The notes under the pieces were generated by a model, which saw nothing but the letters and a program-made list of their open reading frames with translations, was not told the DNA's origin and searched no databases. Both the position numbers and the translations under genes were made by a program. Of a stretch of 64,000 nt of DNA, positions 1-64,000 are shown one piece after another. This DNA is from Candidatus Sericytochromatia bacterium (GTDB lineage: Bacteria; Cyanobacteriota; Sericytochromatia; S15B-MN24; JAQBPE01). How positions within the stretch are numbered: the first letter of the stretch is position 1; every line of letters begins with the position of its first letter. The DNA is taken from positions 14,653-78,652 of the forward strand of contig JAYKHR010000145.1 of assembly GCA_035285125.1 (NCBI GenBank). Direction: 5' to 3'.

Positions 1-479
1 ACTGGAAGTTCCTGGCCCGGGTCCCCGGCGTGACGCTGAGCTGGGAGTCGAGGCTCAGCCTGGTCCCCGGCAGGATGAGCTTCACGGGCTCGGGCAAGAT
101 GATCGTCGAGGTCGAGCAGGGCGAGGAGCAGTTCGACTACGCCGTCACGCTGCGCGAGGCCACCCGCACCGCCAGCGCCTCGATGACCAACGTGGGGGCC
201 AAGATGAAGCTGCGGGTCACCACCGACGGCAGCGCCCCCCCGCGCACCCAGGTGCTCTCCATCGACGGCGGGCGGGAGATCGAGGTCGGCACGGTGGGGA
301 TGAAGCCGGGCAGCGGCAACGTCGCGCTGGTGCGCTTCAACGACGGCAAGACGATGGAGTGGGAGCTTTACCCGCAGGACCTGTTCGGCCAGCTAGGCAG
401 CTCGCCCGCAGCCTTCCAGCCCCCCGCCCCGCGCGCCGCCGTCCCCGCGATCAGGCGTTCGCCTGTGCCCGCCCGCTGA
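1..479 (+). CDS. hypothetical beta-rich protein, probably 5'-truncated by the window edge
   Basis: Frame is open from position 3 to TGA at 477-479; GC3-biased codons; followed by a hairpin. Confidence 0.6.
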   Translation, partial: WKFLARVPGVTLSWESRLSLVPGRMSFTGSGKMIVEVEQGEEQFDYAVTLREATRTASASMTNVGAKMKLRVTTDGSAPPRTQVLSIDGGREIEVGTVGMKPGSGNVALVRFNDGKTMEWELYPQDLFGQLGSSPAAFQPPAPRAAVPAIRRSPVPAR

Positions 480-495
480 GCCAGGAACCAGGGAC

Positions 496-523
496 GCCGC
501 CGCCATGAGCCCCAGGCGGCGGC
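496..523. terminator. GC-rich hairpin between convergent genes
   Basis: GCCGCCGCC-N10-GGCGGCGGC, a perfect 9-bp stem with no U-tract. Confidence 0.45.
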
Positions 524-530
524 CCGGACG

Positions 531-1157
531 CTACCGCGTCTTCAACAGCCCGTCGGCCGCGAGCCGGCCAGCGACGGCCGTGGCCTGGGAGTCCGCGAGC
601 CACTGCGCGGGCCCCGACGAGGTCGTGTAGCCGACCCAGGCCACCTCGTTCTTGGCCACGTCCCGGAGGTGCACCTCCAGCCGCATCCAGGGGGTGTAGA
701 CGTCGTAGCCGCCAGACTCGGTGGTGGTGGTGCGCAGATCGACGTTGCGAGAGCCCTTGTTCCGGTCGAGGTTGCCGGTGGTGGTGGTCGTCGTGCTACG
801 CGGCACATGGGACCGGCTGGTGCCGGAGGCGGCCACGCGGAGCTCCAGCACGCCCTCGAGGCCCTCGGCCCGGATGAACTTCGCAATGGCGGCCTCGTCG
901 ACCTTGCGCATCGGGGGGAACTGCTCGTAGCACTTCAGCACCTTGCCGCGCGCGCCGTGCCGCTGCAGCTGGGTCGCAAAGGCGTCCTCGTACATCATCC
1001 GCTGCTCGGGGTCCGAGATGTCCATCGCCCGCACCAGGAGATGCTCGTAGCTCACCTGGGCAAAGGCGGGGTCACGCACAGCGCGGAGCGTGGTGGTCGC
1101 ACAGCCTGCGAGGGTGCTGGCGAGGAGGGACGCGGCAAGCAGAACGTGGGTGCGCAT
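531..1157 (-). CDS. lipoprotein of unknown function
   Basis: MRTHVLLAASLLASTLAGC lipobox; GGAGG RBS; GGGTAAAAT -10-like element at 1186-1194. Confidence 0.8.
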   Translation of the reverse strand: MRTHVLLAASLLASTLAGCATTTLRAVRDPAFAQVSYEHLLVRAMDISDPEQRMMYEDAFATQLQRHGARGKVLKCYEQFPPMRKVDEAAIAKFIRAEGLEGVLELRVAASGTSRSHVPRSTTTTTTGNLDRNKGSRNVDLRTTTTESGGYDVYTPWMRLEVHLRDVAKNEVAWVGYTTSSGPAQWLADSQATAVAGRLAADGLLKTR

Positions 1158-1404
1158 GGAGGCCTCCGGGGGCACGGCTGTCACCATTTTACCCGCCAGA
1201 CACCTGATGGGAGAGGGGCGCTCGTCGGGTAGAAGGCGGTCTAGAACAATACCGATGCCGCCACGCCAGGGACGCCTCTCCCCCGTTGCAGCCGCCGACC
1301 TGCCCGGGCCGGCCTCCTGGGGGGGTGTTGCTCCGCGACCGCGCCTGGCAATAACCCGCCTGGGGCTGCGGGGCAGCCGTCGCGGGCCCGGCCCCTGCGA
1401 AGAC

Positions 1405-2658
1405 CTAGCGCCCCGCCAGGGCCGCAAGGCGCACCAAGAACGTGCCGTAGAAGTTCTCGCGCGGCCCGATGTGAAGGACGGTGGGCACGTTGTGCGAGAC
1501 GCCGTAGCCCAGCCTGTAGCTGGCGACGCGCGCCCGGTGCAGGGTGTCGAAGGGGTGGGAGGCCTCCGTGAAGGCCTTGGAGGTCAGGCGGGTGTAGGCC
1601 TGCGGCTGACGGAACACGGCCCCGAGCTTCGCCACCATCGCCTGCTGAAGGTCGGGGCGGGCCCGCGTGTCGAGCACCATGCGGCGGATCGCCGCCCGCT
1701 CCGAGGCGGCCAGGCTCTCCGGGAAGGGACCGGGGCCGGTGCCTGCCAGGAAGGCCGCCGCGAGCGCCGCGTCGTCAGGCGGGGTGACGGCATCGAGCTC
1801 GGCCTCCAGTGCAGCCACGTCCTCGGCGAGCTCGCGCACCTGCGCCTCGAGCTCGGCGTTGCGCTCGGTGAGCTCGTCTGCGCGCCGCTTGAGCTCGGCC
1901 TTTTTGCCGCCGTCAGGCGGGCCACCCGCAGGCTCCCGCGGGGCCTCCAGCGCGGCGCGCAGGCGGGCGACCTCCTCGCGCAAGGCGCGGCTCTCCTCCC
2001 GCAGCAGCAGCAACTCGTCGTCCTCGCGCAGGTGCGCGGGTGGGGAGACCTCGGCGATGCGGGGCAGCCAGCGCTCGGCCCGCAGCCGGGCCTCCTCGAC
2101 GACCTCCGGCGGCCAGCCCGGCAGGCTCTCCACCAGGGCCGCAAAGGCCTCGCGGAGGGCATGCCAGGTGTACTGCTTGCCCTCGACGAGGTGCGTGGCG
2201 ACGGCGTGGTCGAAGGCCTCCCAGGCCCCCCCGGCCGGCTTGGCCCCGAGGGCCTGCCGGAGGTGCCACGCCAGGCGCTTGTCGAGCGGCTGCGCTCGGT
2301 AGCGCTGGCGGCCGGCCCGCACCACGTCGCCCGCCGTCACGAGGTGCTCGAGCAGGGCCTCGAAGCCCACGGCGTGCGCCTCGGCTCCGAGCCCGCGGGC
2401 CACCTGCCGGGCCGTGACCCCCTCCGCGCCACCGGTCGCCCGCATCATGTCGAAGTACAGCGTCACGTAGACCCCCTCGCGATCGAGCGGCCCGACGCGG
2501 GAGGGGCTGAACGGGTGCGGCAGCCGCAACTCGCCCTCGAGCGCCGCGCCCACGGGGCTCCCCTTCGGCACCAGGCGCGAGAGCACGCCCGACGGGCCGG
2601 CGGCAGGCTCCGCGGCCGGCAGGGCAAAGGGGGCTGGGGGTCGGTTCGGATCAGTCAT
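1405..2658 (-). CDS. winged-helix/coiled-coil protein with C-terminal RelE/ParE-like toxin domain
   Basis: C-terminus LHRARVASYRLGY...VLHIGPRENFY resembles the RelE pattern YRLRVGDYRIIY...VLxVGHRxxIY; heptad region KAELKRRADELTERNAELEAQVRELAEDV; wHTH-like N-terminal part. Confidence 0.7.
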   Translation of the reverse strand: MTDPNRPPAPFALPAAEPAAGPSGVLSRLVPKGSPVGAALEGELRLPHPFSPSRVGPLDREGVYVTLYFDMMRATGGAEGVTARQVARGLGAEAHAVGFEALLEHLVTAGDVVRAGRQRYRAQPLDKRLAWHLRQALGAKPAGGAWEAFDHAVATHLVEGKQYTWHALREAFAALVESLPGWPPEVVEEARLRAERWLPRIAEVSPPAHLREDDELLLLREESRALREEVARLRAALEAPREPAGGPPDGGKKAELKRRADELTERNAELEAQVRELAEDVAALEAELDAVTPPDDAALAAAFLAGTGPGPFPESLAASERAAIRRMVLDTRARPDLQQAMVAKLGAVFRQPQAYTRLTSKAFTEASHPFDTLHRARVASYRLGYGVSHNVPTVLHIGPRENFYGTFLVRLAALAGR

Positions 2659-2673
2659 GGCAGGCCTCGCTTC

Positions 2674-2702
2674 ATCTTTCCCGCTCGGGCACCTTTCTTC
2701 AA
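2674..2702 (-). promoter_or_regulatory. sigma70-like promoter for the RelE-fusion gene
   Basis: Minus strand TTGAAG-N17-AAAGAT, 15 nt upstream of ATG 2658. Confidence 0.45.
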
Positions 2703-2754
2703 GCGCCGGCCGTGGTGTCTTGGGGCTTCCACACCGGGGGCCGCGCGGCAGCCC

Positions 2755-4038
2755 TCAGGGCCCGGCGTCCGTCGAAGCCTGGCCCGCGGTGGCCTCCAGC
2801 GCCGCCCGGTGGGCCTCGTAGACCTGCCTGGCAACCTCCGCCACCTCGGCGGCCAGGGCTGCGGGCCGCACCACGCGCACGTCGGCACCCCAGGACGCCA
2901 GCCACTTCCGGAAGTGGACCCCCACCAGCGTCCGCACGCGGTAGCGCACCACGAGCCCGCCGGCGTCGTGCTCGGCCGTCAGCACGGCCGCCCGGCAGCC
3001 AGGGTCCCCCCGGACGGCGCTCGCCGCGGCCCCCCGGAACAGCAGCTCCACGTCCGTGGCCAGGTCCGGCAGCGCCCGGGTGTCGTCCTCGGGCAGGTCC
3101 TGCAGGCGGGGATCCTCCAGGTCCGCCCCCCAGACGCTGTCGAGCATCTCCAGCTCGTCCGGCGAGGGCCCTGCGCCCGCCCACTCGACGCGGTCCATCT
3201 CCAGCGCCTCGAGGTCGGCGAGGTGGTGCAGCGGCAGGGCCCGCCAGCGCCGGACGCCGAGGTGGTGCCAGTAGACCTCCAGCCGGGGCCGGCCGTTGTA
3301 CCAGACGATGCGGTGCGGGCAGAGGCGCTGGGCCTCGGGGGCCTTGCGGCGGTTCAGGCGGATGCGGATGCGCAGCCCCTGGTCGAGGGCCCGCACGAGG
3401 GCCTCCCAGACGTGGGCCCTCACGCCGCTGCGCCCGTGCTCGCCGAGCGCCGGGGGCAAGGGGCGGTAGCGGATCCGGGGCTCGCGGGCAGGGCGCCCGA
3501 AGCGGGCCTCGGCGGCCTCCGTCACGCGGTCCAGCAGGCGCCGCCCGACACCGCCCGCTCCCGTGGCGGCCCGCAGCTCCGCGAGGGCGAAGGCGAGCTC
3601 CGCACGGCCGCGCGGGGGCAGCTCGCCGGCCGGGCGCTGGGCGCGCGCCCAGCGAGAGACCTGGGGCCCGAGCGGGTCGAGCGTCGGCCCCCCGGGGCTC
3701 ATGACCAGGAAGTCCGGCTCCAGCACGGGCCGGTAGCAGACCTGGTTGCGCATGCGCTGGTCCTGGCCCTCGTCGTACCGCTCGATGGTCCCATCGGGGT
3801 GCAGGTGAACCGCCTCGATCAGGCCCGAGTCCATCAGCGCGCGCAGGTCGCGGCTAAGGTGGTTGTTGAAGGCCGTGCGCTCGGCGGGCGTGAGCGTCTC
3901 CCAGCGGTAGGCCAGCTCGGCGAGGGCGCGCTCCCGCAAGGTCGCGCGGGCGATCACGCCGGCCTCCAGCGTCCACAGCAGCAACAGGCACCTGATGCGA
4001 TCGCGCGAGGTCTTGGCCCGCTTGGACTGGTCTATCAT
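2755..4038 (-). CDS. wHTH-WYL-WCX transcriptional regulator
   Basis: HLSRDLRALMDSGLIE helix-turn-helix; WYL-like RLCPHRIVWYNGRPRL..WRALPLHHLADL; WCX-like FRKWLASWGADVRVVRPAALAAEV; AGGAG RBS before ATG 4038. Confidence 0.85.
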   Translation of the reverse strand: MIDQSKRAKTSRDRIRCLLLLWTLEAGVIARATLRERALAELAYRWETLTPAERTAFNNHLSRDLRALMDSGLIEAVHLHPDGTIERYDEGQDQRMRNQVCYRPVLEPDFLVMSPGGPTLDPLGPQVSRWARAQRPAGELPPRGRAELAFALAELRAATGAGGVGRRLLDRVTEAAEARFGRPAREPRIRYRPLPPALGEHGRSGVRAHVWEALVRALDQGLRIRIRLNRRKAPEAQRLCPHRIVWYNGRPRLEVYWHHLGVRRWRALPLHHLADLEALEMDRVEWAGAGPSPDELEMLDSVWGADLEDPRLQDLPEDDTRALPDLATDVELLFRGAAASAVRGDPGCRAAVLTAEHDAGGLVVRYRVRTLVGVHFRKWLASWGADVRVVRPAALAAEVAEVARQVYEAHRAALEATAGQASTDAGP

Positions 4039-4162
4039 CAGGCGCTCCTGGCCGGGGATGAGGCCTCCCCACGCCTCATTCTTCCCGGGGAAGCCGGGTG
4101 GCCTCACGCTCAAAGGCCGACTTGCCCCCCGGCTGGCAGGAGGCCACCCCACCCGGGCGGCC

Positions 4163-4190
4163 TTGAAGCCCCCCGCCACGCGGGTATGGT
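4163..4190 (+). promoter_or_regulatory. sigma70-like promoter
   Basis: TTGAAG-N16-TATGGT upstream of an AGGAGG RBS and ATG 4213. Confidence 0.5.
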
Positions 4191-4212
4191 GGGGGGACAG
4201 GAGGTGCCGCCG

Positions 4213-4614
4213 ATGAACCCCAACCTGAGCCCCGAGGCCATCCAGCTCGCGCAAGAAGCCCAGCGCAGGGCGCAGCAGGCGCCCCCTCCCGGGCCTGAGG
4301 CCGAAGGAGGCCTCGAGGTGAGTGAGGAGCTGGTGGAGGCCGCGCTCGAGGTCGTCGACGTCGAAGACGTGGCCGAGGTCCTCTCGGAGGGCTTCGAGCT
4401 GCCTGGCACCGAGGCCCTGGCAGAGCTGGCGAGCAGCTCGCTGGAGGCCGTCACGGCGGGCGTGGGGGAGCTCGCAGAGGGCGCCGGCGCCCTGGTCGGC
4501 GGCCTTGTCGAGGGCCTCGGAGACGCGCTGCCCGGGGTGCTGGAGGGCGCGGGGGAGCTCGCCGCGGGGGCGTTCGAGGTGGCGCTGGGGGGGCTCGGCG
4601 AGCTGTTCAGCTGA
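4213..4614 (+). CDS. small, very acidic Gly/Glu/Leu/Ala-rich protein (133 aa)
   Basis: AGGAGG RBS, promoter, quasi-repeated GELAEGAG-type helices; this is the real 3' part of the long 1090..4614 ORF. Confidence 0.7.
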   Translation: MNPNLSPEAIQLAQEAQRRAQQAPPPGPEAEGGLEVSEELVEAALEVVDVEDVAEVLSEGFELPGTEALAELASSSLEAVTAGVGELAEGAGALVGGLVEGLGDALPGVLEGAGELAAGAFEVALGGLGELFS

Positions 4615-4629
4615 GGCCCGCGCCGCCCC

Positions 4630-4655
4630 GAGCCGGGGCGTTTCAAACCCGGCTC
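4630..4655 (+). terminator. hairpin after the acidic-protein gene
   Basis: GAGCCGGG-N10-CCCGGCTC. Confidence 0.35.
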
Positions 4656-4700
4656 ACCCGCGTAAAGTACCAGTCGAGACCCATTGCTAGCAGGTGCCCC

Positions 4701-5138
4701 GTGAAGACCCACGCCCTACTTACCGCCGCGTTCCTCCTGTGCGCCCCCGGGCCGGCCCTCGCCGCGCCGGAGGTACTGGAGACCATCACCGCTCCCGCGC
4801 TCTTCAAGCTCATGAAGGCCGAGGGCTACGCCGTCTCGGTGGACAAGGACGGCGACGTGGTCTGGAAGCTGGAGGGCTACAGCACGTTCATGTTCGTCGA
4901 CAAGGACGGCGACTCCCTCACCTTCCGCGTCTCGTTCAAGAACGAGGGCACCACGCTCGCCAAGGTCAACGACTGGAACCGCGCCAAGCGGTTCTCGCAG
5001 TCCTTCCTCGACGAGGACGGAGACCCCTGCCTGCAGAGCGACCTGGAGCTCAACGGCGGGATCACGCGCGCCCGCCTGACGGACTACTTCAAGACGTGCC
5101 AGGCCCTGCTGAGGGCCTGGACCAAAGAGGTGCTCTGA
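4701..5138 (+). CDS. secreted YbjN-like domain protein
   Basis: Signal peptide; VNDWNRAKRFSQSFLDEDGDPCLQSDLELNGGIT is typical of YbjN-like proteins. Confidence 0.75.
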   Translation: MKTHALLTAAFLLCAPGPALAAPEVLETITAPALFKLMKAEGYAVSVDKDGDVVWKLEGYSTFMFVDKDGDSLTFRVSFKNEGTTLAKVNDWNRAKRFSQSFLDEDGDPCLQSDLELNGGITRARLTDYFKTCQALLRAWTKEVL

Positions 5139-5157
5139 CGCCCGCAGGGGCCAGGCC

Positions 5158-5568
5158 TCAGCCCGGCGCGGCCCGGCGCCGCCTGCGCGGCTTGCCCAGC
5201 GTCCCGTCGAGCGCGCGCAGCGCCACCTCCGCGACGAGGTCGGGGCAGCCCGCCGCGGCGGACTCGGGCGCCAACCAGCCGAACAGCAGCACCCACCGGG
5301 GCACGTCGACCTTGAGGTCCTCCAGGTCCCTGGCGAGGATCAGCAAGCCGGCGTTGTCCCGCCAGTCCAGAGACTTCCCGCCGAGGGCCGGGGCCCCCTC
5401 GACGTGGCGCTTGGCGGCCCCGACAAAGAGATCCATGATCGCGGCGCGCTCCAGCCGCGTGAACATGGCGGTGGGCTCGGCCATGAGGCGCTCGAGCACC
5501 TGCAGGCGCAGGGCCGCGAAGTTGACGGTCCAGCAGGCGGAGGGATGGGGCTGGTGGAAGAACGTCAT
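5158..5568 (-). CDS. hypothetical protein (136 aa), possible partner of the upstream DUF4258-like protein
   Basis: AGGAGG RBS before ATG 5568; same strand, 40 bp downstream of the DUF4258-like gene. Confidence 0.6.
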   Translation of the reverse strand: MTFFHQPHPSACWTVNFAALRLQVLERLMAEPTAMFTRLERAAIMDLFVGAAKRHVEGAPALGGKSLDWRDNAGLLILARDLEDLKVDVPRWVLLFGWLAPESAAAGCPDLVAEVALRALDGTLGKPRRRRRAAPG

Positions 5569-5608
5569 GGGGGGCCTCCTTCGGGCACGGGGGGGCATTC
5601 GCGAGGGC

Positions 5609-5926
5609 TCAGGCGCGAGGCCTGGCACGGCGTCCGGGCCGCCCACGCCAGGCCTCTGCGGGCAGACGTTTGATGGCGCGGACCGCCAGCGGGTTGCGGT
5701 AAACGGTGATGATGCAGCCGCTCTCCACGGCCTGCAGCACGGTGATGCCGACCAGGTGCTCGTGGGACCGCTCGCAGCCGCGTGGCAGGTCCCGCCGGCC
5801 CAGGAACACGAAGCGAATCCCCGTCCGGTAGCTCACGCGACCGTGGCGCAGCGCGAAGGCGACGTCCGAGGGGCTGATGTTGCGGTGCGAGAGGCGCTGA
5901 CGGGCATGGTGGGTGAACGGGGTCAT
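5609..5926 (-). CDS. DUF4258-like small basic protein (predicted RNase-toxin fold)
   Basis: FTHHARQRLSHRNIS..VAFALRHG...GCIITVYRN motif; AAAGGAG RBS. Confidence 0.75.
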   Translation of the reverse strand: MTPFTHHARQRLSHRNISPSDVAFALRHGRVSYRTGIRFVFLGRRDLPRGCERSHEHLVGITVLQAVESGCIITVYRNPLAVRAIKRLPAEAWRGRPGRRARPRA

Positions 5927-6135
5927 GGCTGCGCTCCTTTTGTGTCGCTTTGCGATATCAAAAACCACCCGGCGTGGCCGGCTGCATCGCGGGGTCACCC
6001 AGCCATCTTGCAACCAAACCAACATCAAAATCCGATACAATCAAATCAACCCCCTCGGTTGGGCCAAGTCTTTTGCCCCACCTGTCGGCTCGCCACCCCG
6101 GCCACCGTTAGGCCGGGTGGCCCGGCGGGAACAAC

Positions 6136-8481
6136 TTGGCAAAGGAGACCCCCTTGGCGAGACGCAAGGCCCCGAGCGCGAACAACTGGCACTACCACCT
6201 CCGGCAGGTGATGGCCGCCGCCTACGAGGGCAGCCTGGACGAGGACGGGTTCGACCGCCTGGCTGAAGCCGCCGCCGAGTGTCCGGACGCCCCGACCACC
6301 TCCGTGCTGCTGGCCGAACTCGACGCCGCCCGGGCCGCCGGAGACCAGGCCCGCCTGGACGTGGCGGCCCTCGTGGCGATGGCAGGCCGGGTCCGCCCGG
6401 ATGCCCCGGCTGTCAGGGAGCGGGCCATGCAGCTGCTCGGGCGGCCCGACGGGCTGCCCGCCTTCCGCCGGGCGGTGGCGGCAGCCACCGGCAGCACCCT
6501 GCAGGCCCTGCTCGGCGACGGGGCAACGCCCCTCGAGCCGGCCCCTCCGTCAGCGCGCTCGCGCGGGCGTCGCGCGCCGGCGGTGGCAGCCCCCCCCACC
6601 TCCGCCACGGCCCGGGTACCACAGGCCTTCCCCGAGCCCTCCAGGCTGGGCATCACCGGGCTGGCTCCCGTGCCGGGCTGGCAGCTCCTGATCGACGAGT
6701 CGGGCAAGTTCAGTGGCCGCGACAACAGCCTGGTGGTGGCCCTGCTGGTGCCGCTGGACTCGGAGCTGCCGCCCTTGCCCAGGGCCTGGCACGCCAAGGA
6801 CAAGCGTCCGCGAGCGCTGCGCGAGGCCTTCGCCACCCTCGCGCAGCATCGCGTGGGCGTGCTCGGCTTCACGCTGGACGCGCTGGCCCCGCTGCCGGAG
6901 CGTCGCTGGGAGGCCGCCGTGGCCGCCCTGGGGCAGTGGGCGCTCCGGCTGCTGCCGGTGGCAGGCAAGACGCGGTTGGCGATGGTGATCGAGCAGCGCA
7001 GCGAGCACGCCTCCGGGGACACCTGGGGCCCGCTGGCCGCCGAGTGGGCCCGGCAGACCGCCCAGGACGACCCCACCCGCGCCGCCCTCCTGACGCTCGA
7101 GCGGCCGCGCGTGATCGCCAAGGACGAGAACGGCCGCAACGGCTACGTCGACCTGGTGGCCTACCTGTGGAACACCGGGCGCCTGACCGAGCTTGGGGCC
7201 GACGCCCTGCGCGAGACGTGGCTGCTGGAGACCCCCATCCGCGACTGGGATCGCCTCTGGACGGCCTGTCGGCCGGGGGGCAGCCTGCCCTCCGAGGCGC
7301 TGCGCGCCTTCCTGGCCGACCCGCGCGCCTGGGTGGGGGAGGGCCTCGGCGCCGCCCTGTACGCCCGACTCGTGGAGCACCTGGGGCGTGAGGGCAACGT
7401 CTGGGGCGAGGTGCTGCGGGAGGCCTGGGGCCAGGCAGAGAGTGCCGCGGTGGACCTCCAGCGGCTGCGCCGCGCGCTGAGGCTGCTGCAGGCTGGCCGA
7501 CCGGGCCCCGAGCACCGGCAAGACCTCGGCCCGGCCGAGTTCCTGATGTTTGGCATCTTGCAGCTGCAGCACGGCAACCACGCCGGCTTCGTCACGCAAG
7601 AGGGCCCCGACGCCCTCGCGCGGCTTTGCGATCGCTACGCGGAGGACGAGCCCGAGCTCGTCTGCCAGGCGGACCTTGTCCGGGCCGTGCGCTGCACAAA
7701 CGCCTTCGACTTCGAGGGCGCGTCGCGCTCGCTGGGGCGGTGGCAGCCCCTCGGCGACAAGCCCGGGCCCAGGCGGCAGCTGGCGGGGCGTCTGGCCAGC
7801 GCCTCGGGTCAGCACGCCGCCTTCCGGGGCGACTTCCAGGCCGCCGAGCGGCTGTTCACCCAGGCGATCGCCACCTTCGCCGCGATGGGCGACACCCGCC
7901 GCGGCGCGGTCGAGCAGGCCCGCACCCGGATCTACCGCGCCCTCGCGGCGTTGGACGCCCCTGGCGCTGGCTGGGAAGAGCGCGAGGCCCGCGTGGCCGA
8001 GGCCCTGCAGGCCCCGGTGGACCGCGCCCTGGTGACCTCCCTGGCAGCCCAGGGCGATGGGGCCCTGCGGTACCGCCACCACCTGCTGCTGCGCCACCTG
8101 GTGGCGCGCCAGGACGCCGGGCTGCGCGAGGCGTACCTGGCGGCCGAGCCGACGTGGGCCACGGGCCACGGGCGCCCCTGGCCCCAGATCGCGCTGCTGC
8201 GGGCCGTCCTGTGGCTGCAGGCGGGACGGCGCGAGCGGGCCACCACGGCCTGGGAGGCCGCCCTCGACCTCGCCCGCGCGCCCGGGCAGGGGCCCACGCT
8301 GGCCTTCGTGGCGCTGGCGATGGCCCGCGCCGCGCAGCTGGCCGGCCTGCCCGTCGAGACGCCTGCGCTGGACCAGGACGGCCTCCGGGCCCAGCTCCCC
8401 CTGGCCCCCTGGGAGGCGCTGGCGGGCGAGCGGGACTGGCTGCGGCTGCTGGCCCGCTGCGCCCCGTTCAACTTCCGCTGA
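6136..8481 (+). CDS. large protein with DUF3800/RNase H-like domain and C-terminal TPR-like helical repeats
   Basis: WQLLIDESGKF, VIEQRS and GYVDLVAYLW acidic motifs; Ala/Leu-rich helical repeats; TTG start uncertain. Confidence 0.65.
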   Translation: MAKETPLARRKAPSANNWHYHLRQVMAAAYEGSLDEDGFDRLAEAAAECPDAPTTSVLLAELDAARAAGDQARLDVAALVAMAGRVRPDAPAVRERAMQLLGRPDGLPAFRRAVAAATGSTLQALLGDGATPLEPAPPSARSRGRRAPAVAAPPTSATARVPQAFPEPSRLGITGLAPVPGWQLLIDESGKFSGRDNSLVVALLVPLDSELPPLPRAWHAKDKRPRALREAFATLAQHRVGVLGFTLDALAPLPERRWEAAVAALGQWALRLLPVAGKTRLAMVIEQRSEHASGDTWGPLAAEWARQTAQDDPTRAALLTLERPRVIAKDENGRNGYVDLVAYLWNTGRLTELGADALRETWLLETPIRDWDRLWTACRPGGSLPSEALRAFLADPRAWVGEGLGAALYARLVEHLGREGNVWGEVLREAWGQAESAAVDLQRLRRALRLLQAGRPGPEHRQDLGPAEFLMFGILQLQHGNHAGFVTQEGPDALARLCDRYAEDEPELVCQADLVRAVRCTNAFDFEGASRSLGRWQPLGDKPGPRRQLAGRLASASGQHAAFRGDFQAAERLFTQAIATFAAMGDTRRGAVEQARTRIYRALAALDAPGAGWEEREARVAEALQAPVDRALVTSLAAQGDGALRYRHHLLLRHLVARQDAGLREAYLAAEPTWATGHGRPWPQIALLRAVLWLQAGRRERATTAWEAALDLARAPGQGPTLAFVALAMARAAQLAGLPVETPALDQDGLRAQLPLAPWEALAGERDWLRLLARCAPFNFR

Positions 8482-8494
8482 GGCAAGCAAGGCC

Positions 8495-9523
8495 GTGACG
8501 CCCACCTTCATCCCCGTGCTGCCCCAGGCCGACGCCCAGACCTTCCTCTCCGAACTCGGCCCGCGGGGCCCCCGGCCGCGCAGCTGGCGCACCGGCCGCA
8601 CGCGCGTGGAGGTGCCACTCGCGGACGGCGACCACCTGCTCGCGTGGCTGCACGCGCTCCCGGGCGTGGCGCCAGCCGACGCCCCCCTCGTGATCCATTT
8701 TCACGGCCTGGGCTCTCACGCGGACACGGGCACCCAGCTCGGGCTCAGCGCCAAGGCCCACGCCGCGGGGCTACACAGCCTGCGCGTGAACTGGCGGGGG
8801 GCCGGGGGGTCCGAGGCCCTCGGCACCGGCATCGCCTCCGGCATCGGGTGGCAGGACGTGGCCGACGTGGTGGCCCACGCACGCCGGCTCGGCCACGGGC
8901 GCATTTACTTGACGGGGCTCTCCCTCGGCGGCGCGATCCTGCTCAACGCGCTGGCGCGCTGCGAGCCCCGGCTGGTGGTTGCGGGCGCGGTGTGCATCTC
9001 CCCCCCGATGAACTTCGGCGCGGCAGCCCGCTCGCTGACCACCCGCCGCAACCGCTTCTACGATGCCCGCTTTGTGTGGCTGCTGACGCGGGCCATTCGG
9101 CGCTACGTCCCCCGAGGCAAGGGCGGCGAGCGCCTGCGGCCCTACCTGCCCAAGCTGTCAGGCCTGCGCAGCGTCTACGAGTTCGACGACACCGTGACGG
9201 CGCCCGCCCTCGGCCTGCCGGACGCCGACACCTACCACGCAGCAGCCAGCCCGGGCCCCCACCTCGCCGCCATCACCGTGCCCACGTGGGTGCTGACGGC
9301 GGCAGATGACCCTTTCGTCCCCGTGGCTGGCCAGCGCCCGCCGCTCGAGGCCCTGCCACCGGGCTCCCCCGTCTCGTGGACCATCACGGACCACGGGGGC
9401 CACGTGGGCTTCTTCGGGCGGCGCGAGCACCCCGCGCACCCCTGGGAGGACGCGCACTGGGCCGAGAACGCGGCGATCCGTTGGATCCTGGCCCAGGAGG
9501 CCGCAGCCCCAACCGCGCCGTAG
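8495..9523 (+). CDS. YheT-like alpha/beta hydrolase
   Basis: FHGLGS, GLSLGG nucleophile elbow, DDPFV, GGHVGFF. Confidence 0.85.
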   Translation: MTPTFIPVLPQADAQTFLSELGPRGPRPRSWRTGRTRVEVPLADGDHLLAWLHALPGVAPADAPLVIHFHGLGSHADTGTQLGLSAKAHAAGLHSLRVNWRGAGGSEALGTGIASGIGWQDVADVVAHARRLGHGRIYLTGLSLGGAILLNALARCEPRLVVAGAVCISPPMNFGAAARSLTTRRNRFYDARFVWLLTRAIRRYVPRGKGGERLRPYLPKLSGLRSVYEFDDTVTAPALGLPDADTYHAAASPGPHLAAITVPTWVLTAADDPFVPVAGQRPPLEALPPGSPVSWTITDHGGHVGFFGRREHPAHPWEDAHWAENAAIRWILAQEAAAPTAP

Positions 9524-9577
9524 CGACGGGGCACCGGGCAGGCACCGCGCGCTGACCACCGGCCAGGCGGCGGGCCC

Positions 9578-10096
9578 TCAGCGCCGCCGACCCGCCAGGG
9601 CCTCCAGCCAGCCCAGCGCCTTGCCCACGCCCTGGTCGACCAGCTGGCGCGCCTGGCGCCTGCGGCGCCACCACAGAAAGTCGCGCTCCAGCACGTCCGG
9701 GTCCGGCCAGCGCAGGCGGGTCCAGCTCCAGGCCAGGCGCACGGCCCAGACCAGGCCAAGCACCCCGCTCGCCACGGCGTCGGAGGTGAGCAGCGCCTCG
9801 CCGGCCACGAGCAGCGGCATCACCAGGGCAAACCGGCGCATCGCGGCGTGAAACGGGGCCCAGCGGGAGGCCTCGAAGGCGGCCCGGTCGGCCGCGACGG
9901 CCTCGGACTCCAGCTGCCGCGCCCGGGCCGCCTCGACCCGGGCGAGCGCGGCCTCGAGCTCGGCTGGCCCGATGTCGAGCTCAGCGGCGATGCGCGCGAG
10001 GTCCTCAGGCCTCGGGTCCGGCTCCCCCTTGAGACGCCGCTCGTAGTGTTCGAAGATCGCCGCGTAGGCGGAGTCTTGGCCTTCCTGCCCGGGCAT
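9578..10096 (-). CDS. two-TM membrane protein
   Basis: GGGAGG RBS; GGGTACAAT -10 at 10118-10126; two hydrophobic segments. Confidence 0.65.
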   Translation of the reverse strand: MPGQEGQDSAYAAIFEHYERRLKGEPDPRPEDLARIAAELDIGPAELEAALARVEAARARQLESEAVAADRAAFEASRWAPFHAAMRRFALVMPLLVAGEALLTSDAVASGVLGLVWAVRLAWSWTRLRWPDPDVLERDFLWWRRRRQARQLVDQGVGKALGWLEALAGRRR

Positions 10097-10233
10097 TGCG
10101 CGCCTCCCGATGCGGCCATTGTACCCGGCTGCCCGCCCCGCGAGGCGAGAGGCAACGGCCCCCATCACAGACGCAGGCCACCACCGCTGCCAGGCTCGAA
10201 GGGCCCGTCGACCCGCCCCGCCTCAAGGTCTCC

Positions 10234-11769
10234 ATGGCACGCCTGTCCACCGCCTGCGCCTTCACGGCGTGTCTGGCCCTGTACCTCCTCGACGTCCTGT
10301 ATGGCCCCTGGACCGGGGACGGAGGCTACCAGCTCGCCCAGGGGGCCATCGTGGCTGCGGGTTCCCTGCCGTACATGCACTTCGAGCCGTTCTACACCCC
10401 CTTGCCGATGCTGCTGCACGCGGTGCCGATGGCAGCCGGGGTGCCGCCCTGGTGGCTGGTCTGGGGCTTGCCCTTGGCCTGGGTGGCGGCGATCGGGGCG
10501 CTCAGCGCAGCCGCCCTGCGCCAGGACCTGCCCCGCCTCGCCGGGTGGGGGCTCGGCCTGGCCGCAGGCGGCTATGCGCTGCTGTGCCTCGACTACGCTG
10601 GCAACCACCTCACGGGTGAGCATGGCGTGGTCGCGTTCGGGCTTGCGGCCCTCGTGGCCTTCCGCGCCGGCGAGGCAGGCCGCTCTCGCCGGTTCTTCTG
10701 GGCGGGCCTCCTGGCTGCCTGCGCCTTCTGGTCGAAGCAGTCAGGCGCCCTCGTGGTGCTGCCCTTCTTGACCCAGCTGAGAAGCCGTCAGGACCTGGCG
10801 GCGCTGGCGCTGGGCTGGCTCACCCCTGGCCTCGCCGTGGCGCTGAGCCTCGGGGTGGAGCCTGCGCGCCTCGCCCGCAGCCTGGGGATCGTGGGGACGT
10901 ACGCGCAGCAGTTCGAGGCCCCCAAGGCAACCCCGCCCCTGACCGCTCAGCTGGCCGACCTCGTGGCCCGCAGCTGGCACCTCCTGCGCTGGGAGGTACA
11001 CCGCACGCCACCGGGTGCCCTGCTGCTGCTGGTCGGGGCCGTGGCGGCCTGCTTCGGCCTGGCCCGCACCCCCACCTGGCGCGAGCGTGCGTGGCTGGGC
11101 ACCTGGGCCGGCGTGGCGGCCGCCCACCTGGTCAGCCGCCTGCTGGTGGATGCCCACCACTACGTGCTGAACGCGTGGCCGTCGCTGGTCGTCATCGCCG
11201 GTGCCGCGGGCCAGCTGGTGCCGCCCCGGCTCGTGCGGGCCGTGGCCGTGGCCTGGCTCGGCGCCAGCACGGTGCTGGTCGTGGCCTACCGCCACCAGCA
11301 GCCGATCTGGCTGCACCGCTGGGAGGACCGCAGCCCGCTGGCCGGCGACCTTCGCCGTGTGGCGGCCGAGCTTGCCGCCGCGTTGCCCGAGGACCGCTGG
11401 CTCTACAGCGCGGAGAACAACCGCGTGATCCCGTTCCTGGCAGGCAAGGTGCCCGTCAACGCGTCGTGGATCCACTGGACCGAGGACTTCGACCGCCTCG
11501 AGGCCGTTCCCACCCCCGCCCGGGGTGCCCACCCCGTCCCGGTTCTGCTGGACGCCAACCTGTTCTCGACGCGAAAGCTGCGCGCCGACCTGACGCTCTC
11601 GCCAGGCTGGACCCTGGCGCGGACCTGGCACCCGCCCGGCCAGCGGCTAGAGCTGTGGGTGCCCCTCGAGCATGGCGACCGCGGCCTGCGTGCCACACCG
11701 GATGGCGTAGTTGACGCCCCGATCCTCGGGGAAGATGTGGGTCATGTTGGCCAGAAAGACGCCCGGTAG
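10234..11769 (+). CDS. polytopic membrane GT-C (ArnT/PMT-like) glycosyltransferase
   Basis: Many TM segments; TGDGGYQL, AGLLAACAFWSKQSG motifs; 3' end overlaps the convergent gene by 123 bp. Confidence 0.65.
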   Translation: MARLSTACAFTACLALYLLDVLYGPWTGDGGYQLAQGAIVAAGSLPYMHFEPFYTPLPMLLHAVPMAAGVPPWWLVWGLPLAWVAAIGALSAAALRQDLPRLAGWGLGLAAGGYALLCLDYAGNHLTGEHGVVAFGLAALVAFRAGEAGRSRRFFWAGLLAACAFWSKQSGALVVLPFLTQLRSRQDLAALALGWLTPGLAVALSLGVEPARLARSLGIVGTYAQQFEAPKATPPLTAQLADLVARSWHLLRWEVHRTPPGALLLLVGAVAACFGLARTPTWRERAWLGTWAGVAAAHLVSRLLVDAHHYVLNAWPSLVVIAGAAGQLVPPRLVRAVAVAWLGASTVLVVAYRHQQPIWLHRWEDRSPLAGDLRRVAAELAAALPEDRWLYSAENNRVIPFLAGKVPVNASWIHWTEDFDRLEAVPTPARGAHPVPVLLDANLFSTRKLRADLTLSPGWTLARTWHPPGQRLELWVPLEHGDRGLRATPDGVVDAPILGEDVGHVGQKDAR

Positions 11770-12954
11770 CGGCGTCTCGAAGCCAGGCCGGCGGTGCCCG
11801 TAGCCGACGCGCACCACGGGCTGCGCGTGGCGCGCGCGCGCCACATGGGCCTCCTCGATGTCGGCCAGCGTGAAGCCCGGTCGGACCCGCGCGAGGCCCT
11901 CCACCCACCGCGCGAGCACGGCGTCGTCCGACAACCCGAACACCGGCTCCTCTGCGTCGAGGTAGTTCGACACGTAGAGCACGTGGCGGCCCCCATAGCC
12001 AGGGTCTCGGACCAGGTTCGTGTGCTCGATGAGGCCCCCGAAGGGCATGCCTGCGTCGCCCACGTTGAGCCAGTAGTAACGGCTGAACGACCGCCGCAGG
12101 GTCAAGGTGCCGCACAGCACGCCCGTGTGGGCGATGCCGGCGCAACGCTCGGCGAAGGGTGCCGGCAGGTCCGGCAGCAGGCGGGGCACCAGCGGCATCG
12201 GCACCGTCACCAGCACGCGGTCGAAGGCCTCATCCAGGCCGGGGCCCAGCAGGCGCACGCCCCCCTCGGCCTCGGGCCGGATGGCCGCCACCTCAGAGCC
12301 GAGCCGCAGCGTCAGCCCGGAGGCCAGCAGGTGCTCCCGCAGCCGCCGACCGACCTGCCCGAAGCTGCCTCGGACGTAGCCCAACCGCTCCCGCTGCCCG
12401 CTGCGGTTGCCGCCCCGCAGGCGGATCTTGCCCCAGAGCCAGGCCATCGAGATCTCCCCGGCGGCGGCCCCGAACTTGGCCTCCAGCAGCGGCTGCCAGC
12501 ACGTCTCGTACACACGCCCCCCGACGTGGCGGGCGAACCAGTCGCGCACCGAGACGTCATCGAGCGCCTCCCACCCGGCGTGCCGCGCCAGGCGGAGGAT
12601 GGAGAGCCCGAAGCGCACGCGGTCCACCGGCGCCAGCGGCGCGAAGCGGAGCAGGCTGAGGGGCGTGCCGAACGGGTGAAGGCGCCCGCCCAGGAAGTAC
12701 CCCATCTCGCCCTCGAGCCACTGCAGCTCGGACGCCAGCCCGAGCTCCTCGATGAGGGCGATCAGGTCGACGTCCGACTGAAAGGCGTGGTGGTAGAAGT
12801 GCTCGAGCCAGGTGTCGCCGAAGGGGCGGCAGCCCGCCAACCCCTCGGGGGCGGTGGCCCGCTCGACCAGCGTGACCCGCTGCCCGGCGGCCAGCAACCG
12901 CCGGGCAGCGGCCAGCCCGGTGTAGCCGCCGCCGACGATCGCGACGCTCAGCAC
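11647..12954 (-). CDS. FAD-dependent oxidoreductase (amine oxidase/protoporphyrinogen oxidase-like)
   Basis: VAIVGGGYTGLAAA dinucleotide motif, LEHFYHH, IFPEDRGVNYA. Confidence 0.85.
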   Translation of the reverse strand: MLSVAIVGGGYTGLAAARRLLAAGQRVTLVERATAPEGLAGCRPFGDTWLEHFYHHAFQSDVDLIALIEELGLASELQWLEGEMGYFLGGRLHPFGTPLSLLRFAPLAPVDRVRFGLSILRLARHAGWEALDDVSVRDWFARHVGGRVYETCWQPLLEAKFGAAAGEISMAWLWGKIRLRGGNRSGQRERLGYVRGSFGQVGRRLREHLLASGLTLRLGSEVAAIRPEAEGGVRLLGPGLDEAFDRVLVTVPMPLVPRLLPDLPAPFAERCAGIAHTGVLCGTLTLRRSFSRYYWLNVGDAGMPFGGLIEHTNLVRDPGYGGRHVLYVSNYLDAEEPVFGLSDDAVLARWVEGLARVRPGFTLADIEEAHVARARHAQPVVRVGYGHRRPGFETPLPGVFLANMTHIFPEDRGVNYAIRCGTQAAVAMLEGHPQL

Positions 12955-12974
12955 GGCGCGCCCGCGCCGGGCAC

Positions 12975-14792
12975 CTAGCCCCCGAGCAGCCGGTGGCTGC
13001 GGGAGATGAAGCGCGTCAGCTCTTCACCCTTCAGGCCCTCGTGGGCGAGGCGGGCAAGGTCGTGCACGTGCTCGGCCAGATCCTGGGCCTTCGCCGGGTC
13101 CTCGGTGCCGAGCAGACGCTGCACCACCGGGCTGTTGGCGTTGAGCACCAGGGTCTTGCGGGTGGGCAGGTCGAGGCGGTCCTTCCACATCGCAGACATG
13201 TCCGACATGCGCCGCTCCATCTCGCCCTGCGTGATGAGGCCCGAGATGTCTTCCGACTTGAGGCGCTGCACCTCGATGGCGACACCGCGCTCCTTGAGCA
13301 GGCGCTCGGCGGCCTCCTTGATCTTCTCGTCCTGGGTCTTGCCGTCCGCGTCCACGACCTGGGCCGCGCCCTTGTCCACGAGCTGGTCCGAGAGCCCCGC
13401 GTCGACGCGCTTCCACTTCACCTCGCGGCGCTTGGTCTCGAGCAGGTGGATGAAGTGCACGTCGAGCGGGCCGTGCGTGTACAGGGCCTCGAGGCCCTGC
13501 TCCTTGAAGAGCGTGACGTAGGTGGTCTGGGCCTCCCCCGCCTCGGCATAGTAGACGGTGTTCTCCGCCTGCTCCTTGTTGCGCGCGAGGTACTCCTCGA
13601 CGGTGGTAAAGCCGCCCTGGGTCGACTCGAAGAGCACGGCCTCGCTGGCGGCCTCGTGGAACTTCTCGTCCTCGAGCATGCCGAACTTCACGAAGGGGTG
13701 GATGTCGTTCCAGTAGCCCTCGTACTGCTCCCGCTGGGAGCGATACAGCTGAACGAGGCGGTCTGCGACCTTCTTGGTGATGTGGCCGGCGATCTTCTTG
13801 ACGTAGGGATCGTTCTGCAGCATCGACCGGCTCACGTTGAGCGGGATGTCCGGGCAGTCGATCATCCCCTTGAGCACCATCAGGAACCGGGGGATGACGT
13901 CCTGGACGTTCTCCGTCACGAAGACGTTGTTGCAGTAGAGCTGCACCTGGCCCTTGGCGCCGTCGAACTCGTGCTTGAAGCGCGGGAAGAACAGCACGCC
14001 CTGCAGGCGGAAGGGGTAGTCGACGTTCAGGTGGATCCAGAACAGGGGCTCCTCCTCGAACGGGTAGGCGGCCCGGTAGAACGCCAGGTAGTCCTCGTCC
14101 TTCAGGCTCGCGGGCGCCTGGGTCCAGATCGGCGCGCTGCCGTTGATGTGGGCGCCGTCCAGGAGGATGGAGACGGGCAGGTACTTCGCGTACTTCTCCA
14201 GCACGTGGCGGACGCGCACCGCGTCCAGGAACTCGGTGCTCTCCGCGTTCAGGTGCAGCACGATGGCCGTGCCACGCTCGGCCCTGTCATGGGCGCCGAG
14301 CGTGAACTCCAGGCCGCCCTCGCTCACCCAGTGGCAGGCCTCGGCGTCGGCCTTGTAGCTGCGGGTGAAGATCTCGACCTTGTCGGCGACCATGAAGGCG
14401 GAGTAGAAGCCGAGGCCGAAGTGGCCGATGATCGCGTTCTGCTCGGCGTTGACCTCGTAGCGCTTGACGAAGTCCTGGGCGCCGGAGAAGGCCACGGTGT
14501 TGATGTACTGCCGCACCTCGTCGGCCGTCATGCCGATGCCGTTGTCGGAGATCGTGAGGGTCTTGGCGTCCTTGTCGAGCGTCACCTCGACGCGGAACTC
14601 GCCGAGCTCCCCGAGCCCCTCGACCAGGGCGACGTGCTTCAGCTTCGACACGGCGTCGACCGCGTTGCTGACCAGCTCGCGCAGGAAGATCTCGTGGTCG
14701 GAGTAGAGCCACTTCTTGATGATGGGGAGGAGGTTCTCGGCGTGGATCGAAAGCTGGCCACGCTCGGCCGTGGCGGCGGTGTCGACGGACAT
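12975..14792 (-). CDS. htpG: molecular chaperone HtpG (Hsp90)
   Basis: LYSDHEIFLRELVSNAVDA, DNGIGMT, IGHFGLGFYSAFMVA, PLNVSRSMLQ. Confidence 0.97.
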   Translation of the reverse strand: MSVDTAATAERGQLSIHAENLLPIIKKWLYSDHEIFLRELVSNAVDAVSKLKHVALVEGLGELGEFRVEVTLDKDAKTLTISDNGIGMTADEVRQYINTVAFSGAQDFVKRYEVNAEQNAIIGHFGLGFYSAFMVADKVEIFTRSYKADAEACHWVSEGGLEFTLGAHDRAERGTAIVLHLNAESTEFLDAVRVRHVLEKYAKYLPVSILLDGAHINGSAPIWTQAPASLKDEDYLAFYRAAYPFEEEPLFWIHLNVDYPFRLQGVLFFPRFKHEFDGAKGQVQLYCNNVFVTENVQDVIPRFLMVLKGMIDCPDIPLNVSRSMLQNDPYVKKIAGHITKKVADRLVQLYRSQREQYEGYWNDIHPFVKFGMLEDEKFHEAASEAVLFESTQGGFTTVEEYLARNKEQAENTVYYAEAGEAQTTYVTLFKEQGLEALYTHGPLDVHFIHLLETKRREVKWKRVDAGLSDQLVDKGAAQVVDADGKTQDEKIKEAAERLLKERGVAIEVQRLKSEDISGLITQGEMERRMSDMSAMWKDRLDLPTRKTLVLNANSPVVQRLLGTEDPAKAQDLAEHVHDLARLAHEGLKGEELTRFISRSHRLLGG

Positions 14793-14866
14793 GGGACGCA
14801 GGGGCTCCGGGGTCGGGCAGGCGCGAGGCGCCGGCCAGGCGGGTCTCAACGCCATGGTTCATATCG

Positions 14867-14889
14867 ACTTGACAATGGTTTTGTCAAGT
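14867..14889. promoter_or_regulatory. perfect inverted repeat (operator and/or back-to-back -35 boxes) between htpG and the kinase gene
   Basis: ACTTGACAA-TGGTT-TTGTCAAGT in an AT-rich patch. Confidence 0.65.
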
Positions 14890-14979
14890 ATCATCCTCGC
14901 GGCGCGATAAAGGGCCGGGCTCAGGGCCCGGCTGCCGCCACCGGACCGGTCGAGCGGCCGGCTTCCGGGTAAAACCCTC

Positions 14980-17900
14980 ATGATGGAAGACCTGCCACGG
15001 CCCTTCACGGCGCGCTACCGCCTCCTGAACGCCCTCGGGGAGGGGGCAATGGGGATGGTCTACCGCGCGTCGGACCTGCTGCGGGAGCGCAAGGAGTGCG
15101 CCCTCAAGGTGCTCAAGCCGGCGGGCGACGGCGCGGACGCGGCCCGCCGGCGCTTCCGCGCCGAGTTCCACGCGATGGCGTGGCTCAACCACCCCAACAC
15201 GGTGCACGTCTACGAGTACGGCGAGCTGCCCGACGGCACCGTGTTCATCGTGATGGAGATGGTGCCGGGGCAGTCGCTCTCGGACGTCATCGGCGATCGG
15301 CCCGTGCCGCTCGCGACCTTCTACCCCCTGCTGATCCAGCTGCTGCAGGCCCTCGACTACATCCATGCCCGCCGCTACCTGCACCGAGACATCAAGGCCG
15401 AGAACATCCGCGTGCGCCCGGACGGCCTGCTGAAGCTGATGGACTTCGGGCTGATGGGCCGGATCGGCCAGGTGCCGCTCGAGGGGCTGTGCGGCACGCT
15501 CCACTACATGGCCCCGGAGCTGCTGCGCGACGGCGGCTGGACACCCGCCACGGACCTGTACGCGGTGGGCTGCCTGGCCTACGAGATGCTCACGGGCCGG
15601 CTCCCCTTCCTGGGCGAGGCCTCCGCCGTGGCGCGGGGCCACCTTGAGGCGGAGCCGACCTCGCTGCGAACCCTCCGGCCCGACGCGGCCGTCGGGCTGA
15701 TCAAGCTGGTAGAGCGCCTGCTGGCCAAGGACCCGGCCCGGCGCCCCCACACGGCCGGTGATGCCCTCAACGACCTCGCCGCCATCACGGGCATCGCCCT
15801 CACGCGCGAGACGCGTGACCAGCAGCTGAGCTTCCTGGAGACCAGCGGGCTGGTGGGCCGGGAGGCCGAGCTCGAGCAGCTCGACGGCGTGCTCCGGCAG
15901 GCCCTGCACGGCACCGGCACGACGGTGATGCTGGGAGCCCCCTCGGGGCTTGGCAAGTCCCGCCTGCTGCAGGAGCTCGAGGTGCGCGCGCAACTGCAGG
16001 GCTTCGTCGTGCTGCGCGGGCGCTGCCTCGGCGAGGAGCAGGCGCCCTGGGAGCCGATCCGTACGGCCCTGCGGGGGGCCCTCGCGCACGGCTCGCAAGA
16101 GGTCCGGGATCGCCACCAGCCCGCCATCCGGGCACTCTACCCCGAGCTGGCGGGCTCTGGCGTCACGGTGCTCACGCCGGTGCAGACCGACGACCTGGTC
16201 GCCTGGCTGGAGGAGCTTTCCGGCACCCACCCCCTGCTGCTCGTGCTTGACGACATTCAGCTGGCCGACCCGCAGACCCTCGGCATGTTCAACGCGGCCG
16301 CGCGCCGCCTGCGGGGCCTGAACGTGCTGTGTGTCGCGACCTTCCCCGACGACGAGACGCCGGCGGGCAGCCCCGTGTGGCAGCTGCTGGAGGAGGGCGT
16401 CGCGACGCCCATGCGCCTGACGCCCCTGGACCGCAACGGCCAGGCAGCGCTCGTGGCGGCGATGCTGCCTGGCACCCGCGTGCCGGAGGCCTTCACCGAC
16501 GCCCTGTACCGGGCGACGGGCGGCAACCCGCTGTTCACCAAGGAGGCCCTCAAATCGCTGGTCGAGGATGGCCACCTCACGCGCCAGGGTGGGGCCTGGC
16601 GCTTCCCGGCCGACCTGGTGGTGCTTGGCGATCTGGAGCGCGTCGAGGAGACCATCCGACGGCGCCTGGGGCACCTGGGTCCCGAGGCCCTGCAGCTGCT
16701 CCAGGCCGCAGCCGTGCTCGGCCACCAGTGGACGCTGCCCACCCTGGCCTTCGTGGCCGAGGCGGACGAGGATCAGCTCTTCGCCGGGCTCGTGGACCTC
16801 ACGGCGCGGCAGCTCCTCGCGCTGGACATGGCCGGCCACTACGGGTTCTTGCACGACCGGGTGCGGGAGGTCGCCTATGCCGACATCCCCCCGGCGCTGC
16901 GCAAGGAGATGCACATGCGGGCCGCGGAGCGGCTCGAGCTCGAGCACGCGACGACGCCGATGCTGGCTGCCGGCGAGCTCGCCCGTCACCACTTGCGCAG
17001 CGACGAGCCTGCCAACGCCTACCCCTGGCTGCTGCTGGCCGGCGAGCAGGCCGAGCAGGCGGGCACGACGTACGTCGCGCTGGAGCACCTCCGCGACGCC
17101 GAGTCTGCCCTGGCCGACCTGCGGGGAGACCGCACCGCGGAGCGCCTGGCGCTCTGGCTGCGGATTGGGACCCTGGCCGTGGACCTCTCCCCTGGCGTCG
17201 CCGCCGAGATGCTGGATCGGGCGGCGGGCGCCCTGGAGGCCGAGCCGGGCCGCGCGCTGCCGCTTCTGCGCAAGCAGGGCCTGGAGGAGCAGGACCTGCT
17301 GGCGCTGCACGCGCGCGCGCTGGGCACCCTGGGCGAGTCCCGAGAGGCCCTGCGGCTCGCCGAGCGCATGGCGAGCCCCCAGCCAGAGGGCCTGCAGGCC
17401 GACCGTCCGCTGGTGGACCTGGCGCGCTTCGGGCCCTTGCTGGTCTCGGGCCGCATCCCGGAGCTGGTGGAGACGGCGCGTCGCACGGCCAGGCTGGTGG
17501 GGGGGCGGCTCCCGCCGTACTCGTCGCCCATGCTGGCGACAGCCTGGCGAGAGGCGCTCTTGATGCAGAACGCGGTGGCCTTCCAGGGGGAGCGGCCGAG
17601 CCCGGTGCTGCGCGAGCAGGCGCTGGCGCTGGCCCAGGAGGCCGGTGACGAGGACGCCCTGGCGCCGTGGACCAGCCTGGGGCTCTGGGCGGCCTGGTCC
17701 GGCCACCCTGAGGAGGCCGAGGCCGTCATCGAGCGCACCATGCGCAAGACCCGGCGGATCGGGGCCCCGCCGAGCGTGTGGGTGCTGTACCTCCGGCCCT
17801 ACATGCGCTGGCAGCAAGGCGAGCTGCGCCCGGCCCTCGAGCAGCTGGAACGGAGCCTGATCGCCCACCCTCAGTGGCGTGAGCACGCCGTCCCCTTCAG

Positions 17901-18498
17901 CCTGGGGCTGGCGCTCCGGGGGCAGCTGCTCGCTGACCTCGGACGCATCGGCGAGGCCCAGCAGGCGCTGGTCGAGATGGTGGAGCAGGCCCGCAGCCGG
18001 GATCACGGGCTGGCGATCATGCACGGGCTTTGCACGCTCGGCCATGCGCTCATCGGGGGGGGGCGCCTCACCGAGGCGGGCTTCGTCTTCCTGACGGCCC
18101 GGGAGATGGCCACGGGAGAGACCTACCGCAACCCCATGATCGAAGCCCTGACGGCGCTGGGGCTGGGACGCTGCGCCTGCGTGCTCGGAGACCCGCGCGG
18201 CGTCGCCCTGCTGGATGAGGCCCTCACCATCGCCTGCCGCCCCGAGCTCGACAACCGCTTCGTGCAGGCCCACGCCCAGAGGGAGCGCGGCAAGGCCCTC
18301 GCAGCGCTCGGCGAGCAGCCCCGCGCGATGCTGGCCTATACCGAGGCCGGGCGACTGTTTCACGGGATGCGCAACGGCCACTGGCTGCACATCGTGAACG
18401 TCGAACTCGCCGCGCTGCGGCAGGCCCCGGCCGCCGGCTCGGCGGCGGGCGACACCACATTGGAAGCCCGCTACGAGCGCTTCAAGCGCCTGATCTGA
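14980..18498 (+). CDS. Ser/Thr kinase - STAND (AAA_16-like) ATPase - TPR protein, paralog 1
   Basis: GEGAMG, HRDIKAEN, DFG, YMAPE; LVGREAE, Walker A GAPSGLGKS, Walker B LLVLDD, TGGNPLF. Confidence 0.92.
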   Translation: MMEDLPRPFTARYRLLNALGEGAMGMVYRASDLLRERKECALKVLKPAGDGADAARRRFRAEFHAMAWLNHPNTVHVYEYGELPDGTVFIVMEMVPGQSLSDVIGDRPVPLATFYPLLIQLLQALDYIHARRYLHRDIKAENIRVRPDGLLKLMDFGLMGRIGQVPLEGLCGTLHYMAPELLRDGGWTPATDLYAVGCLAYEMLTGRLPFLGEASAVARGHLEAEPTSLRTLRPDAAVGLIKLVERLLAKDPARRPHTAGDALNDLAAITGIALTRETRDQQLSFLETSGLVGREAELEQLDGVLRQALHGTGTTVMLGAPSGLGKSRLLQELEVRAQLQGFVVLRGRCLGEEQAPWEPIRTALRGALAHGSQEVRDRHQPAIRALYPELAGSGVTVLTPVQTDDLVAWLEELSGTHPLLLVLDDIQLADPQTLGMFNAAARRLRGLNVLCVATFPDDETPAGSPVWQLLEEGVATPMRLTPLDRNGQAALVAAMLPGTRVPEAFTDALYRATGGNPLFTKEALKSLVEDGHLTRQGGAWRFPADLVVLGDLERVEETIRRRLGHLGPEALQLLQAAAVLGHQWTLPTLAFVAEADEDQLFAGLVDLTARQLLALDMAGHYGFLHDRVREVAYADIPPALRKEMHMRAAERLELEHATTPMLAAGELARHHLRSDEPANAYPWLLLAGEQAEQAGTTYVALEHLRDAESALADLRGDRTAERLALWLRIGTLAVDLSPGVAAEMLDRAAGALEAEPGRALPLLRKQGLEEQDLLALHARALGTLGESREALRLAERMASPQPEGLQADRPLVDLARFGPLLVSGRIPELVETARRTARLVGGRLPPYSSPMLATAWREALLMQNAVAFQGERPSPVLREQALALAQEAGDEDALAPWTSLGLWAAWSGHPEEAEAVIERTMRKTRRIGAPPSVWVLYLRPYMRWQQGELRPALEQLERSLIAHPQWREHAVPFSLGLALRGQLLADLGRIGEAQQALVEMVEQARSRDHGLAIMHGLCTLGHALIGGGRLTEAGFVFLTAREMATGETYRNPMIEALTALGLGRCACVLGDPRGVALLDEALTIACRPELDNRFVQAHAQRERGKALAALGEQPRAMLAYTEAGRLFHGMRNGHWLHIVNVELAALRQAPAAGSAAGDTTLEARYERFKRLI

Positions 18499-18519
18499 CG
18501 GCGGGGTATACGGTCCTAG

Positions 18520-18975
18520 ATGGCCCTGACCCTTGCCCCTCGTCCGAACCCGGCCACCTGGCTGTGGCTGCTCTCCGCCCTGTTCCTGGCACGCGTGCTA
18601 GGGCAGATGGCGGTGGCCTTCGCGGGCGTGACATGGCTGCCTCCGATGCCCGAGTGGTACTCCGGGCTGCTGCCCTACCCGGTGCTGCTGCCGACCCAGT
18701 GGCTCATCTTGAGCCTGATGCTCCACCTCAACCGCCAGGCCACCCGCCAGCAGGGCTGGGCCACGGTGCTGCGGCCGCGGCTCGGCCGGGGCCTGCTGGC
18801 CTTCGCGGCCCTTTACGCGGGCGGGATGGTGGTGCGCTACGTCGTGAGCGGCGAGCTGCACCCTGAGCGCCGCTGGTGGCCCCCGGGCAGCATCCCGATC
18901 GTGTTCCACCTGGTGCTCGCCCGCTACCTCGCCGTCGTCGCCAGCGTCTGCCGGCAACCGCTGGAGGCGCGATGA
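18520..18975 (+). CDS. 4-TM membrane protein
   Basis: Hydrophobic helices; WLPPMPEWYSGLLPYPVLL; ATGA-coupled to the next gene. Confidence 0.75.
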   Translation: MALTLAPRPNPATWLWLLSALFLARVLGQMAVAFAGVTWLPPMPEWYSGLLPYPVLLPTQWLILSLMLHLNRQATRQQGWATVLRPRLGRGLLAFAALYAGGMVVRYVVSGELHPERRWWPPGSIPIVFHLVLARYLAVVASVCRQPLEAR

Positions 18976-20747
18976 GGTCGGCCGCATTGCTGCTCGCCGG
19001 CCTGACGCTGGCGGACGTCGTGAGCTGGCTGCCCGCGGACCTCACGCTGGCGCTCGTGCAGGGCCCCCTGGGCGTGCGCCCCCCCGCGCACGCCATCACG
19101 ACCGAGGAGGTCGTCGACATCCCGATGCGCGACAGCGTCAAGCTCGCAGCCACGGTCAGCCACCCTGCCGCGCCCGGGCCTCACCCGACGCTGATGGTGC
19201 GCCTGCCCCTGTCGCAGACCAGGCTGCACCGGGCCTTTTCGGAGCTGCTGCGGACCTTCTGGGGCACGCGTGGCTACCACGTGGTGATCGCCCCCGTGCG
19301 GGGCCGACCGCCCTCTGGCGGGCGCTTCTCACCCCTCGAGCCGGAGCGCGAGGACGGCCTCGACACGCTGGCCTGGCTGGCGCGGCAGCCCTGGTACGAC
19401 GGGCACCTCGGGATGTGGGGGGGCTCCTCGTTCGGCTACACCCAGTGGGCGGTGGCCGACCAGCCGGCCCCCATCGGCCCTTCGGCCTGCTGTATCCAGC
19501 TGTGCAGCACCAGCCACCGCGAGATGTTCCACCCCGGCGGCGCCTTCTCGCTGCAGTCGGCGCTCTACTGGGCCCGGACGGATCGAGGCGACGCCGACGT
19601 GTTCCCGAGCGAGGCCGAGCTCGCGCCAGGGCTGGCCGCCTGGCCGGTGCTCGACGCGGACGACCGCAGCGGCGGCCCGGCGCCCCCCTTCGACGACTGG
19701 GCGGGCCGCCGCGCCCCTGACGCTTACTGGCGGCGCATCGACGGCGACAGGCGGCCGGAGCGGGTGCAGGCCCCCGTGCTGCTGATGGCAGGCTGGCACG
19801 ACCCCTACCTGCCCACCCAGCTGGCCGACTTCGAACGGCTGCAACTCGAGGCCCCGGGCGACGTGGCCGCCGAGAGCCGCCTGATCGTGGGGCCCTGGAC
19901 GCACGCCCGCGAGGTCACGCTGCCGGGCGGCCATCAGCCGGGCGACTACAGGCTCGCGATGCTGGCCCAGAGCCTGCCGTTCTACGACCGCCTACTGCGG
20001 CCGGCCGGCGTGCCCGTGCCGGAGCCGGGCCCGCGGGTGTGGCTGTACGTGATGGGGGAGAACCGCTGGCGCGCGGAGGAGGCGTGGCCACTGGCCCGGG
20101 CCCGCCGCACGCCGCTATACCTCCACGCGGAGAGGCCCGCCAACACCGCTGACGGCGCTGGCCGGCTCGCCTGGGAGATGCCCGGGGACCAGCCGCCCGA
20201 CACCTTCGCCTACGACCCCCGCGACCCCGTCCCGAGCCGGGGGGGGGCCATGCTGGGGCTGCCCGGCGTGAACGGGGTGCAGCGGCAAAACGACGTCGAA
20301 CAACGGCGAGACGTGCTGGTCTACACCACCGAGGCGCTGCCGCGGCCGCTCGAGGTGACGGGCCCCGTGGAGGCCGACATGTGGGTGGAGACCACGGCGC
20401 CTGCCACCGACTTCACGGCCAAGCTGGTCGACGTGCTGCCGAACGGCGATGCCTTCAACGTGTCGGAGGGCATCCTACGGCGCAGCTACGCGGGGCAGCG
20501 CGGCCCCACGCGCATCACGGTCCAGCTCTGGCCGACCAGCTACGTCTTTCAGCCCGGTCACCGCCTGCGCCTCGAGGTCAGCAGCAGCAGCTTCCCGCGG
20601 TTCGATCGCCACCCCAACACGGCCGAGCCCGTCGAGACCGCCACCGCCGTGGCGATCGCGACCCAGCGCGTGCACCACTCGGCCCGCTGGCTCTCGGCGC
20701 TGTGGCTGCCCGTCATCCCCCCCACCAGCGAAGGAGAGAGCCCATGA
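18972..20747 (+). CDS. CocE/NonD family serine hydrolase
   Basis: IPMRDSVKL, GMWGGSSFG, AGWHD, IVGPWTH, RRDVLVYTT, SSSFPRFDRHPNT. Confidence 0.9.
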   Translation: MRSAALLLAGLTLADVVSWLPADLTLALVQGPLGVRPPAHAITTEEVVDIPMRDSVKLAATVSHPAAPGPHPTLMVRLPLSQTRLHRAFSELLRTFWGTRGYHVVIAPVRGRPPSGGRFSPLEPEREDGLDTLAWLARQPWYDGHLGMWGGSSFGYTQWAVADQPAPIGPSACCIQLCSTSHREMFHPGGAFSLQSALYWARTDRGDADVFPSEAELAPGLAAWPVLDADDRSGGPAPPFDDWAGRRAPDAYWRRIDGDRRPERVQAPVLLMAGWHDPYLPTQLADFERLQLEAPGDVAAESRLIVGPWTHAREVTLPGGHQPGDYRLAMLAQSLPFYDRLLRPAGVPVPEPGPRVWLYVMGENRWRAEEAWPLARARRTPLYLHAERPANTADGAGRLAWEMPGDQPPDTFAYDPRDPVPSRGGAMLGLPGVNGVQRQNDVEQRRDVLVYTTEALPRPLEVTGPVEADMWVETTAPATDFTAKLVDVLPNGDAFNVSEGILRRSYAGQRGPTRITVQLWPTSYVFQPGHRLRLEVSSSSFPRFDRHPNTAEPVETATAVAIATQRVHHSARWLSALWLPVIPPTSEGESP

Positions 20748-21454
20748 CGTTGCGCGCCGCCATCGAAGCCCGCTACGCGGCCAGCACCGCCGAGCTGGTC
20801 GCGCTCGCGGAGTTCCAGCGCCTCGAGCGCGGCGAGGTTGGCCACGAGGCCTACGACCTGTTCCTCGCCAACGTGATCCGGGCCCACCTCAAGAGCCCCA
20901 AGATCCTGGCGTTCCTGTACTCGGCCTCCGCGCCTAAGGCCAGCGCCGACCTGCTGCACAACATGCTGGAGGAGCTCGGCGTCGAGGAGGAGGACGGCAC
21001 CAGCCACCCGGAGCTGCTGCGCAGGCTCGCCCACGGCGCGGGGCTCGGCGAGGCCCTGCCGGGCCTGGAGCAGCTGGCCGACGACGACCTCAAGGCCATC
21101 GTCGTCGAGCCGCTGATGTACGGGACGCTGCGGGACGTGGCGCTCGCCGTGCTGATCGAGACGATCGCCTACGAGTGGATGCTGTCGCGCACCTCGGGGC
21201 GAATCGCCGCCTTCCTGCAGGTGCACCGGGGCCTCGATGCGGCCACGCTGGCCTGGTTCTCGCACCACTCGGAGGTGGACGTCCGGCATGCCGAGGAGGG
21301 CCTCGACGCCATCGCCCGCACCGTCGACTACTACGCGATCCCGACCGAGGACGCCGAGACCATCCTCGAGCTCACGATGCGCGAGAACGTGTTCATCAAG
21401 CGGTACTTCGGCGAGCTCACGCATGACCGCCTGGCCCTGATGGCGCGCCGATGA
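20744..21454 (+). CDS. heme-oxygenase-like diiron enzyme (HDO; CADD/PqqC/TenA fold)
   Basis: NMLEELG..SHPELL, AYE and HHSEVDVRH ligand pattern; ATGA overlaps on both sides. Confidence 0.8.
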   Translation: MTLRAAIEARYAASTAELVALAEFQRLERGEVGHEAYDLFLANVIRAHLKSPKILAFLYSASAPKASADLLHNMLEELGVEEEDGTSHPELLRRLAHGAGLGEALPGLEQLADDDLKAIVVEPLMYGTLRDVALAVLIETIAYEWMLSRTSGRIAAFLQVHRGLDAATLAWFSHHSEVDVRHAEEGLDAIARTVDYYAIPTEDAETILELTMRENVFIKRYFGELTHDRLALMARR

Positions 21455-22599
21455 GCCTCGTGGGCCTCGACCTCCACCTGCTCGGCATCCCGTTCGTCGA
21501 GAGCTTCAGCCACAGCGCCTCTGACCGGGCCTTCTCGGACACCGTGCTGGTGCGGGTGACCGACGCGGAGGGCCGCACGGGGTGGGGCGAGGGCATTGCC
21601 CGGGCCTACGTCACGGGCGAGACGCCGGAGGGGCTCGTGGCCCACCTGGCCGAGCGCCTCTGGCCGCTCGTCGCCGGCCGACCGCTGCCCGAGCTGCGCG
21701 GCCCTGAGGACCTGCTGGCGCTCGAGGCCTGGCTCCCCGACCTCGAGGAGCCGGGGGTCGTGGCCGCGCACGGCGCCCGCTGTGCGCTGGAGCTGGCGGT
21801 GCTGGACCTCGTGCTCAGGCGGCAAGGGATGCCGGCCTCCCGGCTGCTGCCGCCCGCCCGGCAGACGGTGACCTACTCCGGCGTGATCACGGCAGGGGAC
21901 CCGGCCCGGGCCGCCGTGCACGCGCGCCAGATGAAGCTGGTCGGGCTGCGCGAGGTGAAGGTCAAGGTCGGCGACCCGGACGACCTCGCCCGCGTCGCGG
22001 CGGTGCGACAGATCTGGGGCGAGGGCGTGGCGCTGCGCCTGGACGCCAACGCAGCCTGGGACCTGGAGACGGCCGTCGCGCGGCTGCAGGCGATGGCCTG
22101 CTTCGGGCCCGTGGCCGTCGAGCAGCCCCTGCCGCGCGGGCGGCTCGCTGACTGGCAGGCCCTGCGGGCCCGCGTGCCCGTGCCCGTGATGGTGGACGAG
22201 TCGCTCGTGACCGTCGCGGACGCCGAGGCGCTCATCCACGCCCGGGCCACCGACATGTTCAATGTTCGCGTCTCCAAGAACGGGGGCCTGGCCCGGGCAT
22301 GGCGCATCGCGAACCTCGCGCTGCGCGCCGGCCTGCGGGTGCAGGTGGGGGCGCAGGTCGGGGAGACGGCGCTGCTCTCAGCAGCCGGGCGTCACCTCGC
22401 GGCGGCCCTGCCGGAGCTGGCCCATGCGGAGGGCTCGTTCGGCACGCTGCTGCTCACGGAGGACGTCTCGGCCAGCCCCGTGAAGTTCGGCCACCGGGGC
22501 GAGGCCCCCCTGCTGCGCGGCCACGGGCTCGGCGTGGTGGTCGCGGAGGATCGCGTCGGGAAGTACACGCGGCTGCACCGGCACGAGGCAGCCCCGTGA
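21451..22599 (+). CDS. enolase-superfamily enzyme (muconate-lactonizing/dipeptide epimerase subgroup)
   Basis: KVKVG, LRLDANAAW, VEQP, MVDES, NVRVSKNGG. Confidence 0.88.
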   Translation: MSLVGLDLHLLGIPFVESFSHSASDRAFSDTVLVRVTDAEGRTGWGEGIARAYVTGETPEGLVAHLAERLWPLVAGRPLPELRGPEDLLALEAWLPDLEEPGVVAAHGARCALELAVLDLVLRRQGMPASRLLPPARQTVTYSGVITAGDPARAAVHARQMKLVGLREVKVKVGDPDDLARVAAVRQIWGEGVALRLDANAAWDLETAVARLQAMACFGPVAVEQPLPRGRLADWQALRARVPVPVMVDESLVTVADAEALIHARATDMFNVRVSKNGGLARAWRIANLALRAGLRVQVGAQVGETALLSAAGRHLAAALPELAHAEGSFGTLLLTEDVSASPVKFGHRGEAPLLRGHGLGVVVAEDRVGKYTRLHRHEAAP

Positions 22600-24290
22600 G
22601 GCCCTCGCCCGGCCTCCTGATCCGCGCGTTCGGTGCCCTGCGCTTCGCGCACTTCGAGCGGGCCTGCCAGGACCCCCGGGCGTCACAGGCCCGTGCGCTG
22701 GCCCGCTACACCCGGCTGGCCCACGACACGGCCTTCGGCCGCGCGCACGGGCTGACGCCCCACGAGACGCCCGAGAGCTTCGCGGCCAAGGTGCCGATCC
22801 GAGACTACGAGGGCTTCCGGCCCTACGTCGCCCGCACGATGGCCGGCGAGCCCCGCGTGCTCGCCCCCGACGCCCCCACGTGGTACGTCACGACCAGCGG
22901 CACCACGGGCGAGCCCAAGTACATCCCGGTCACGCCGCGCTGGTACGGGGCGCTGCGTCGCCAGCTCGGGCTCTGGCTGTACGGCGTGGCGCGCGACCAC
23001 CCGGGCACCTTCGACGGCGCCCTGCTCACGATCGTGAGCCCGGCCGTGGAGGGTCACACCGCCGCGGGCACGCCCTGCGGCTCGATGTCCGGGCTGACGA
23101 ACCAGCGGGCGCCCGGCTGGCTCCGCAGCCACTACGCGGTGCCGCAGGCGCTGGCCTGGATCGCCGACCACGAGGCCCGCTACGCGGCCTGTCTGCGCCT
23201 GGCGATGCAGCGGCCCCTGTCGCTGGTGATGACGCCCAACCCCTCGACGCTGCTGCGGCTCGCGGCCGTGCTGGAGGCTCAGGCGGATACGCTGCTGGCC
23301 GCCCTCGCGGCAGGGACGCTGGGCCAGCCGTGGCCGGCGCTCATGGACCTGCCGGGCGTGGACCCGGACGCCGTGCGCGAGGCCCTGACGACCCGCCTGA
23401 GCCCCGATCCGGCGCGCGCCCGCGCCATCGCCGCGCGGGCTTCCCGCGCCGGCAGGCTCCTGCCCGCCCATGTCTGGCCCGAGCTGCGCTTCATCGGCAC
23501 CTGGCTGGGGGGCTCCGTCGGCCTGCATGCCCCCCGGCTGCGGCAGGCCTGGGGCGAGACCGCGGCGATGCGTGACCTCGGCCTGCTCGCGAGCGAGGGC
23601 CGCCTGACGGTGCCACTCACCGACGACACTCCCGTCGGGCCCCTCGACGTGCTCGGGAACTACTACGAGTTCATCCCGGAGGACGCCCTCGACGCGCCAC
23701 ACCCGCCGGTGCTGGGGGCCCACCAGCTCGAAGTCGGCGCCCGCTACTACGTCATCCTGACGAGCGGCAACGGGCTGCCCCGGTACGACCTTCACGACGT
23801 GGTCGAGGTGCGCGGGCACCACCACCGCACGCCCTGCGTCGCCTTCCTGCGCAAGGGCCGCGACATGCTCAGCCTGACGGGTGAAAAGCTGCACGTGAAC
23901 CAGCTGCTCGCGGCGGTCGCTGCTGCCAGCGAGGCCGCGGGCCTGGGCGTGCGGCAGTGCCGCCTCGTGGGCGACGCGGCGGCCATCGCCTACGACTTGC
24001 TCGTCGAGCCCTGGGAGCCCCCGGGCGCCGCCGACGCGCTGCCGACCTTCGCCAGGGTGCTCGACGCCCGCCTCGCCGAGCTCAACGTCGAGTATGCCAG
24101 CAAGCGGGCCTCAGGCCGCCTGCCGGCGCCTCGGGTGTGCCTGATGCGCCCCGGCTGGTCGGAGGCGCTCACGGCCGTGGCCCTCGCGGCTGGCGTGCGG
24201 GACGCCCAGCTCAAGTGGAAGGTGCTGGCCGACGCTTGGGACGCGACGAGCCCGGCCTGGGTGGCCGAGGTGGCTGGAGACGCCCGGTAG
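22596..24290 (+). CDS. GH3 family acyl acid amido synthetase
   Basis: TAFGRAHG, VPIRDYEGF, TTSGTTGEPKYIP, LASEG, YYEFIP, RYDLHD, TGEKL; GTGA overlap. Confidence 0.9.
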   Translation: MRPSPGLLIRAFGALRFAHFERACQDPRASQARALARYTRLAHDTAFGRAHGLTPHETPESFAAKVPIRDYEGFRPYVARTMAGEPRVLAPDAPTWYVTTSGTTGEPKYIPVTPRWYGALRRQLGLWLYGVARDHPGTFDGALLTIVSPAVEGHTAAGTPCGSMSGLTNQRAPGWLRSHYAVPQALAWIADHEARYAACLRLAMQRPLSLVMTPNPSTLLRLAAVLEAQADTLLAALAAGTLGQPWPALMDLPGVDPDAVREALTTRLSPDPARARAIAARASRAGRLLPAHVWPELRFIGTWLGGSVGLHAPRLRQAWGETAAMRDLGLLASEGRLTVPLTDDTPVGPLDVLGNYYEFIPEDALDAPHPPVLGAHQLEVGARYYVILTSGNGLPRYDLHDVVEVRGHHHRTPCVAFLRKGRDMLSLTGEKLHVNQLLAAVAAASEAAGLGVRQCRLVGDAAAIAYDLLVEPWEPPGAADALPTFARVLDARLAELNVEYASKRASGRLPAPRVCLMRPGWSEALTAVALAAGVRDAQLKWKVLADAWDATSPAWVAEVAGDAR

Positions 24291-24331
24291 GCCCCTGGAT
24301 TTCTACACCCGGCTGCGATACAACCCCTCCC

Positions 24332-25543
24332 ATGCGCCGCCTCGCCCTGACGCTCGCCACCCTCGCGCTGTGCCCGACGGCCGCGCACGCAGCCGAGGAG
24401 CCCGATTTCTCGTGGCTCAACGGCGTGAACCCGCAGCGCGTGGCGCCGCTGCGCACGGGTCCGCTCACGTGGACCTTCCTGATCGACAGCTACTACGGGC
24501 AGGCGTTGAACCAGCCCGCTGACCACACGGTCTTCCCGACGACCACGGCCCCGCGCCACCACGAGTTCGCGCTGAACCTCGGGCTCGTCGGGCTGGAGGT
24601 CACGGAGCACGAGGGGCTGTTCGGCAAGCTGGTGTTCCAGGGCGGGACCTACGTCGACACGATCTTCGGCGGCGACCCGACGGTGAGCCGCGGCGCCTAC
24701 AACACGCTGGGCTCCTTGCGGCATGTCCAGCAGGCCTGGGCCGGCCACCGCTTCCCGGTGCTCTCGGGGCTGAACCTGGTAATGGGGCTGTTCCCGGCCT
24801 ACATCGGGCTCGACAGCTACATCCCGCAGGAGAACTGGAGCTACACCCACAACCTGTGCAGCGACTTCACGCCTTATTACTTGCAGGGCCTGATGGCGCA
24901 GCTCTTTCCGCGGCCGGAGCTCAAGACCGAGGTCTGGCTCGTCAACGGGTGGCAGACGCTCGGCAAGGTCGGCGAGGGCTTCGGCCTGGGCTACAGCGTG
25001 AACTGGCGGCCGCACGACCGCCTGAGCCTGACGCACAACGTCCTCGGCGGCCAACTGGGCGCGGACCCGACGCGCCACCGCTTCTTCACCGACAACTCGG
25101 TGCAGTGGCGTTACGCCGTGCAACCCACGCCCTGGCTGCGTCACCTGGCGCTGGCGGCGGTGGCGGACCTCGGCCACGAGGGCGCCTCCACCCAGGCGGG
25201 AGGGGCCCCTGCGACCTTCTTCGGCGGCGGCGGGCTGCTGCACCGCGCCGTCCTCGACGACAACTGGGCGGTGACGCTGCGGGCGAGCACCTTCAACGAC
25301 CCCCAGCGGCTCGTGGCGCTGGTGCCCCCGTCGGGGGCCGGCGGGGGCGCCCCGCTGTGGGCCAGCGAGGCCACGCTGACGCTCGATCACAGCCCGTCAC
25401 CCTGGATGCTGTACCGGCTGGAGGCCCGCCAGGACTGGGCCAGCACGCCCTATATCGCGGGGCCGGGCGGCGTGACGGGGAACGCCCCGGACCTGCGCAC
25501 GGCCGGGGGGCGGGTGGTGTGGAATGCGACGGTGAGGTTCTAG
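24332..25543 (+). CDS. outer-membrane beta-barrel porin (BBP2/DUF1597-like)
   Basis: Signal peptide; ENWSYT, DFTPYYLQG, LVNGWQ; C-terminal ATVRF. Confidence 0.8.
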   Translation: MRRLALTLATLALCPTAAHAAEEPDFSWLNGVNPQRVAPLRTGPLTWTFLIDSYYGQALNQPADHTVFPTTTAPRHHEFALNLGLVGLEVTEHEGLFGKLVFQGGTYVDTIFGGDPTVSRGAYNTLGSLRHVQQAWAGHRFPVLSGLNLVMGLFPAYIGLDSYIPQENWSYTHNLCSDFTPYYLQGLMAQLFPRPELKTEVWLVNGWQTLGKVGEGFGLGYSVNWRPHDRLSLTHNVLGGQLGADPTRHRFFTDNSVQWRYAVQPTPWLRHLALAAVADLGHEGASTQAGGAPATFFGGGGLLHRAVLDDNWAVTLRASTFNDPQRLVALVPPSGAGGGAPLWASEATLTLDHSPSPWMLYRLEARQDWASTPYIAGPGGVTGNAPDLRTAGGRVVWNATVRF

Positions 25544-25585
25544 GCCCGCGCGCCCGGAAGCGGTCGGGAGCCCAGGCAGCCCCCG

Positions 25586-26026
25586 TCAGGCGATCGCCTC
25601 GGCCAGCGCCACAATGACCCCCGCCGGCCCTCGCATGTAGCAGAGCCTGTAAAACGCCTCGTACTGCACCACCTCGCCCATCAGCACCGCGCCGTGGGGG
25701 CGCAGGCGGGCCATGGCGGCATCGAGGTCGTCGACCTCGAACATGAGCTGCCGCAGGCCCAGCGCGTTCGGCGGGGCGATCGCCGGCTGCAGCGGGACCA
25801 GCCCCGGGTGGCGGTACCGCGTGAGTTCCAGCTGCCCATGGCCGTCTGGCGTCCGCATCATCGCGATGTCCGCCTGACAGCCCTCCAGCCCACACAGGCG
25901 GTCGACCCAGGGGCCCTCGACGGCAGCCTCGCCCACCAGGCTCAGGCCGAGCGCCTCGAAGAAGGCGATGGCCGCCGGGAGGTCATCGACGACCACGGTG
26001 GTGTGGTCGAGCTTCAGGCGCGTCAT
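25586..26026 (-). CDS. VOC/glyoxalase family protein
   Basis: VVVDDLPAAIAFFEALG, MRTPDGHGQLEL, YRLCYMRGP; extended -10 TGCTACACT 6 nt before ATG. Confidence 0.9.
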   Translation of the reverse strand: MTRLKLDHTTVVVDDLPAAIAFFEALGLSLVGEAAVEGPWVDRLCGLEGCQADIAMMRTPDGHGQLELTRYRHPGLVPLQPAIAPPNALGLRQLMFEVDDLDAAMARLRPHGAVLMGEVVQYEAFYRLCYMRGPAGVIVALAEAIA

Positions 26027-26084
26027 GCCCCCAGTGTAGCAGGCCCGGTGGCGTGCCCTGCTGGCTCCAGGGTATAGAGCGGGT

Positions 26085-29000
26085 GTGACAACGCCCCCCC
26101 CCGATCGGTTCACCAACCGCTACCGCGTGCTCGACACCCTCGGCGAAGGCGCCATGGGCGTGGTGTATCGCGTCGCCGACGTGCTGGACGGTCGGGCGGA
26201 ACGCGCGTTGAAGGTGTTCAAGCCCGCGGCGGAGGCCGACGACGCCGAGGCCCGCCTGCGGTTCCGGGCCGAGTTCCACGCGATGTCCCGGCTGGGTCAC
26301 CCCAACACGACGGAGGTGCTTGACTACGGCGAGCTGCCGAACGGCACGCTGTACATCGTGATGGAGCTCGTGCCCGGCCAGGAGCTCATGGAGGTGATCG
26401 GTGGCCGCCCGATGCCGCTCGAGGCGTGCTACCCGGTGCTGGCGCAGGTGCTGCAGGCCCTGGACTACATCCACGCCCGGCAGTTCCTGCACCGCGACAT
26501 CAAGGCGGCCAACGTCCGCGTCCGGCCGGACGGCGTGGTGAAGGTGATGGACTTCGGCCTGATGGGCCACGCCTCCCACGAGACCTCGCGGGCCGTCAGC
26601 GGCACGCCGGGCTACATGGCCCCGGAGATCCCGCTGGGCGGCGCCATCACCCCCGCGGTGGACCTCTATGCCGTCGGCTGCCTGGCCTACGAGATGCTCA
26701 CGGGCACGCTCCCGTTTTCGGGCTCCCTGGGCGAGGTGGTCCGCGGCCACATGCGCGAGCCGCCGCCGTCGCTGGCGGCGCGTCGCCCCGAGCTGCCCCA
26801 GCCCCTGATCCGCCTCGTGGAGCGGCTGCTCGAGAAGGACCCCGCCCGCCGGCCACCGTCGGCCGGGCACGCCCTCGAGGAGCTCAGCGCCATCGCGGGC
26901 CTGCGCGCCACGCGCGCGAACGTGGAGCAGCAGCGCTCGTTCCTGGTCGCCAGCGAGCTTGTGGGGCGCGAGGCCGAGCTCGCCCGCCTGCAGGCGGGGC
27001 TGGACGACGCACTCGCGGGCCGCGGCAGCGCCCTGATGCTCGGGGCGCCCGCGGGCACCGGCAAGAGCCGGCTGGTGGCCGAGCTGAAGCTGCGGGCGCA
27101 GCTGGCAGGCTTCGTCGTGATGCACGGCCACTGCCACGAGGGCGGCATGGCGCCCTTCGAGGCCCTGCGCGAGGCCATCCGGCCGGCCCTGGCGCACGGG
27201 ACGCAGGAGGAGCGCGAGCAGTTCGCAGCACCCCTGGCGGCCCTCTTCCCCGAGTTCGGTGCGCCGGCGCAGGTGCGGGGCGCTCTGGTGGTCGAGCCTC
27301 TGCTGGCGTGGCTCGGGGGCCTGTCCGCGCGTTTGCCCCTGCTGCTCGTCGTCGATGACATGCACTGGGCCGATCAGGAGACGGTCGACGTCGTGAACCG
27401 CGGCATCCGCGAGGTGGGGGCGCACCGCGTGCTGTGCGTCTGCACCTTCCGCGACGACGAGACGCCGCCGGGCAGCAGCCTCTGGCACACGCTGGAGGAG
27501 GGCGCGAGCGAGCGCCTGAGCCTCGGCCCGCTCGATCGTGACGGCCAGGCGGCGCTGCTGACCTCGATGCTGCCGGGCGCCCAGGTCCCGGCAGGCTTCT
27601 CGGAGGGCCTGCTCCAGGCCACGGGCGGCAACCCGCTGTTCGTGCAGGCGGCCCTGAACGTGCTCCTCGAGGAGGGCCACCTGACACGCGACGGGAACAG
27701 CTGGCGCTTCCCGCTCGATCCCTCGGTGCTGGCCGGGCTCGAGCGGGTCGAGGCCAGCATCCAGCGCCGGCTGGCCCACCTGTCCCCCCGCTCGCGCGAG
27801 GTGCTCGACTGCGCCGCGGTGCTCGGCCGGCAGTGGACGCTCTGCACGCTGTCGGCCGTCACGGGGCTCGACGAGGACGCACTGTTCTGTGCCCTCGAGG
27901 ACCTGACGCACCGGCAGCTGCTGGCGCGAGGCGAGACGGGGGCCTGCCACTTCCCCCACGACCGCGTGCGGGAGGTGGCCCACGCGGCGCTGTCGCCAGC
28001 GGCCCGCGCAGCCCTGCACCTGCAGGCCGGCGAGGCCCTCGCCGCCAGGTCCGACGCCGACGCCCACGCCCGCGAGCTCGGTCGCCACTTCCTCGAGGGC
28101 GGTGACGACGCCCGGGCCTGGCGCTGGTTGGCGCGGGCCGGCCACCAGGCGCTGGCCGCCGGGGCGAGCTACACGGCGCTCGAGCACTTCCGCGACGCCG
28201 ACCAGGCCCTGGCCCGCCTGCCGGGGGACCACCTCGCCGACCAGCTGCCGATGTGGCTGCTGGTGGGGCAGCACGGCTTCAACATCGCCACGGGCCTGGC
28301 CGCGCAGATGCTGCAGCGGGCGCTGGCCGCCCTGGAGGCGGACCCGGCCCGCGTCGCGGAGGTCCTGCGGCCGCTGGGGCGCAGCGTGGGGGAGATCCAC
28401 GTCCTGTACGCGGCCGCGATGGGGCTGTGGGGGGAGCCCGCCCTGGCCCTGGCGGCCGTGGCGAAGCTGGAGGCGATCGCCCCGCGCGACGGCTCGCCCG
28501 CGAGCGCCATGCCCCTGGTGGCCGCGCTGCCCGCGCTGTTCGTGGCCGGCCGGCTCGATGCCACGCTGGCCCGGGCCAGGATGGCATCGAGCCTGCTCGC
28601 GGGGCCCCTGTCTCCCGGCACGCCCGCCCTGGTGCACACCATGCGGGTCGCGGCGATGGGCGCCCAGAACGTCCTGGCCTTTCAGGGCCTCCGGCCAGAC
28701 CCCGCCATCCGTGATCAGGCCCTCGCTTACGCGCGCGAGCTCGGCGACGACGACCCGTACCTGCCCTGGTTCTACTTCGGCGTCTGGGCCGCCTGGACGG
28801 GGCACAGCGCAGAGCTCGACGTCTACCTGGAGCGGACGGCGCGGAAGAACCGCAAGCTGGGTGGCCCCCCCCACGTCTGGCTGCTGTACCTGGCCCCCTA
28901 CATCCGCTGGCTGCGCGGCGAGACCGAGGGGGCGCTCGAGCAGATCGAGCGCAACCTCGCCATCCACCCCCACCTGAGCGAGCATGGGCTCACCCACATG

Positions 29001-29600
29001 CTCGCCCGCACGCTGCGCGGCCAGCTGCTGCTGGACCTCGGGCGCGTCCCCGAAGCCATGCAGGCGTTCGACACGCTGACGGCGTCAGCACGCGCCAAGG
29101 GGCTGCACCTGGCCTGGCAGTTCGGGCTCTACGGCCAGGGCCTCTGCCTGATCCACGCGGGCCGCCCCCACGACGCCGTGCCCCTGTTCGAGTCGCAGCG
29201 CGACGCCTCGCAGGATGAGCACCACCGCAACCCGCTGGGCCTGGCCTATGCTCACCAGGGCCTCGGCCAGGCGTACATGGCGCTGGGCGACCCGCGCAGC
29301 CTCGGCCACCTCGACACGGCGCTGGCCATCGCCAAGCGGCCTGAGATGGACAACCTCTTCCAGCAAGCCGTCGTGCAACACCTTCGGGGCCTGGTGCTGC
29401 ACGGCCAGGGGCGTCAGGCCGAGGCCGTGGCCGCACTCGGGGAGGCCGGGCGGCTGTTCGGCGTGATGCGCAGCCCGCACTGGCTGCACCGGGTGCATGT
29501 CGACCTGGCCCGCGTCCGCCAGGCCCCGCCGCCCCCCCCGCTCCCCGCCACGAACGCCGGCATCGAGGCGCGCTTCGAGCGCTTCAAGCGGCTGATGTGA
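26085..29600 (+). CDS. Ser/Thr kinase - STAND ATPase - TPR protein, paralog 2
   Basis: GEGAMG, HRDIKAAN, DFG, APE; GAPAGTGKS; LLVVDD; collinear with paralog 1. Confidence 0.92.
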   Translation: MTTPPPDRFTNRYRVLDTLGEGAMGVVYRVADVLDGRAERALKVFKPAAEADDAEARLRFRAEFHAMSRLGHPNTTEVLDYGELPNGTLYIVMELVPGQELMEVIGGRPMPLEACYPVLAQVLQALDYIHARQFLHRDIKAANVRVRPDGVVKVMDFGLMGHASHETSRAVSGTPGYMAPEIPLGGAITPAVDLYAVGCLAYEMLTGTLPFSGSLGEVVRGHMREPPPSLAARRPELPQPLIRLVERLLEKDPARRPPSAGHALEELSAIAGLRATRANVEQQRSFLVASELVGREAELARLQAGLDDALAGRGSALMLGAPAGTGKSRLVAELKLRAQLAGFVVMHGHCHEGGMAPFEALREAIRPALAHGTQEEREQFAAPLAALFPEFGAPAQVRGALVVEPLLAWLGGLSARLPLLLVVDDMHWADQETVDVVNRGIREVGAHRVLCVCTFRDDETPPGSSLWHTLEEGASERLSLGPLDRDGQAALLTSMLPGAQVPAGFSEGLLQATGGNPLFVQAALNVLLEEGHLTRDGNSWRFPLDPSVLAGLERVEASIQRRLAHLSPRSREVLDCAAVLGRQWTLCTLSAVTGLDEDALFCALEDLTHRQLLARGETGACHFPHDRVREVAHAALSPAARAALHLQAGEALAARSDADAHARELGRHFLEGGDDARAWRWLARAGHQALAAGASYTALEHFRDADQALARLPGDHLADQLPMWLLVGQHGFNIATGLAAQMLQRALAALEADPARVAEVLRPLGRSVGEIHVLYAAAMGLWGEPALALAAVAKLEAIAPRDGSPASAMPLVAALPALFVAGRLDATLARARMASSLLAGPLSPGTPALVHTMRVAAMGAQNVLAFQGLRPDPAIRDQALAYARELGDDDPYLPWFYFGVWAAWTGHSAELDVYLERTARKNRKLGGPPHVWLLYLAPYIRWLRGETEGALEQIERNLAIHPHLSEHGLTHMLARTLRGQLLLDLGRVPEAMQAFDTLTASARAKGLHLAWQFGLYGQGLCLIHAGRPHDAVPLFESQRDASQDEHHRNPLGLAYAHQGLGQAYMALGDPRSLGHLDTALAIAKRPEMDNLFQQAVVQHLRGLVLHGQGRQAEAVAALGEAGRLFGVMRSPHWLHRVHVDLARVRQAPPPPPLPATNAGIEARFERFKRLM

Positions 29601-29607
29601 GGCCCGG

Positions 29608-30456
29608 ATGCTGAGCTGGCCGCTGCGCGCCTGGCGCTTCTTCAAAGACCACCCGTGGAACCTCGGCCCGGCCGTGGTGATGGCGATCGCCCACGGGCTG
29701 GCGCTGGCCGCCCCGACCCAGCCCTGCGAACCACGCTTCCTCGTGCTCGCGGGCTGCCTGTACCTGGTGTTCGGCTTCGCCACGACGCTGTACCTGCACC
29801 GCCACCTCACGCACCGGGCGTTCGAGCTCGCCGAGCCCCTGCGCTTCCTGGGCGCGATCGCCGCGGTGGCAGGGCTGGGGGGAGACCCCGTGGGCTGGGT
29901 CGGCGACCACCGCCACCACCACCAGCTGGCCGAGACCCCCGAGGACGTCCACAGCCCTCGCCGCGTGGGCGTCCTGCGCGCGCACTTCGGCTGGATGCTG
30001 CGCGAGGAAGACCCGGCGGTGCTCGGTACCCGCCACCTGGCCGAGGACGTGCGCCGCGACGCTTACAACCGCCTGCTGGAGCACCCTGAGGCGGCGCTCG
30101 GCGTCCACCTCGCCGCCGCGGCCCTCGTGTACGCCTGGGGCGGCCTGCCCGGCCTGCTGTGGGGCTTCTACCTGCCCATCTTCGTCGCGCACCACGTGGT
30201 GTGGAGCGTCAACTCCCTCGCCCACGTGCGCTGGGGCGGCTACCGGAACCACGACACCGACGACGACAGCGTGAACATCCCCGGGTGGTCCCTGGTGGCC
30301 CTCGGGGAGGGCTACCACAACAACCACCACCACGTGCCGCGCGCCGCCCGCATGGGGCAGCGCTGGTTCGAGGTGGACCCCACGGCGGGGCTCATCTGGC
30401 TGCTGGAGCGGCTCGGGCTGGCCCGGCAGGTGGCATGGGGTCCTGAGGGGGCCTGA
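29608..30456 (+). CDS. delta-9-type fatty acid desaturase
   Basis: His boxes HRHLTH, HRHHH, HNNHH; TPEDVHSP; GEGYHNNHH. Confidence 0.92.
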   Translation: MLSWPLRAWRFFKDHPWNLGPAVVMAIAHGLALAAPTQPCEPRFLVLAGCLYLVFGFATTLYLHRHLTHRAFELAEPLRFLGAIAAVAGLGGDPVGWVGDHRHHHQLAETPEDVHSPRRVGVLRAHFGWMLREEDPAVLGTRHLAEDVRRDAYNRLLEHPEAALGVHLAAAALVYAWGGLPGLLWGFYLPIFVAHHVVWSVNSLAHVRWGGYRNHDTDDDSVNIPGWSLVALGEGYHNNHHHVPRAARMGQRWFEVDPTAGLIWLLERLGLARQVAWGPEGA

Positions 30457-30463
30457 CGCCGCC

Positions 30464-33400
30464 CTACCAGCTCTCGGACGGCAGCCCCAGCAGCGCCCCC
30501 GTGCCGCGCACCACGGTGCGCGGCAGGCTGAAAGCGATGTAGTTGCCCGCCGCGACGCGCAGCCGGTCGGGGGCCTCGCAGAACGCCTCCACGGCCGCGG
30601 GCTCGAGGCCGACGGCGGCGGCGAGCAGCACCTCGCGGGCCCGAGCGGCATAGCCGGCCGCCTCGGGCTGGTAGGGGCGCGCCGCCGCCAGCCCGAACAG
30701 CGCGAGCGCACGCGGCACCTGGGCGCCCATGGCTTCGGCCACGTCCAGCAGCGCCCGGAAGTGCCCCGTGGCCTCCGGCGAGCCCGTCGCCAGGGCCCAC
30801 TCGCCGAGCAGCGACCGCATGTCGGCGACCAGGGGCCTCACGCCGAGCCGCTCTGAGAGCACAAGCCCCTCAACGCCCAGGCGCCGCAGCAGGGGCCAGG
30901 CCTCCTGGTGCAGGGCCAGGCGCGCCCGGGCCCGAAGCAGCCGGAGGTGAGCGCCAGGGGCGGGCGTGCCTGCCGCGAGGGCCTCCGCCAGCAAGGCCTC
31001 GGCGCTGGCCTCGTCGTCGCGGCGCAGCGCGAGCTCCGCCCGCACGGCCAGCAGGCGCAGGGCCGGATCGCTGCCGCCGCCGGCGTCGACCAGGCCCACG
31101 AGGGACCCTGCTTCACCCTCTGCGGCGGCCAGGTCTCCGACGAAGAGGTACAGCTCGAGGGCGCCCTGACGCGCCATCACCTCCAGGTAGCGGTGGCTCA
31201 GCTCGGCCCCGAGCGCCTGGGCCCGCGCCAGCAGCGGGAGGGCCTCGGCAGGGCGGCCGAGGTGGGCCGCCGCCAGGGCCTCCACCAGCTGGGCGATGCC
31301 CAGCACGTAGCCGTTCTGCATCTGCATCGCCCGGCCATAGGCAGCCTGCGAGAGCTGCGCCGCCTGGTGGTAGTCTCCGACGCCGAGCGCGACCAGGGCC
31401 CGGTTGGCGAGGGCAGCCACCACGCCCGCGTGCGCCCCGAGCTGCTCGCTGAGGACCTGCGCCTGCTCGTAGGCACGGGCGGAGGCGCCGTAGTCCCCCA
31501 TGGTCTGGTGGGCGCTGCCGAGGAGCATGTGGGCGTCGCGCAGCCCGCCCTGGTCGCCGAGCGACGGCAGCAGCCCGATGACCTCCTGCAGCAGCCTCAG
31601 GCCCCGCTCGGCCTGGCCAGAGGCATACGTCAGCAGCAGGCCGCCGAGGTGGCCGAGCGCCTCGGCCGTCAGCCGCGCCTCACCGGTAGCCCGCGCCTCC
31701 GCGAGGGCCGCCTCGGCCAGCGCGATCGCCTGGGCCGGCTGCCCCGTGAACAGCCACGTTCGCGACAGGTGCAGCGAGGCCGACGCGACGCCGACGCGAT
31801 CGCCCAGGCCCGCATACAGGGCCCGGGCCCGCTCCCCCGCCGCGAGGGCCTCGTCCCAGGCTGCGAGCAGCCGCTGAACCTGCGCCAGGTCTGCCAGCAC
31901 CTCGGCCTCGGCGGCCCGGTCGCCCAGCTCGGCCGCCAGCGGCAGGGCCTCGGCCAGCAGCAGCCGCGCCGCGTGGTTGGCCCCCAGGCCTCGGCGCACG
32001 CGAGCGAGGGCATGCAGGGCCTGCAGCCGCAGCGACATGCGCTCCGAGGCAGCCAGGGACAGCCCGGGCTCGTCGAGGGCCGTGATGGCGTCCTTCAGGA
32101 GCCGATCCGCCGGCGCCAGGGCCTGCAGCCCGAGGTGCCCCAGGCCCGCCGCCAGGGCATAGCGGGCCGTGCGCTCGCGGTCGCCCGCCCGCTGGAAGTG
32201 GTGCGCGAGCGCGGCCAGCCCCGTGGTCCGCTGCGGCCCGTCGGGGCCCAAGCCCACCAGCTCGGCCTCGATGGCCCGGCCCACCGCCTGGTGCAGCGCG
32301 ACCAGCTGGTCGCCGGCCGTGTTGGCGTAGAGGAAGTCCGAGAAGTGGGGCTGCACGAAGCCGTAGGCGCCGCCGTCATCGCGGGCCAGGATGCCCCGAC
32401 GCTCGAGCTCGTCGAGGGCCGCGAGCAGGCCGTCGTCGTCGAGCGCGGCCGCCTGCGCGATCCAGGCCGCAGGGGCCTCGCGCCCGTGCACCGCCAACAG
32501 CCTGGCCACGCGCTGCGGCACGGGCGACAGGCGGTCGACCTTGCCCACGATCAGGGCCGAGAGCTGCCGGGGCACGAGCCCGGGCGAGAGCGCCACACGG
32601 GTGTCCCAGCGCCCGGCGCGCATCGCGAGTGCCCCGCTCGTCACGAGGTGCTCCAGCAAGCCCGCGATCACGAAGGGCACGCCTTCCGTCAGCTCGGCCA
32701 CGCGCGCGACGAAGGCCGGATCGGGCTCGGCCACCCCGAGCATGGCGGCCACCACCTGCCCCACGGCAGGCTCGTCGAGGGGCATCACGGGCACGGCGGT
32801 GACGGCCGCGACCCAGTCGTCCGACCCCTCCGGCGGGTAATTGCCCGCCAGCACGAACAGCACCGGAACGCCTGCCAGCACGCGCATCAGGTTCGTGAGC
32901 AACTCCCGGCCGAGGGGCTCGACCCAGTGCCAGTCGTCGAGCAGCACCAGGAGCCCGGTTCGCCGCGCGTGGGCCTCCATCAGGGTCGCCACGGCCGCCT
33001 GGAGGCGGCGGCGCTCCCCGGCGGCCTCCAGCGGCGGGGCCGGCTCGACGCCCGGCAGCGGCGTCAGCCGTGCGAGCACGGGTGCCACCGCCGCGAGGTC
33101 CTCCTCGGGCGGGCCGAGCGCCCGCCAGACGGCGGCGAGCAGCTCCACCACGGTGGCGTAGGGGGCACCCTCGCGCTCGTGGCTCGCCGCTCGGATCACC
33201 GGCACGTTGGCGATCCCGGCCTGGGAGCGCAAGTCCTCCAGCAGCCGGCTCTTGCCGAGGCCCGGAGGACCGTGCAGGAGCACCGTGGCGCCGGCCTCCC
33301 CGCAGGCCACCTGGTTCAGCCGGTCCGTCAGCAGGGTCTGGGCCTGCTCGCGCCCCACGAGGGGCGAAGAGAGCAGGCTCTCCGCGAAGTGGTCGGGGAT

Positions 33401-34219
33401 CGGGAAGCCCAGCGCCGCCAGGGCCTCGAAGGCGTTCTGAAAGCGTTCCAGCGGGTCCTTCTCCAGCAGCCTGCGCACGACGAGGGCCAGGCCTGGATCG
33501 AGGTCAGGGCACCGGACGGTCAGCGGCACCACGGGGGCCGTGAGGTGCGCCTGCAACACGTCGACGGCCCGGCCCCCCACGAATGGCGGCTCGCCGGCCA
33601 ACAGTTCGTAGGCGACGGCCCCGAGGGCGTAGAGGTCGGCCCGGCGGTCGACAGGGCCTCGCTTGATGACCTCCGGGGCGAGGTACCACAGCGTGCCGGT
33701 GATGGGGCCCCCGGCGCGGCCCGCGAGCTCTGCGAGGCCGAAGTCCGTCAGCTTGAGCTGGCCGTCCGCCGTCAGGCGCAAGTTGGCAGGCTTGAGGTCG
33801 CGGTGAACGTAGCCCTGGGCGTGCACGGCGCCGAGCGCCGAGAGCAGCTGTCCCATCAGCTCCCGCACCCGCCCTCCCGGCAGGGGCGCCTGGCCGTCGA
33901 GCCCGGGCCCCTCGACCAGCTCCATCGTGAAGAAGGGCCGCCCGTCGAGCAACTCGCCGAACGCCAGCCCCTCGCAGCAGTGGGGGTGGCGGACCAGCTG
34001 CATCAGCCGGAACTCACGCCGGAAGCGCAGCAAGGCCGCCTCCCGCCCCTCATCAGGCAGGTTCGGGACCTTCATCGCCACGTCTTGCCCCATCTCCAGG
34101 TCCCGGACCTGCCAGACACGCCCGTAGCCCCCCCCACCGAGGGGCTGGATCAAGGCGTAACGCGGCGGAAGCGGGAGGGACATGGGGGCGATCGGGGCTG
34201 CTTGTCTCTTTTCCATCAT
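30464..34219 (-). CDS. Ser/Thr kinase - STAND ATPase - TPR protein, paralog 3 (more divergent)
   Basis: GGGGYG, HRDLKPAN, DFG, YLAPE; GPPGLGKS; LVLLDD; TPR-like repeats; true start lies within the 30464..36148 ORF. Confidence 0.88.
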   Translation of the reverse strand: MMEKRQAAPIAPMSLPLPPRYALIQPLGGGGYGRVWQVRDLEMGQDVAMKVPNLPDEGREAALLRFRREFRLMQLVRHPHCCEGLAFGELLDGRPFFTMELVEGPGLDGQAPLPGGRVRELMGQLLSALGAVHAQGYVHRDLKPANLRLTADGQLKLTDFGLAELAGRAGGPITGTLWYLAPEVIKRGPVDRRADLYALGAVAYELLAGEPPFVGGRAVDVLQAHLTAPVVPLTVRCPDLDPGLALVVRRLLEKDPLERFQNAFEALAALGFPIPDHFAESLLSSPLVGREQAQTLLTDRLNQVACGEAGATVLLHGPPGLGKSRLLEDLRSQAGIANVPVIRAASHEREGAPYATVVELLAAVWRALGPPEEDLAAVAPVLARLTPLPGVEPAPPLEAAGERRRLQAAVATLMEAHARRTGLLVLLDDWHWVEPLGRELLTNLMRVLAGVPVLFVLAGNYPPEGSDDWVAAVTAVPVMPLDEPAVGQVVAAMLGVAEPDPAFVARVAELTEGVPFVIAGLLEHLVTSGALAMRAGRWDTRVALSPGLVPRQLSALIVGKVDRLSPVPQRVARLLAVHGREAPAAWIAQAAALDDDGLLAALDELERRGILARDDGGAYGFVQPHFSDFLYANTAGDQLVALHQAVGRAIEAELVGLGPDGPQRTTGLAALAHHFQRAGDRERTARYALAAGLGHLGLQALAPADRLLKDAITALDEPGLSLAASERMSLRLQALHALARVRRGLGANHAARLLLAEALPLAAELGDRAAEAEVLADLAQVQRLLAAWDEALAAGERARALYAGLGDRVGVASASLHLSRTWLFTGQPAQAIALAEAALAEARATGEARLTAEALGHLGGLLLTYASGQAERGLRLLQEVIGLLPSLGDQGGLRDAHMLLGSAHQTMGDYGASARAYEQAQVLSEQLGAHAGVVAALANRALVALGVGDYHQAAQLSQAAYGRAMQMQNGYVLGIAQLVEALAAAHLGRPAEALPLLARAQALGAELSHRYLEVMARQGALELYLFVGDLAAAEGEAGSLVGLVDAGGGSDPALRLLAVRAELALRRDDEASAEALLAEALAAGTPAPGAHLRLLRARARLALHQEAWPLLRRLGVEGLVLSERLGVRPLVADMRSLLGEWALATGSPEATGHFRALLDVAEAMGAQVPRALALFGLAAARPYQPEAAGYAARAREVLLAAAVGLEPAAVEAFCEAPDRLRVAAGNYIAFSLPRTVVRGTGALLGLPSESW

Positions 34220-34321
34220 AGCCTCTTTTGGGAATGGCTGACGGCGCGGGATCGGGGCCTGGCTCGCCGGGTGGGGCGCCCCTGCCCCGCCGGGGTATGA
34301 GGGGGGCGAGGAGGGAGGGCC

Positions 34322-36139
34322 ATGGCCGCTGCTGACGTCTGGCGCCGCGCCTTGCTGGGCGCCTGCCTGCTGGCCTGCGGCGCGCCGTGGCCCGCGGTGG
34401 CGGCCCCCCCGAACGCCCGCGAGGCCCTGCGCCAGCTGCTGGCGCGAGAGTGGCAGTGGTCGCTGGCGCAGGACCCGCCGCTGGCCTCCGCGCTCGGCGA
34501 CCGCCGCTGGAACGACCGCTGGCCCCAACACTCGGCAGCGGCGCGCACGGCCAGGCTCACGCACCAGCGCCGCGTGCTGCAGGCGCTCGACGCCATCCCC
34601 GTCGCCCAGCTGCCCGCCGAGGCGCGCCTCGACCACACGCTCTTCCGCCGCAGCGTCACGGACTGGCTGGCCGGCCAGGCCGTCGGGGACGATCTGCTGC
34701 CCGTCACCCCCCTCGCCGGGCCGCAGGTCGACCACGCCCTGATCGACCTGCTGCGCTTCGAGTCCGAGCGGGACCACGTCGATTGGGTCGGGCGGCTGTG
34801 GGCCTTTCCAGGCCACGTCGAGGGCACCATCGCGCGGCTCGAGGCGGGCCGCCGCCGGGGCTTGGTGCTGGAGCGGGGCCTTGCCCGGCAGGTCGAGGCG
34901 CAGCTCGCCCGCGTCGCGACCAGCACGCCGCCCGAGGCCAGCCCCTTCTTCACGCCCCTGCGCCAGCTGCCCGCCGAGCTGCCGCCCGAGCGTCAGGCGG
35001 CGCTGCGGGCCGAGGGGCTCGCCGCCGTCCGCGAGGCCGTGCTGCCTGCGCTGCGGCGCCTGCACGCCTACTGGCAGACCACCTACATGCCAGCTGCCGC
35101 ACCGCGCGTCGGGCTGGCCGCCGTGCCGGGGGGTGAGGCGCTGTACAGGCACCGGCTGCGCCTGCACACCACCACCACGAGCCCCGCCAGCGTGCTGCAC
35201 GCGCGGGCCCTCGCGGAGGTGGCGCAGCTGCAGGCTGAGATGGACGAAGCCCGGCGCGCGACGGGGTTCCAGGGCACGCTGCCCGCCTTCTTCGAGGCGC
35301 TCGGCAAGGACGCCAGGCTCCACCACCCCACGCGGCAGCGGGCCCTCGCCGAGCACGAGCTGCTGGTGCGGCGCCTGGAGCAGGTCACGCCGCGGCTCTT
35401 CCGGGGGCAGCCGCTGCCGCCGTGCCAGGTCCTGCCGGTGCCCGACACGCTGGGGCCCGGCGCGCCCGCGGCCTACTACCTGCCGGCCTCGCTCGACGGC
35501 GCCCGTGGCGGGGCCTTCTTCGTGAACCTGTTCGACCTCTCGCGCCGGCCCACCTACGAGATGGTGCCGACGGTGCTGCACGAGGCCGTGCCGGGACACC
35601 ACCTGCAGCTGACCAGGCAGCAGGCCCGCGCGGACCTGCCCGAGTTCCGCCGCCACGGCCGCCACAGCGCCTACGTGGAGGGCTGGGGGCTGTACGCCGA
35701 GTCCCTCGGCGAGCCCCTCGGGCTCTACCAGAACCCCTACGCACGGTTCGGCCGGCTCAACATGGCGATGCGCCGGGCCCTGCGGGTGGTGCTCGACACG
35801 GGGCTGCACGCCGGGGGGTGGGATCGGGAGCAGGCCATCGCCTTCTACGCCGCCCACGCCGCCCGCCCCCGCCCGGCGATCGCCGAAGAGGTCGACCGCT
35901 TCCTCGCTGACCCCGGGCAGGCCACGGCCTACAAGGTGGGCGAGTGGCAGCTGCTCGCGCTGCGGCAGCGGGCCCGGGAGGCCCTCGGCGCCGGCTTCGA
36001 CCTCCGGGACTTCCACGAGGCCGTGCTGCGCGACGGCGCCGTCCCCCTCGACGTGCTGGAGGCCCGCTTCGAGGGGTGGCTCACGTCCCAGCCGCGGGTA
36101 CATGGCCAGCGGCGGAACGTCCGCCAGGAGGGACCATGA
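34322..36139 (+). CDS. DUF885 family secreted putative metallopeptidase
   Basis: Signal peptide; LHEAVPGHHLQ, YVEGWGLYAE, LDTGLH, PGQATAYKVG. Confidence 0.9.
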   Translation: MAAADVWRRALLGACLLACGAPWPAVAAPPNAREALRQLLAREWQWSLAQDPPLASALGDRRWNDRWPQHSAAARTARLTHQRRVLQALDAIPVAQLPAEARLDHTLFRRSVTDWLAGQAVGDDLLPVTPLAGPQVDHALIDLLRFESERDHVDWVGRLWAFPGHVEGTIARLEAGRRRGLVLERGLARQVEAQLARVATSTPPEASPFFTPLRQLPAELPPERQAALRAEGLAAVREAVLPALRRLHAYWQTTYMPAAAPRVGLAAVPGGEALYRHRLRLHTTTTSPASVLHARALAEVAQLQAEMDEARRATGFQGTLPAFFEALGKDARLHHPTRQRALAEHELLVRRLEQVTPRLFRGQPLPPCQVLPVPDTLGPGAPAAYYLPASLDGARGGAFFVNLFDLSRRPTYEMVPTVLHEAVPGHHLQLTRQQARADLPEFRRHGRHSAYVEGWGLYAESLGEPLGLYQNPYARFGRLNMAMRRALRVVLDTGLHAGGWDREQAIAFYAAHAARPRPAIAEEVDRFLADPGQATAYKVGEWQLLALRQRAREALGAGFDLRDFHEAVLRDGAVPLDVLEARFEGWLTSQPRVHGQRRNVRQEGP

Positions 36140-36663
36140 GCCGTTCATTCAGCTGGCCCAACCTCGCCGCGGCGTTCGCCGCCGTCGGGCTGCTGGCCGT
36201 GGGGCTGTCGTGGGGCCTCCAGCCGGCCACCCCGGGGGCAGGGGGGCTCGCCGTGGGCGGCCCGGCCCCGCCGCTGGTGGGCAAGACCCTCGCGGGCCCC
36301 ACCTTCGACCTGGCCGCGTTGCGTGACAAGCGAGCCGCGCTGGTGGTGTTTTGGGCCTCCTGGTGAGGGGGCTGTCGTGCGGAGGCTCCGCACGTCGAGG
36401 CGCTGCACCGCGCTTACAAGGACCGCTCGCTCGCCGTGGTGGGCGTGAACCTGCAAGACACGCCCGAGGGGCGTGAGGCCGTGATCCGCGAGGCCGGCCT
36501 CAGCCACCCGCAGGTGCTCGACGACGGTGGCGCCCTCGCCCAGGCCTACGGGGTGCGCGCCCTGCCGACGGTGGTGCTGCTCGACCGGCAGGGCGTGGTG
36601 CGGCACGTGGGGCATGGGCTGCCAGAGCGAGACGTGCTGGAGCGGGTGGTGGCCGGACCTTGA
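36136..36663 (+). CDS. TlpA/ResA-like thioredoxin-fold protein, probable selenoprotein (UxxC)
   Basis: VVFWASW-TGA(36364-36366)-GGC-RAEAP continues in frame to VGVNL...YGVRALPTVVLLDRQG; AGGAGG RBS; ATGA coupling to the DUF885 gene. Confidence 0.85.
36374..36396 (+). promoter_or_regulatory. bacterial SECIS-like hairpin
   Basis: CGTGCGGA-GGC-TCCGCACG stem starting ~10 nt after the in-frame UGA, with G in the apical loop. Confidence 0.7.
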
Positions 36664-36774
36664 GGGCGCGTCCGGCCAGGAGGCCTTGGGCGTGGCCTCA
36701 GGCAGCGTCACTTTTTCGCCAGGACGTGAACAAGTCCTGCCCCCCTCGGGCCTATACCATCGAAGGGGTGCCCC

Positions 36775-38169
36775 GTGCGCCCCCTGTGCCACGCTCGCCC
36801 TCGGAGGTCCTCCTTGCTTCGCCGCCTCACGTCGCTCGCCGTCCTCGCGCTCACCCTGGGGGCGTGTGCCGCGGGGCCTCGCCCCGGGGCCTCGCTGCCG
36901 ACGGGGACAGGGGCCACGGCGCAGTCGGCCGCGGCGGACCCGGCCGGCCTCGATATGCCCACCTACATCCGGCTGACCACCGGGCTGCTCGCCGACGCCC
37001 TGCGCGCGGGCGACGCCACCACCGTGAGGCTGTTCACGGCCTATGCCGAGGGCCAGGACCCACAGCCGGACGCCAGCCGGGCCATTGCCAAGGCGGCGCT
37101 CGCAGCCGTGCCGGAAGGCGCCACGGAGGCAGTTGGCCTGCGCGCCTCGGTGGCCCGCATCGCCGCTGGGGACCTTGGCGTCAGGTCGGCCAGCGAGCCG
37201 ACGGGCATCACCTTCCCCGCCGACGAGGGCGACCACCCGCGGGCGCTGACGGAGTGGTGGTACCTCAACGGCCACCTCGAGACCAAGGGCCTCGGGCCGC
37301 TCAAGCGCCGCTTCGGCTACGAGTTCACGCTCTTCAAGGCCGGCGCCCTGCTGCACTGGGCGCATGTCGCCGTCACGGACGTGACCTTGAAGAGGTTCCG
37401 CTACACGCGGGAGTTCATCCCGGCGAAGCAGGCCAAGGGGGCCATCGGGCGGCTCGCGCAGGGCTACGGCCCGCACTCGCTGGAGGGCGTGGGGCCGAGC
37501 GTGTATGCGCTGGCGAGCGGCTTCGGCGACAGCGGGCTGGACCTGCGGCTGACCTCCCAGAAGGCCCCCCTGCTGATCGGCGGCAACGGGAAGATCGACA
37601 TGCCCGAGGGCAAGGACTCCTGGTACTACAGCCAGACGCGCCTGACGGCCACGGGCGCCGTGGTGGTGGGCGGCGAGCGCAAGGAGGTCACGGGCGTCTC
37701 CTGGCTCGACCACCAGTGGGGGCCGTTCTTCGTCTCGGGCTTTGCGGACCGCTGGGACTGGTTCGCGCTGCAGTTCGACGACGGCACCGAGTACAACCTC
37801 TTCGGCTTCCGCAGCGCCAGCGGCCAGGCAGGCAACCGCCACGTGAACCGGAGCGGGAGCGACGGCCGCGGCACTGCCGGCACCCGCTTCACCATGGAGC
37901 GCCTAGACTGGTGGCGCAGCCCGCAGACCGGGATGTACTACACCACCGACTGGCGCATCGGCCTGCCCGAGACGGGCGAGACGGTGGAGGTCGCGGCGCT
38001 GGTGCAGGACCAGGAGCTCGCCCGCCGCAAGGCCTTCCTGGCCGACCCGCTGCCGAACTACTGGGAGGGCGCCATGAGCGCGGTGAAGCACACGGCGGAC
38101 GGCAAGGCCGTGAAGGGCGTGGCTTACTGCGAGCACTTTGGCTTCAAGAGCCCGTCCGGCCCGCGCTGA
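36775..38169 (+). CDS. AttH/CrtC-like (lipocalin-like hydratase fold) lipoprotein
   Basis: LGAC lipobox; HPRALTEWWYLNGHL, SWYYSQTRL, SWLDHQWG, WDWFALQ, YWEG; start uncertain. Confidence 0.8.
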   Translation: MRPLCHARPRRSSLLRRLTSLAVLALTLGACAAGPRPGASLPTGTGATAQSAAADPAGLDMPTYIRLTTGLLADALRAGDATTVRLFTAYAEGQDPQPDASRAIAKAALAAVPEGATEAVGLRASVARIAAGDLGVRSASEPTGITFPADEGDHPRALTEWWYLNGHLETKGLGPLKRRFGYEFTLFKAGALLHWAHVAVTDVTLKRFRYTREFIPAKQAKGAIGRLAQGYGPHSLEGVGPSVYALASGFGDSGLDLRLTSQKAPLLIGGNGKIDMPEGKDSWYYSQTRLTATGAVVVGGERKEVTGVSWLDHQWGPFFVSGFADRWDWFALQFDDGTEYNLFGFRSASGQAGNRHVNRSGSDGRGTAGTRFTMERLDWWRSPQTGMYYTTDWRIGLPETGETVEVAALVQDQELARRKAFLADPLPNYWEGAMSAVKHTADGKAVKGVAYCEHFGFKSPSGPR

Positions 38170-38175
38170 GCGCTT

Positions 38176-38547
38176 GGACCACTCAACCCGGGCGGATTTG
38201 GCCGCCCCCGACAGGGGCTGACTTCGCCGCCTCCCATCAGGCAGAGAGGGTTGGCGCTGGCTTTCACACCGCTGGTGACCCCCGGCAGCCGCTCCCGTCC
38301 CCCGGGAGGGCGAGACCGCAGGCCAGCTGAGGGCTGTCGCCCCTGATTCCGCGCTAGGGGGTTGAAACGATCACGCTGTGCGGATGTGGCCACACCCATT
38401 GGGTGCAGGCATCATCGCCCCCCTCTCCCCGGCTCGCCGGGGAGAGGGGACCGCGTTTTCCGGCGGCAAGCATCCCCACAGCCGGCCGGTAGCCTCGCTC
38501 GACAGCTACTGCGGAGTCAGGGGTCGCAGAATCAAGGTGAGCCCCCC
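38176..38547. ncRNA. candidate large structured non-coding RNA, family unrecognised
   Basis: About ten nested complementary segments fill a 400-bp intergenic gap, including a long-range stem 38340-38352/38511-38523 and an end-closing stem; most G-U pairs favour the minus strand. Confidence 0.6.
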
Positions 38548-38570
38548 GCCCGTCGGGGTACGAAGGCCCC

Positions 38571-39641
38571 ATGGCCAGTGCCCGCAAGCAGCAAGCCCCA
38601 CGCCTCCCAGCCCCCGTGCGCAAGGCCGCACCGGCCGCGCCCCCCGGCCGCTGGTCGCTGCTGATGCCCCGGCAGCGGGCGCTGTTCTACGAGCAGCTGG
38701 CCCGCATGCTGAAGTCAGGCCTGCCCGCCGGTGCGGCGATGGAGAACGTGCTCCGCACCCCCTGGCCCCCTGCCCTCCGGGCCGTCGCGCAGGACCTCTC
38801 CAGCCAAACCAACGCGGGCGGGGCGCTCGCGGAGGTGCTGAAGCGCCACGCGCCCCTCATCGACGCGTTCGAGGCAGCCTACCTCGAGGCGGCCGAGACG
38901 GCGGGCACCGTGTCGGAAGGCTTCGGCGACCTCGCGAGGCGCCATTGGCAGGCCCACGAACAGCTGGTTCGCTTCGCCGGCAAGCTGGTTTACCCCGTGT
39001 GCCTGCTGGTCGCCGCTGCGGTGCTGGGCCCCCTCCACGTCGCCTTCGCGGGTGACGTCGCCGGCTACCTCGGGCAGGTCACCCGGCCCCTGGCAAGCCT
39101 GGCACTCGGGCTCGGCGGCGCCGCCTGGGTGGCGCTGGCTCCCGGGACAGCCCCCCTGCGCGGGCGGCTTTACGGGCTGGGCACGCGCCTGCCGTTCATC
39201 GCCCCGATGCTGCGCAGGCTCGCCATCGCGCAGCTCGGCCAGCTGATGGCCAGCTCCTTCCGCGCCGGCCTCCCAGCGAGCACCGTGCTCGGGCTGGCGG
39301 CGGCGGCCATGCCCGACCCCGAGGTGGCGGCCGCCTGTCGCGCGGTGGAGGCGGGCATCCAGCGGGGGGAGACGGTCGCGCTGGGCCTCTCGCGCCACCC
39401 GGAGGTCTTCCCGCACGAGTTCCTCTCCGTGGTGGAGACGGGCGAGCAGGCGGGCCGCCTCGACGAGTCCCTGGGCGCTGCGAGCCAGCTGTGGCAGGAA
39501 GACGCCGATCGCGCCCGTGACAACCTGGCGCGGGTCGCCACGGGCGGGCTGGTGGCCGTCGCCCTCGTCATGGTCGCCCTCATCATCTTGCAGATCGGGC
39601 TCGGCATCATCGGGAACGTGAACCAGGTGCTCACCCAGTGA
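38571..39641 (+). CDS. type II secretion F / PilC family inner-membrane platform protein
   Basis: FYEQLARMLKSGLP, AAETAGT, VETGEQAGRLDESL; two GspF repeats. Confidence 0.85.
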   Translation: MASARKQQAPRLPAPVRKAAPAAPPGRWSLLMPRQRALFYEQLARMLKSGLPAGAAMENVLRTPWPPALRAVAQDLSSQTNAGGALAEVLKRHAPLIDAFEAAYLEAAETAGTVSEGFGDLARRHWQAHEQLVRFAGKLVYPVCLLVAAAVLGPLHVAFAGDVAGYLGQVTRPLASLALGLGGAAWVALAPGTAPLRGRLYGLGTRLPFIAPMLRRLAIAQLGQLMASSFRAGLPASTVLGLAAAAMPDPEVAAACRAVEAGIQRGETVALGLSRHPEVFPHEFLSVVETGEQAGRLDESLGAASQLWQEDADRARDNLARVATGGLVAVALVMVALIILQIGLGIIGNVNQVLTQ

Positions 39642-39650
39642 GGCCAGGCC

Positions 39651-41126
39651 TCACAGGCGCGTCACGGTGAGCAGCTGGGGCGGGGTGCAGTCCGCCGGGT
39701 AGACCAGGGTCAGGCGGCCGTCCGTCCGCCACCCCGGTGGCACCGTGACGGTGGCAAAGGGCACCCCCTGCTCGCCCTGGCGCAGCGCGAGGTGCGAGAG
39801 CACCCGGCGCGGCTGGCCGGGCCCCTCGTCCCAGTCGAAGCGCACGGGCCCGCGAAAGGTCGTGAGGGGGCCGGGCTTCGGGGCGTACGTGGGGAGCGCC
39901 GGCTTGCCCTCGGGGATCCGGACGGGATGAGAGAGGGCCAGGGCGTAACGTCGGGGGGTGGCGTCCGGGTTGTCGAGGGGCACGCGCAAGTCGTAGGTGA
40001 CACCGTAGCTGCCGTGCGCCTCCGGGGGCACGTCCGGGTAGCGGCGCGCCATGGGCGGGGCCTGGACCTGCCGCGTGCCGAGGGTGTTCAAGGCCACGGT
40101 GGCGATCGGGAAGCCCACCCAGGCGCCAGGCGCCGTCAGCACCGCCGAGGCCCGCTCGAACAGCTGGCCCGTCCAGCGCGACCCGAGGCTGACGCCCGAC
40201 ACCCGGCCGTAGGTGAAGCTGCCCCCGCTCGGCGGGGAGCCGGGCGGGTACACGGTGGCCTGGCGCTCGGGTGGGCCTGCCCGCTTCCCGTCACGCAGGA
40301 CGGCGAGGAACTCGTCGGCCGACGGCCGGTTGCCCACCCGGCCGAACAGGGCGACGGCGGCGAGCCGCACGGGACCGTCGGCCCGGAAGCGGAACAGACC
40401 GGAGCGCGCGTTGCGCGAGGGCAGGCCGAAGTTCTTGGCGGGAATCGCCTCGCTGAACAGCACCGTGGGCGTCTGCACGGGGATCGTCCAGCTGTCCGGC
40501 TTCACGCTGGACCGCCCGGACAGCCAGTCGACGGCGACGCGGCTGCCGGGCCCCGAGAAGACGGCCCCCCGGGCATCCTCCACGAGCGGCTCCAGCTCGA
40601 TGAAGGGCGCGTCGGTGGTGAGCCAGCTGGCCCCAGCCTCCAGCTTCAGGCCCGCCGGGCTCGGGCCGTCGGCATCCGCGATCAGGGCCAGCCAGCAGGC
40701 GTCGTTGCCGTCGAGGAAGGCCGTCTCGGCGATGTGGTGCCAGAAGACGTCGAAGGGACCGTCGATGGCGTGGTCGAGGCCCGAGCTGCCCCCCGCGAGG
40801 GTGGAGGCGAGGACCCCGCTGGCCCGCAGCAACTCGGGGTTGTTGACGTTGAGCACGGGCACCTCGTCCAGCCCGCCCGGCAGCGGGAGGATGGCCCGGC
40901 CGACCTCAGCCGGCGGGCTGGTCGAGCCGGGCGCGGGGGGCTCAGCTGGTACCACCGAGCCGGGCTGCGCTGGCTCTGGCGGCACCGGCCCCCCCCCGAG
41001 GGGCGGACTCAAGGGAGGCGGCGGCTGCGCCGGGGAGGCCACCAGCGCGGGCGCCGCAGGAGAGGCGCACCCGGCCAGCAGGCCCGTGGTAAGCAGCCAG
41101 CGCGCCTGGCGCCCAGGGCGGGTCAT
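39651..41126 (-). CDS. DUF3370-like lipoprotein
   Basis: LLAGC lipobox; LPGGLDEVPVLNVNNPE, YGRVSGVSLG, TLGTRQVQ, AHGSYGVTY, YPADCTPPQLLT. Confidence 0.8.
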   Translation of the reverse strand: MTRPGRQARWLLTTGLLAGCASPAAPALVASPAQPPPPLSPPLGGGPVPPEPAQPGSVVPAEPPAPGSTSPPAEVGRAILPLPGGLDEVPVLNVNNPELLRASGVLASTLAGGSSGLDHAIDGPFDVFWHHIAETAFLDGNDACWLALIADADGPSPAGLKLEAGASWLTTDAPFIELEPLVEDARGAVFSGPGSRVAVDWLSGRSSVKPDSWTIPVQTPTVLFSEAIPAKNFGLPSRNARSGLFRFRADGPVRLAAVALFGRVGNRPSADEFLAVLRDGKRAGPPERQATVYPPGSPPSGGSFTYGRVSGVSLGSRWTGQLFERASAVLTAPGAWVGFPIATVALNTLGTRQVQAPPMARRYPDVPPEAHGSYGVTYDLRVPLDNPDATPRRYALALSHPVRIPEGKPALPTYAPKPGPLTTFRGPVRFDWDEGPGQPRRVLSHLALRQGEQGVPFATVTVPPGWRTDGRLTLVYPADCTPPQLLTVTRL

Positions 41127-41154
41127 CGGCCCGAACCCTCTTTAAAGCGGCGCG

Positions 41155-42144
41155 TCAGCGGGCGCCGAAAGGGAAGGGCATCCGCCAGCCGCGGGCGCTG
41201 GCGCGGCCCTCAACCATGCCGCCGGTGATCACGAGGCGCTCGCCCAGCTTCGCCGCCACGGCGCCGTGCAGGGCCACGGGCAGCGGGGCCCGCGTGGTCC
41301 AGGCGCCGTCGCCGAGGCTGAAGGACTCGACGACCTCCGTCGCACCGCCGGCGGCCTTGCCCCCGAGCACGAAGAGGTGGTGGCCATAGACGGCAAAGGC
41401 CGCGTGCGAGCGGGCAGTGGGCATCGCAGGCCCCTTGGTCCAGACGCCCCGATCCAGATCGTAAAGCTCGAGGGCCCCCGTCGGGCCCGCCTCCGTCCGG
41501 CCGCCGACCACGACGAGGCGCTGGCCGAGCCGAGCCGCCACGGCCCCCGTGCGGGCCGTGGGCATCGCCGGGAGCTGCCGCCAGCTGCGGTCCCGCACGT
41601 CAAAGACCTCGAAGGCGGCCGTCGGGCGCCCCGCAGCCGTGCCGCCGGCGACGTAGGCAAACACCCCGTGGCTGGCGGCCGCGGCGTCATGGCGCGCGGT
41701 CGGCATCGGGCTCTGGCGCTCCCAGGCCCCGGCAACCTGGCTGTAAAGCTCGACGGTGGCCAAAGACACCCCGCCCGCCTGGCCCCCGATGGCGAGCACG
41801 CGCTCGGCCGGCACCACCACGGCGGAAAGCCCGGTCCGCGCGGTGGGGAGGGCAGGCAAGGCGGACCACTGATCGAAGGCGCGGAACGCCTCTGCCCGGT
41901 CGAGGGCCCGCCGGCCGTCCGGGCTGCCGCCGAGGACGTGCAGGGTCAACCCGACGGGAGCCGCAGCAGCCCCCACCCGCGCCGTCGGGGCGTCAGGGAT
42001 CGGTTGCCAGGCGTCCGTCGCGCGGGCCCCGAGCCGCTCGGCGCGCTGGCCGGCGAGGCCAGCCACGGAGGTGCCACAGCCCACCAGCGTGAGCGCACAG
42101 CTCGCGGCGAGCAGGATCATCCAGGGGGCACGTCGGAAGGTCAT
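41155..42144 (-). CDS. Kelch-repeat lipoprotein
   Basis: LVGC lipobox; six repeats of the pattern (M)PTAR...GG...E.Y...W. Confidence 0.88.
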   Translation of the reverse strand: MTFRRAPWMILLAASCALTLVGCGTSVAGLAGQRAERLGARATDAWQPIPDAPTARVGAAAAPVGLTLHVLGGSPDGRRALDRAEAFRAFDQWSALPALPTARTGLSAVVVPAERVLAIGGQAGGVSLATVELYSQVAGAWERQSPMPTARHDAAAASHGVFAYVAGGTAAGRPTAAFEVFDVRDRSWRQLPAMPTARTGAVAARLGQRLVVVGGRTEAGPTGALELYDLDRGVWTKGPAMPTARSHAAFAVYGHHLFVLGGKAAGGATEVVESFSLGDGAWTTRAPLPVALHGAVAAKLGERLVITGGMVEGRASARGWRMPFPFGAR

Positions 42145-42299
42145 GGCCTGCTCCAGTCGGGTTCGGGCCCGAGCGCAAAAGTGTTTAAGCGGTGGTAAAA
42201 TTGGGCTTAAATTGTGACGTCAAAACGCCTTGGCTGTCAACCCGTCGGGCGTGGCCTGGCGGCGGGTATGATGATCGCGGAAGCACCCTGGAGGAATCG

Positions 42300-42632
42300 A
42301 TGGGCGATGAGGCCTGCTCGAAGCATGGCGCGCTGGAAGAGCTCCAGGCGCGCGCCGCGCTGGGGCGTGAGATCCTGCTGCGGCCGATCGCCAGCGAGGC
42401 AGACCTCGTGGCGGCCCAGCAGGCTCGCGTGGAGTGGGTGCTGCGGAACAAGCGCCTGCTGCACCAGCTGATCGGCGAGGCCGCTTCCCAGGTGCGGTTC
42501 TCCCCCTCGGCGCCGACGGAGATGCCGCTTAAGCCGAAGCTCGAGGACCACGTCCGCGAGTTCCAGAACCAGATGATCGCCGGCATCACGGACCTCGACC
42601 GCCTGATCGCCGCGCTCGGCCGGGTGCAGTGA
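42300..42632 (+). CDS. hypothetical protein
   Basis: GGAGG RBS; GGGTATGAT -10 at 42264-42272. Confidence 0.6.
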   Translation: MGDEACSKHGALEELQARAALGREILLRPIASEADLVAAQQARVEWVLRNKRLLHQLIGEAASQVRFSPSAPTEMPLKPKLEDHVREFQNQMIAGITDLDRLIAALGRVQ

Positions 42633-42747
42633 GGCGGCCTGACCGCGTCGCCCGCAGTAAAATTAACGGAACTTTTACAGGTCGATAAGAAACCCGGGCC
42701 GACCCGCCCCGGATAACCCTCCTGTCGCCCCGCCGCCAGGAGCCGCC

Positions 42748-43449
42748 GTGTCCGTCATCAGCCGCCTGTTCCAACCTGTCGGGCGCCGCCTCGAGGCTGG
42801 CTTTGGCCGCCTGGTCGGCCGAAAGGCCTCCCAGGAGACGGGCGAGCAGGCGGCGCGGACGCTCGGTCGGGACGTGGTGCGGACGAGCGGGCGGTGGGGC
42901 CTGCTGCGGGGGGCCACGCCCCCTGCCAACCCCGCCTTCACGGCCGCGCTGGACGCTGCCAAGGCGATGCTGAAGCAGAAGGGCAAGTACCACAACATCT
43001 CGGGCTCGCTGCAGGACGCCCTCGCCCAGGCCACCAGCACCGGTGAAGCGCTTCAGGTGGCGGCGCTGGCCCGCAAGCTGGCCGTGGGCTACAACCAGGC
43101 CCACCGCGGGGTGCTGACGGACGCGCTGGCCCAGGGCGCGGCCCGGGCCCAGGTCACGGATGAGGCCTTCGACGTGATCCGGCACGTGGTCAAGACCCGC
43201 CAGGAGGCCTACGCCCTGTTCAACGTCTCGGAGAAGCGCAAGCTGGTGGAGACGGCGGTGACCCGCTACATGGCGGTCGGGGAGACCGAGCTGCCCGTCG
43301 ACGAGCTGGCGCGCAAGGTCGTGAAGCTCGTCCAGCCCAGGCTGGATCAGGCCTCGACCCGCGCCACGATCCGCCGCGTGAGCGGGCTCGAGGCGCAGGC
43401 CGAGCGGGTGCAGGCCGTGACGAACTTCATCCACAAGGCGCTCTCCTGA
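42748..43449 (+). CDS. basic helical hypothetical protein
   Basis: AGGAG RBS, GTG start, typical codon bias. Confidence 0.7.
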   Translation: MSVISRLFQPVGRRLEAGFGRLVGRKASQETGEQAARTLGRDVVRTSGRWGLLRGATPPANPAFTAALDAAKAMLKQKGKYHNISGSLQDALAQATSTGEALQVAALARKLAVGYNQAHRGVLTDALAQGAARAQVTDEAFDVIRHVVKTRQEAYALFNVSEKRKLVETAVTRYMAVGETELPVDELARKVVKLVQPRLDQASTRATIRRVSGLEAQAERVQAVTNFIHKALS

Positions 43450-43475
43450 GCCCGAGGCGGCCGGGTATATAGCGG

Positions 43476-44168
43476 GTGCCCGCTTCCCGGAGGCCCGCCT
43501 TGCGTCCAGTGTCCCTGCTCATGCTCAGCCTGCTGGCCACCTTGGCCGGCTGCAACCCGGCCCCCTGCCCGGTGGTGACCTCGCCCCCGACGGGTGGCGT
43601 CATCCAGGGCCAGGTGCGCGGCACCGACGGCCGCCCCGTGGAGGGCGCCACCGTGATGGCCGCTGACGCCACGGGCGCAGCGATCCCAGGCACCATGCGG
43701 GCCCGCACGGACGCCCAGGGCAGCTACTGGGCTGCCCAGCTCCCCCCCGGCTTCGCCTACGTGCTGGTGGCGCGGCCCCCCGACGGCAAGGGGCCGCTGC
43801 TCTCCACGCTGGGGCGCCCGACCGAGCAGGCCGCGGCCCCCACAGACATCACCCGCGCCACCACCGTTCTGACGCTCGGCACGATGCGTGGCCGCGCCGG
43901 GATGCCTGGCGCCTTCAGCCCGGAGGCCTGGGCGCTCGCGGTGCAACGCGTCGAGCTGGCCCTCGAGTCCGAGCAGGCGCCGGACCTCGCGGACGCTGCG
44001 GCCGTGGAGGCCTGGCTCAGGCGCCAGGGCGAGGGTGACACCACGCTCCGGGCCAGCGTGGCGCAGCTCAACCAGGAGCTGAGCGCCGGGGGGGCCCGGG
44101 AGCAGGTCGAGGCCCAAGCGGGCAACCGCCAGTCCGACCCCCTCGACGCCCTGAAGCCGATTTACTGA
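43476..44168 (+). CDS. lipoprotein with carboxypeptidase-regulatory-like domain
   Basis: LAGC lipobox; IQGQVRGTDGRPVEGATV..TDAQGSY. Confidence 0.75.
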   Translation: MPASRRPALRPVSLLMLSLLATLAGCNPAPCPVVTSPPTGGVIQGQVRGTDGRPVEGATVMAADATGAAIPGTMRARTDAQGSYWAAQLPPGFAYVLVARPPDGKGPLLSTLGRPTEQAAAPTDITRATTVLTLGTMRGRAGMPGAFSPEAWALAVQRVELALESEQAPDLADAAAVEAWLRRQGEGDTTLRASVAQLNQELSAGGAREQVEAQAGNRQSDPLDALKPIY

Positions 44169-44177
44169 GCCACCGCC

Positions 44178-44972
44178 ATGACTGCCTCGACCCGACGCCT
44201 TGCCCCGCTGCTCGCCCTGGCCGCCTGCCTGGGCGGCCTCCCTGCCTGCGAGGCTGACACCCCGCCGTGCGCCCCGGCGGCAAACCGCCCCCTGCCGGGC
44301 ACCCTGCTGGGCGGCCAGGCCCGCATCCCGACGTCCCTGGCGGTCAGTGGGGCCCCGCCGGGCCTCGACTACGAGGTGCCGGTGAACGGCGGCGAGGTCT
44401 TCCTGGCCGACGCCGCGGGGCGCGCGCTGCCGGGCAGGGTGGCGTTGACCAGCCCAACTGGCGCCTGGCAGATCGCGGGCGTGCCAGCGGGCCAAGGCTT
44501 CGGCGTCGTCGTGGTGGCCAGGAGCGCCCAGGGCAAGGACTTGCTGCTTCGCAGCCTCGCACGCACGGGGAGCCAGGGTGGCACGGCGGACGTCAACGCG
44601 GCGACCACCATCGCCACGCTGGGCCTTTGCGATGGGCTGAGCGGGCCCGTGGGGGAGTTCGACCGCACCACCTTCGACCGGGTCGTGGCCCAAGTCTACG
44701 GCCGGCTGCCCGCCGCGAGCCCGCTGGATCTCACGGACGCCACCGGCGTCAAGGACCGCTTCCGGGGCTGGATGGCCCAAGATGCGGAGCTGAAGGCGAT
44801 GGCCGACCGCCTGCGGGCCGAGATCGCGCGCCCCCGCGTCGGCCTTCCGGAGCAGATCGCACTGCTGCTGGCCGCTCAAGGGCTCCCGACGACCCAGCCC
44901 CCCGCCGCGGCGCGCACGCCCGGGCCAACCCCGACCCCGACCCCGACCCCGACGCCCGAGCCGGAGGAGTGA
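44178..44972 (+). CDS. lipoprotein resembling the upstream gene, with a Pro-Thr tail
   Basis: Signal peptide with Cys; shared D(I/V)xxATT motif; (PT)n tail. Confidence 0.75.
   Translation: MTASTRRLAPLLALAACLGGLPACEADTPPCAPAANRPLPGTLLGGQARIPTSLAVSGAPPGLDYEVPVNGGEVFLADAAGRALPGRVALTSPTGAWQIAGVPAGQGFGVVVVARSAQGKDLLLRSLARTGSQGGTADVNAATTIATLGLCDGLSGPVGEFDRTTFDRVVAQVYGRLPAASPLDLTDATGVKDRFRGWMAQDAELKAMADRLRAEIARPRVGLPEQIALLLAAQGLPTTQPPAAARTPGPTPTPTPTPTPEPEE
44925..44957 (+). repeat. coding hexamer tandem repeat (CCGACC)n encoding Pro-Thr
   Basis: ccaacc ccgacc ccgacc ccgacc ccgacg ccc. Confidence 0.7.
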
Positions 44973-44984
44973 CGGCGCCGCACC

Positions 44985-46007
44985 TCAGAACCTGAGGCCC
45001 AGGCCCCCCGTCACCGTGCTCGGGCCCTCGAAGCCCAGGCGCAACTCGGCGTGGCCGGAGAGCGCCCCCCAGCCCAGGCGCACGCCCGTGATCGCCTCCG
45101 GCACGACCACGGCGGGGTTGTAGCCCCCCGACCAGAGCGTGCCGAGGGTCACATGGGTGCCGCCCAGGCCGACATAGACCGGCCCGTTGGTCAGCAACGC
45201 GGAGTGTAGCCGCATGAAGCCGACGTCGAGGGGCCCTGTCCGATCGAATCGGGTCCGGCCGTACTCCCCGCCCAGCCTCAGGGAGATCCAGTCGTGGAGT
45301 TGCACGCGGTAGTGCAGGCCCGCGATGGGGAAGCTGACGCGCGAGAGGTGCATGCCGGCGACGAGTTCCACGTGGTGCCGCGTCCCGGGTGCCGGCCTCG
45401 CCGCAGCGAGCTTCGGCGTGGCCGGGGGGCGCGGGTTCCGACGCCACATCCCGTCCTCTGGCGGGGAGGAACCGACGCGGCCGGCGCGCGGCATCGGCAT
45501 CGCGATGACGGTGCGGCTCGGCTCCAGCATGGGCTGGAGGTTTGCATGACCTTGCGTCACGCTGTAGTCGTAGGCCGTGAAGCCGTCGTGGCTCAGGCGC
45601 TCGCGGCTGGCCCCACGGGAGAGCAAGAGCCGCACGACGGTGTCCTGGCCATTCCAGGCTGCCAGCATCAGCGGGGTGTAGCCGTTGCCGTCCCCGACGT
45701 CGACGGTGGCGCCGCGATCAAGCATGTAGCCCGCCAGCACGACGTACCCCCGGAACGCCGCCCAGTGCAGCGGCGTGTAGCCGTTCTCGTCCCGCGCGTT
45801 GAAGCTGGCCCCGCGGCGCAGGGCCTCTTGCATGGCCCGCAGGTTGCCCGAGTAGACCGCCACGATCAGGTCCTGATCAGCCGCCTCGTCGGCCCGGGCG
45901 GGCTGTCCGGGCAGGCCGACGACGAGGGCCGCGGCCAGTGCCAGCGAGGCGACGGGACGGAGGGCTCGCGCGGAGATTCTCGAAGCTTGCGAGGTCATCA
46001 GCACCAT
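44985..46007 (-). CDS. secreted ankyrin-repeat protein with a probable C-terminal outer-membrane beta-barrel
   Basis: Signal peptide; NGYTPLHWAA and NGYTPLMLAA ankyrin repeats; alternating beta strands ending in GGLGLRF. Confidence 0.75.
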   Translation of the reverse strand: MVLMTSQASRISARALRPVASLALAAALVVGLPGQPARADEAADQDLIVAVYSGNLRAMQEALRRGASFNARDENGYTPLHWAAFRGYVVLAGYMLDRGATVDVGDGNGYTPLMLAAWNGQDTVVRLLLSRGASRERLSHDGFTAYDYSVTQGHANLQPMLEPSRTVIAMPMPRAGRVGSSPPEDGMWRRNPRPPATPKLAAARPAPGTRHHVELVAGMHLSRVSFPIAGLHYRVQLHDWISLRLGGEYGRTRFDRTGPLDVGFMRLHSALLTNGPVYVGLGGTHVTLGTLWSGGYNPAVVVPEAITGVRLGWGALSGHAELRLGFEGPSTVTGGLGLRF

Positions 46008-46171
46008 TCAAGCACACCCTTGGGGGGGTGTGGGAGCCCGGGCACTCAGGGTGGGGGCAAGAAGACCTCGGGCGCAACCGCAAGGCCTCCCGGCGTGGCG
46101 ACGCACCGCGTCCGACCAGGGCCGGGCTGGAAGCCCTGAGAGACGGCCGTGGCGCGGCTGAAGCGCCTCCG

Positions 46172-47224
46172 TCACGCCCCCTCCCCCTCGGGCGCCAGCG
46201 CGCGCAGCAGGGCAGCCTGCACCTCGGCCGTCGAGGCGGAGCCGCCGAGGTCCGGCGTGAGCACCTGGCGCGCCGCCGTCACCCGGGCAATCGCCCGGAG
46301 CACGTCCACGGCGGCCTGCCGCTCGCCCAGCGCGTCCAGAACCAGCGCCCCGGCCCAGCAGGCGCCGATCGGGTTCGCCATCGCGTGGCCGGCGAGGTCG
46401 GGCCTGGGCCCGTGGGTTGGCGCCAGCAGCGGCGGCGCCTGGCCCGAGGGGTCGAGGAAGGCCGCCGCCGGGATGCTCGCCCCCCCCTGCAGCGCATCGA
46501 GGATGCCGTCGATCGGGCCCACGAGGGCCGCGGGCGCGACCACCACGTCCACGGCGTGGGGGTGCGTGAGCAGCGCCCCCAGGAGCTCGGGCAAGGGCGT
46601 GAGCCGCCACATCACCTCCGGGGCGCGCTCGCCCGCGTCCGCGATCGCCTCGCGCCACAGCCTGCCCCAGGCGTCATCCGGCCCAGGCTCCACGACGGCA
46701 TGCAGCAGCCGGCGGGGCCTGCGGCCGGCTACCGTGAAGGCCTGCGCCGCGAGCGCGGAGGCCGCAGCGGGCGACCAGCGCGCCGTCCGGGCCAGCACCC
46801 CCTCGGCCTCCTCGGCCAACGTCCCCTCCTCAGGCTCGGCAGGGCTGACGAGGAGCCCGTCCAAGGCCCCTGCAAGCGCCGACGTGAGCGGCGTGGCCAG
46901 GCCCGGCCAGGCGCGCATCGGGCGCACCCGCATCCGGTGGCCGAGCCCGCGCCGCAAGAAGACGTCCAGCGCCACCCCGCTGGCCTGACGCGGCGGGGCC
47001 GCCGCGCCGAGGAGCACGGCCTCGAAGGTGCGGAGCGCGTCGAGGCTGTCCGGGGGGGCGGGCGCCCCCGTGGTGGCGGCGAGCCGCTCCCCCCAGGGCA
47101 TCGTGAAGAACTCGAAGATGACGCGGTGGCGCAGCGCCGCCGCGTCGATCAGCGCGGCGGCGACGGGCACGACCTCGGGCCCGATGCCGTCGCCCGGCAG
47201 GAGCGCCACACGGCGGCGACGCAT
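46172..47224 (-). CDS. isocitrate/isopropylmalate/tartrate dehydrogenase family protein, degenerate active site
   Basis: LPGDGIGPEV, THGPRPDLAG..ANPIG and TPDLGG present; RENTEG-Y, K-x-N and GDILSD motifs absent. Confidence 0.75.
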   Translation of the reverse strand: MRRRRVALLPGDGIGPEVVPVAAALIDAAALRHRVIFEFFTMPWGERLAATTGAPAPPDSLDALRTFEAVLLGAAAPPRQASGVALDVFLRRGLGHRMRVRPMRAWPGLATPLTSALAGALDGLLVSPAEPEEGTLAEEAEGVLARTARWSPAAASALAAQAFTVAGRRPRRLLHAVVEPGPDDAWGRLWREAIADAGERAPEVMWRLTPLPELLGALLTHPHAVDVVVAPAALVGPIDGILDALQGGASIPAAAFLDPSGQAPPLLAPTHGPRPDLAGHAMANPIGACWAGALVLDALGERQAAVDVLRAIARVTAARQVLTPDLGGSASTAEVQAALLRALAPEGEGA

Positions 47225-48075
47225 CAGCCGCCCTGCGAGGCGCCGCCGGCCCAGGCCGCCACGGCAGCCCTCGCCTCGCGCGCCGGGCCCTCGGCAGCAG
47301 GGCCCAGCGAGAGCCAGCCGTCGAACTCTCCCGCGGCCAGCGCCTCGACCACCAACCGCGCGGCCAGGTGGGACGCGGCTGGCAGCGCGAAGACGCCGCG
47401 ACGCAGCGCCTCCTCCAGGCCGAGGCCATGGCGCAGCACCGTGTCCAGCACGGCCGTGTCCAGGCCCTGCAGGTGGACGTGCCGGAGCCGCCAGCGCCAC
47501 GTCTCGACCGCGCCGGCCGCATTGCCCCCCCCATAGGCCACGTGCCCGGTGTCGAGCGACAGCCCGACCAGCTCGGCCTCGGTGCCGTTGAGCAGGCGCT
47601 TGAGCTCGACGGGCGTCTCGATCCAGCTCCCCGCCCGCGGGGCGAAGGCCAGCGCGAGGCCCCGGCTGCGGCAGCGCGCCCCGAGCTCGTCGAGGGCCTC
47701 GGCCAGGTTGCGCCACTCCTCGTCCCGCAGGCCCCTGGCGCCAGCATCCTGGACCCTGCCCGCGACGCGCAGCCGCGCGGGCACGCCGGGCTCGCTGACG
47801 ACCAGCACCCCGCAGCCCCGGGCCGCCAGGGCGTCGAGGCGGGGGTTGAGGCCGTTCAGCGCCTCGGCCACAGCCTGCCCGTCGGTGAGGCCCGGCGCCC
47901 ATGTGGCCACGACGGGGCCCGGCGCCGCAGCCAGCGGGAAATCCTGCAGGGCCGCCTCGAGCGGCAGCACCACCCCGTCAAACCCGGCAGCCGCCGCGCC
48001 CGCCAGCGCCTGGGGCCACGCCGAGGCCTCGGCGGCCCCTTCGCCCAGCTGCAGCGCGACGCGCAGGGGGCTCAC
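47224..48075 (-). CDS. IolE/xylose-isomerase-like TIM-barrel protein, degenerate
   Basis: IETPVE, LSLDTGHVAYGG, RHVHL, FDGWL; coupled to both neighbours. Confidence 0.7.
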   Translation of the reverse strand: MSPLRVALQLGEGAAEASAWPQALAGAAAAGFDGVVLPLEAALQDFPLAAAPGPVVATWAPGLTDGQAVAEALNGLNPRLDALAARGCGVLVVSEPGVPARLRVAGRVQDAGARGLRDEEWRNLAEALDELGARCRSRGLALAFAPRAGSWIETPVELKRLLNGTEAELVGLSLDTGHVAYGGGNAAGAVETWRWRLRHVHLQGLDTAVLDTVLRHGLGLEEALRRGVFALPAASHLAARLVVEALAAGEFDGWLSLGPAAEGPAREARAAVAAWAGGASQGG

Positions 48076-49574
48076 GGCCGGCCTCCGACCGCCAGGCCGA
48101 GCCCGGGGGCGGGCTGCGCGAAGGCGCGTGCCACGAAGCCCACCAGGCGCCGCTCGAACTCGGCGGGCTGGTGCACCGCGCTGTTCGCGTGCCCCGCCCC
48201 TGGCGCGAGCCAGAGCTCCTTGTCCACGCCGCTCCCGGCCGTCAGGTAGAGCATGCGACTGTTCTCCGGCGCCACGAGAGGGTCCTGCGCCCCGTGGACG
48301 ATGAGCATCGGCCGCGGCGCCACCCGAGCAATGTGACGGATGGGCTCCGCTTCGCGCAAGTCCACCCCATACACCCGCCGCACGCGCTCGATGGTCGCCG
48401 CCGCCGCCAGCACGGGAGAAGGCAAGAGCGCCGCGGCAATGAAGCCCGAGAAGGCCTGCTGGACGGTCGCAAAGGCGCAGTCGTCGACCAGCCCGCGGAC
48501 CCCAGGGTGCAGCGCGGCGCCCCGGATGGCCGTCGCCCCCCCGAGGCTCGTGCCGTAGATGGCTACCGACCGCAGGCCACGCGCCTCGAGCCAGCGCAGG
48601 GCCGCCGCCACGTCGCGCGTCTCGTGCAGGCCATAAGTGGTGAGCGTGCCCTCGCTCTCCCCGTGGCACCGCAGGTCCATGACCAGCTGGTTGGCATGGG
48701 GGGCGAGCATGGCCACCTGGCCGTGCCGCACGTACGACGCCCGCGTGTCGTCGATGCCGTGGTAGAGGAGCACCGTGTGCGGCGTCGGCACGCGGGCGGG
48801 GATGTACCAGCCCCGGAGCGTGAGGCCGTCCTCGGCCTGCAAGACCACGGGCTCGTAGGCGAGGCCGAACCGCGCCGGCGTCTCCTTGATGGGCAGGCGC
48901 TTGGGGAAACAGGCCTTCCGCACCGCGATGCGGCTCACCACGCCGAAATAAGCGCCGAGGAGGCCGCGCCCCACCGTCCCGGCCAGGCCCCGGCCCTCCC
49001 GAGGCAGGCCACCCAGCGCGAGGTAAAGGTCCCGCGCCTCTGGTGCCGCCAGCTGTCCATCGCCATCGCCATCCGCTGCGGCGAAGGCATCGAGCGCCCC
49101 CTCCCAGCCGGCCAGTTCGGTCAGGGCGCGCCACTCGCGCCGGCTGACCCGCCCATCGCGGTCCGCATCGGCCTGCGCCTGCACGGCACGCACCATGGGC
49201 TCGAACGCGGGCAGCAGGGCCTCGGCGCCCGCCCGATCCAGGGGATAGCGCCACTCTGCTGGCTCGATCGCGCCCGACCGGTCCCGGTCGAAGGCCTTGA
49301 ACTGGGCAACATCGAACCCGGTCTCGGCGCCTGACAGCACGCCGTCGCGGTCGAGGTCAGCAGCCACAAGGGCCGCGTCCACGGCCTCTGCGCGGTCGAC
49401 AGCCGAGGCGGCGACCGCCCGCGTGGGCCAGCGGGAGGCGAGTGGCGGGGTCGGCAGGCGGGCACAGCTCGTCGCGCCCAAGAGGGCCATCAGGAGCGCG
49501 GCCCCCAGGCGCGCCCGGGGGAGACGCCCGGCGGGGCGCTCGCCCAGAGACAAGGATTTCCAGATTAACTTCAA
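48072..49574 (-). CDS. EF-hand + alpha/beta hydrolase probable lipoprotein
   Basis: Four DxDxDG-type loops; GTSLGG, HGAQDPLV, GAGH; GGAGG before the TTG start. Confidence 0.85.
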   Translation of the reverse strand: MKLIWKSLSLGERPAGRLPRARLGAALLMALLGATSCARLPTPPLASRWPTRAVAASAVDRAEAVDAALVAADLDRDGVLSGAETGFDVAQFKAFDRDRSGAIEPAEWRYPLDRAGAEALLPAFEPMVRAVQAQADADRDGRVSRREWRALTELAGWEGALDAFAAADGDGDGQLAAPEARDLYLALGGLPREGRGLAGTVGRGLLGAYFGVVSRIAVRKACFPKRLPIKETPARFGLAYEPVVLQAEDGLTLRGWYIPARVPTPHTVLLYHGIDDTRASYVRHGQVAMLAPHANQLVMDLRCHGESEGTLTTYGLHETRDVAAALRWLEARGLRSVAIYGTSLGGATAIRGAALHPGVRGLVDDCAFATVQQAFSGFIAAALLPSPVLAAAATIERVRRVYGVDLREAEPIRHIARVAPRPMLIVHGAQDPLVAPENSRMLYLTAGSGVDKELWLAPGAGHANSAVHQPAEFERRLVGFVARAFAQPAPGLGLAVGGRP

Positions 49575-49641
49575 GAGACCTCCGACTTAATCCCCCCCTA
49601 TTCTACCCCCTGCCCGCAAGTCCACCTCCCGGAGCGGATCC

Positions 49642-49887
49642 GTGAGCGCCACCTTGCTGCAGATCGCCTCGAGCCTCGCCTGGGCCGCCTTCGACGCAGC
49701 CCGCAAGGCCCTCGGGCAACGCCTCTCGCCCGTGCCGCTGCTCGTGGGCCTGTGCGCCGGCCACACCCTGCCGCTCGGGGCCTGGCTGGCCTGGCAGGGC
49801 CTGCCGCCCGTGGGCCCGGGCTACATGGCGCCGGCGGCGGCCTCAATCGCCGTGATGGCTCTCGGGGTCTGGGTCCTGCTGCACTGA
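49642..49887 (+). pseudogene. short EamA/DMT transporter-like remnant
   Basis: SSLAWAAFDAARKAL is a DMT-like first helix, but the ORF is only 81 aa with about 3 TM segments. Confidence 0.45.
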
Positions 49888-49966
49888 CGAGCCCCCCCCC
49901 AGGCTTGTGTCACGTCGGGTCGCGTGCTATTGTGATGCGTTGGGCAGCGACGCAATGGGGCGTGGG

Positions 49967-50782
49967 ATGCAGTTCTTCCAACCCGGCACGCTCGACGAGG
50001 CCTTGCAGATCAAGGCCCAACACGGCTCCGGCGCCTTCTTCCTGGCGGGCGGGACCGATCTGGTCGTGCTCCGCAACCGGGGGCGCGTGAAGGGCCACGT
50101 CTGGATCGACCTGAGCCAGGTGCCCGGCCTCGACGGCTTCCTCGAGGCAGATGGTTCCCTGCACATCGGCGCCCGCTGCCCGCACGGCAGCCTGGAGCGT
50201 AGCCGCTTCACGGCCCTTGCCGAGGCGGCCGCCTCCGTGGGGGGCCCCCAGATCCGGCACCGTGGCACCGTGGGCGGCAACGTGGGGAACGCCAGCCCGG
50301 CCGGCGACGTCTCCGTGGCCCTGCTGGCCCACGACGCCGAGGTCGAGCTGCGCAGCCTGCAGGGCACCCGGTGCCTCAAGCTCGACGCGTTCTTCCTGGC
50401 GCCGGGCAAAACGGCGATCGCCCCCGACGAAATCATCACGGCGTTTCGGGTGCCGACGGACGTGCGCTCGGCCTGGTTCAAGGTCGGCAAGCGAGAGGCG
50501 ACGGCCATCTCCGTGGTGGCGGCGGCCGTGGGGGTGCGGGCAAGCGGGGCCGTCCACATCGCGCTCGGCTCCGTGGCCCCGCGTCCCATCCGCGTCCCTG
50601 CCGCCGAGGCGATGCTGGCCGAGCGCGGGCTCTCAACTGAGACGGCGGAGCTGGCGGGGGCCCTGGTGCGTGAGGCCGTCAGCCCGATCACGGACGCGCG
50701 GGCCTCGGCGGACTACCGCCGGGACCTGGCGGGCACGCTCGTCTCCCGCCTGCTCACAGGCCTCATCGCCGCACCCGTCTGA
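49967..50782 (+). CDS. xanthine dehydrogenase family FAD-binding subunit
   Basis: LAGGTDL, GGPQIRHRGTVGGN, ASPAGD, DARASADYR. Confidence 0.92.
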   Translation: MQFFQPGTLDEALQIKAQHGSGAFFLAGGTDLVVLRNRGRVKGHVWIDLSQVPGLDGFLEADGSLHIGARCPHGSLERSRFTALAEAAASVGGPQIRHRGTVGGNVGNASPAGDVSVALLAHDAEVELRSLQGTRCLKLDAFFLAPGKTAIAPDEIITAFRVPTDVRSAWFKVGKREATAISVVAAAVGVRASGAVHIALGSVAPRPIRVPAAEAMLAERGLSTETAELAGALVREAVSPITDARASADYRRDLAGTLVSRLLTGLIAAPV

Positions 50783-50804
50783 CGCGCCCGACAGGAGGCC
50801 CCGG

Positions 50805-51320
50805 ATGCTGATCGAACGCTCGCGCGAGATGTCCGGAGAGCCCTCCTGGACGGTCGCCTTCACCCTCAACGGGCAGCACAGGACGCTGGCGCTCGACCCG
50901 ACGTGGACGCTCTACGAGGTGCTCCGCGAGCAGCTGGACCTGATCGGCACCAAGGGGGCCTGCCTGGAAGGCGAGTGTGGCTCTTGCACCGTGCTGGTGG
51001 ACGGCGTCTCGATGAACGCCTGCCTGATCATGGCGCCCCAGGTCGAGGGCAAGGAGGTGGTGACGGTCGAGGGGCTCGGCACCCAGGGCCGGCTGTCGCC
51101 CGTGCAGCAGGCCTTCGTGGAGTGCGGGGCCGTCCAGTGCGGCTACTGCACGCCGGGCCTGCTCGTCGCGGTCGAGGGCCTGCTCGCCGAGCAGCCGAGC
51201 CTCGATGCCGACACCATCCGCAAGGGCCTCGAGGGGAACATCTGTCGCTGCACCGGCTACATGAAGATCCAGCAGGCTGTCGAGCGGGCCTGCGCCCTGC
51301 GCCAGCAGGCACCAGCATGA
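50805..51320 (+). CDS. xanthine dehydrogenase family 2Fe-2S subunit
   Basis: GTKGACLEGECGSCTV, QCGYCTPG, GNICRCTGY; AGGAGG RBS. Confidence 0.95.
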   Translation: MLIERSREMSGEPSWTVAFTLNGQHRTLALDPTWTLYEVLREQLDLIGTKGACLEGECGSCTVLVDGVSMNACLIMAPQVEGKEVVTVEGLGTQGRLSPVQQAFVECGAVQCGYCTPGLLVAVEGLLAEQPSLDADTIRKGLEGNICRCTGYMKIQQAVERACALRQQAPA

Positions 51321-51334
51321 AGGAGGGCCCGGCC

Positions 51335-53677
51335 ATGACCCTGGACACGCTTGCCTTCGAGAGCCCCTCGACGCTGAAGCCCGGGGCGGCGAAGCCCCTT
51401 GTCAAGCCTCCAGCTGTGGGGGCGAGCATCGGCCGGGCAGACGCCGTGCCGAAGGTGCTCGGCGAGACCCGCTACGGGGGCGACATGTGGATGCCCGGGA
51501 TGCTCTGGGCCAGCGTGGTGCGGGCCCACCACGCCCACGCCGAGGTGCTGGGCGTCGACACGAGCGCCGCAGAGGCCGTGGACGGGGTCGTCACGGTGCT
51601 CACGGGCAAGGACGTGCCCGGCACCAACATGCACGGCCTGATCCGACGCGACCAGGAGGTGCTCGCCACCCGCAAGGTGCGCTACCTCGGTGATGCGGTG
51701 GCCGTCGTGGTCGCCCGGGACCGCCGCACGGCCGAGCGGGCGCGAGACCTGGTCAAGGTCGACTACCACGTGTTGCCCGGCGTGTTCTCCATCGACGAGG
51801 CCCTGGCGCCTGACGCCCCCGCGGTCCACGACCACGGCAACCGGATGGGCAGCCAGCGCATCCGCAAGGGGGACGCCGAGGCCGCCCTCGCCACCGGCTG
51901 CGAGGTGGTGGTCCAGCACACGGTGGAGACGCAGTGCGTCGACCATGCCTTCCTGGACGTCGAGGCAGGCCTGGCCATGATGGAGGGCGAGACCGTTGTC
52001 ATCCACGCTGCCGGGCAGTGGGTCCACGAGGAGGCCCGCCTGGTGGCGATGGCGCTGGGGCTCCCGCTGGAGCGCGTCCGCATCATCCAGCCCCCCACGG
52101 GGGGTGCCTTTGGCGGCCGCGAGGACATCTCCGTCCAGATCTTCCTCGGCCTCGCCGTGCTCAAGACCGGCAAGCCCGTGGGGCTGCACTACACGCGGGC
52201 CGAGTCGATGGTGGCCCGCCACAAGCGCCACCCGCTCCGCATCCACTACACCCTCGGCGCCCAGCGGGACGGCACCCTCGTGGCCGCCAAGGTCGAGATC
52301 TTCGCGGACGAGGGCGCCTACGCGAGCACCGGCATCGCCGTGCTGCGAAAGGCGGCGAGCCACGCGACGGGCCCCTACAGGGTGCCCCACGTGCACGTCG
52401 ACGCCCATGGGCTCTACACCAACCAGAACCCCACGGGCGCCATGCGTGGCTTTGGAGCCTGCCAGCTGGCCATCGCCTACGAGGCCGCGCTGGACAAGCT
52501 CGCCGCCGAGCTCGGCGTCGACCGCGTCGCGCTGCGGCGCCAGAACCTGCTCACCAGCGGCGAGATGGTGACCACCACCCAGCGCATCCCGGTGGTCTCG
52601 GCGCAGGCCTGCCTGGAAGAAGCAGCCCGGCGCATCGGGTGGGACCAGCGCGACTACACGGTGGACCCGGCCAAGCCCTGGCTCAAGAAGGGGTACGGCA
52701 TCAGCACGTTCTGCTTCGGGCTGGGCTACGGCGATGGCTTCCCGGACGCGAGCCGCGCCCGCGTCCGGCTGAACGAGGAGGGCCTCGTCGAGGTTTACTC
52801 AGGCGGGGTCGAGGTCGGTCAGGGCATCCATATGATGTGTGCCCAGGTTGCCGCCGAGGAGCTCGGCGTGGACCCCCGGACCGTCCAGGTGACCCTCGCC
52901 GACACGGCCCTGACGCCCGAGGCCGGCTCGAGCTCGGCGACGCGGCAGACCTTCTTCACCGGCAACGCCGTTCGGCTCGCGGCGACCGAGCTCAAGAAGG
53001 TGCTGTACGACGTGGCAGGTCATGTGCTGCCCGTGCACCCCGAAGACCTCGGCGTGGCGGACAGCCACGTGTTCGACCGGGAGCACCCGGATCGGCGCGT
53101 GCCGTTCATCCGGCTGGTGTCCGAGGCCCGGAGCCGCGGGCTCGCCCTCGAGGCACGCAGCCACTACCAGCCCGCCACGGTCACGGGCAGCCCCGAGACC
53201 GGGCTGTCCCCGCGCGTCTTCATCACCTATCTGTTCGGGGCGCATGCCTGCGAGGTGCTCGTGGACACCCAGACGGGGCAGGTGAAGCCGCTGCGGATCG
53301 TGGCCGTGCACGACGTGGGCAAGGCCATCAACCCGCAGCTTGTCGAGGGCCAGATCGAGGGCGGCGTCGCGCAGGGCCTCGGGATGGCCCTGATGGAAGA
53401 GGTCCTGATGAAGGACGGCCGGATGCTCAACCCGGGCTTCACGGACTACATCCTGCCCACGATGGTCGACACCCCCACGATCGAGGCGGTCTACCTCGAG
53501 CACCTCGACCCGGAGGGCCCCTTCGGCGCCCACGGTGTGGGCGAGCCGCCGCTGATCGGCACACCGCCGGCCATCCTCGGCGCCATCCACGACGCTGTAG
53601 GGGTGCAGGTCGCCCAGACGCCAGCGACGCCGGAGCGCGTCTGGCGGGCGATGCGCGAGGCAGGGGTCAGAGCGTGA
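51335..53677 (+). CDS. xanthine dehydrogenase family molybdopterin-binding subunit
   Basis: GGAFGGRE, GAMRGFG, EVGQG, DVGKAINP, GQIEGG, GVGEPP. Confidence 0.93.
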   Translation: MTLDTLAFESPSTLKPGAAKPLVKPPAVGASIGRADAVPKVLGETRYGGDMWMPGMLWASVVRAHHAHAEVLGVDTSAAEAVDGVVTVLTGKDVPGTNMHGLIRRDQEVLATRKVRYLGDAVAVVVARDRRTAERARDLVKVDYHVLPGVFSIDEALAPDAPAVHDHGNRMGSQRIRKGDAEAALATGCEVVVQHTVETQCVDHAFLDVEAGLAMMEGETVVIHAAGQWVHEEARLVAMALGLPLERVRIIQPPTGGAFGGREDISVQIFLGLAVLKTGKPVGLHYTRAESMVARHKRHPLRIHYTLGAQRDGTLVAAKVEIFADEGAYASTGIAVLRKAASHATGPYRVPHVHVDAHGLYTNQNPTGAMRGFGACQLAIAYEAALDKLAAELGVDRVALRRQNLLTSGEMVTTTQRIPVVSAQACLEEAARRIGWDQRDYTVDPAKPWLKKGYGISTFCFGLGYGDGFPDASRARVRLNEEGLVEVYSGGVEVGQGIHMMCAQVAAEELGVDPRTVQVTLADTALTPEAGSSSATRQTFFTGNAVRLAATELKKVLYDVAGHVLPVHPEDLGVADSHVFDREHPDRRVPFIRLVSEARSRGLALEARSHYQPATVTGSPETGLSPRVFITYLFGAHACEVLVDTQTGQVKPLRIVAVHDVGKAINPQLVEGQIEGGVAQGLGMALMEEVLMKDGRMLNPGFTDYILPTMVDTPTIEAVYLEHLDPEGPFGAHGVGEPPLIGTPPAILGAIHDAVGVQVAQTPATPERVWRAMREAGVRA

Positions 53678-53963
53678 GGTCGTCGCGGGTCTGCTTGTAG
53701 GCCAGGAAGCTCTGGAAGAGCTGGTCCTGTGCCAAGGCCCGTTCTGCCTGCTCGGCCGGGTCGTCGGGCCCCCAGCTGAGGAGGTCACCGGGCTGGCAGC
53801 CGAGGGCCTGGCAGAGGTCCGCCAGCACCGAGAGCGACAGGTCGATCGGCGGCACCGCGCCGCGCAGGTCACCCGGAACGGCAAAGCCCAGCCGTGCCTC
53901 GAGGGTGCCCCACTCGAGGCCGATGCGCTCGAGGTGCTCCACCAGGTGCCAGCGCAACCCCAT
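53667..53963 (-). CDS. XRE/Cro-like helix-turn-helix protein
   Basis: LSVLADLCQALGCQPGDLL; GGAGG RBS. Confidence 0.75.
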   Translation of the reverse strand: MGLRWHLVEHLERIGLEWGTLEARLGFAVPGDLRGAVPPIDLSLSVLADLCQALGCQPGDLLSWGPDDPAEQAERALAQDQLFQSFLAYKQTRDDLTL

Positions 53964-53985
53964 CGTCTCGGCCCTCCGAGGCCGT

Positions 53986-54015
53986 ACGTTAGCGCCGTGA
54001 CGCCGGCCGTGTCAA
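53986..54015 (-). promoter_or_regulatory. sigma70-like promoter of the XRE gene
   Basis: Minus strand TTGACA-N18-TAACGT. Confidence 0.5.
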
Positions 54016-54048
54016 CCAGATGATCCCCGATCGTTCGACCATCACAGC

Positions 54049-54211
54049 GCACCCGGCGCGTTCGCGCTACCGTGAGGGGTAAGGGTCGGTCCGACGGGGC
54101 CGGCCCACGGCGGGCAACCAAACCCTCTAACGTTGTCGTGGCAAGGCATCGCGGGTTTAGGCAGGGGTCGCTGAGGGTATGAACCCGGTGCGGCGGAAGC
54201 CGCCTCACCGG
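54049..54211 (+). ncRNA. structured leader or small RNA candidate upstream of a lipoprotein operon
   Basis: Closing stem 54049-54063/54181-54191, two internal hairpins, GGAA-tetraloop hairpin, alternative pairing 54185-54190/54206-54211. Confidence 0.45.
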
Positions 54212-54230
54212 TCGCAGGGAGGCCCACTCG

Positions 54231-54824
54231 ATGGGTAAGTTCACGAACCGAGTCCTGGGAGCCGTGGCCTGTGCCACGCTGGCCTCCAGCCTGCTAGCGG
54301 GTTGCAAGTTCTTCGAGATCACCAACCCGCTCATCCCCAAGGCCCGGGTGGTGGCGTTCCCTGAGCCCAGCTCGATCAACCTGAACCTGACCTACAGGCT
54401 CGCCGACAACACGATCCAGTTCGAGGTCGAGGACGCGCGGGCGAAGGTGCGCACCTACCAGGGTGACGCGAGCCCTGGCATCGTCTTCCAGGGGTATGCC
54501 GCCGAGTACTTCGATCAGACCAACCTCCCGATCGCATCGCTGCTGCTATCCAAGGTGAACTTCGGCGTGTCGGCTTACCTGCCCCCCGCCAGCGGCAACA
54601 CCCCGTCGGAGATCGAGATCGACCTGCCGATTTACAACCAGCAGGTCCGCTCCTACGCGATCGACCAGGTGTTTGTGGGGCGGGCGCCCCTCATCGGCCT
54701 CAACCGGAACCTGATCCACACCATCAACTGCCGGGTCACGCTGTTCGGCACCGACGACAACTACAACGAGATCGAGGTGCCGTTCGCGGTGCCCATCCGG
54801 TTCAACGGCGACATCCAGCCGTAG
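54231..54824 (+). CDS. lipoprotein, Ig-like beta-rich
   Basis: GGGAGG RBS; LLAGC lipobox. Confidence 0.85.
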   Translation: MGKFTNRVLGAVACATLASSLLAGCKFFEITNPLIPKARVVAFPEPSSINLNLTYRLADNTIQFEVEDARAKVRTYQGDASPGIVFQGYAAEYFDQTNLPIASLLLSKVNFGVSAYLPPASGNTPSEIEIDLPIYNQQVRSYAIDQVFVGRAPLIGLNRNLIHTINCRVTLFGTDDNYNEIEVPFAVPIRFNGDIQP

Positions 54825-54833
54825 GAGGCGCCC

Positions 54834-55943
54834 ATGCGCTCGCTTAACCGCACCCTGCTCGCAGGCCTTGCCGGCCTGTTGTCGACCTCGACGCTCCTGT
54901 CGGGGTGCGACACGACCGGGCTGGTGGCTCAGTTCCCGGCCCTGTCGCCCTACCTGGGGCCCCGCCCGAAGGCCGCTGCCTTCTCTCTCGGGCGCGGTCA
55001 CATCGCAGGCCGCGTCGTGCGAGACCAGGACGTCCCCGTGGGCAACGCCTTCGTGACGACGGGCGGGGCCTACGCCTTCAGCGCCAACTTCCCCACCAAC
55101 CCCGAGGACATCGAGCTCGCGTCGGACAGCGACAACGGCCGGGACAAGATCTTCGTCGAGCACGAGTTCGAGGACGGCTCCGTGGAGCCTGCGTTGCGCG
55201 TCGTGCGGAAGTTCCCGTCTGGCACCACCAAGGCGGGCAAGTACTACTACCTGAAGGCGGGCGAGTTCCTGCTCGAAGGCATCCCCGAGGGCGAGGTGCT
55301 GGTGACGGCCTCCTTCGGTGAGGTGCGCACCGCCCCCACGCGCCTCACGGTGTTCCAGAACTTCCTGCTGACGGGCCTCGTGTTCAAGCTCGCCATCCCC
55401 GAGCCGCTCGACAAGGTCAACGGCCAGGATCCGCAGGTGCTTGAGTGGTCCAAGCTGGAGCCCGAGAACGGCATCACGCTGAAGATCACCACGCGCTCGG
55501 TGGTGCAAGACGGGGTGTCGAACGACGAGACCTCTGTGACCTACAACCCCGACCCGCCCGACGTGCGGGTGACGCTGCGGTCGCCGCCGGGAAGCGCGGG
55601 GGGCACGGTGGCCTTCTACAAGATCTTCTACACGTACGCCACGGCAGCCAGCGTGGCCACGTCGGGCGGCAAGGAAATCGCCCTGCCCGCGATCACCTAC
55701 CCCACCCCGCCGATCACGGTGCCGCCCGGGCAGCAGCAGAACTACGGCCCCTCCGTCGAATTCAGCATCCCGCTGGGCTCCACCGCCATCCAGAAGCTGT
55801 TCCAGAAGCCGCAGGCTCAGGAGGCGGACATCCCGATCTTCGTGGTGGCCCGCATCAACTTCCTCAACGCCAACGGGGACACCTTCCAGGGCCCCAACGG
55901 CCCGCTCGAGGTCGCGGTCCCGATGCGGTCGCTGACGCAGTAA
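54834..55943 (+). CDS. lipoprotein, beta-rich
   Basis: AGGAGG RBS; LLSGC lipobox. Confidence 0.85.
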   Translation: MRSLNRTLLAGLAGLLSTSTLLSGCDTTGLVAQFPALSPYLGPRPKAAAFSLGRGHIAGRVVRDQDVPVGNAFVTTGGAYAFSANFPTNPEDIELASDSDNGRDKIFVEHEFEDGSVEPALRVVRKFPSGTTKAGKYYYLKAGEFLLEGIPEGEVLVTASFGEVRTAPTRLTVFQNFLLTGLVFKLAIPEPLDKVNGQDPQVLEWSKLEPENGITLKITTRSVVQDGVSNDETSVTYNPDPPDVRVTLRSPPGSAGGTVAFYKIFYTYATAASVATSGGKEIALPAITYPTPPITVPPGQQQNYGPSVEFSIPLGSTAIQKLFQKPQAQEADIPIFVVARINFLNANGDTFQGPNGPLEVAVPMRSLTQ

Positions 55944-55964
55944 CGGCCGGGCACGCAGCGGCCA

Positions 55965-56002
55965 CGCCCGGTGGGGTGCACGCCTCACCGGGCGGCGCTT
56001 TT
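55965..56002 (+). terminator. intrinsic terminator
   Basis: CGCCCGGTGGGGT-GCAC-GCCTCACCGGGCG followed by GCGCTTTT. Confidence 0.6.
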
Positions 56003-56010
56003 CCGGGGAG

Positions 56011-58152
56011 GTGTTTGTGGAACCGCTGGTGTTGTCAGGGGCCTGGCAGCTCAGGCCCGTGGAAGCCTTCGCGGACGAGTACCCGGCCACGGCAGGCTGG
56101 TTGGAGCAAGACCTGCCGGCGCACTGGCAGGAGCACCCGGCGCTGGCTGACCACAGCGGCAAGGTCGTCTACCGCAAGACCTTCGCGGGCCCGCCAGGGC
56201 TGGAGCTCGCCCCCGCCGTCCGGCGCTGCCTGCGCCTGCGCGGCGTGTTTTACCGCTTTCGCATCCGGCTCAACGGCGTGCCCGTGGGGGAGAGCGAGGG
56301 CTACTTCTTCCCGCAGGACTTCGAGGTCACGGGGCTGCTGCAGGCGCACAACGAGCTGATCATCGAGGTGGACAGCCCGACCGAACGGTCCTGTCTCGAG
56401 AAGGAGACGATCACGGGGGTGTTCGCCCACTGGGACGCCCTGTCGAGCTACGCTTACAACGCGGGTGGGCTGTGGCAGCCCGTGGAGCTCGTCGCCCACC
56501 CCGCGCTCCACATCGCGCGCACGCTGGTGCACCTCGAGCGCTTCGACGCGCAGGCCGCCTCTGTCGCGCTGAGGCTGGAGCTGCAGGTGGAGGCCCCGGG
56601 CCCCGCGCGCTGGTCGGTGACCTTCACGCCCCACAACTTCGGGGGCGAGGCACTGGGCTTCGCTGGCGAGGTCGAGCTGGGCGAGGGCCACTTCGGCTGG
56701 CAGCAGGTGCTGCAGCTTGCGCCGTACCGGCTCTGGTGGACGCACGACCTCGGGCACCCGGCGCTGTACCGGGTCGCGGTGCGGCTTGAGGGCCCCGGTG
56801 GGCATGTCGCCACCTGGGAGGGTGTCACGGGGCTGCGGACCTGGGAGATGCGGAGCTACGTGGCGCACCTGAACGGGCGCCGCCTGTACGTGAAGGGCAG
56901 CAACTACCCGCCAGGCGACGCCCGCCTGGGCACGATGACGGCCGAGAGGGCGGCGCACGACATGCGCCTCGCGATCGACGCCCACATGAACATGCTGCGC
57001 GTCCACGCCCACGTGGACCACCCGGCGCTGTACGCCGCGGCGGACGAGGCCGGGGTGCTGCTGTGGCAGGACTTCCCCCTGCAGTGGCTGTACGCGCGCA
57101 AGGTGCTGCCCGAGGCGCTGCGCCAGAGCCAGGAGATGGTGCGGCTGCTCTACAACCACCCCAGCATCGTGGTCTGGTGCCTCCACAACGAGCCGCTGCA
57201 CGTCGACGACACCAGCGTGGAGCCCCTGCTGCGCCAGCTGCGGACCTACTGGAGCCTGATTCGCAGCTGGAACCGCGACGTCATGGGCACCCAGCTGGTG
57301 GCGGCGGTGTCCCGGCTGGACGCGGGCCGCACGGTGATCCGCTCGTCCGGCGAGATGTGGATCCCCGGCTGGCTGGAGGGCACGGACGGCCACTTCTACT
57401 TTGGCTGGTACATGTCGTACGGGCCCAAGCGCTGGTTCGACCTGTGGCGGCGGCTCTTCCCCCGCAGCCTGCGGTTCGTGACCGAGTTCGGCACCCAGAG
57501 CTTTCCCAACTACGAGAACGCCCGGCGCTTCCTGCCGGACGACTTGCGCGGCGCAGACTGGCGGGCGCTGCACAGGCAGTACCTGCTGCAGTGGGACCTG
57601 ATGGGGCTGTGGATCGACACCAGCTCGCACGACCTCCAGGACCTCGTGGCCCGCAGCCAGGCCTACCAGGCCGAGATCAACCGCTACTACATCGACCGGC
57701 TCCGGTACTACAAGTACCGTCCGAACGGGGGCTTCCTGAACTTCATGTTCATGGATTCCCAGCCTGGCGTCAGCTGGTCGCTGATCGACTACTGGCGGAC
57801 GCCCAAGGCCTCTTACGAGGCCTACCGCCGCTGCCTGTCGCCGCAGTACGCCTTCTGCCTCACGCCACGCGACAGCTACCGGGTCGGCCGGCGGGTGGCG
57901 CTGCCGGTGTACGTGGTGAACGACGCCCCCGCGCCTCGCGAGGTCACGGTCACCACCACGCTGCTGGACCCGGAAGGCCGGCCGGTGACCGAACTGGTCG
58001 TGACCCGCACGCTGCACGCGGACAGCGAGGCGGAGGCCCTCGGCCCGGTGGCCTTCCAACCCACGTGCCGCGGCCGCTGGGAGCTGCGGCTGACGCTGAG
58101 CCAGGCCGAGGGGCCTGAGCTGGTGAACGCCTACGGGCTCGAGGTGGCCTAG
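56011..58152 (+). CDS. glycoside hydrolase family 2 (beta-mannosidase-like)
   Basis: EGYFFP, KGSNY, NMLRVHAH, LLWQDFP, NHPSIVVWCLHNEP, FVTEFG. Confidence 0.9.
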   Translation: MFVEPLVLSGAWQLRPVEAFADEYPATAGWLEQDLPAHWQEHPALADHSGKVVYRKTFAGPPGLELAPAVRRCLRLRGVFYRFRIRLNGVPVGESEGYFFPQDFEVTGLLQAHNELIIEVDSPTERSCLEKETITGVFAHWDALSSYAYNAGGLWQPVELVAHPALHIARTLVHLERFDAQAASVALRLELQVEAPGPARWSVTFTPHNFGGEALGFAGEVELGEGHFGWQQVLQLAPYRLWWTHDLGHPALYRVAVRLEGPGGHVATWEGVTGLRTWEMRSYVAHLNGRRLYVKGSNYPPGDARLGTMTAERAAHDMRLAIDAHMNMLRVHAHVDHPALYAAADEAGVLLWQDFPLQWLYARKVLPEALRQSQEMVRLLYNHPSIVVWCLHNEPLHVDDTSVEPLLRQLRTYWSLIRSWNRDVMGTQLVAAVSRLDAGRTVIRSSGEMWIPGWLEGTDGHFYFGWYMSYGPKRWFDLWRRLFPRSLRFVTEFGTQSFPNYENARRFLPDDLRGADWRALHRQYLLQWDLMGLWIDTSSHDLQDLVARSQAYQAEINRYYIDRLRYYKYRPNGGFLNFMFMDSQPGVSWSLIDYWRTPKASYEAYRRCLSPQYAFCLTPRDSYRVGRRVALPVYVVNDAPAPREVTVTTTLLDPEGRPVTELVVTRTLHADSEAEALGPVAFQPTCRGRWELRLTLSQAEGPELVNAYGLEVA

Positions 58153-58994
58153 CGCCCCAGGATGTCGATCCGCACCGCGCCGACGCCGTCGATGGCGAGC
58201 ACGCGGGCCGCTGCAGCCGACAGGTCGATCATGCGGCCCGCCACGTAGGGCCCCCGGTCGTTGATCCGAACGAGGCAGGCCTTCTGGTTGCGGGTGTTGG
58301 TCACGAGGAGGACGGTCCCGAAGGGCAGGGTCTTGTGAGCCGCCGTCATCATGTTCTGGTCGAAGCGCTCCCCGCTGGCAGCGCGGCGGCCGTGGAAGCC
58401 CGGCCCGTACCACGAGGCCCGCCCCAGCAAGGTGCCTGCCCCCGCACCACGGGAGGCGACGAAGCCCAGCGCGCGGCCCCCCGACGCCATGCGAAGGTTG
58501 TCGAGCCAGCGCAGCACCAGCTGAGCGGGCCGCACCCCGACCTCGGCAGCCAGGCGGTCGTCGATGGTGACCAGGGTCTCGCCGCCCAGCACGAGCGCGT
58601 AGGTGCCGCCACGCCGAGCGGGCTTGATGTCGTCGGCGCGGAGCCGGCCCTGCGCGTGGGCCCGGTTGATGCGCTCGGCAATGGCGTTCGCCCGTGCCCC
58701 GTCGTCTCCCGGCAGCGTCATCACGCGCAGCAGCCCCACGTAGACGTCAGCAGCCACCCGCCCGCGTTCCAGGGTGGCGACGGCGTTGGCGAACCGCGGG
58801 TTGGAACTGAGCAGTTCGGCGCCCGTGCTGGCGACCTTGGCATGCATCTCGACGGCGCCCGCGGGGACCACCCCGTTGGGGGCCAGCGTCCAGGCCGAGT
58901 CCGGCTCGTAGATGTCCAGAGCGCGCGCAGCGGGCGCCGCGACGGCCAGCGGGAGGCTCAGCAGGGCGGTGGATGCGAGCAGTCTGAACAGCAT
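58149..58994 (-). CDS. rlpA: septal ring lytic transglycosylase RlpA family protein
   Basis: GRASWYGPGFHGRRAASGERF, TAAHKTLPFGT, VRINDRGPY, IDLS. Confidence 0.92.
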   Translation of the reverse strand: MLFRLLASTALLSLPLAVAAPAARALDIYEPDSAWTLAPNGVVPAGAVEMHAKVASTGAELLSSNPRFANAVATLERGRVAADVYVGLLRVMTLPGDDGARANAIAERINRAHAQGRLRADDIKPARRGGTYALVLGGETLVTIDDRLAAEVGVRPAQLVLRWLDNLRMASGGRALGFVASRGAGAGTLLGRASWYGPGFHGRRAASGERFDQNMMTAAHKTLPFGTVLLVTNTRNQKACLVRINDRGPYVAGRMIDLSAAAARVLAIDGVGAVRIDILGR

Positions 58995-59208
58995 ATTCGG
59001 ATGGCCTCCTGGCGACAACGACATCGCGACGCCTGGTCGGAGGCTCAGGTTAACACGCGGGCGCATCCACGTCAAAACGCGCCGCCCCACCTCCCCAGAA
59101 ACGCTGGCCCAGAGTGCCTTTCAAGGGTCTGTATCAGCCATCACCTGAGGCCCCGGCAGGCCCCCCGGGTATACTCCCCTCGGCGCTGCACCGAAGGGGG
59201 CTCAGGCC

Positions 59209-59748
59209 ATGCGCGCAGGTTTCACGCTCATCGAGGTGCTGGTCGCGGCCACCTTGCTCACGCTCGGGCTGGGCACGGCGGCCTACCTGATGGCGTCCGC
59301 CTATGGCACCTTTCGGGCCCAGGAGCGCACCATCGAGAGCCAGCACCTGGTCCACAATGAGCTGGAGACGATGGTCAACACGTCTTACGCGGAGCTCGTG
59401 TCGTACCTGGCGTCGGCGCGGAACCCGGGCGAGCCCGCCCGCGAGGCGCTCGTTCCCCTGCGGGACTACGTCAAGGAGGGGGACGGCAGCGTGAAGGCCA
59501 CCGTCGAGCTGATCCCGCCGGGGCCAGACGAGACCAAGTACAAGGTGCAGCGCAAGGACCCTGCCAAGGGCCTCTTTCTGACGCTTTCCCGCCAGCCGCG
59601 CACGACGATCGAGATGACGGTGCGGCTCCAGCACTGGGACCCGGTGCTGGATCGCCCCAGCGAGACGGCTGCGGGCCTGATCCGGGCGACGTGCCAGACG
59701 AACGTGCACGGCACACACGACGATGGGGCCGTGTATGTGGCGCGGTAA
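59209..59748 (+). CDS. type IV minor pilin (PilV-like)
   Basis: Class III signal G|FTLIEVLVA. Confidence 0.85.
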   Translation: MRAGFTLIEVLVAATLLTLGLGTAAYLMASAYGTFRAQERTIESQHLVHNELETMVNTSYAELVSYLASARNPGEPAREALVPLRDYVKEGDGSVKATVELIPPGPDETKYKVQRKDPAKGLFLTLSRQPRTTIEMTVRLQHWDPVLDRPSETAAGLIRATCQTNVHGTHDDGAVYVAR

Positions 59749-60520
59749 CCCGGCGCCGGGCTTCACCGTGCTGGAGCTCCTGATCGCGGCCAGCCTCACC
59801 ACCCTGCTGGCCGGCCTCGCGGCCCAGGGCACGTTCGAGTACTTCCGGCTCAAGCAGGGGCTGCTGCTCCGCACCGAGCTGCGCCACGCGGTGCAGGCGG
59901 TGCAGGCGCGCGTGAGCAGCACGCTGCAACAGGCCATCAGCTTGTTACCGCTCACCGGCGGCGGGTACATCCTCGTGCTGCCGCAAGACCGGGACCGGTG
60001 CGGCTACGTGTGCGCCCTGGATCGCTACCAGGTGCTGCGCTGGGAGGTCGTCCCGGAGGCCGGCCGCACGGGGGCCTCCTACCTGCGGGAGGTTCGCACC
60101 ACGACGCGGGCCTTCCGGCTGCCCGTCTCCGAGGCCGAGCTCCAGCCCGTCTTTGCCAAGGCCATCGGCAGGGGCGAGCGGGTGGCGTCGGGGGTGACGG
60201 CCCTGATCATCGAGCCCGAGCGCGACCGGTTCTACAACACCGTGATCAAGATGCAGCGGGAGGGGCCTCGCGGCGGCGGCCCCGTGACCCTGGCAAGCCA
60301 GGAGTTCGTCGCCCTGCGATCGCAGCCACGCCAGGAGGACCTCCCGGACCTGGCGGCGCTCAGCCCGGGCAAGATCAGCACGGGGGACGCGTCCCACCAT
60401 GCGTCCCACCCCCACGCGCCAGGGGCGTTGGAGGGACCGACGGCGACGCCCCTGCCAGCCGCCACGCGGCCCCCGCGCGGGCCCGGACCAGAGGCCCCCC
60501 CGGCCGGGGGGGGGCCGTGA
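59735..60520 (+). CDS. type IV minor pilin (PilW/PulJ-like)
   Basis: G|FTVLELLIA; overlaps both neighbours. Confidence 0.8.
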   Translation: MWRGNPAPGFTVLELLIAASLTTLLAGLAAQGTFEYFRLKQGLLLRTELRHAVQAVQARVSSTLQQAISLLPLTGGGYILVLPQDRDRCGYVCALDRYQVLRWEVVPEAGRTGASYLREVRTTTRAFRLPVSEAELQPVFAKAIGRGERVASGVTALIIEPERDRFYNTVIKMQREGPRGGGPVTLASQEFVALRSQPRQEDLPDLAALSPGKISTGDASHHASHPHAPGALEGPTATPLPAATRPPRGPGPEAPPAGGGP

Positions 60521-61059
60521 AGCGTCGCCGGGGTGGAGCGCTCTACTTCGTCTTGCTGATGCTCGCCGTGCTCGTCTTCCTCGGGGCGATGGTGCCCCAG
60601 GTGCTCGTCCAGGCGAGCGTGGGCATCCGGCACGACAAGGCCCGGGACGCGCTCACGGTGGCCCTCGACTCGGCCATCGCCTTCGGCGAGGCCCGGCTCA
60701 AGCGGGACGTGGGCGACGCCCTGCTGCTCGGCAGGGTGCCGGAGACCACCCCGCGCTTCACGGTGCGCCCCAGCCAGGACAACCCCGACCACGGCCCGAA
60801 GCGGCGCCTCGACTGGGAGGCGAGCCTGGTCGAGTTCGGGCCCCACGACCTCGGCGGCGAGGACGCCTACACCTACCGCTACGGGCTGCGGGCCTCGGCC
60901 TGGGAGACGGGCGGCGCGCACCGGACGGAGCGCGTGGCGGTGACGGGCCTGATGACCATCCAGACGGCTGCTGGGCGCGCCCCCGGGGCGTTGCCCGAGG
61001 TCACCTTCGAGCCGATGATCATGCCGCTGGCAACAGGCACCCTGTCGCCCCCGCCCTGA
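60517..61059 (+). CDS. PilX/PulK-like minor pilin
   Basis: KRRRG|GALYFVLLML lacks Glu+5, as is typical for PilX/GspK; GTGA coupling. Confidence 0.7.
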   Translation: MKRRRGGALYFVLLMLAVLVFLGAMVPQVLVQASVGIRHDKARDALTVALDSAIAFGEARLKRDVGDALLLGRVPETTPRFTVRPSQDNPDHGPKRRLDWEASLVEFGPHDLGGEDAYTYRYGLRASAWETGGAHRTERVAVTGLMTIQTAAGRAPGALPEVTFEPMIMPLATGTLSPPP

Positions 61060-61083
61060 GGCCCCCCGCGCTGGCCTGACGCC

Positions 61084-62103
61084 TCAGGCCGGCGCAGCCG
61101 CGCGCGACAGCCGGTCCGACACGGCCGCCCACGCCTCGGTGGCGGGCGGGGCCTCGACGAGGATGTCGGTGAGGCCCTCGGCGTCCAGCGTGTGAAGCGT
61201 CGCATAGAGCCGCTGCGCGTAGCCGGCAGGCTCCGCCGGCATCTCGACCCAGCGCAGGGCGTGGGCCCCTGCCGGCGCCGGAGAGAGCCCGAGCACGCCC
61301 ACGCGGGCGCCCGAGGCGGCCACCTCGCGGCCCGCCTCCGCGAGGGCCCGCCCCCCCAAGCCCCACAGGCGCAGCCGTGCCCGCGGGGCGTAGTGGCGCG
61401 CCGCGAGGCCCGGGCTCGGCAGGGCCCCCTCGTGGACGCCCGGCGCGAGCACCTCGACGCGGCCCAGCACGGCGCGGAGGGCCGCGGCCGAGAGGCCGCC
61501 GGGCCGCAAGATGCGCGGACAGGCCCCCGTGAGGTCGAGCACGGTGGACTCGAGCCCGACCTCGGCCGCGCCGCCATCGAGCAGCAGCACGTCGTGGGGC
61601 GCGCCCGACAGGCCAGAAGCCACGTGGTCGGCCTGCGTGGGGGAGAGCCCCATGTAGGGGTTGGCGCTCGGCGCAGCGACGGGCACGGCCGCAGCTGCCA
61701 GCAGCGCCCTCGCCACGGGGTGCGCCGGGACGCGCACACCGACCGCCGGCAGGCCCGCCGAGACGCCGGGGGGCAGGCCGTCAGCCCGCGGCAGCACGAG
61801 CGTGAGCGGCCCGGGCCAGAAGGCCTCGGCCAGCCGCTCGGCCTCCGCCGGCCACGCCGCCACCACGCCGCGCAGCCCCTCGGGGTCGGCGGCGTGCACG
61901 ATCAGCGGGTTGGTCGGCGGGCGGCCCTTGGCGGCGTAGATCGCCGCCACGGCCTCGGGGTCGAGGGCGTTGGCGCCGAGCCCGTACACGGTCTCAGTGG
62001 GGAACGCGACAAGCCCCCCTGCCCGCAGGCGCGCGGCGGCCTCGGCGATCGCCGGGTCTGTCGGAGTGGCGGTCATCACCGCAAGGCGACGAAGGGGGGT
62101 CAT
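61084..62103 (-). CDS. tsaC: L-threonylcarbamoyladenylate synthase (Sua5 type)
   Basis: VAFPTETVYGLGA, KGRP..NPLIVH, PGPLT, AAPSAN, GLESTV, SPGL..RHYAP; start could also be 62076. Confidence 0.95.
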   Translation of the reverse strand: MTPLRRLAVMTATPTDPAIAEAAARLRAGGLVAFPTETVYGLGANALDPEAVAAIYAAKGRPPTNPLIVHAADPEGLRGVVAAWPAEAERLAEAFWPGPLTLVLPRADGLPPGVSAGLPAVGVRVPAHPVARALLAAAAVPVAAPSANPYMGLSPTQADHVASGLSGAPHDVLLLDGGAAEVGLESTVLDLTGACPRILRPGGLSAAALRAVLGRVEVLAPGVHEGALPSPGLAARHYAPRARLRLWGLGGRALAEAGREVAASGARVGVLGLSPAPAGAHALRWVEMPAEPAGYAQRLYATLHTLDAEGLTDILVEAPPATEAWAAVSDRLSRAAAPA

Positions 62104-62109
62104 GGGCGT

Positions 62110-62121
62110 CATGCTAGCATG
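62110..62121. promoter_or_regulatory. palindromic bidirectional extended -10 element
   Basis: CATGCTAGCATG reads TG-C-TAGCAT on both strands between divergent genes. Confidence 0.45.
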
Positions 62122-62152
62122 GTCGGGGCCTGGCCCCGCAGGAGGACAAGGC

Positions 62153-62980
62153 GTGCGATACATCCTGGCAGACGAGCTCAACTGCTTCCCACCCGAGCCG
62201 GTCGAGGCCGAACTCGTGAGGCTCGGCGTGACCTACGTGGCGCTGCTGGAGCGCGTCGCCACCGTGCTAGCCGCCAAGCCGCTGCTGCTGTTCCGCGAGG
62301 TGGCCCGTTGCGTTCCGGCTTACTGGTCGGTGCACGTCAAGGACCACTACCCGACAGAGGTGCAGCAGGCCCTCATCGAGACCCTTCGCACCCCGACGCC
62401 GGAGGCCATCGCCACCTGGGAGCGCCTTGCGCCGTATGCCTTCAAGAAGGCGGCAACGATGGCCACCGAGACCCTCGTCTACGACCGCCTGCCCTGGGTG
62501 CTGGCCCTGCTGCGCAACTGGCACACGCTGCCCCCCGCCCCGGAAGACAGGCCCACCCCCGCCGCGCGGAAGCTGCCGGTGCTGGGCGTCGTGCTGGAGG
62601 GCCTGCACCTGATGAACAAGGTGCAGCGGCTCGCCGTGGAGGCCGCCCAGAAAGAGGCCCAGAGCAAGGGGGAGCGGGTGCCCTTCGGGGACATGTGCGT
62701 GCGCAAGGGCTTCGTGACGGCCGAGCAGCTGGCGGAGGCCCTGCGCATTCAGGACGAGATCGCGGTGGCCCTGGACTCACCCAAGCGCCTCGGGCTCTAC
62801 CTGCTGGAGGTCGGGGTCGTCACGCCGGCTCAGCTGCGCGACGCGCTGGCGGAGCACCGCAACACCGCGATGCCCCTGGGGCAGGTGCTGGTGGAGCAAG
62901 GGGCGCTGGACCCGGAGCTGCTGGAGACCGTGCTGGGGCTCCAGCGCCAGGACCGCATCGCGGGCTGGCAGGCGAGCTGA
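62153..62980 (+). CDS. protein with three C-terminal MshEN-like (c-di-GMP-binding) repeats
   Basis: PFGDMCVRKGFVTAEQLAEALRIQ, RLGLYLLEVGVVTPAQLRDALAEH, PLGQVLVEQGALDPELLETVLGLQ; AGGAGG RBS before GTG. Confidence 0.8.
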   Translation: MRYILADELNCFPPEPVEAELVRLGVTYVALLERVATVLAAKPLLLFREVARCVPAYWSVHVKDHYPTEVQQALIETLRTPTPEAIATWERLAPYAFKKAATMATETLVYDRLPWVLALLRNWHTLPPAPEDRPTPAARKLPVLGVVLEGLHLMNKVQRLAVEAAQKEAQSKGERVPFGDMCVRKGFVTAEQLAEALRIQDEIAVALDSPKRLGLYLLEVGVVTPAQLRDALAEHRNTAMPLGQVLVEQGALDPELLETVLGLQRQDRIAGWQAS

Positions 62981-62989
62981 GCCCGTCCG

Positions 62990-63895
62990 CTAGGCGCAGG
63001 AGGCGTGGTCGCTGCCCCCGCGCGGCCCTTGCGCGGTGTCGAGGGCCTCGCCGAAGGCGCGGTGCAACCGAGCCGCGTGGGCCGCAGAGATCGCAGCGTG
63101 AGGGTGCCGCGGGTCGAATTCCACCCAGTCGCTGGCCACCACCGGCAACCGGGTCGCCAGGCCGCACAGCAGCAACTCGGCCTCGTCGGGCGTGAGGCCC
63201 CCCGCGCTCGGGGTGCCCGTGGCCGCGAAGTGGGCCTCGTCGAGGCTGTCGAAGTCGAAGCTCAGGTGGACGGGCAGGCCCGCGAGACGCTCGGCGACTT
63301 GCTCGACGACGGCCTGAGGGCCCAGCTCGCGCAGGGTCGGCACGGAGATGCACAGCACCCCGTGACGGGCCAGCAGCTCCTGCTCGCCGGGGTCGACCTC
63401 CCGCGCGGCGATCAGCACGACGTCATCCGGGCGGACGTGGGCCCCGAACAGCCCCGTCAGGCGCTCGTCGCCGAGCCCGCAGGCCACGGCCAGGGGCATG
63501 CCATGGGCGTTGCCCGTGGGCGAGGTGTCCGGCGTGTTGAAGTCGGCGTGGGCATCGATCCAGACCACGCCGACCCGCCCGAACCGACGGGTCGTCGCGG
63601 AGAGCGAGCCCATCGCCAGCGAGTGGTCTCCCCCGACCAGCTGAGGGTGATGGCCTTCCTGGAAGATGGCGAGGGCGTGATCGCGGATGGCGAGACACAT
63701 GGCCCGCACCACGGTCAGGATGGCCCCCTGGTTCCCGGCCTGCGGGAGGATCGAGGGCACGAGCCGTGCCTCGGCGCCCACCTCGCCAAACCAGGTGGGC
63801 GGGAGTTCGACGCCCGGAAATCGCCCCCCTGGGTGCGAGTGCACCACAATGGGGCTTCGTCGGACGGGGCTGGTGGGTTCAAAGAGCAAGGACAT
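62990..63895 (-). CDS. arginase family protein
   Basis: GGDHS, DAHADFN, GNAHGMP, SFDFDSLD, GTPSAGGL, VEFDP. Confidence 0.9.
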   Translation of the reverse strand: MSLLFEPTSPVRRSPIVVHSHPGGRFPGVELPPTWFGEVGAEARLVPSILPQAGNQGAILTVVRAMCLAIRDHALAIFQEGHHPQLVGGDHSLAMGSLSATTRRFGRVGVVWIDAHADFNTPDTSPTGNAHGMPLAVACGLGDERLTGLFGAHVRPDDVVLIAAREVDPGEQELLARHGVLCISVPTLRELGPQAVVEQVAERLAGLPVHLSFDFDSLDEAHFAATGTPSAGGLTPDEAELLLCGLATRLPVVASDWVEFDPRHPHAAISAAHAARLHRAFGEALDTAQGPRGGSDHASCA

Positions 63896-64000
63896 GGAAA
63901 GAAATGCCTCTCACGCCGTTGTGGGGGGACATACGACAAGTTTACCACCCGGGCGGTGCCCCGGGTGAGGCTCAGCCCACAGAGTGGAGCAGCCCCGTGG

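Follow-up and report, generated by a model that had tools for sequence, protein, structure and literature searches.

An aminolipid operon of Singulisphaera acidiphila encodes, in the part of the report cited here, a GH3 protein (OlsH), a methyltransferase (OlsG) and an alpha/beta-hydrolase O-acyltransferase (OlsI; PMC12493201). [quoted passage not shown] The locus described here is likewise a bacterial operon in which a GH3 protein would putatively use ATP to form an amide, and a methyltransferase accompanies it in some lineages; however, neither an HDO nor an enolase belongs to the Ols operon as given in the excerpt, and the CocE/NonD protein of our cassette is optional. By analogy, the cassette may represent a further form of the GH3 acyl-amide pathways known from OlsH/OlsI.

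Each core protein also has better-described relatives. The plant GH3 enzymes (JAR1, GH3.8, GH3.12/PBS3) conjugate hormones and are not encoded in operons; the GH3 protein of the locus (g5) shares their three-domain architecture, but the relationship is distant. The same two-step chemistry, adenylation and amidation, is expected, and this likeness does not carry a signal role over to a bacterial product. N-succinyl-amino-acid racemases and dipeptide epimerases (BC0371/2p88, YkfB/1jpm, 3jva) act on N-acylated amino acids, the class of compound that GH3 enzymes make; the enolase of the locus (g4) aligns with them over its full length and retains the two catalytic lysines as well as all three metal ligands. 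The g4 family is always paired, and sometimes fused, with an HDO, an arrangement that we do not know to be described for any enolase-superfamily member. The HDO (g3), a predicted O2-dependent diiron enzyme, has a heme-oxygenase-like fold of seven helices and a dimetal site of His and carboxylate residues in common with CADD (the pABA synthase of Chlamydia), UndA, BesC, SznF, HrmI, FlcD/E, AetD and MboA. Roughly a dozen HDOs are validated; in the part of the review cited here they use fatty-acid or amino-acid substrates, no N-acyl amino acid is listed, and none has an enolase or GH3 partner (PMC13108848).

Five overlapping genes form one operon

The window analysed is a stretch of 64,000 nucleotides from a Candidatus Sericytochromatia bacterium. 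Five plus-strand genes occupy positions 18520-24290; every frame is open with one terminal stop (ORF check), and start and stop codons overlap at each junction (sequence check):

18520-18975, plus strand: g1, 4-TM membrane protein, 151 aa, open frame
18972-18975, plus strand: g1/g2 start/stop overlap ATGA
18972-20747, plus strand: g2, CocE/NonD protein, 591 aa, open frame
20744-20747, plus strand: g2/g3 start/stop overlap ATGA
20744-21454, plus strand: g3, HDO, 236 aa, open frame
21451-21454, plus strand: g3/g4 start/stop overlap ATGA
21451-22599, plus strand: g4, MLE-subgroup enolase, 382 aa, open frame
22596-22599, plus strand: g4/g5 start/stop overlap GTGA
22596-24290, plus strand: g5, GH3 protein, 564 aa, open frame

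The N-termini at the assigned starts agree with those of homologues (alignment consensus). The five make up a single operon with predicted translational coupling, in which two modules can be told apart. The original prediction, made from the sequence alone, had called a coupled operon with four 4-bp (A/G)TGA overlaps, and the gene structure bears this out, with three ATGA and one GTGA; its family calls (membrane protein, CocE, HDO, enolase, GH3) were all correct by Pfam, NCBIfam and transmembrane segments. Overlaps of the same kind are possible elsewhere: an in-frame enolase start can be placed with a 4-bp overlap on the HDO stop in 28 of the 56 loci with both ORFs called, and an enolase-to-GH3 overlap of the g4/g5 type in 12 of 50 other loci.

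HDO, enolase and GH3 are the fixed core

Eighty loci were collected through the HDO alone, and adjacency was counted only in loci with room. In this set the enolase adjoins the HDO in 75/78 loci and the GH3 gene is in place in 62/65. The loci come from Cyanobacteria, Sericytochromatia, Rokubacteria, Acidobacteriota, Actinomycetota, Myxococcota, Omnitrophota and Binatia, and the HDO-enolase-GH3 order is unchanged across phyla; because this order recurs in other phyla, the arrangement of g1-g5 goes beyond chance. Cultured cyanobacteria, such as Calothrix sp. PCC 7103 and Leptolyngbya sp. PCC 6406, are among the carriers of the core. No further gene family recurs across phyla among the 1111 clustered ORFs of the cassette loci. 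The 4-TM protein (g1) lies beside the cassette in 32 of the 80 loci (same strand in 31) and CocE orthologues (at least 45% identity) are found in 16 of the 80, while four close relatives from the same order as the window have the core alone. HDO-enolase-GH3 is therefore a fixed core, to which the 4-TM protein and CocE add an optional membrane module. Thus, the co-occurrence of GH3, HDO and enolase, on which the original prediction could have foundered, is strongly confirmed across many phyla, and the five-gene unit that it proposed stands as a coupled operon but not as an indivisible one. Neither literature searches nor the curated NCBIfam models yielded a description of the trio, and no characterised pathway was found in either to match it, as had been anticipated.

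Lineage-specific genes lie directly beside the cassette in 19 of the 80 loci:

ICMT/PEMT membrane methyltransferase, 4 loci of 80
LCM carboxyl methyltransferase, 5 loci of 80
CAT-like acyltransferase, 5 loci of 80
MMPL exporter, 4 loci of 80
P450, 4 loci of 80
SRPBCC (weak match), 4 loci of 80
KS/CLF/ApeP dehydratase, 1 locus of 80
LplT-Aas-like fusion, 1 locus of 80

The lipid-type neighbours are absent from the window's four closest relatives.

The core proteins keep the hallmarks of their families

All three GH3 domains were recognised in g5 (PF03321, 192.8 bits; PF23571, 63.3; PF23572, 35.8; Pfam cut-off 23.6 each), and the best solved relatives were plant GH3.8, JAR1 and GH3.12 (best E 1.8e-22). 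The stretch T100-S101-G102-T103-T104...K108 is invariant in 18 cassette GH3s and corresponds to the S/T-S-G-T-T...K motif, which we take to be the nucleotide-binding Ser/Thr-rich loop. By its sequence, g5 is thus a putative ATP-dependent ligase of the GH3 family, joining an acid to an amino acid. OlsH was the sole NCBIfam match of g5, with 108.5 bits against a cut-off of 620 and the best stretch at residues 23-231, and all 18 cassette GH3s matched only this model (best E-value 1.2e-31). At such a score g5 does not qualify as an OlsH lyso-ornithine-lipid synthetase (NF052613), and shared bacterial GH3 ancestry alone may account for the likeness.

Pfam placed g4 in MR_MLE_C (2.3e-43) and MR_MLE_N. 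Across 18 sequences no variation is seen at K170, K172, D198, E224, D249, E250 and K276, nor at R26, R51 and Y53 of the capping domain, and the catalytic and metal-ligand residues align with their counterparts in MLE and YkfB; the protein has the KxK of strand 2, the Asp/Glu/Asp metal ligands and the Lys of strand 6 that define the MLE subgroup. The family profile matched 2p88 best (6.8e-61), then 3jva, 3q45 and 1jpm, with muconate cycloisomerases lower (1e-42 to 2e-46), which places g4, as a predicted MLE-subgroup enzyme, nearest to N-succinyl-amino-acid racemase and the dipeptide epimerases. The best match, 2p88, is presumably BC0371, an N-succinyl-Arg/Lys racemase. The activity of BC0371 is described in the cited part of PMC2948282.

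No curated NCBIfam equivalog cut-off was reached by g4, for which the N-acetyl-D-Glu racemase DgcA was the second-best NCBIfam match. The DxD that follows strand 8 of YkfB binds the ammonium group of the dipeptide; YkfB "fDfDa" pairs with "aEgSf" in g4, where E327 and S329 are invariant. With the DxD replaced, and with scores of 70.7 against 343 (NF011708) and 69.7 against 500 (NF041118), g4 is not assigned as an L-Ala-D/L-Glu epimerase, nor as a muconate or chloromuconate cycloisomerase (TIGR02534, 162.8 bits against 334.95).

Membership of g3 in PF14518 is clear (1.1e-16, 61.6 bits against a cut-off of 28.9), and its AF2 model (pLDDT 87) is all-helical, with the seven-helix heme-oxygenase-like fold. 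The best solved fold in Foldseek was CtCADD (E 6.5e-6, TM 0.67-0.76), yet at 19-20% identity, followed by PqqC and HrmI; the matches also included RohS, FlcD, UndA and BesC. Four putative ligands, E144, H175, D179 and H182, are invariant in the family and pair with CADD E142, H174, D178 and H181. In the first helix, HMMER pairs CADD E81 and H88 with E81 and H88 of g3. H88 is kept in 18/19 sequences of the family alignment and E81 varies, while H72, E76 and E77 never do; the first helix thus has its ligands, although which residues serve is uncertain. Together these residues provide the 3-His/3-carboxylate set. Since this set, the GH3 motif and the KxK/D/E/D/K residues of the enolase are invariant, the core enzymes are predicted to be active.

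The sacrificial residue of CADD is Tyr27, and a Y27F mutant makes no pABA (PMC9522330). When the alignment is extended by three residues without a gap, this position falls on F24 of g3, and the family has Phe in 18/19 sequences and Trp in 1/19. With this and a TIGR04305 score of 26.9 bits against a cut-off of 200, g3 is not assigned as a self-sacrificing pABA synthase of the CADD type. Its family is small, with 106 cluster representatives at E<=1e-3 among 1.84 billion, and includes natural HDO-enolase fusions: two 90%-identity clusters of 5 and 2 members, 618-624 aa long and from several sources (P0154, P0159), whose enolase portion shares 47% identity with g4.

The optional module is membrane-associated

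No Pfam match was obtained for g1 even at E 10, nor any in NCBIfam. The protein has four hydrophobic segments and a loop at 70-90 with 5 K/R, its AF2 model (pLDDT 83.6) consists of four long helices, and R25, Q29, P41, Y53, Q60, Y99, R106, P115, P126 and H130 are invariant in the family alignment. Its domain is fused to CocE in one sequence (P0123) and to FA_hydroxylase+GH3 in another (P0127). A fusion of g1 also turned up, as a lead, in an Atlas cluster of 53 members.

The g2 protein belongs to the CocE/NonD family (TIGR00976, 4.8e-105, 352.7 bits against a cut-off of 66.3), with Peptidase_S15 and PepX_C domains in Pfam. S152 (GGSxFGY), D277 (GWxDP) and H311 (GPWxHA) do not vary among 12 sequences; from the CocE motifs GxSxG, GWxD and GPWxH, we take them to be the catalytic triad. 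A hydrophobic segment spans residues 4-22, and all 12 aligned sequences have an N-terminal hydrophobic stretch; g2 is predicted to be a serine hydrolase or an acyltransferase that this segment anchors. No OlsI model matched g2. The role of "eraser" first given to CocE is a guess, and acyl transfer as for OlsI is equally possible.

A modified N-acyl amino acid as possible product

The reading that we tentatively prefer, at somewhat short of an even chance, is that the GH3 protein makes an N-acyl, probably lipid-like, amino acid, that the enolase deprotonates its alpha-carbon and that the HDO oxidises the same molecule. An acyl-amide product had been proposed originally, and it is the most economical reading. 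The GH3 protein would adenylate a carboxylic acid, probably fatty or otherwise hydrophobic, and couple it with an amino acid through the amine of the latter. The enolase would then take the alpha-proton beside the free carboxylate of this amide, which would lead either to the D-epimer, the outcome with N-succinyl-amino-acid racemases, or to a beta-elimination. The HDO, as physical and functional partner of the enolase, would use O2 to oxidise the same molecule, perhaps hydroxylating, desaturating or oxidatively decarboxylating it. Where present, the 4-TM protein and the membrane-anchored CocE/NonD protein may act on the product at the membrane, either hydrolysing it or transferring an acyl group, as OlsI does in ornithine-lipid synthesis. 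The data themselves cover family membership, intact catalytic residues, a conserved cassette and gene fusions; the kind of substrate, the sequence of reactions and what each enzyme does chemically are our inference.

An amide substrate is suggested for g4 because its profile lies nearest to enzymes acting on N-acylated amino acids, the product class of GH3, and the natural HDO-enolase fusions argue for a working pair. The lipid flavour comes from the GH3s, which match only OlsH, from g1, a membrane protein whose domain is fused to FA_hydroxylase+GH3 and to CocE, and from the methyltransferase, acyltransferase, MMPL, P450 and KS neighbours. Against it, the invariant R26 and R51 of the enolase would be well matched to a substrate that is polar or negatively charged, for instance acyl-Glu or a succinyl amino acid, no gene for fatty-acid activation or for a carrier belongs to the core, and the lipid-type neighbours are limited to certain lineages (19/80 loci). 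Moreover, CADD, the nearest solved fold of g3, acts on protein tyrosine, and the validated HDOs of the review part cited above include none that uses an N-acyl amino acid (PMC13108848).

A bolder reading, possible but doubtful, is that the cassette encodes a pathway, not described before, to an N-acyl amino acid that is associated with the membrane and altered in its stereochemistry or by oxidation; a new HDO clade and the enolase would act together on what GH3 makes, as a single catalyst of two domains. Candidates for the compound are an N-acyl-D-amino acid, an N-acyl-dehydroamino acid and an enamide lipid. If so, the reaction type and the enzyme partnership would be new to both the HDO and the enolase superfamilies, and the compound would open a new class of lipoamino acids or surfactants/signals from cyanobacteria and soil bacteria.

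The core could instead make a small soluble metabolite, the HDO and enolase converting an amino acid or aryl acid that the GH3 protein conjugates to Glu or Asp, or in the reverse order. The product could then be an antimetabolite, a metal-binding compound or cofactor-like, comparable to the benzoate- and isochorismate-glutamate conjugates of GH3.12/PBS3. Core proteins without membrane segments, encoded alone in the four close relatives, fit this, as do the nearest solved folds of g3 (CADD, PqqC, HrmI), the presence of GH3.12, a "4-substituted benzoates-glutamate ligase", among the solved relatives of g5, and DgcA as second-best NCBIfam match of g4. In the B. subtilis L-Ala-D/L-Glu epimerase, R24 binds the Glu side chain, and the invariant R26 of g4 aligns two residues off this position. 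Validated HDOs use amino-acid as well as fatty-acid substrates in the cited part of the review (PMC13108848). This explanation, however, leaves unaccounted for a dedicated 4-TM protein in 32/80 loci, its fusion with GH3 and a membrane fatty-acid hydroxylase, and the ICMT-type methyltransferase, MMPL, P450 and KS add-ons, and we consider it unlikely.

D- and L-amino acids are known to be interconverted by a succinyl-transferase, NSAR and a desuccinylase, and the cassette might resemble such a route as a stereo-conversion or salvage shunt: GH3 would N-acylate an amino acid, the enolase racemise it, CocE deacylate one enantiomer and the HDO consume the product. The nearness of the g4 profile to N-succinyl-amino-acid racemase favours this, g2, with its triad intact, comes from a family (CocE/NonD) that cleaves esters and amides, and the scheme agrees with the "make, modify, erase" idea of the original prediction. 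CocE, however, is found in just 16/80 loci, too few for a step on which the route depends. The hydrophobic N-terminus of CocE and an extra helix in P0123 suggest that a membrane may lie between it and the ATP-using GH3, and ATP spent at each racemisation turnover would be costly. Such a shunt is improbable.

Kinases and other genes beside the operon

The operon lies among the following genes, as had been predicted for all but the VOC gene:

14980-18498: kinase 1 gene, upstream of g1, stop 21 bases before the g1 start
24329-25543: BBP2 porin, downstream of the operon
25586-26116, minus strand: VOC gene, downstream of the porin
26085-29600: kinase 2 gene, 51% identical to kinase 1 over the full length
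29608-30456: fatty-acid desaturase (Pfam)

A hormone-like signal sensed by the two flanking kinase-STAND paralogues, as first proposed, is very improbable: g1 does start 21 bases after kinase 1, the operon does lie between the paralogues and a third paralogue occurs farther on (minus strand), but the proposal fails on conservation, kinase 1 as tblastn query giving weak partial matches in 5/80 cassette loci at no fixed position. Conservation of the cassette does not extend to the kinases, the porin or the desaturase, and the porin, desaturase and VOC gene were found in 0/80 cassette loci by tblastn. None of the four same-order relatives has the flanking pair, one having a 27%-identical match to the NTPase region on the opposite strand. 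The window's genome holds 21 kinase matches in 4.25 Mb, so that kinase neighbours are unremarkable and expected by chance.

Organization of the operon and its surroundings

The five genes of the operon (g1 to g5) are joined by start/stop overlaps at all four junctions, reading ATGA, ATGA, ATGA and GTGA in order from g1 to g5.

Genes of the operon and its immediate neighbourhood in the window
14980-18498, +, kinase 1 (kinase-AAA_16-TPR), ending 21 bases upstream of the operon
18520-18975, +, g1, open frame of 151 aa with four hydrophobic segments
18972-20747, +, g2, CocE/NonD hydrolase of 591 aa (TIGR00976, 352.7 bits)
20744-21454, +, g3, heme-oxygenase-like 'iron-containing redox enzyme' of 236 aa (PF14518), a heme-oxygenase-like diiron enzyme (HDO)
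21451-22599, +, g4, enolase superfamily protein of 382 aa with both MR_MLE domains
22596-24290, +, g5, GH3 protein of 564 aa with all three GH3 domains
24329-25543, +, BBP2/OmpL-like porin, starting 38 bases past GH3
25586-26116, -, VOC/glyoxalase gene near the operon
26085-29600, +, kinase 2, 51% identical to kinase 1 over its full length
29608-30456, +, DesA-type desaturase near the operon
~30464-34160, -, third kinase-AAA_16-TPR (STAND-type) paralogue

Open frames, Pfam and NCBIfam bore out the five genes, four overlaps and five family assignments of the original prediction, and the neighbours it had named are all present: kinase 1 at 21 bases upstream, the porin, kinase 2 and the desaturase. 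Three paralogous Ser/Thr-kinase-AAA_16-TPR genes are packed into 20 kb of the window. Since a DUF885 gene (34322-36139, +) runs into the long ORF at 30464-36148 on the minus strand, the third kinase gene itself must be shorter than that ORF. An HtpG/Hsp90 gene (12975-14855, -) lies upstream of kinase 1, and a 2Fe-2S and molybdopterin pair of the xanthine-dehydrogenase type farther downstream (50151-53677, +). Rfam gave zero matches across positions 12000-31000, and a search of 14000-30800 for sigma-70-like promoters and intrinsic terminators found neither, with tools that are weak at 73% G+C.

A conserved three-gene core and an optional membrane module

Homologous loci were sought in one genome per species, using an alignment of 19 HDO homologues as the query. 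This gave 135 pattern matches, 118 of which encode an HDO relative; the best 80 of the 118, with up to 10 kb per flank, were scored for gene presence by tblastn with the window proteins. Among these best 80, the enolase gene lies directly 3' of the HDO gene on the same strand in 75 of the 78 loci with room for it, and GH3 occupies the third position in 62 of 65. The co-occurrence of GH3, HDO and enolase by which the original prediction was to be judged is thus found. The enolase is missing from its slot in loci L010 (a split gene), L073 and L076, and the GH3 exceptions are L061, with a GH3 piece upstream instead, L064 and L076. In L010:10708-11840 the enolase is seemingly split over two ORFs, as is CocE in L019:13957-15286 (Calothrix sp. 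PCC 7716); a frameshift or an assembly error is possible in each.

The g1 gene was found in 32 of the best 80 loci, on the same strand in 31, and sits immediately after GH3, immediately before HDO, or in the order g1-CocE-HDO (the window and L011). CocE orthologues with 45-54% identity are present in 16 of the 80; four weaker CocE matches (26-28% identity) come from unrelated paralogues. Kinase 1 gave weak partial matches in 5 of these 80 loci, at no fixed position, and the porin, desaturase and VOC gene gave none by tblastn in any of the 80 within flanks of up to 10 kb. In a check independent of the window, all 1111 ORFs of the best 80 loci were clustered, and no family besides the five recurred across phyla; the next-largest clusters (8 and 6 loci) consist of ORFs that run antisense to GH3 and HDO genes where G+C is high. 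The tblastn counts across loci and the ORF clustering therefore divide the operon into a fixed three-gene core, HDO-enolase-GH3, and an optional two-gene membrane module, g1 and CocE. The remaining neighbourhood in the window is local and lies outside the conserved unit.

An Rfam search of seven cyanobacterial loci returned a single match, away from the cassette: the nitrogen-stress sRNA NsiR1 in a Calothrix MAG (L016:8668-8718, 52.1 bits), about 1.3 kb upstream of the cassette past lgt. It is probably unrelated to the cassette.

The HDO belongs to a bounded orphan clade

A phmmer search of 1.84 billion cluster representatives with the HDO found 106 matches at E<=1e-3, 71 at 1e-10 and 32 at 1e-30, and family members are 50-60% identical across phyla. 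By sequence, the family is a sharply bounded island inside the HDO superfamily, where the reaction has been established for just a dozen or so among over 10,000 members (PMC13108848). The AF2 model (pLDDT 87) is closest in fold to Chlamydia CADD (Foldseek E 6.5e-6, TM 0.67-0.76, 19-20% identity), followed by PqqC, HrmI, RohS, FlcD, UndA and BesC. The CADD ligands E142, H174, D178 and H181 have E144, H175, D179 and H182 as their aligned counterparts, and these four are invariant in the 19-sequence alignment, as are H72, E76 and E77 on the first ligand helix. The position of the sacrificial Tyr27 of CADD, whose Y27F mutant is inactive (PMC9522330), is Phe in 18 of the 19 family members and Trp in the other. 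A CADD-type pABA synthase was rejected, the curated model scoring 26.9 bits against a cut-off of 200.

The enolase and GH3 partners

In the enolase, seven residues (K170, K172, D198, E224, D249, E250 and K276) do not vary among 18 sequences; they make up the full catalytic set of the MLE subgroup, with two lysine bases. R26, R51 and Y53 of the capping domain, also invariant, probably determine specificity. The top match of the family profile is 2p88 (6.8e-61), which we take to be BC0371 of B. cereus, together with the dipeptide epimerases 3jva, 3q45 and 1jpm; muconate cycloisomerases rank lower (1e-42 to 2e-46). BC0371 is described as a racemase of N-succinyl-L-Arg; it groups with the L-Ala-D/L-Glu epimerases yet lacks three of the residues typical of them (PMC2948282). 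YkfB carries two Asp past strand 8, whereas the counterparts here are E327 and S329. Given this difference and the failure to reach any NCBIfam equivalog cut-off, membership of the dipeptide epimerases was rejected, and the latter result also led to rejection of the muconate cycloisomerases. The profile ranking, the residues and the absence of an equivalog mark the enolase as an unassigned enzyme on the racemase/epimerase side of the subgroup, where N-acylated amino acids are the substrates.

The GH3 protein has an invariant nucleotide loop (T100-S101-G102-T103-T104...K108) and many other invariant residues, and its solved relatives are the plant enzymes GH3.8, JAR1 and GH3.12. All 18 of 18 cassette GH3s matched OlsH and no other NCBIfam model; the scores were far under the cut-off and OlsH identity was rejected. 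This planctomycete GH3, the single characterised bacterial one that we found in the literature, is described as using ATP to join ornithine to a fatty acid, giving N-acyl ornithine; its operon also encodes OlsG, a methyltransferase, and OlsI, an O-acyltransferase of the alpha/beta-hydrolase type (PMC12493201). A second, partial GH3-like frame occurs in the window's own genome (G000:C96:4677-5747, -), 37% identical to g5 residues 170-540.

Gene fusions and the membrane module

HDO and enolase are fused in two cluster representatives, P0154 (619 aa) and P0159 (624 aa); the enolase part of P0154 shares 47% identity with g4. At 90% identity the two clusters comprise 5 and 2 sequences drawn from several sources, including one on a 289-kb contig, so the fusion is not a gene-calling slip. 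These natural fusions point to a combined catalyst of which we found no description. Three further fusions are single sequences: P0123 (741 aa) joins a g1 domain, a further helix and CocE; P0127 (1004 aa) joins a g1 domain, a membrane fatty-acid hydroxylase and a GH3 (36% identity to g5); and P0188 (572 aa) joins an enoyl-CoA hydratase (crotonase) to an HDO part 32% identical to g3. The g1-CocE fusion also appears, as a lead only, in an Atlas cluster of 53 members. A homologue search for longer, fused forms of g5 found none, a weak negative since the same search missed P0127.

No Pfam match to g1 was obtained even at E 10, nor any NCBIfam match, and hhalign gave a probability of 0.2% for its relation to the ICMT-type methyltransferases found in the same slot of other loci. 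VIA-align against 48,161 chains retrieved generic helical hairpins (best Z 7.6, 63 residues, 2.5 Å), and Atlas feature matches were to unnamed clusters throughout. By the positive-inside rule, both termini of g1 are predicted to be cytoplasmic. CocE has one N-terminal hydrophobic helix, because of which its catalytic domain may face the periplasm. This topology suggests that the optional module could handle the product at the membrane or across it.

The accessory genes that adjoin the cassette differ by lineage and touch 19 of the best 80 of the 118 loci.

Accessory genes beside the cassette
5 loci, LCM-family carboxyl methyltransferase
4 loci, ICMT/PEMT-type membrane methyltransferase
5 loci, CAT-like acyltransferase
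4 loci, MMPL exporter
4 loci, P450
4 loci, SRPBCC (weak match under the Pfam cut-off)
L008, MFS-acyltransferase-AMP-binding fusion
L072:4476-9949, same strand, directly upstream of HDO-enolase-GH3: ketosynthase, chain-length-factor-like (KS-like) protein, ApeP-type dehydratase and NAD-dependent reductase

The upstream genes of L072 are aryl-polyene-like or type II fatty-acid-like. Lineage-limited as they are, the accessory genes suggest a hydrophobic product with a free carboxylate. A marine 'deltaproteobacterial' variant (L061, L064, L073, L075 and L076) combines an MMPL exporter and a P450 with a methyltransferase of the ICMT type and a CAT-like acyltransferase; in L061 GH3 lies upstream of HDO, and in L073 and L076 HDO stands without an adjoining enolase or GH3.

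Proposed function

The three core enzymes are intact and inherited as a block, and HDO and enolase are functionally close enough to have become fused. We tentatively propose, from the enzyme families and their residues, that the cassette makes and modifies an acyl amino acid. GH3 would form the N-acyl amino acid; the enolase, which needs an alpha-proton next to a carboxylate and is similar to enzymes acting on N-acyl amino acids, would deprotonate the amino-acid moiety, leading to the D-epimer or to elimination; and HDO would oxidise the same molecule. Beta-hydroxylation by HDO might precede an enolase-type dehydration to a dehydroamino acid, or epimerisation might precede oxidative decarboxylation, neither order being favoured. 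If an acyl amino acid is made, its acyl group is probably lipid-like. The main alternative, that the product is a soluble conjugate of an acid with Glu or Asp, appears rather unlikely. That the flanking kinases sense the product, the circuit of the original prediction, is very improbable and was not borne out, since conservation of the cassette does not extend to the kinases and their family has 21 matches in the 4.25-Mb genome, 3 inside the window and about 17 extending past the kinase domain.

All five superfamilies are known, as is a GH3-based aminolipid operon. What appears to be new is the fixed set of HDO, enolase and GH3, along with the fusion of HDO to enolase, the bounded clade of orphan HDOs and the g1 family of membrane proteins. 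No NCBIfam equivalog model was reached by the trio proteins, and a search of mostly open-access literature found no paper that describes the trio or pairs an HDO or enolase-superfamily enzyme with a GH3 ligase. The cassette links the orphan HDO clade to two partners whose chemistry limits the substrate, an amide-making ligase and an enolase requiring an alpha-proton and a carboxylate, and these limits reduce deorphanisation to a small, defined screen.

Distribution and inheritance of the cassette

Oxygenic cyanobacterial carriers, as named in the records, include Calothrix, Dulcicalothrix, Leptolyngbya, Nodosilinea, Halomicronema, Phormidium and others; the cassette also occurs in Candidatus Sericytochromatia, Rokuibacteriota, Methylomirabilota, Pyrinomonadaceae, Actinomycetota, Myxococcota, Omnitrophota, Binatia, Planctomycetota and one alphaproteobacterium. 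Cultured, public strains carry it (Calothrix sp. PCC 7103 and PCC 7716, Dulcicalothrix desertica PCC 7102, Leptolyngbya sp. PCC 6406 and several Nodosilinea), and so do uncultured soil phyla; one heterologous expression could therefore reveal a new class of lipid or metabolite of wide environmental range.

A FastTree phylogeny of the three concatenated core proteins was built from the window and the 64 loci in which each of the three is at least 85% complete; the other 16 were excluded. Every large phylum is confined to one side of a branch, and the window is nested among Sericytochromatia/Tanganyikabacteria loci (support 98). These group with Thermoleophilia, other Actinomycetota, Rokuibacteriota and Binatia rather than with the oxygenic cyanobacteria, which fall with Omnitrophota and Acidobacteriota. 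The window's host is therefore probably a relative of the cyanobacteria that does not photosynthesise, and not the myxobacterium to which 73% G+C and a wealth of kinases might point. Inheritance of the cassette seems to have been vertical inside phyla, following old transfers from one phylum to another.

Few genomes carry the cassette: HDO is present in 9 of the 41 relatives searched, the window's genome counted, in 4 of 23 high-quality genomes, and in 9 of 401 genomes of a phylum-wide sample, all from the window's class. Four relatives of the window's order or family carry the three-gene core without the membrane module.
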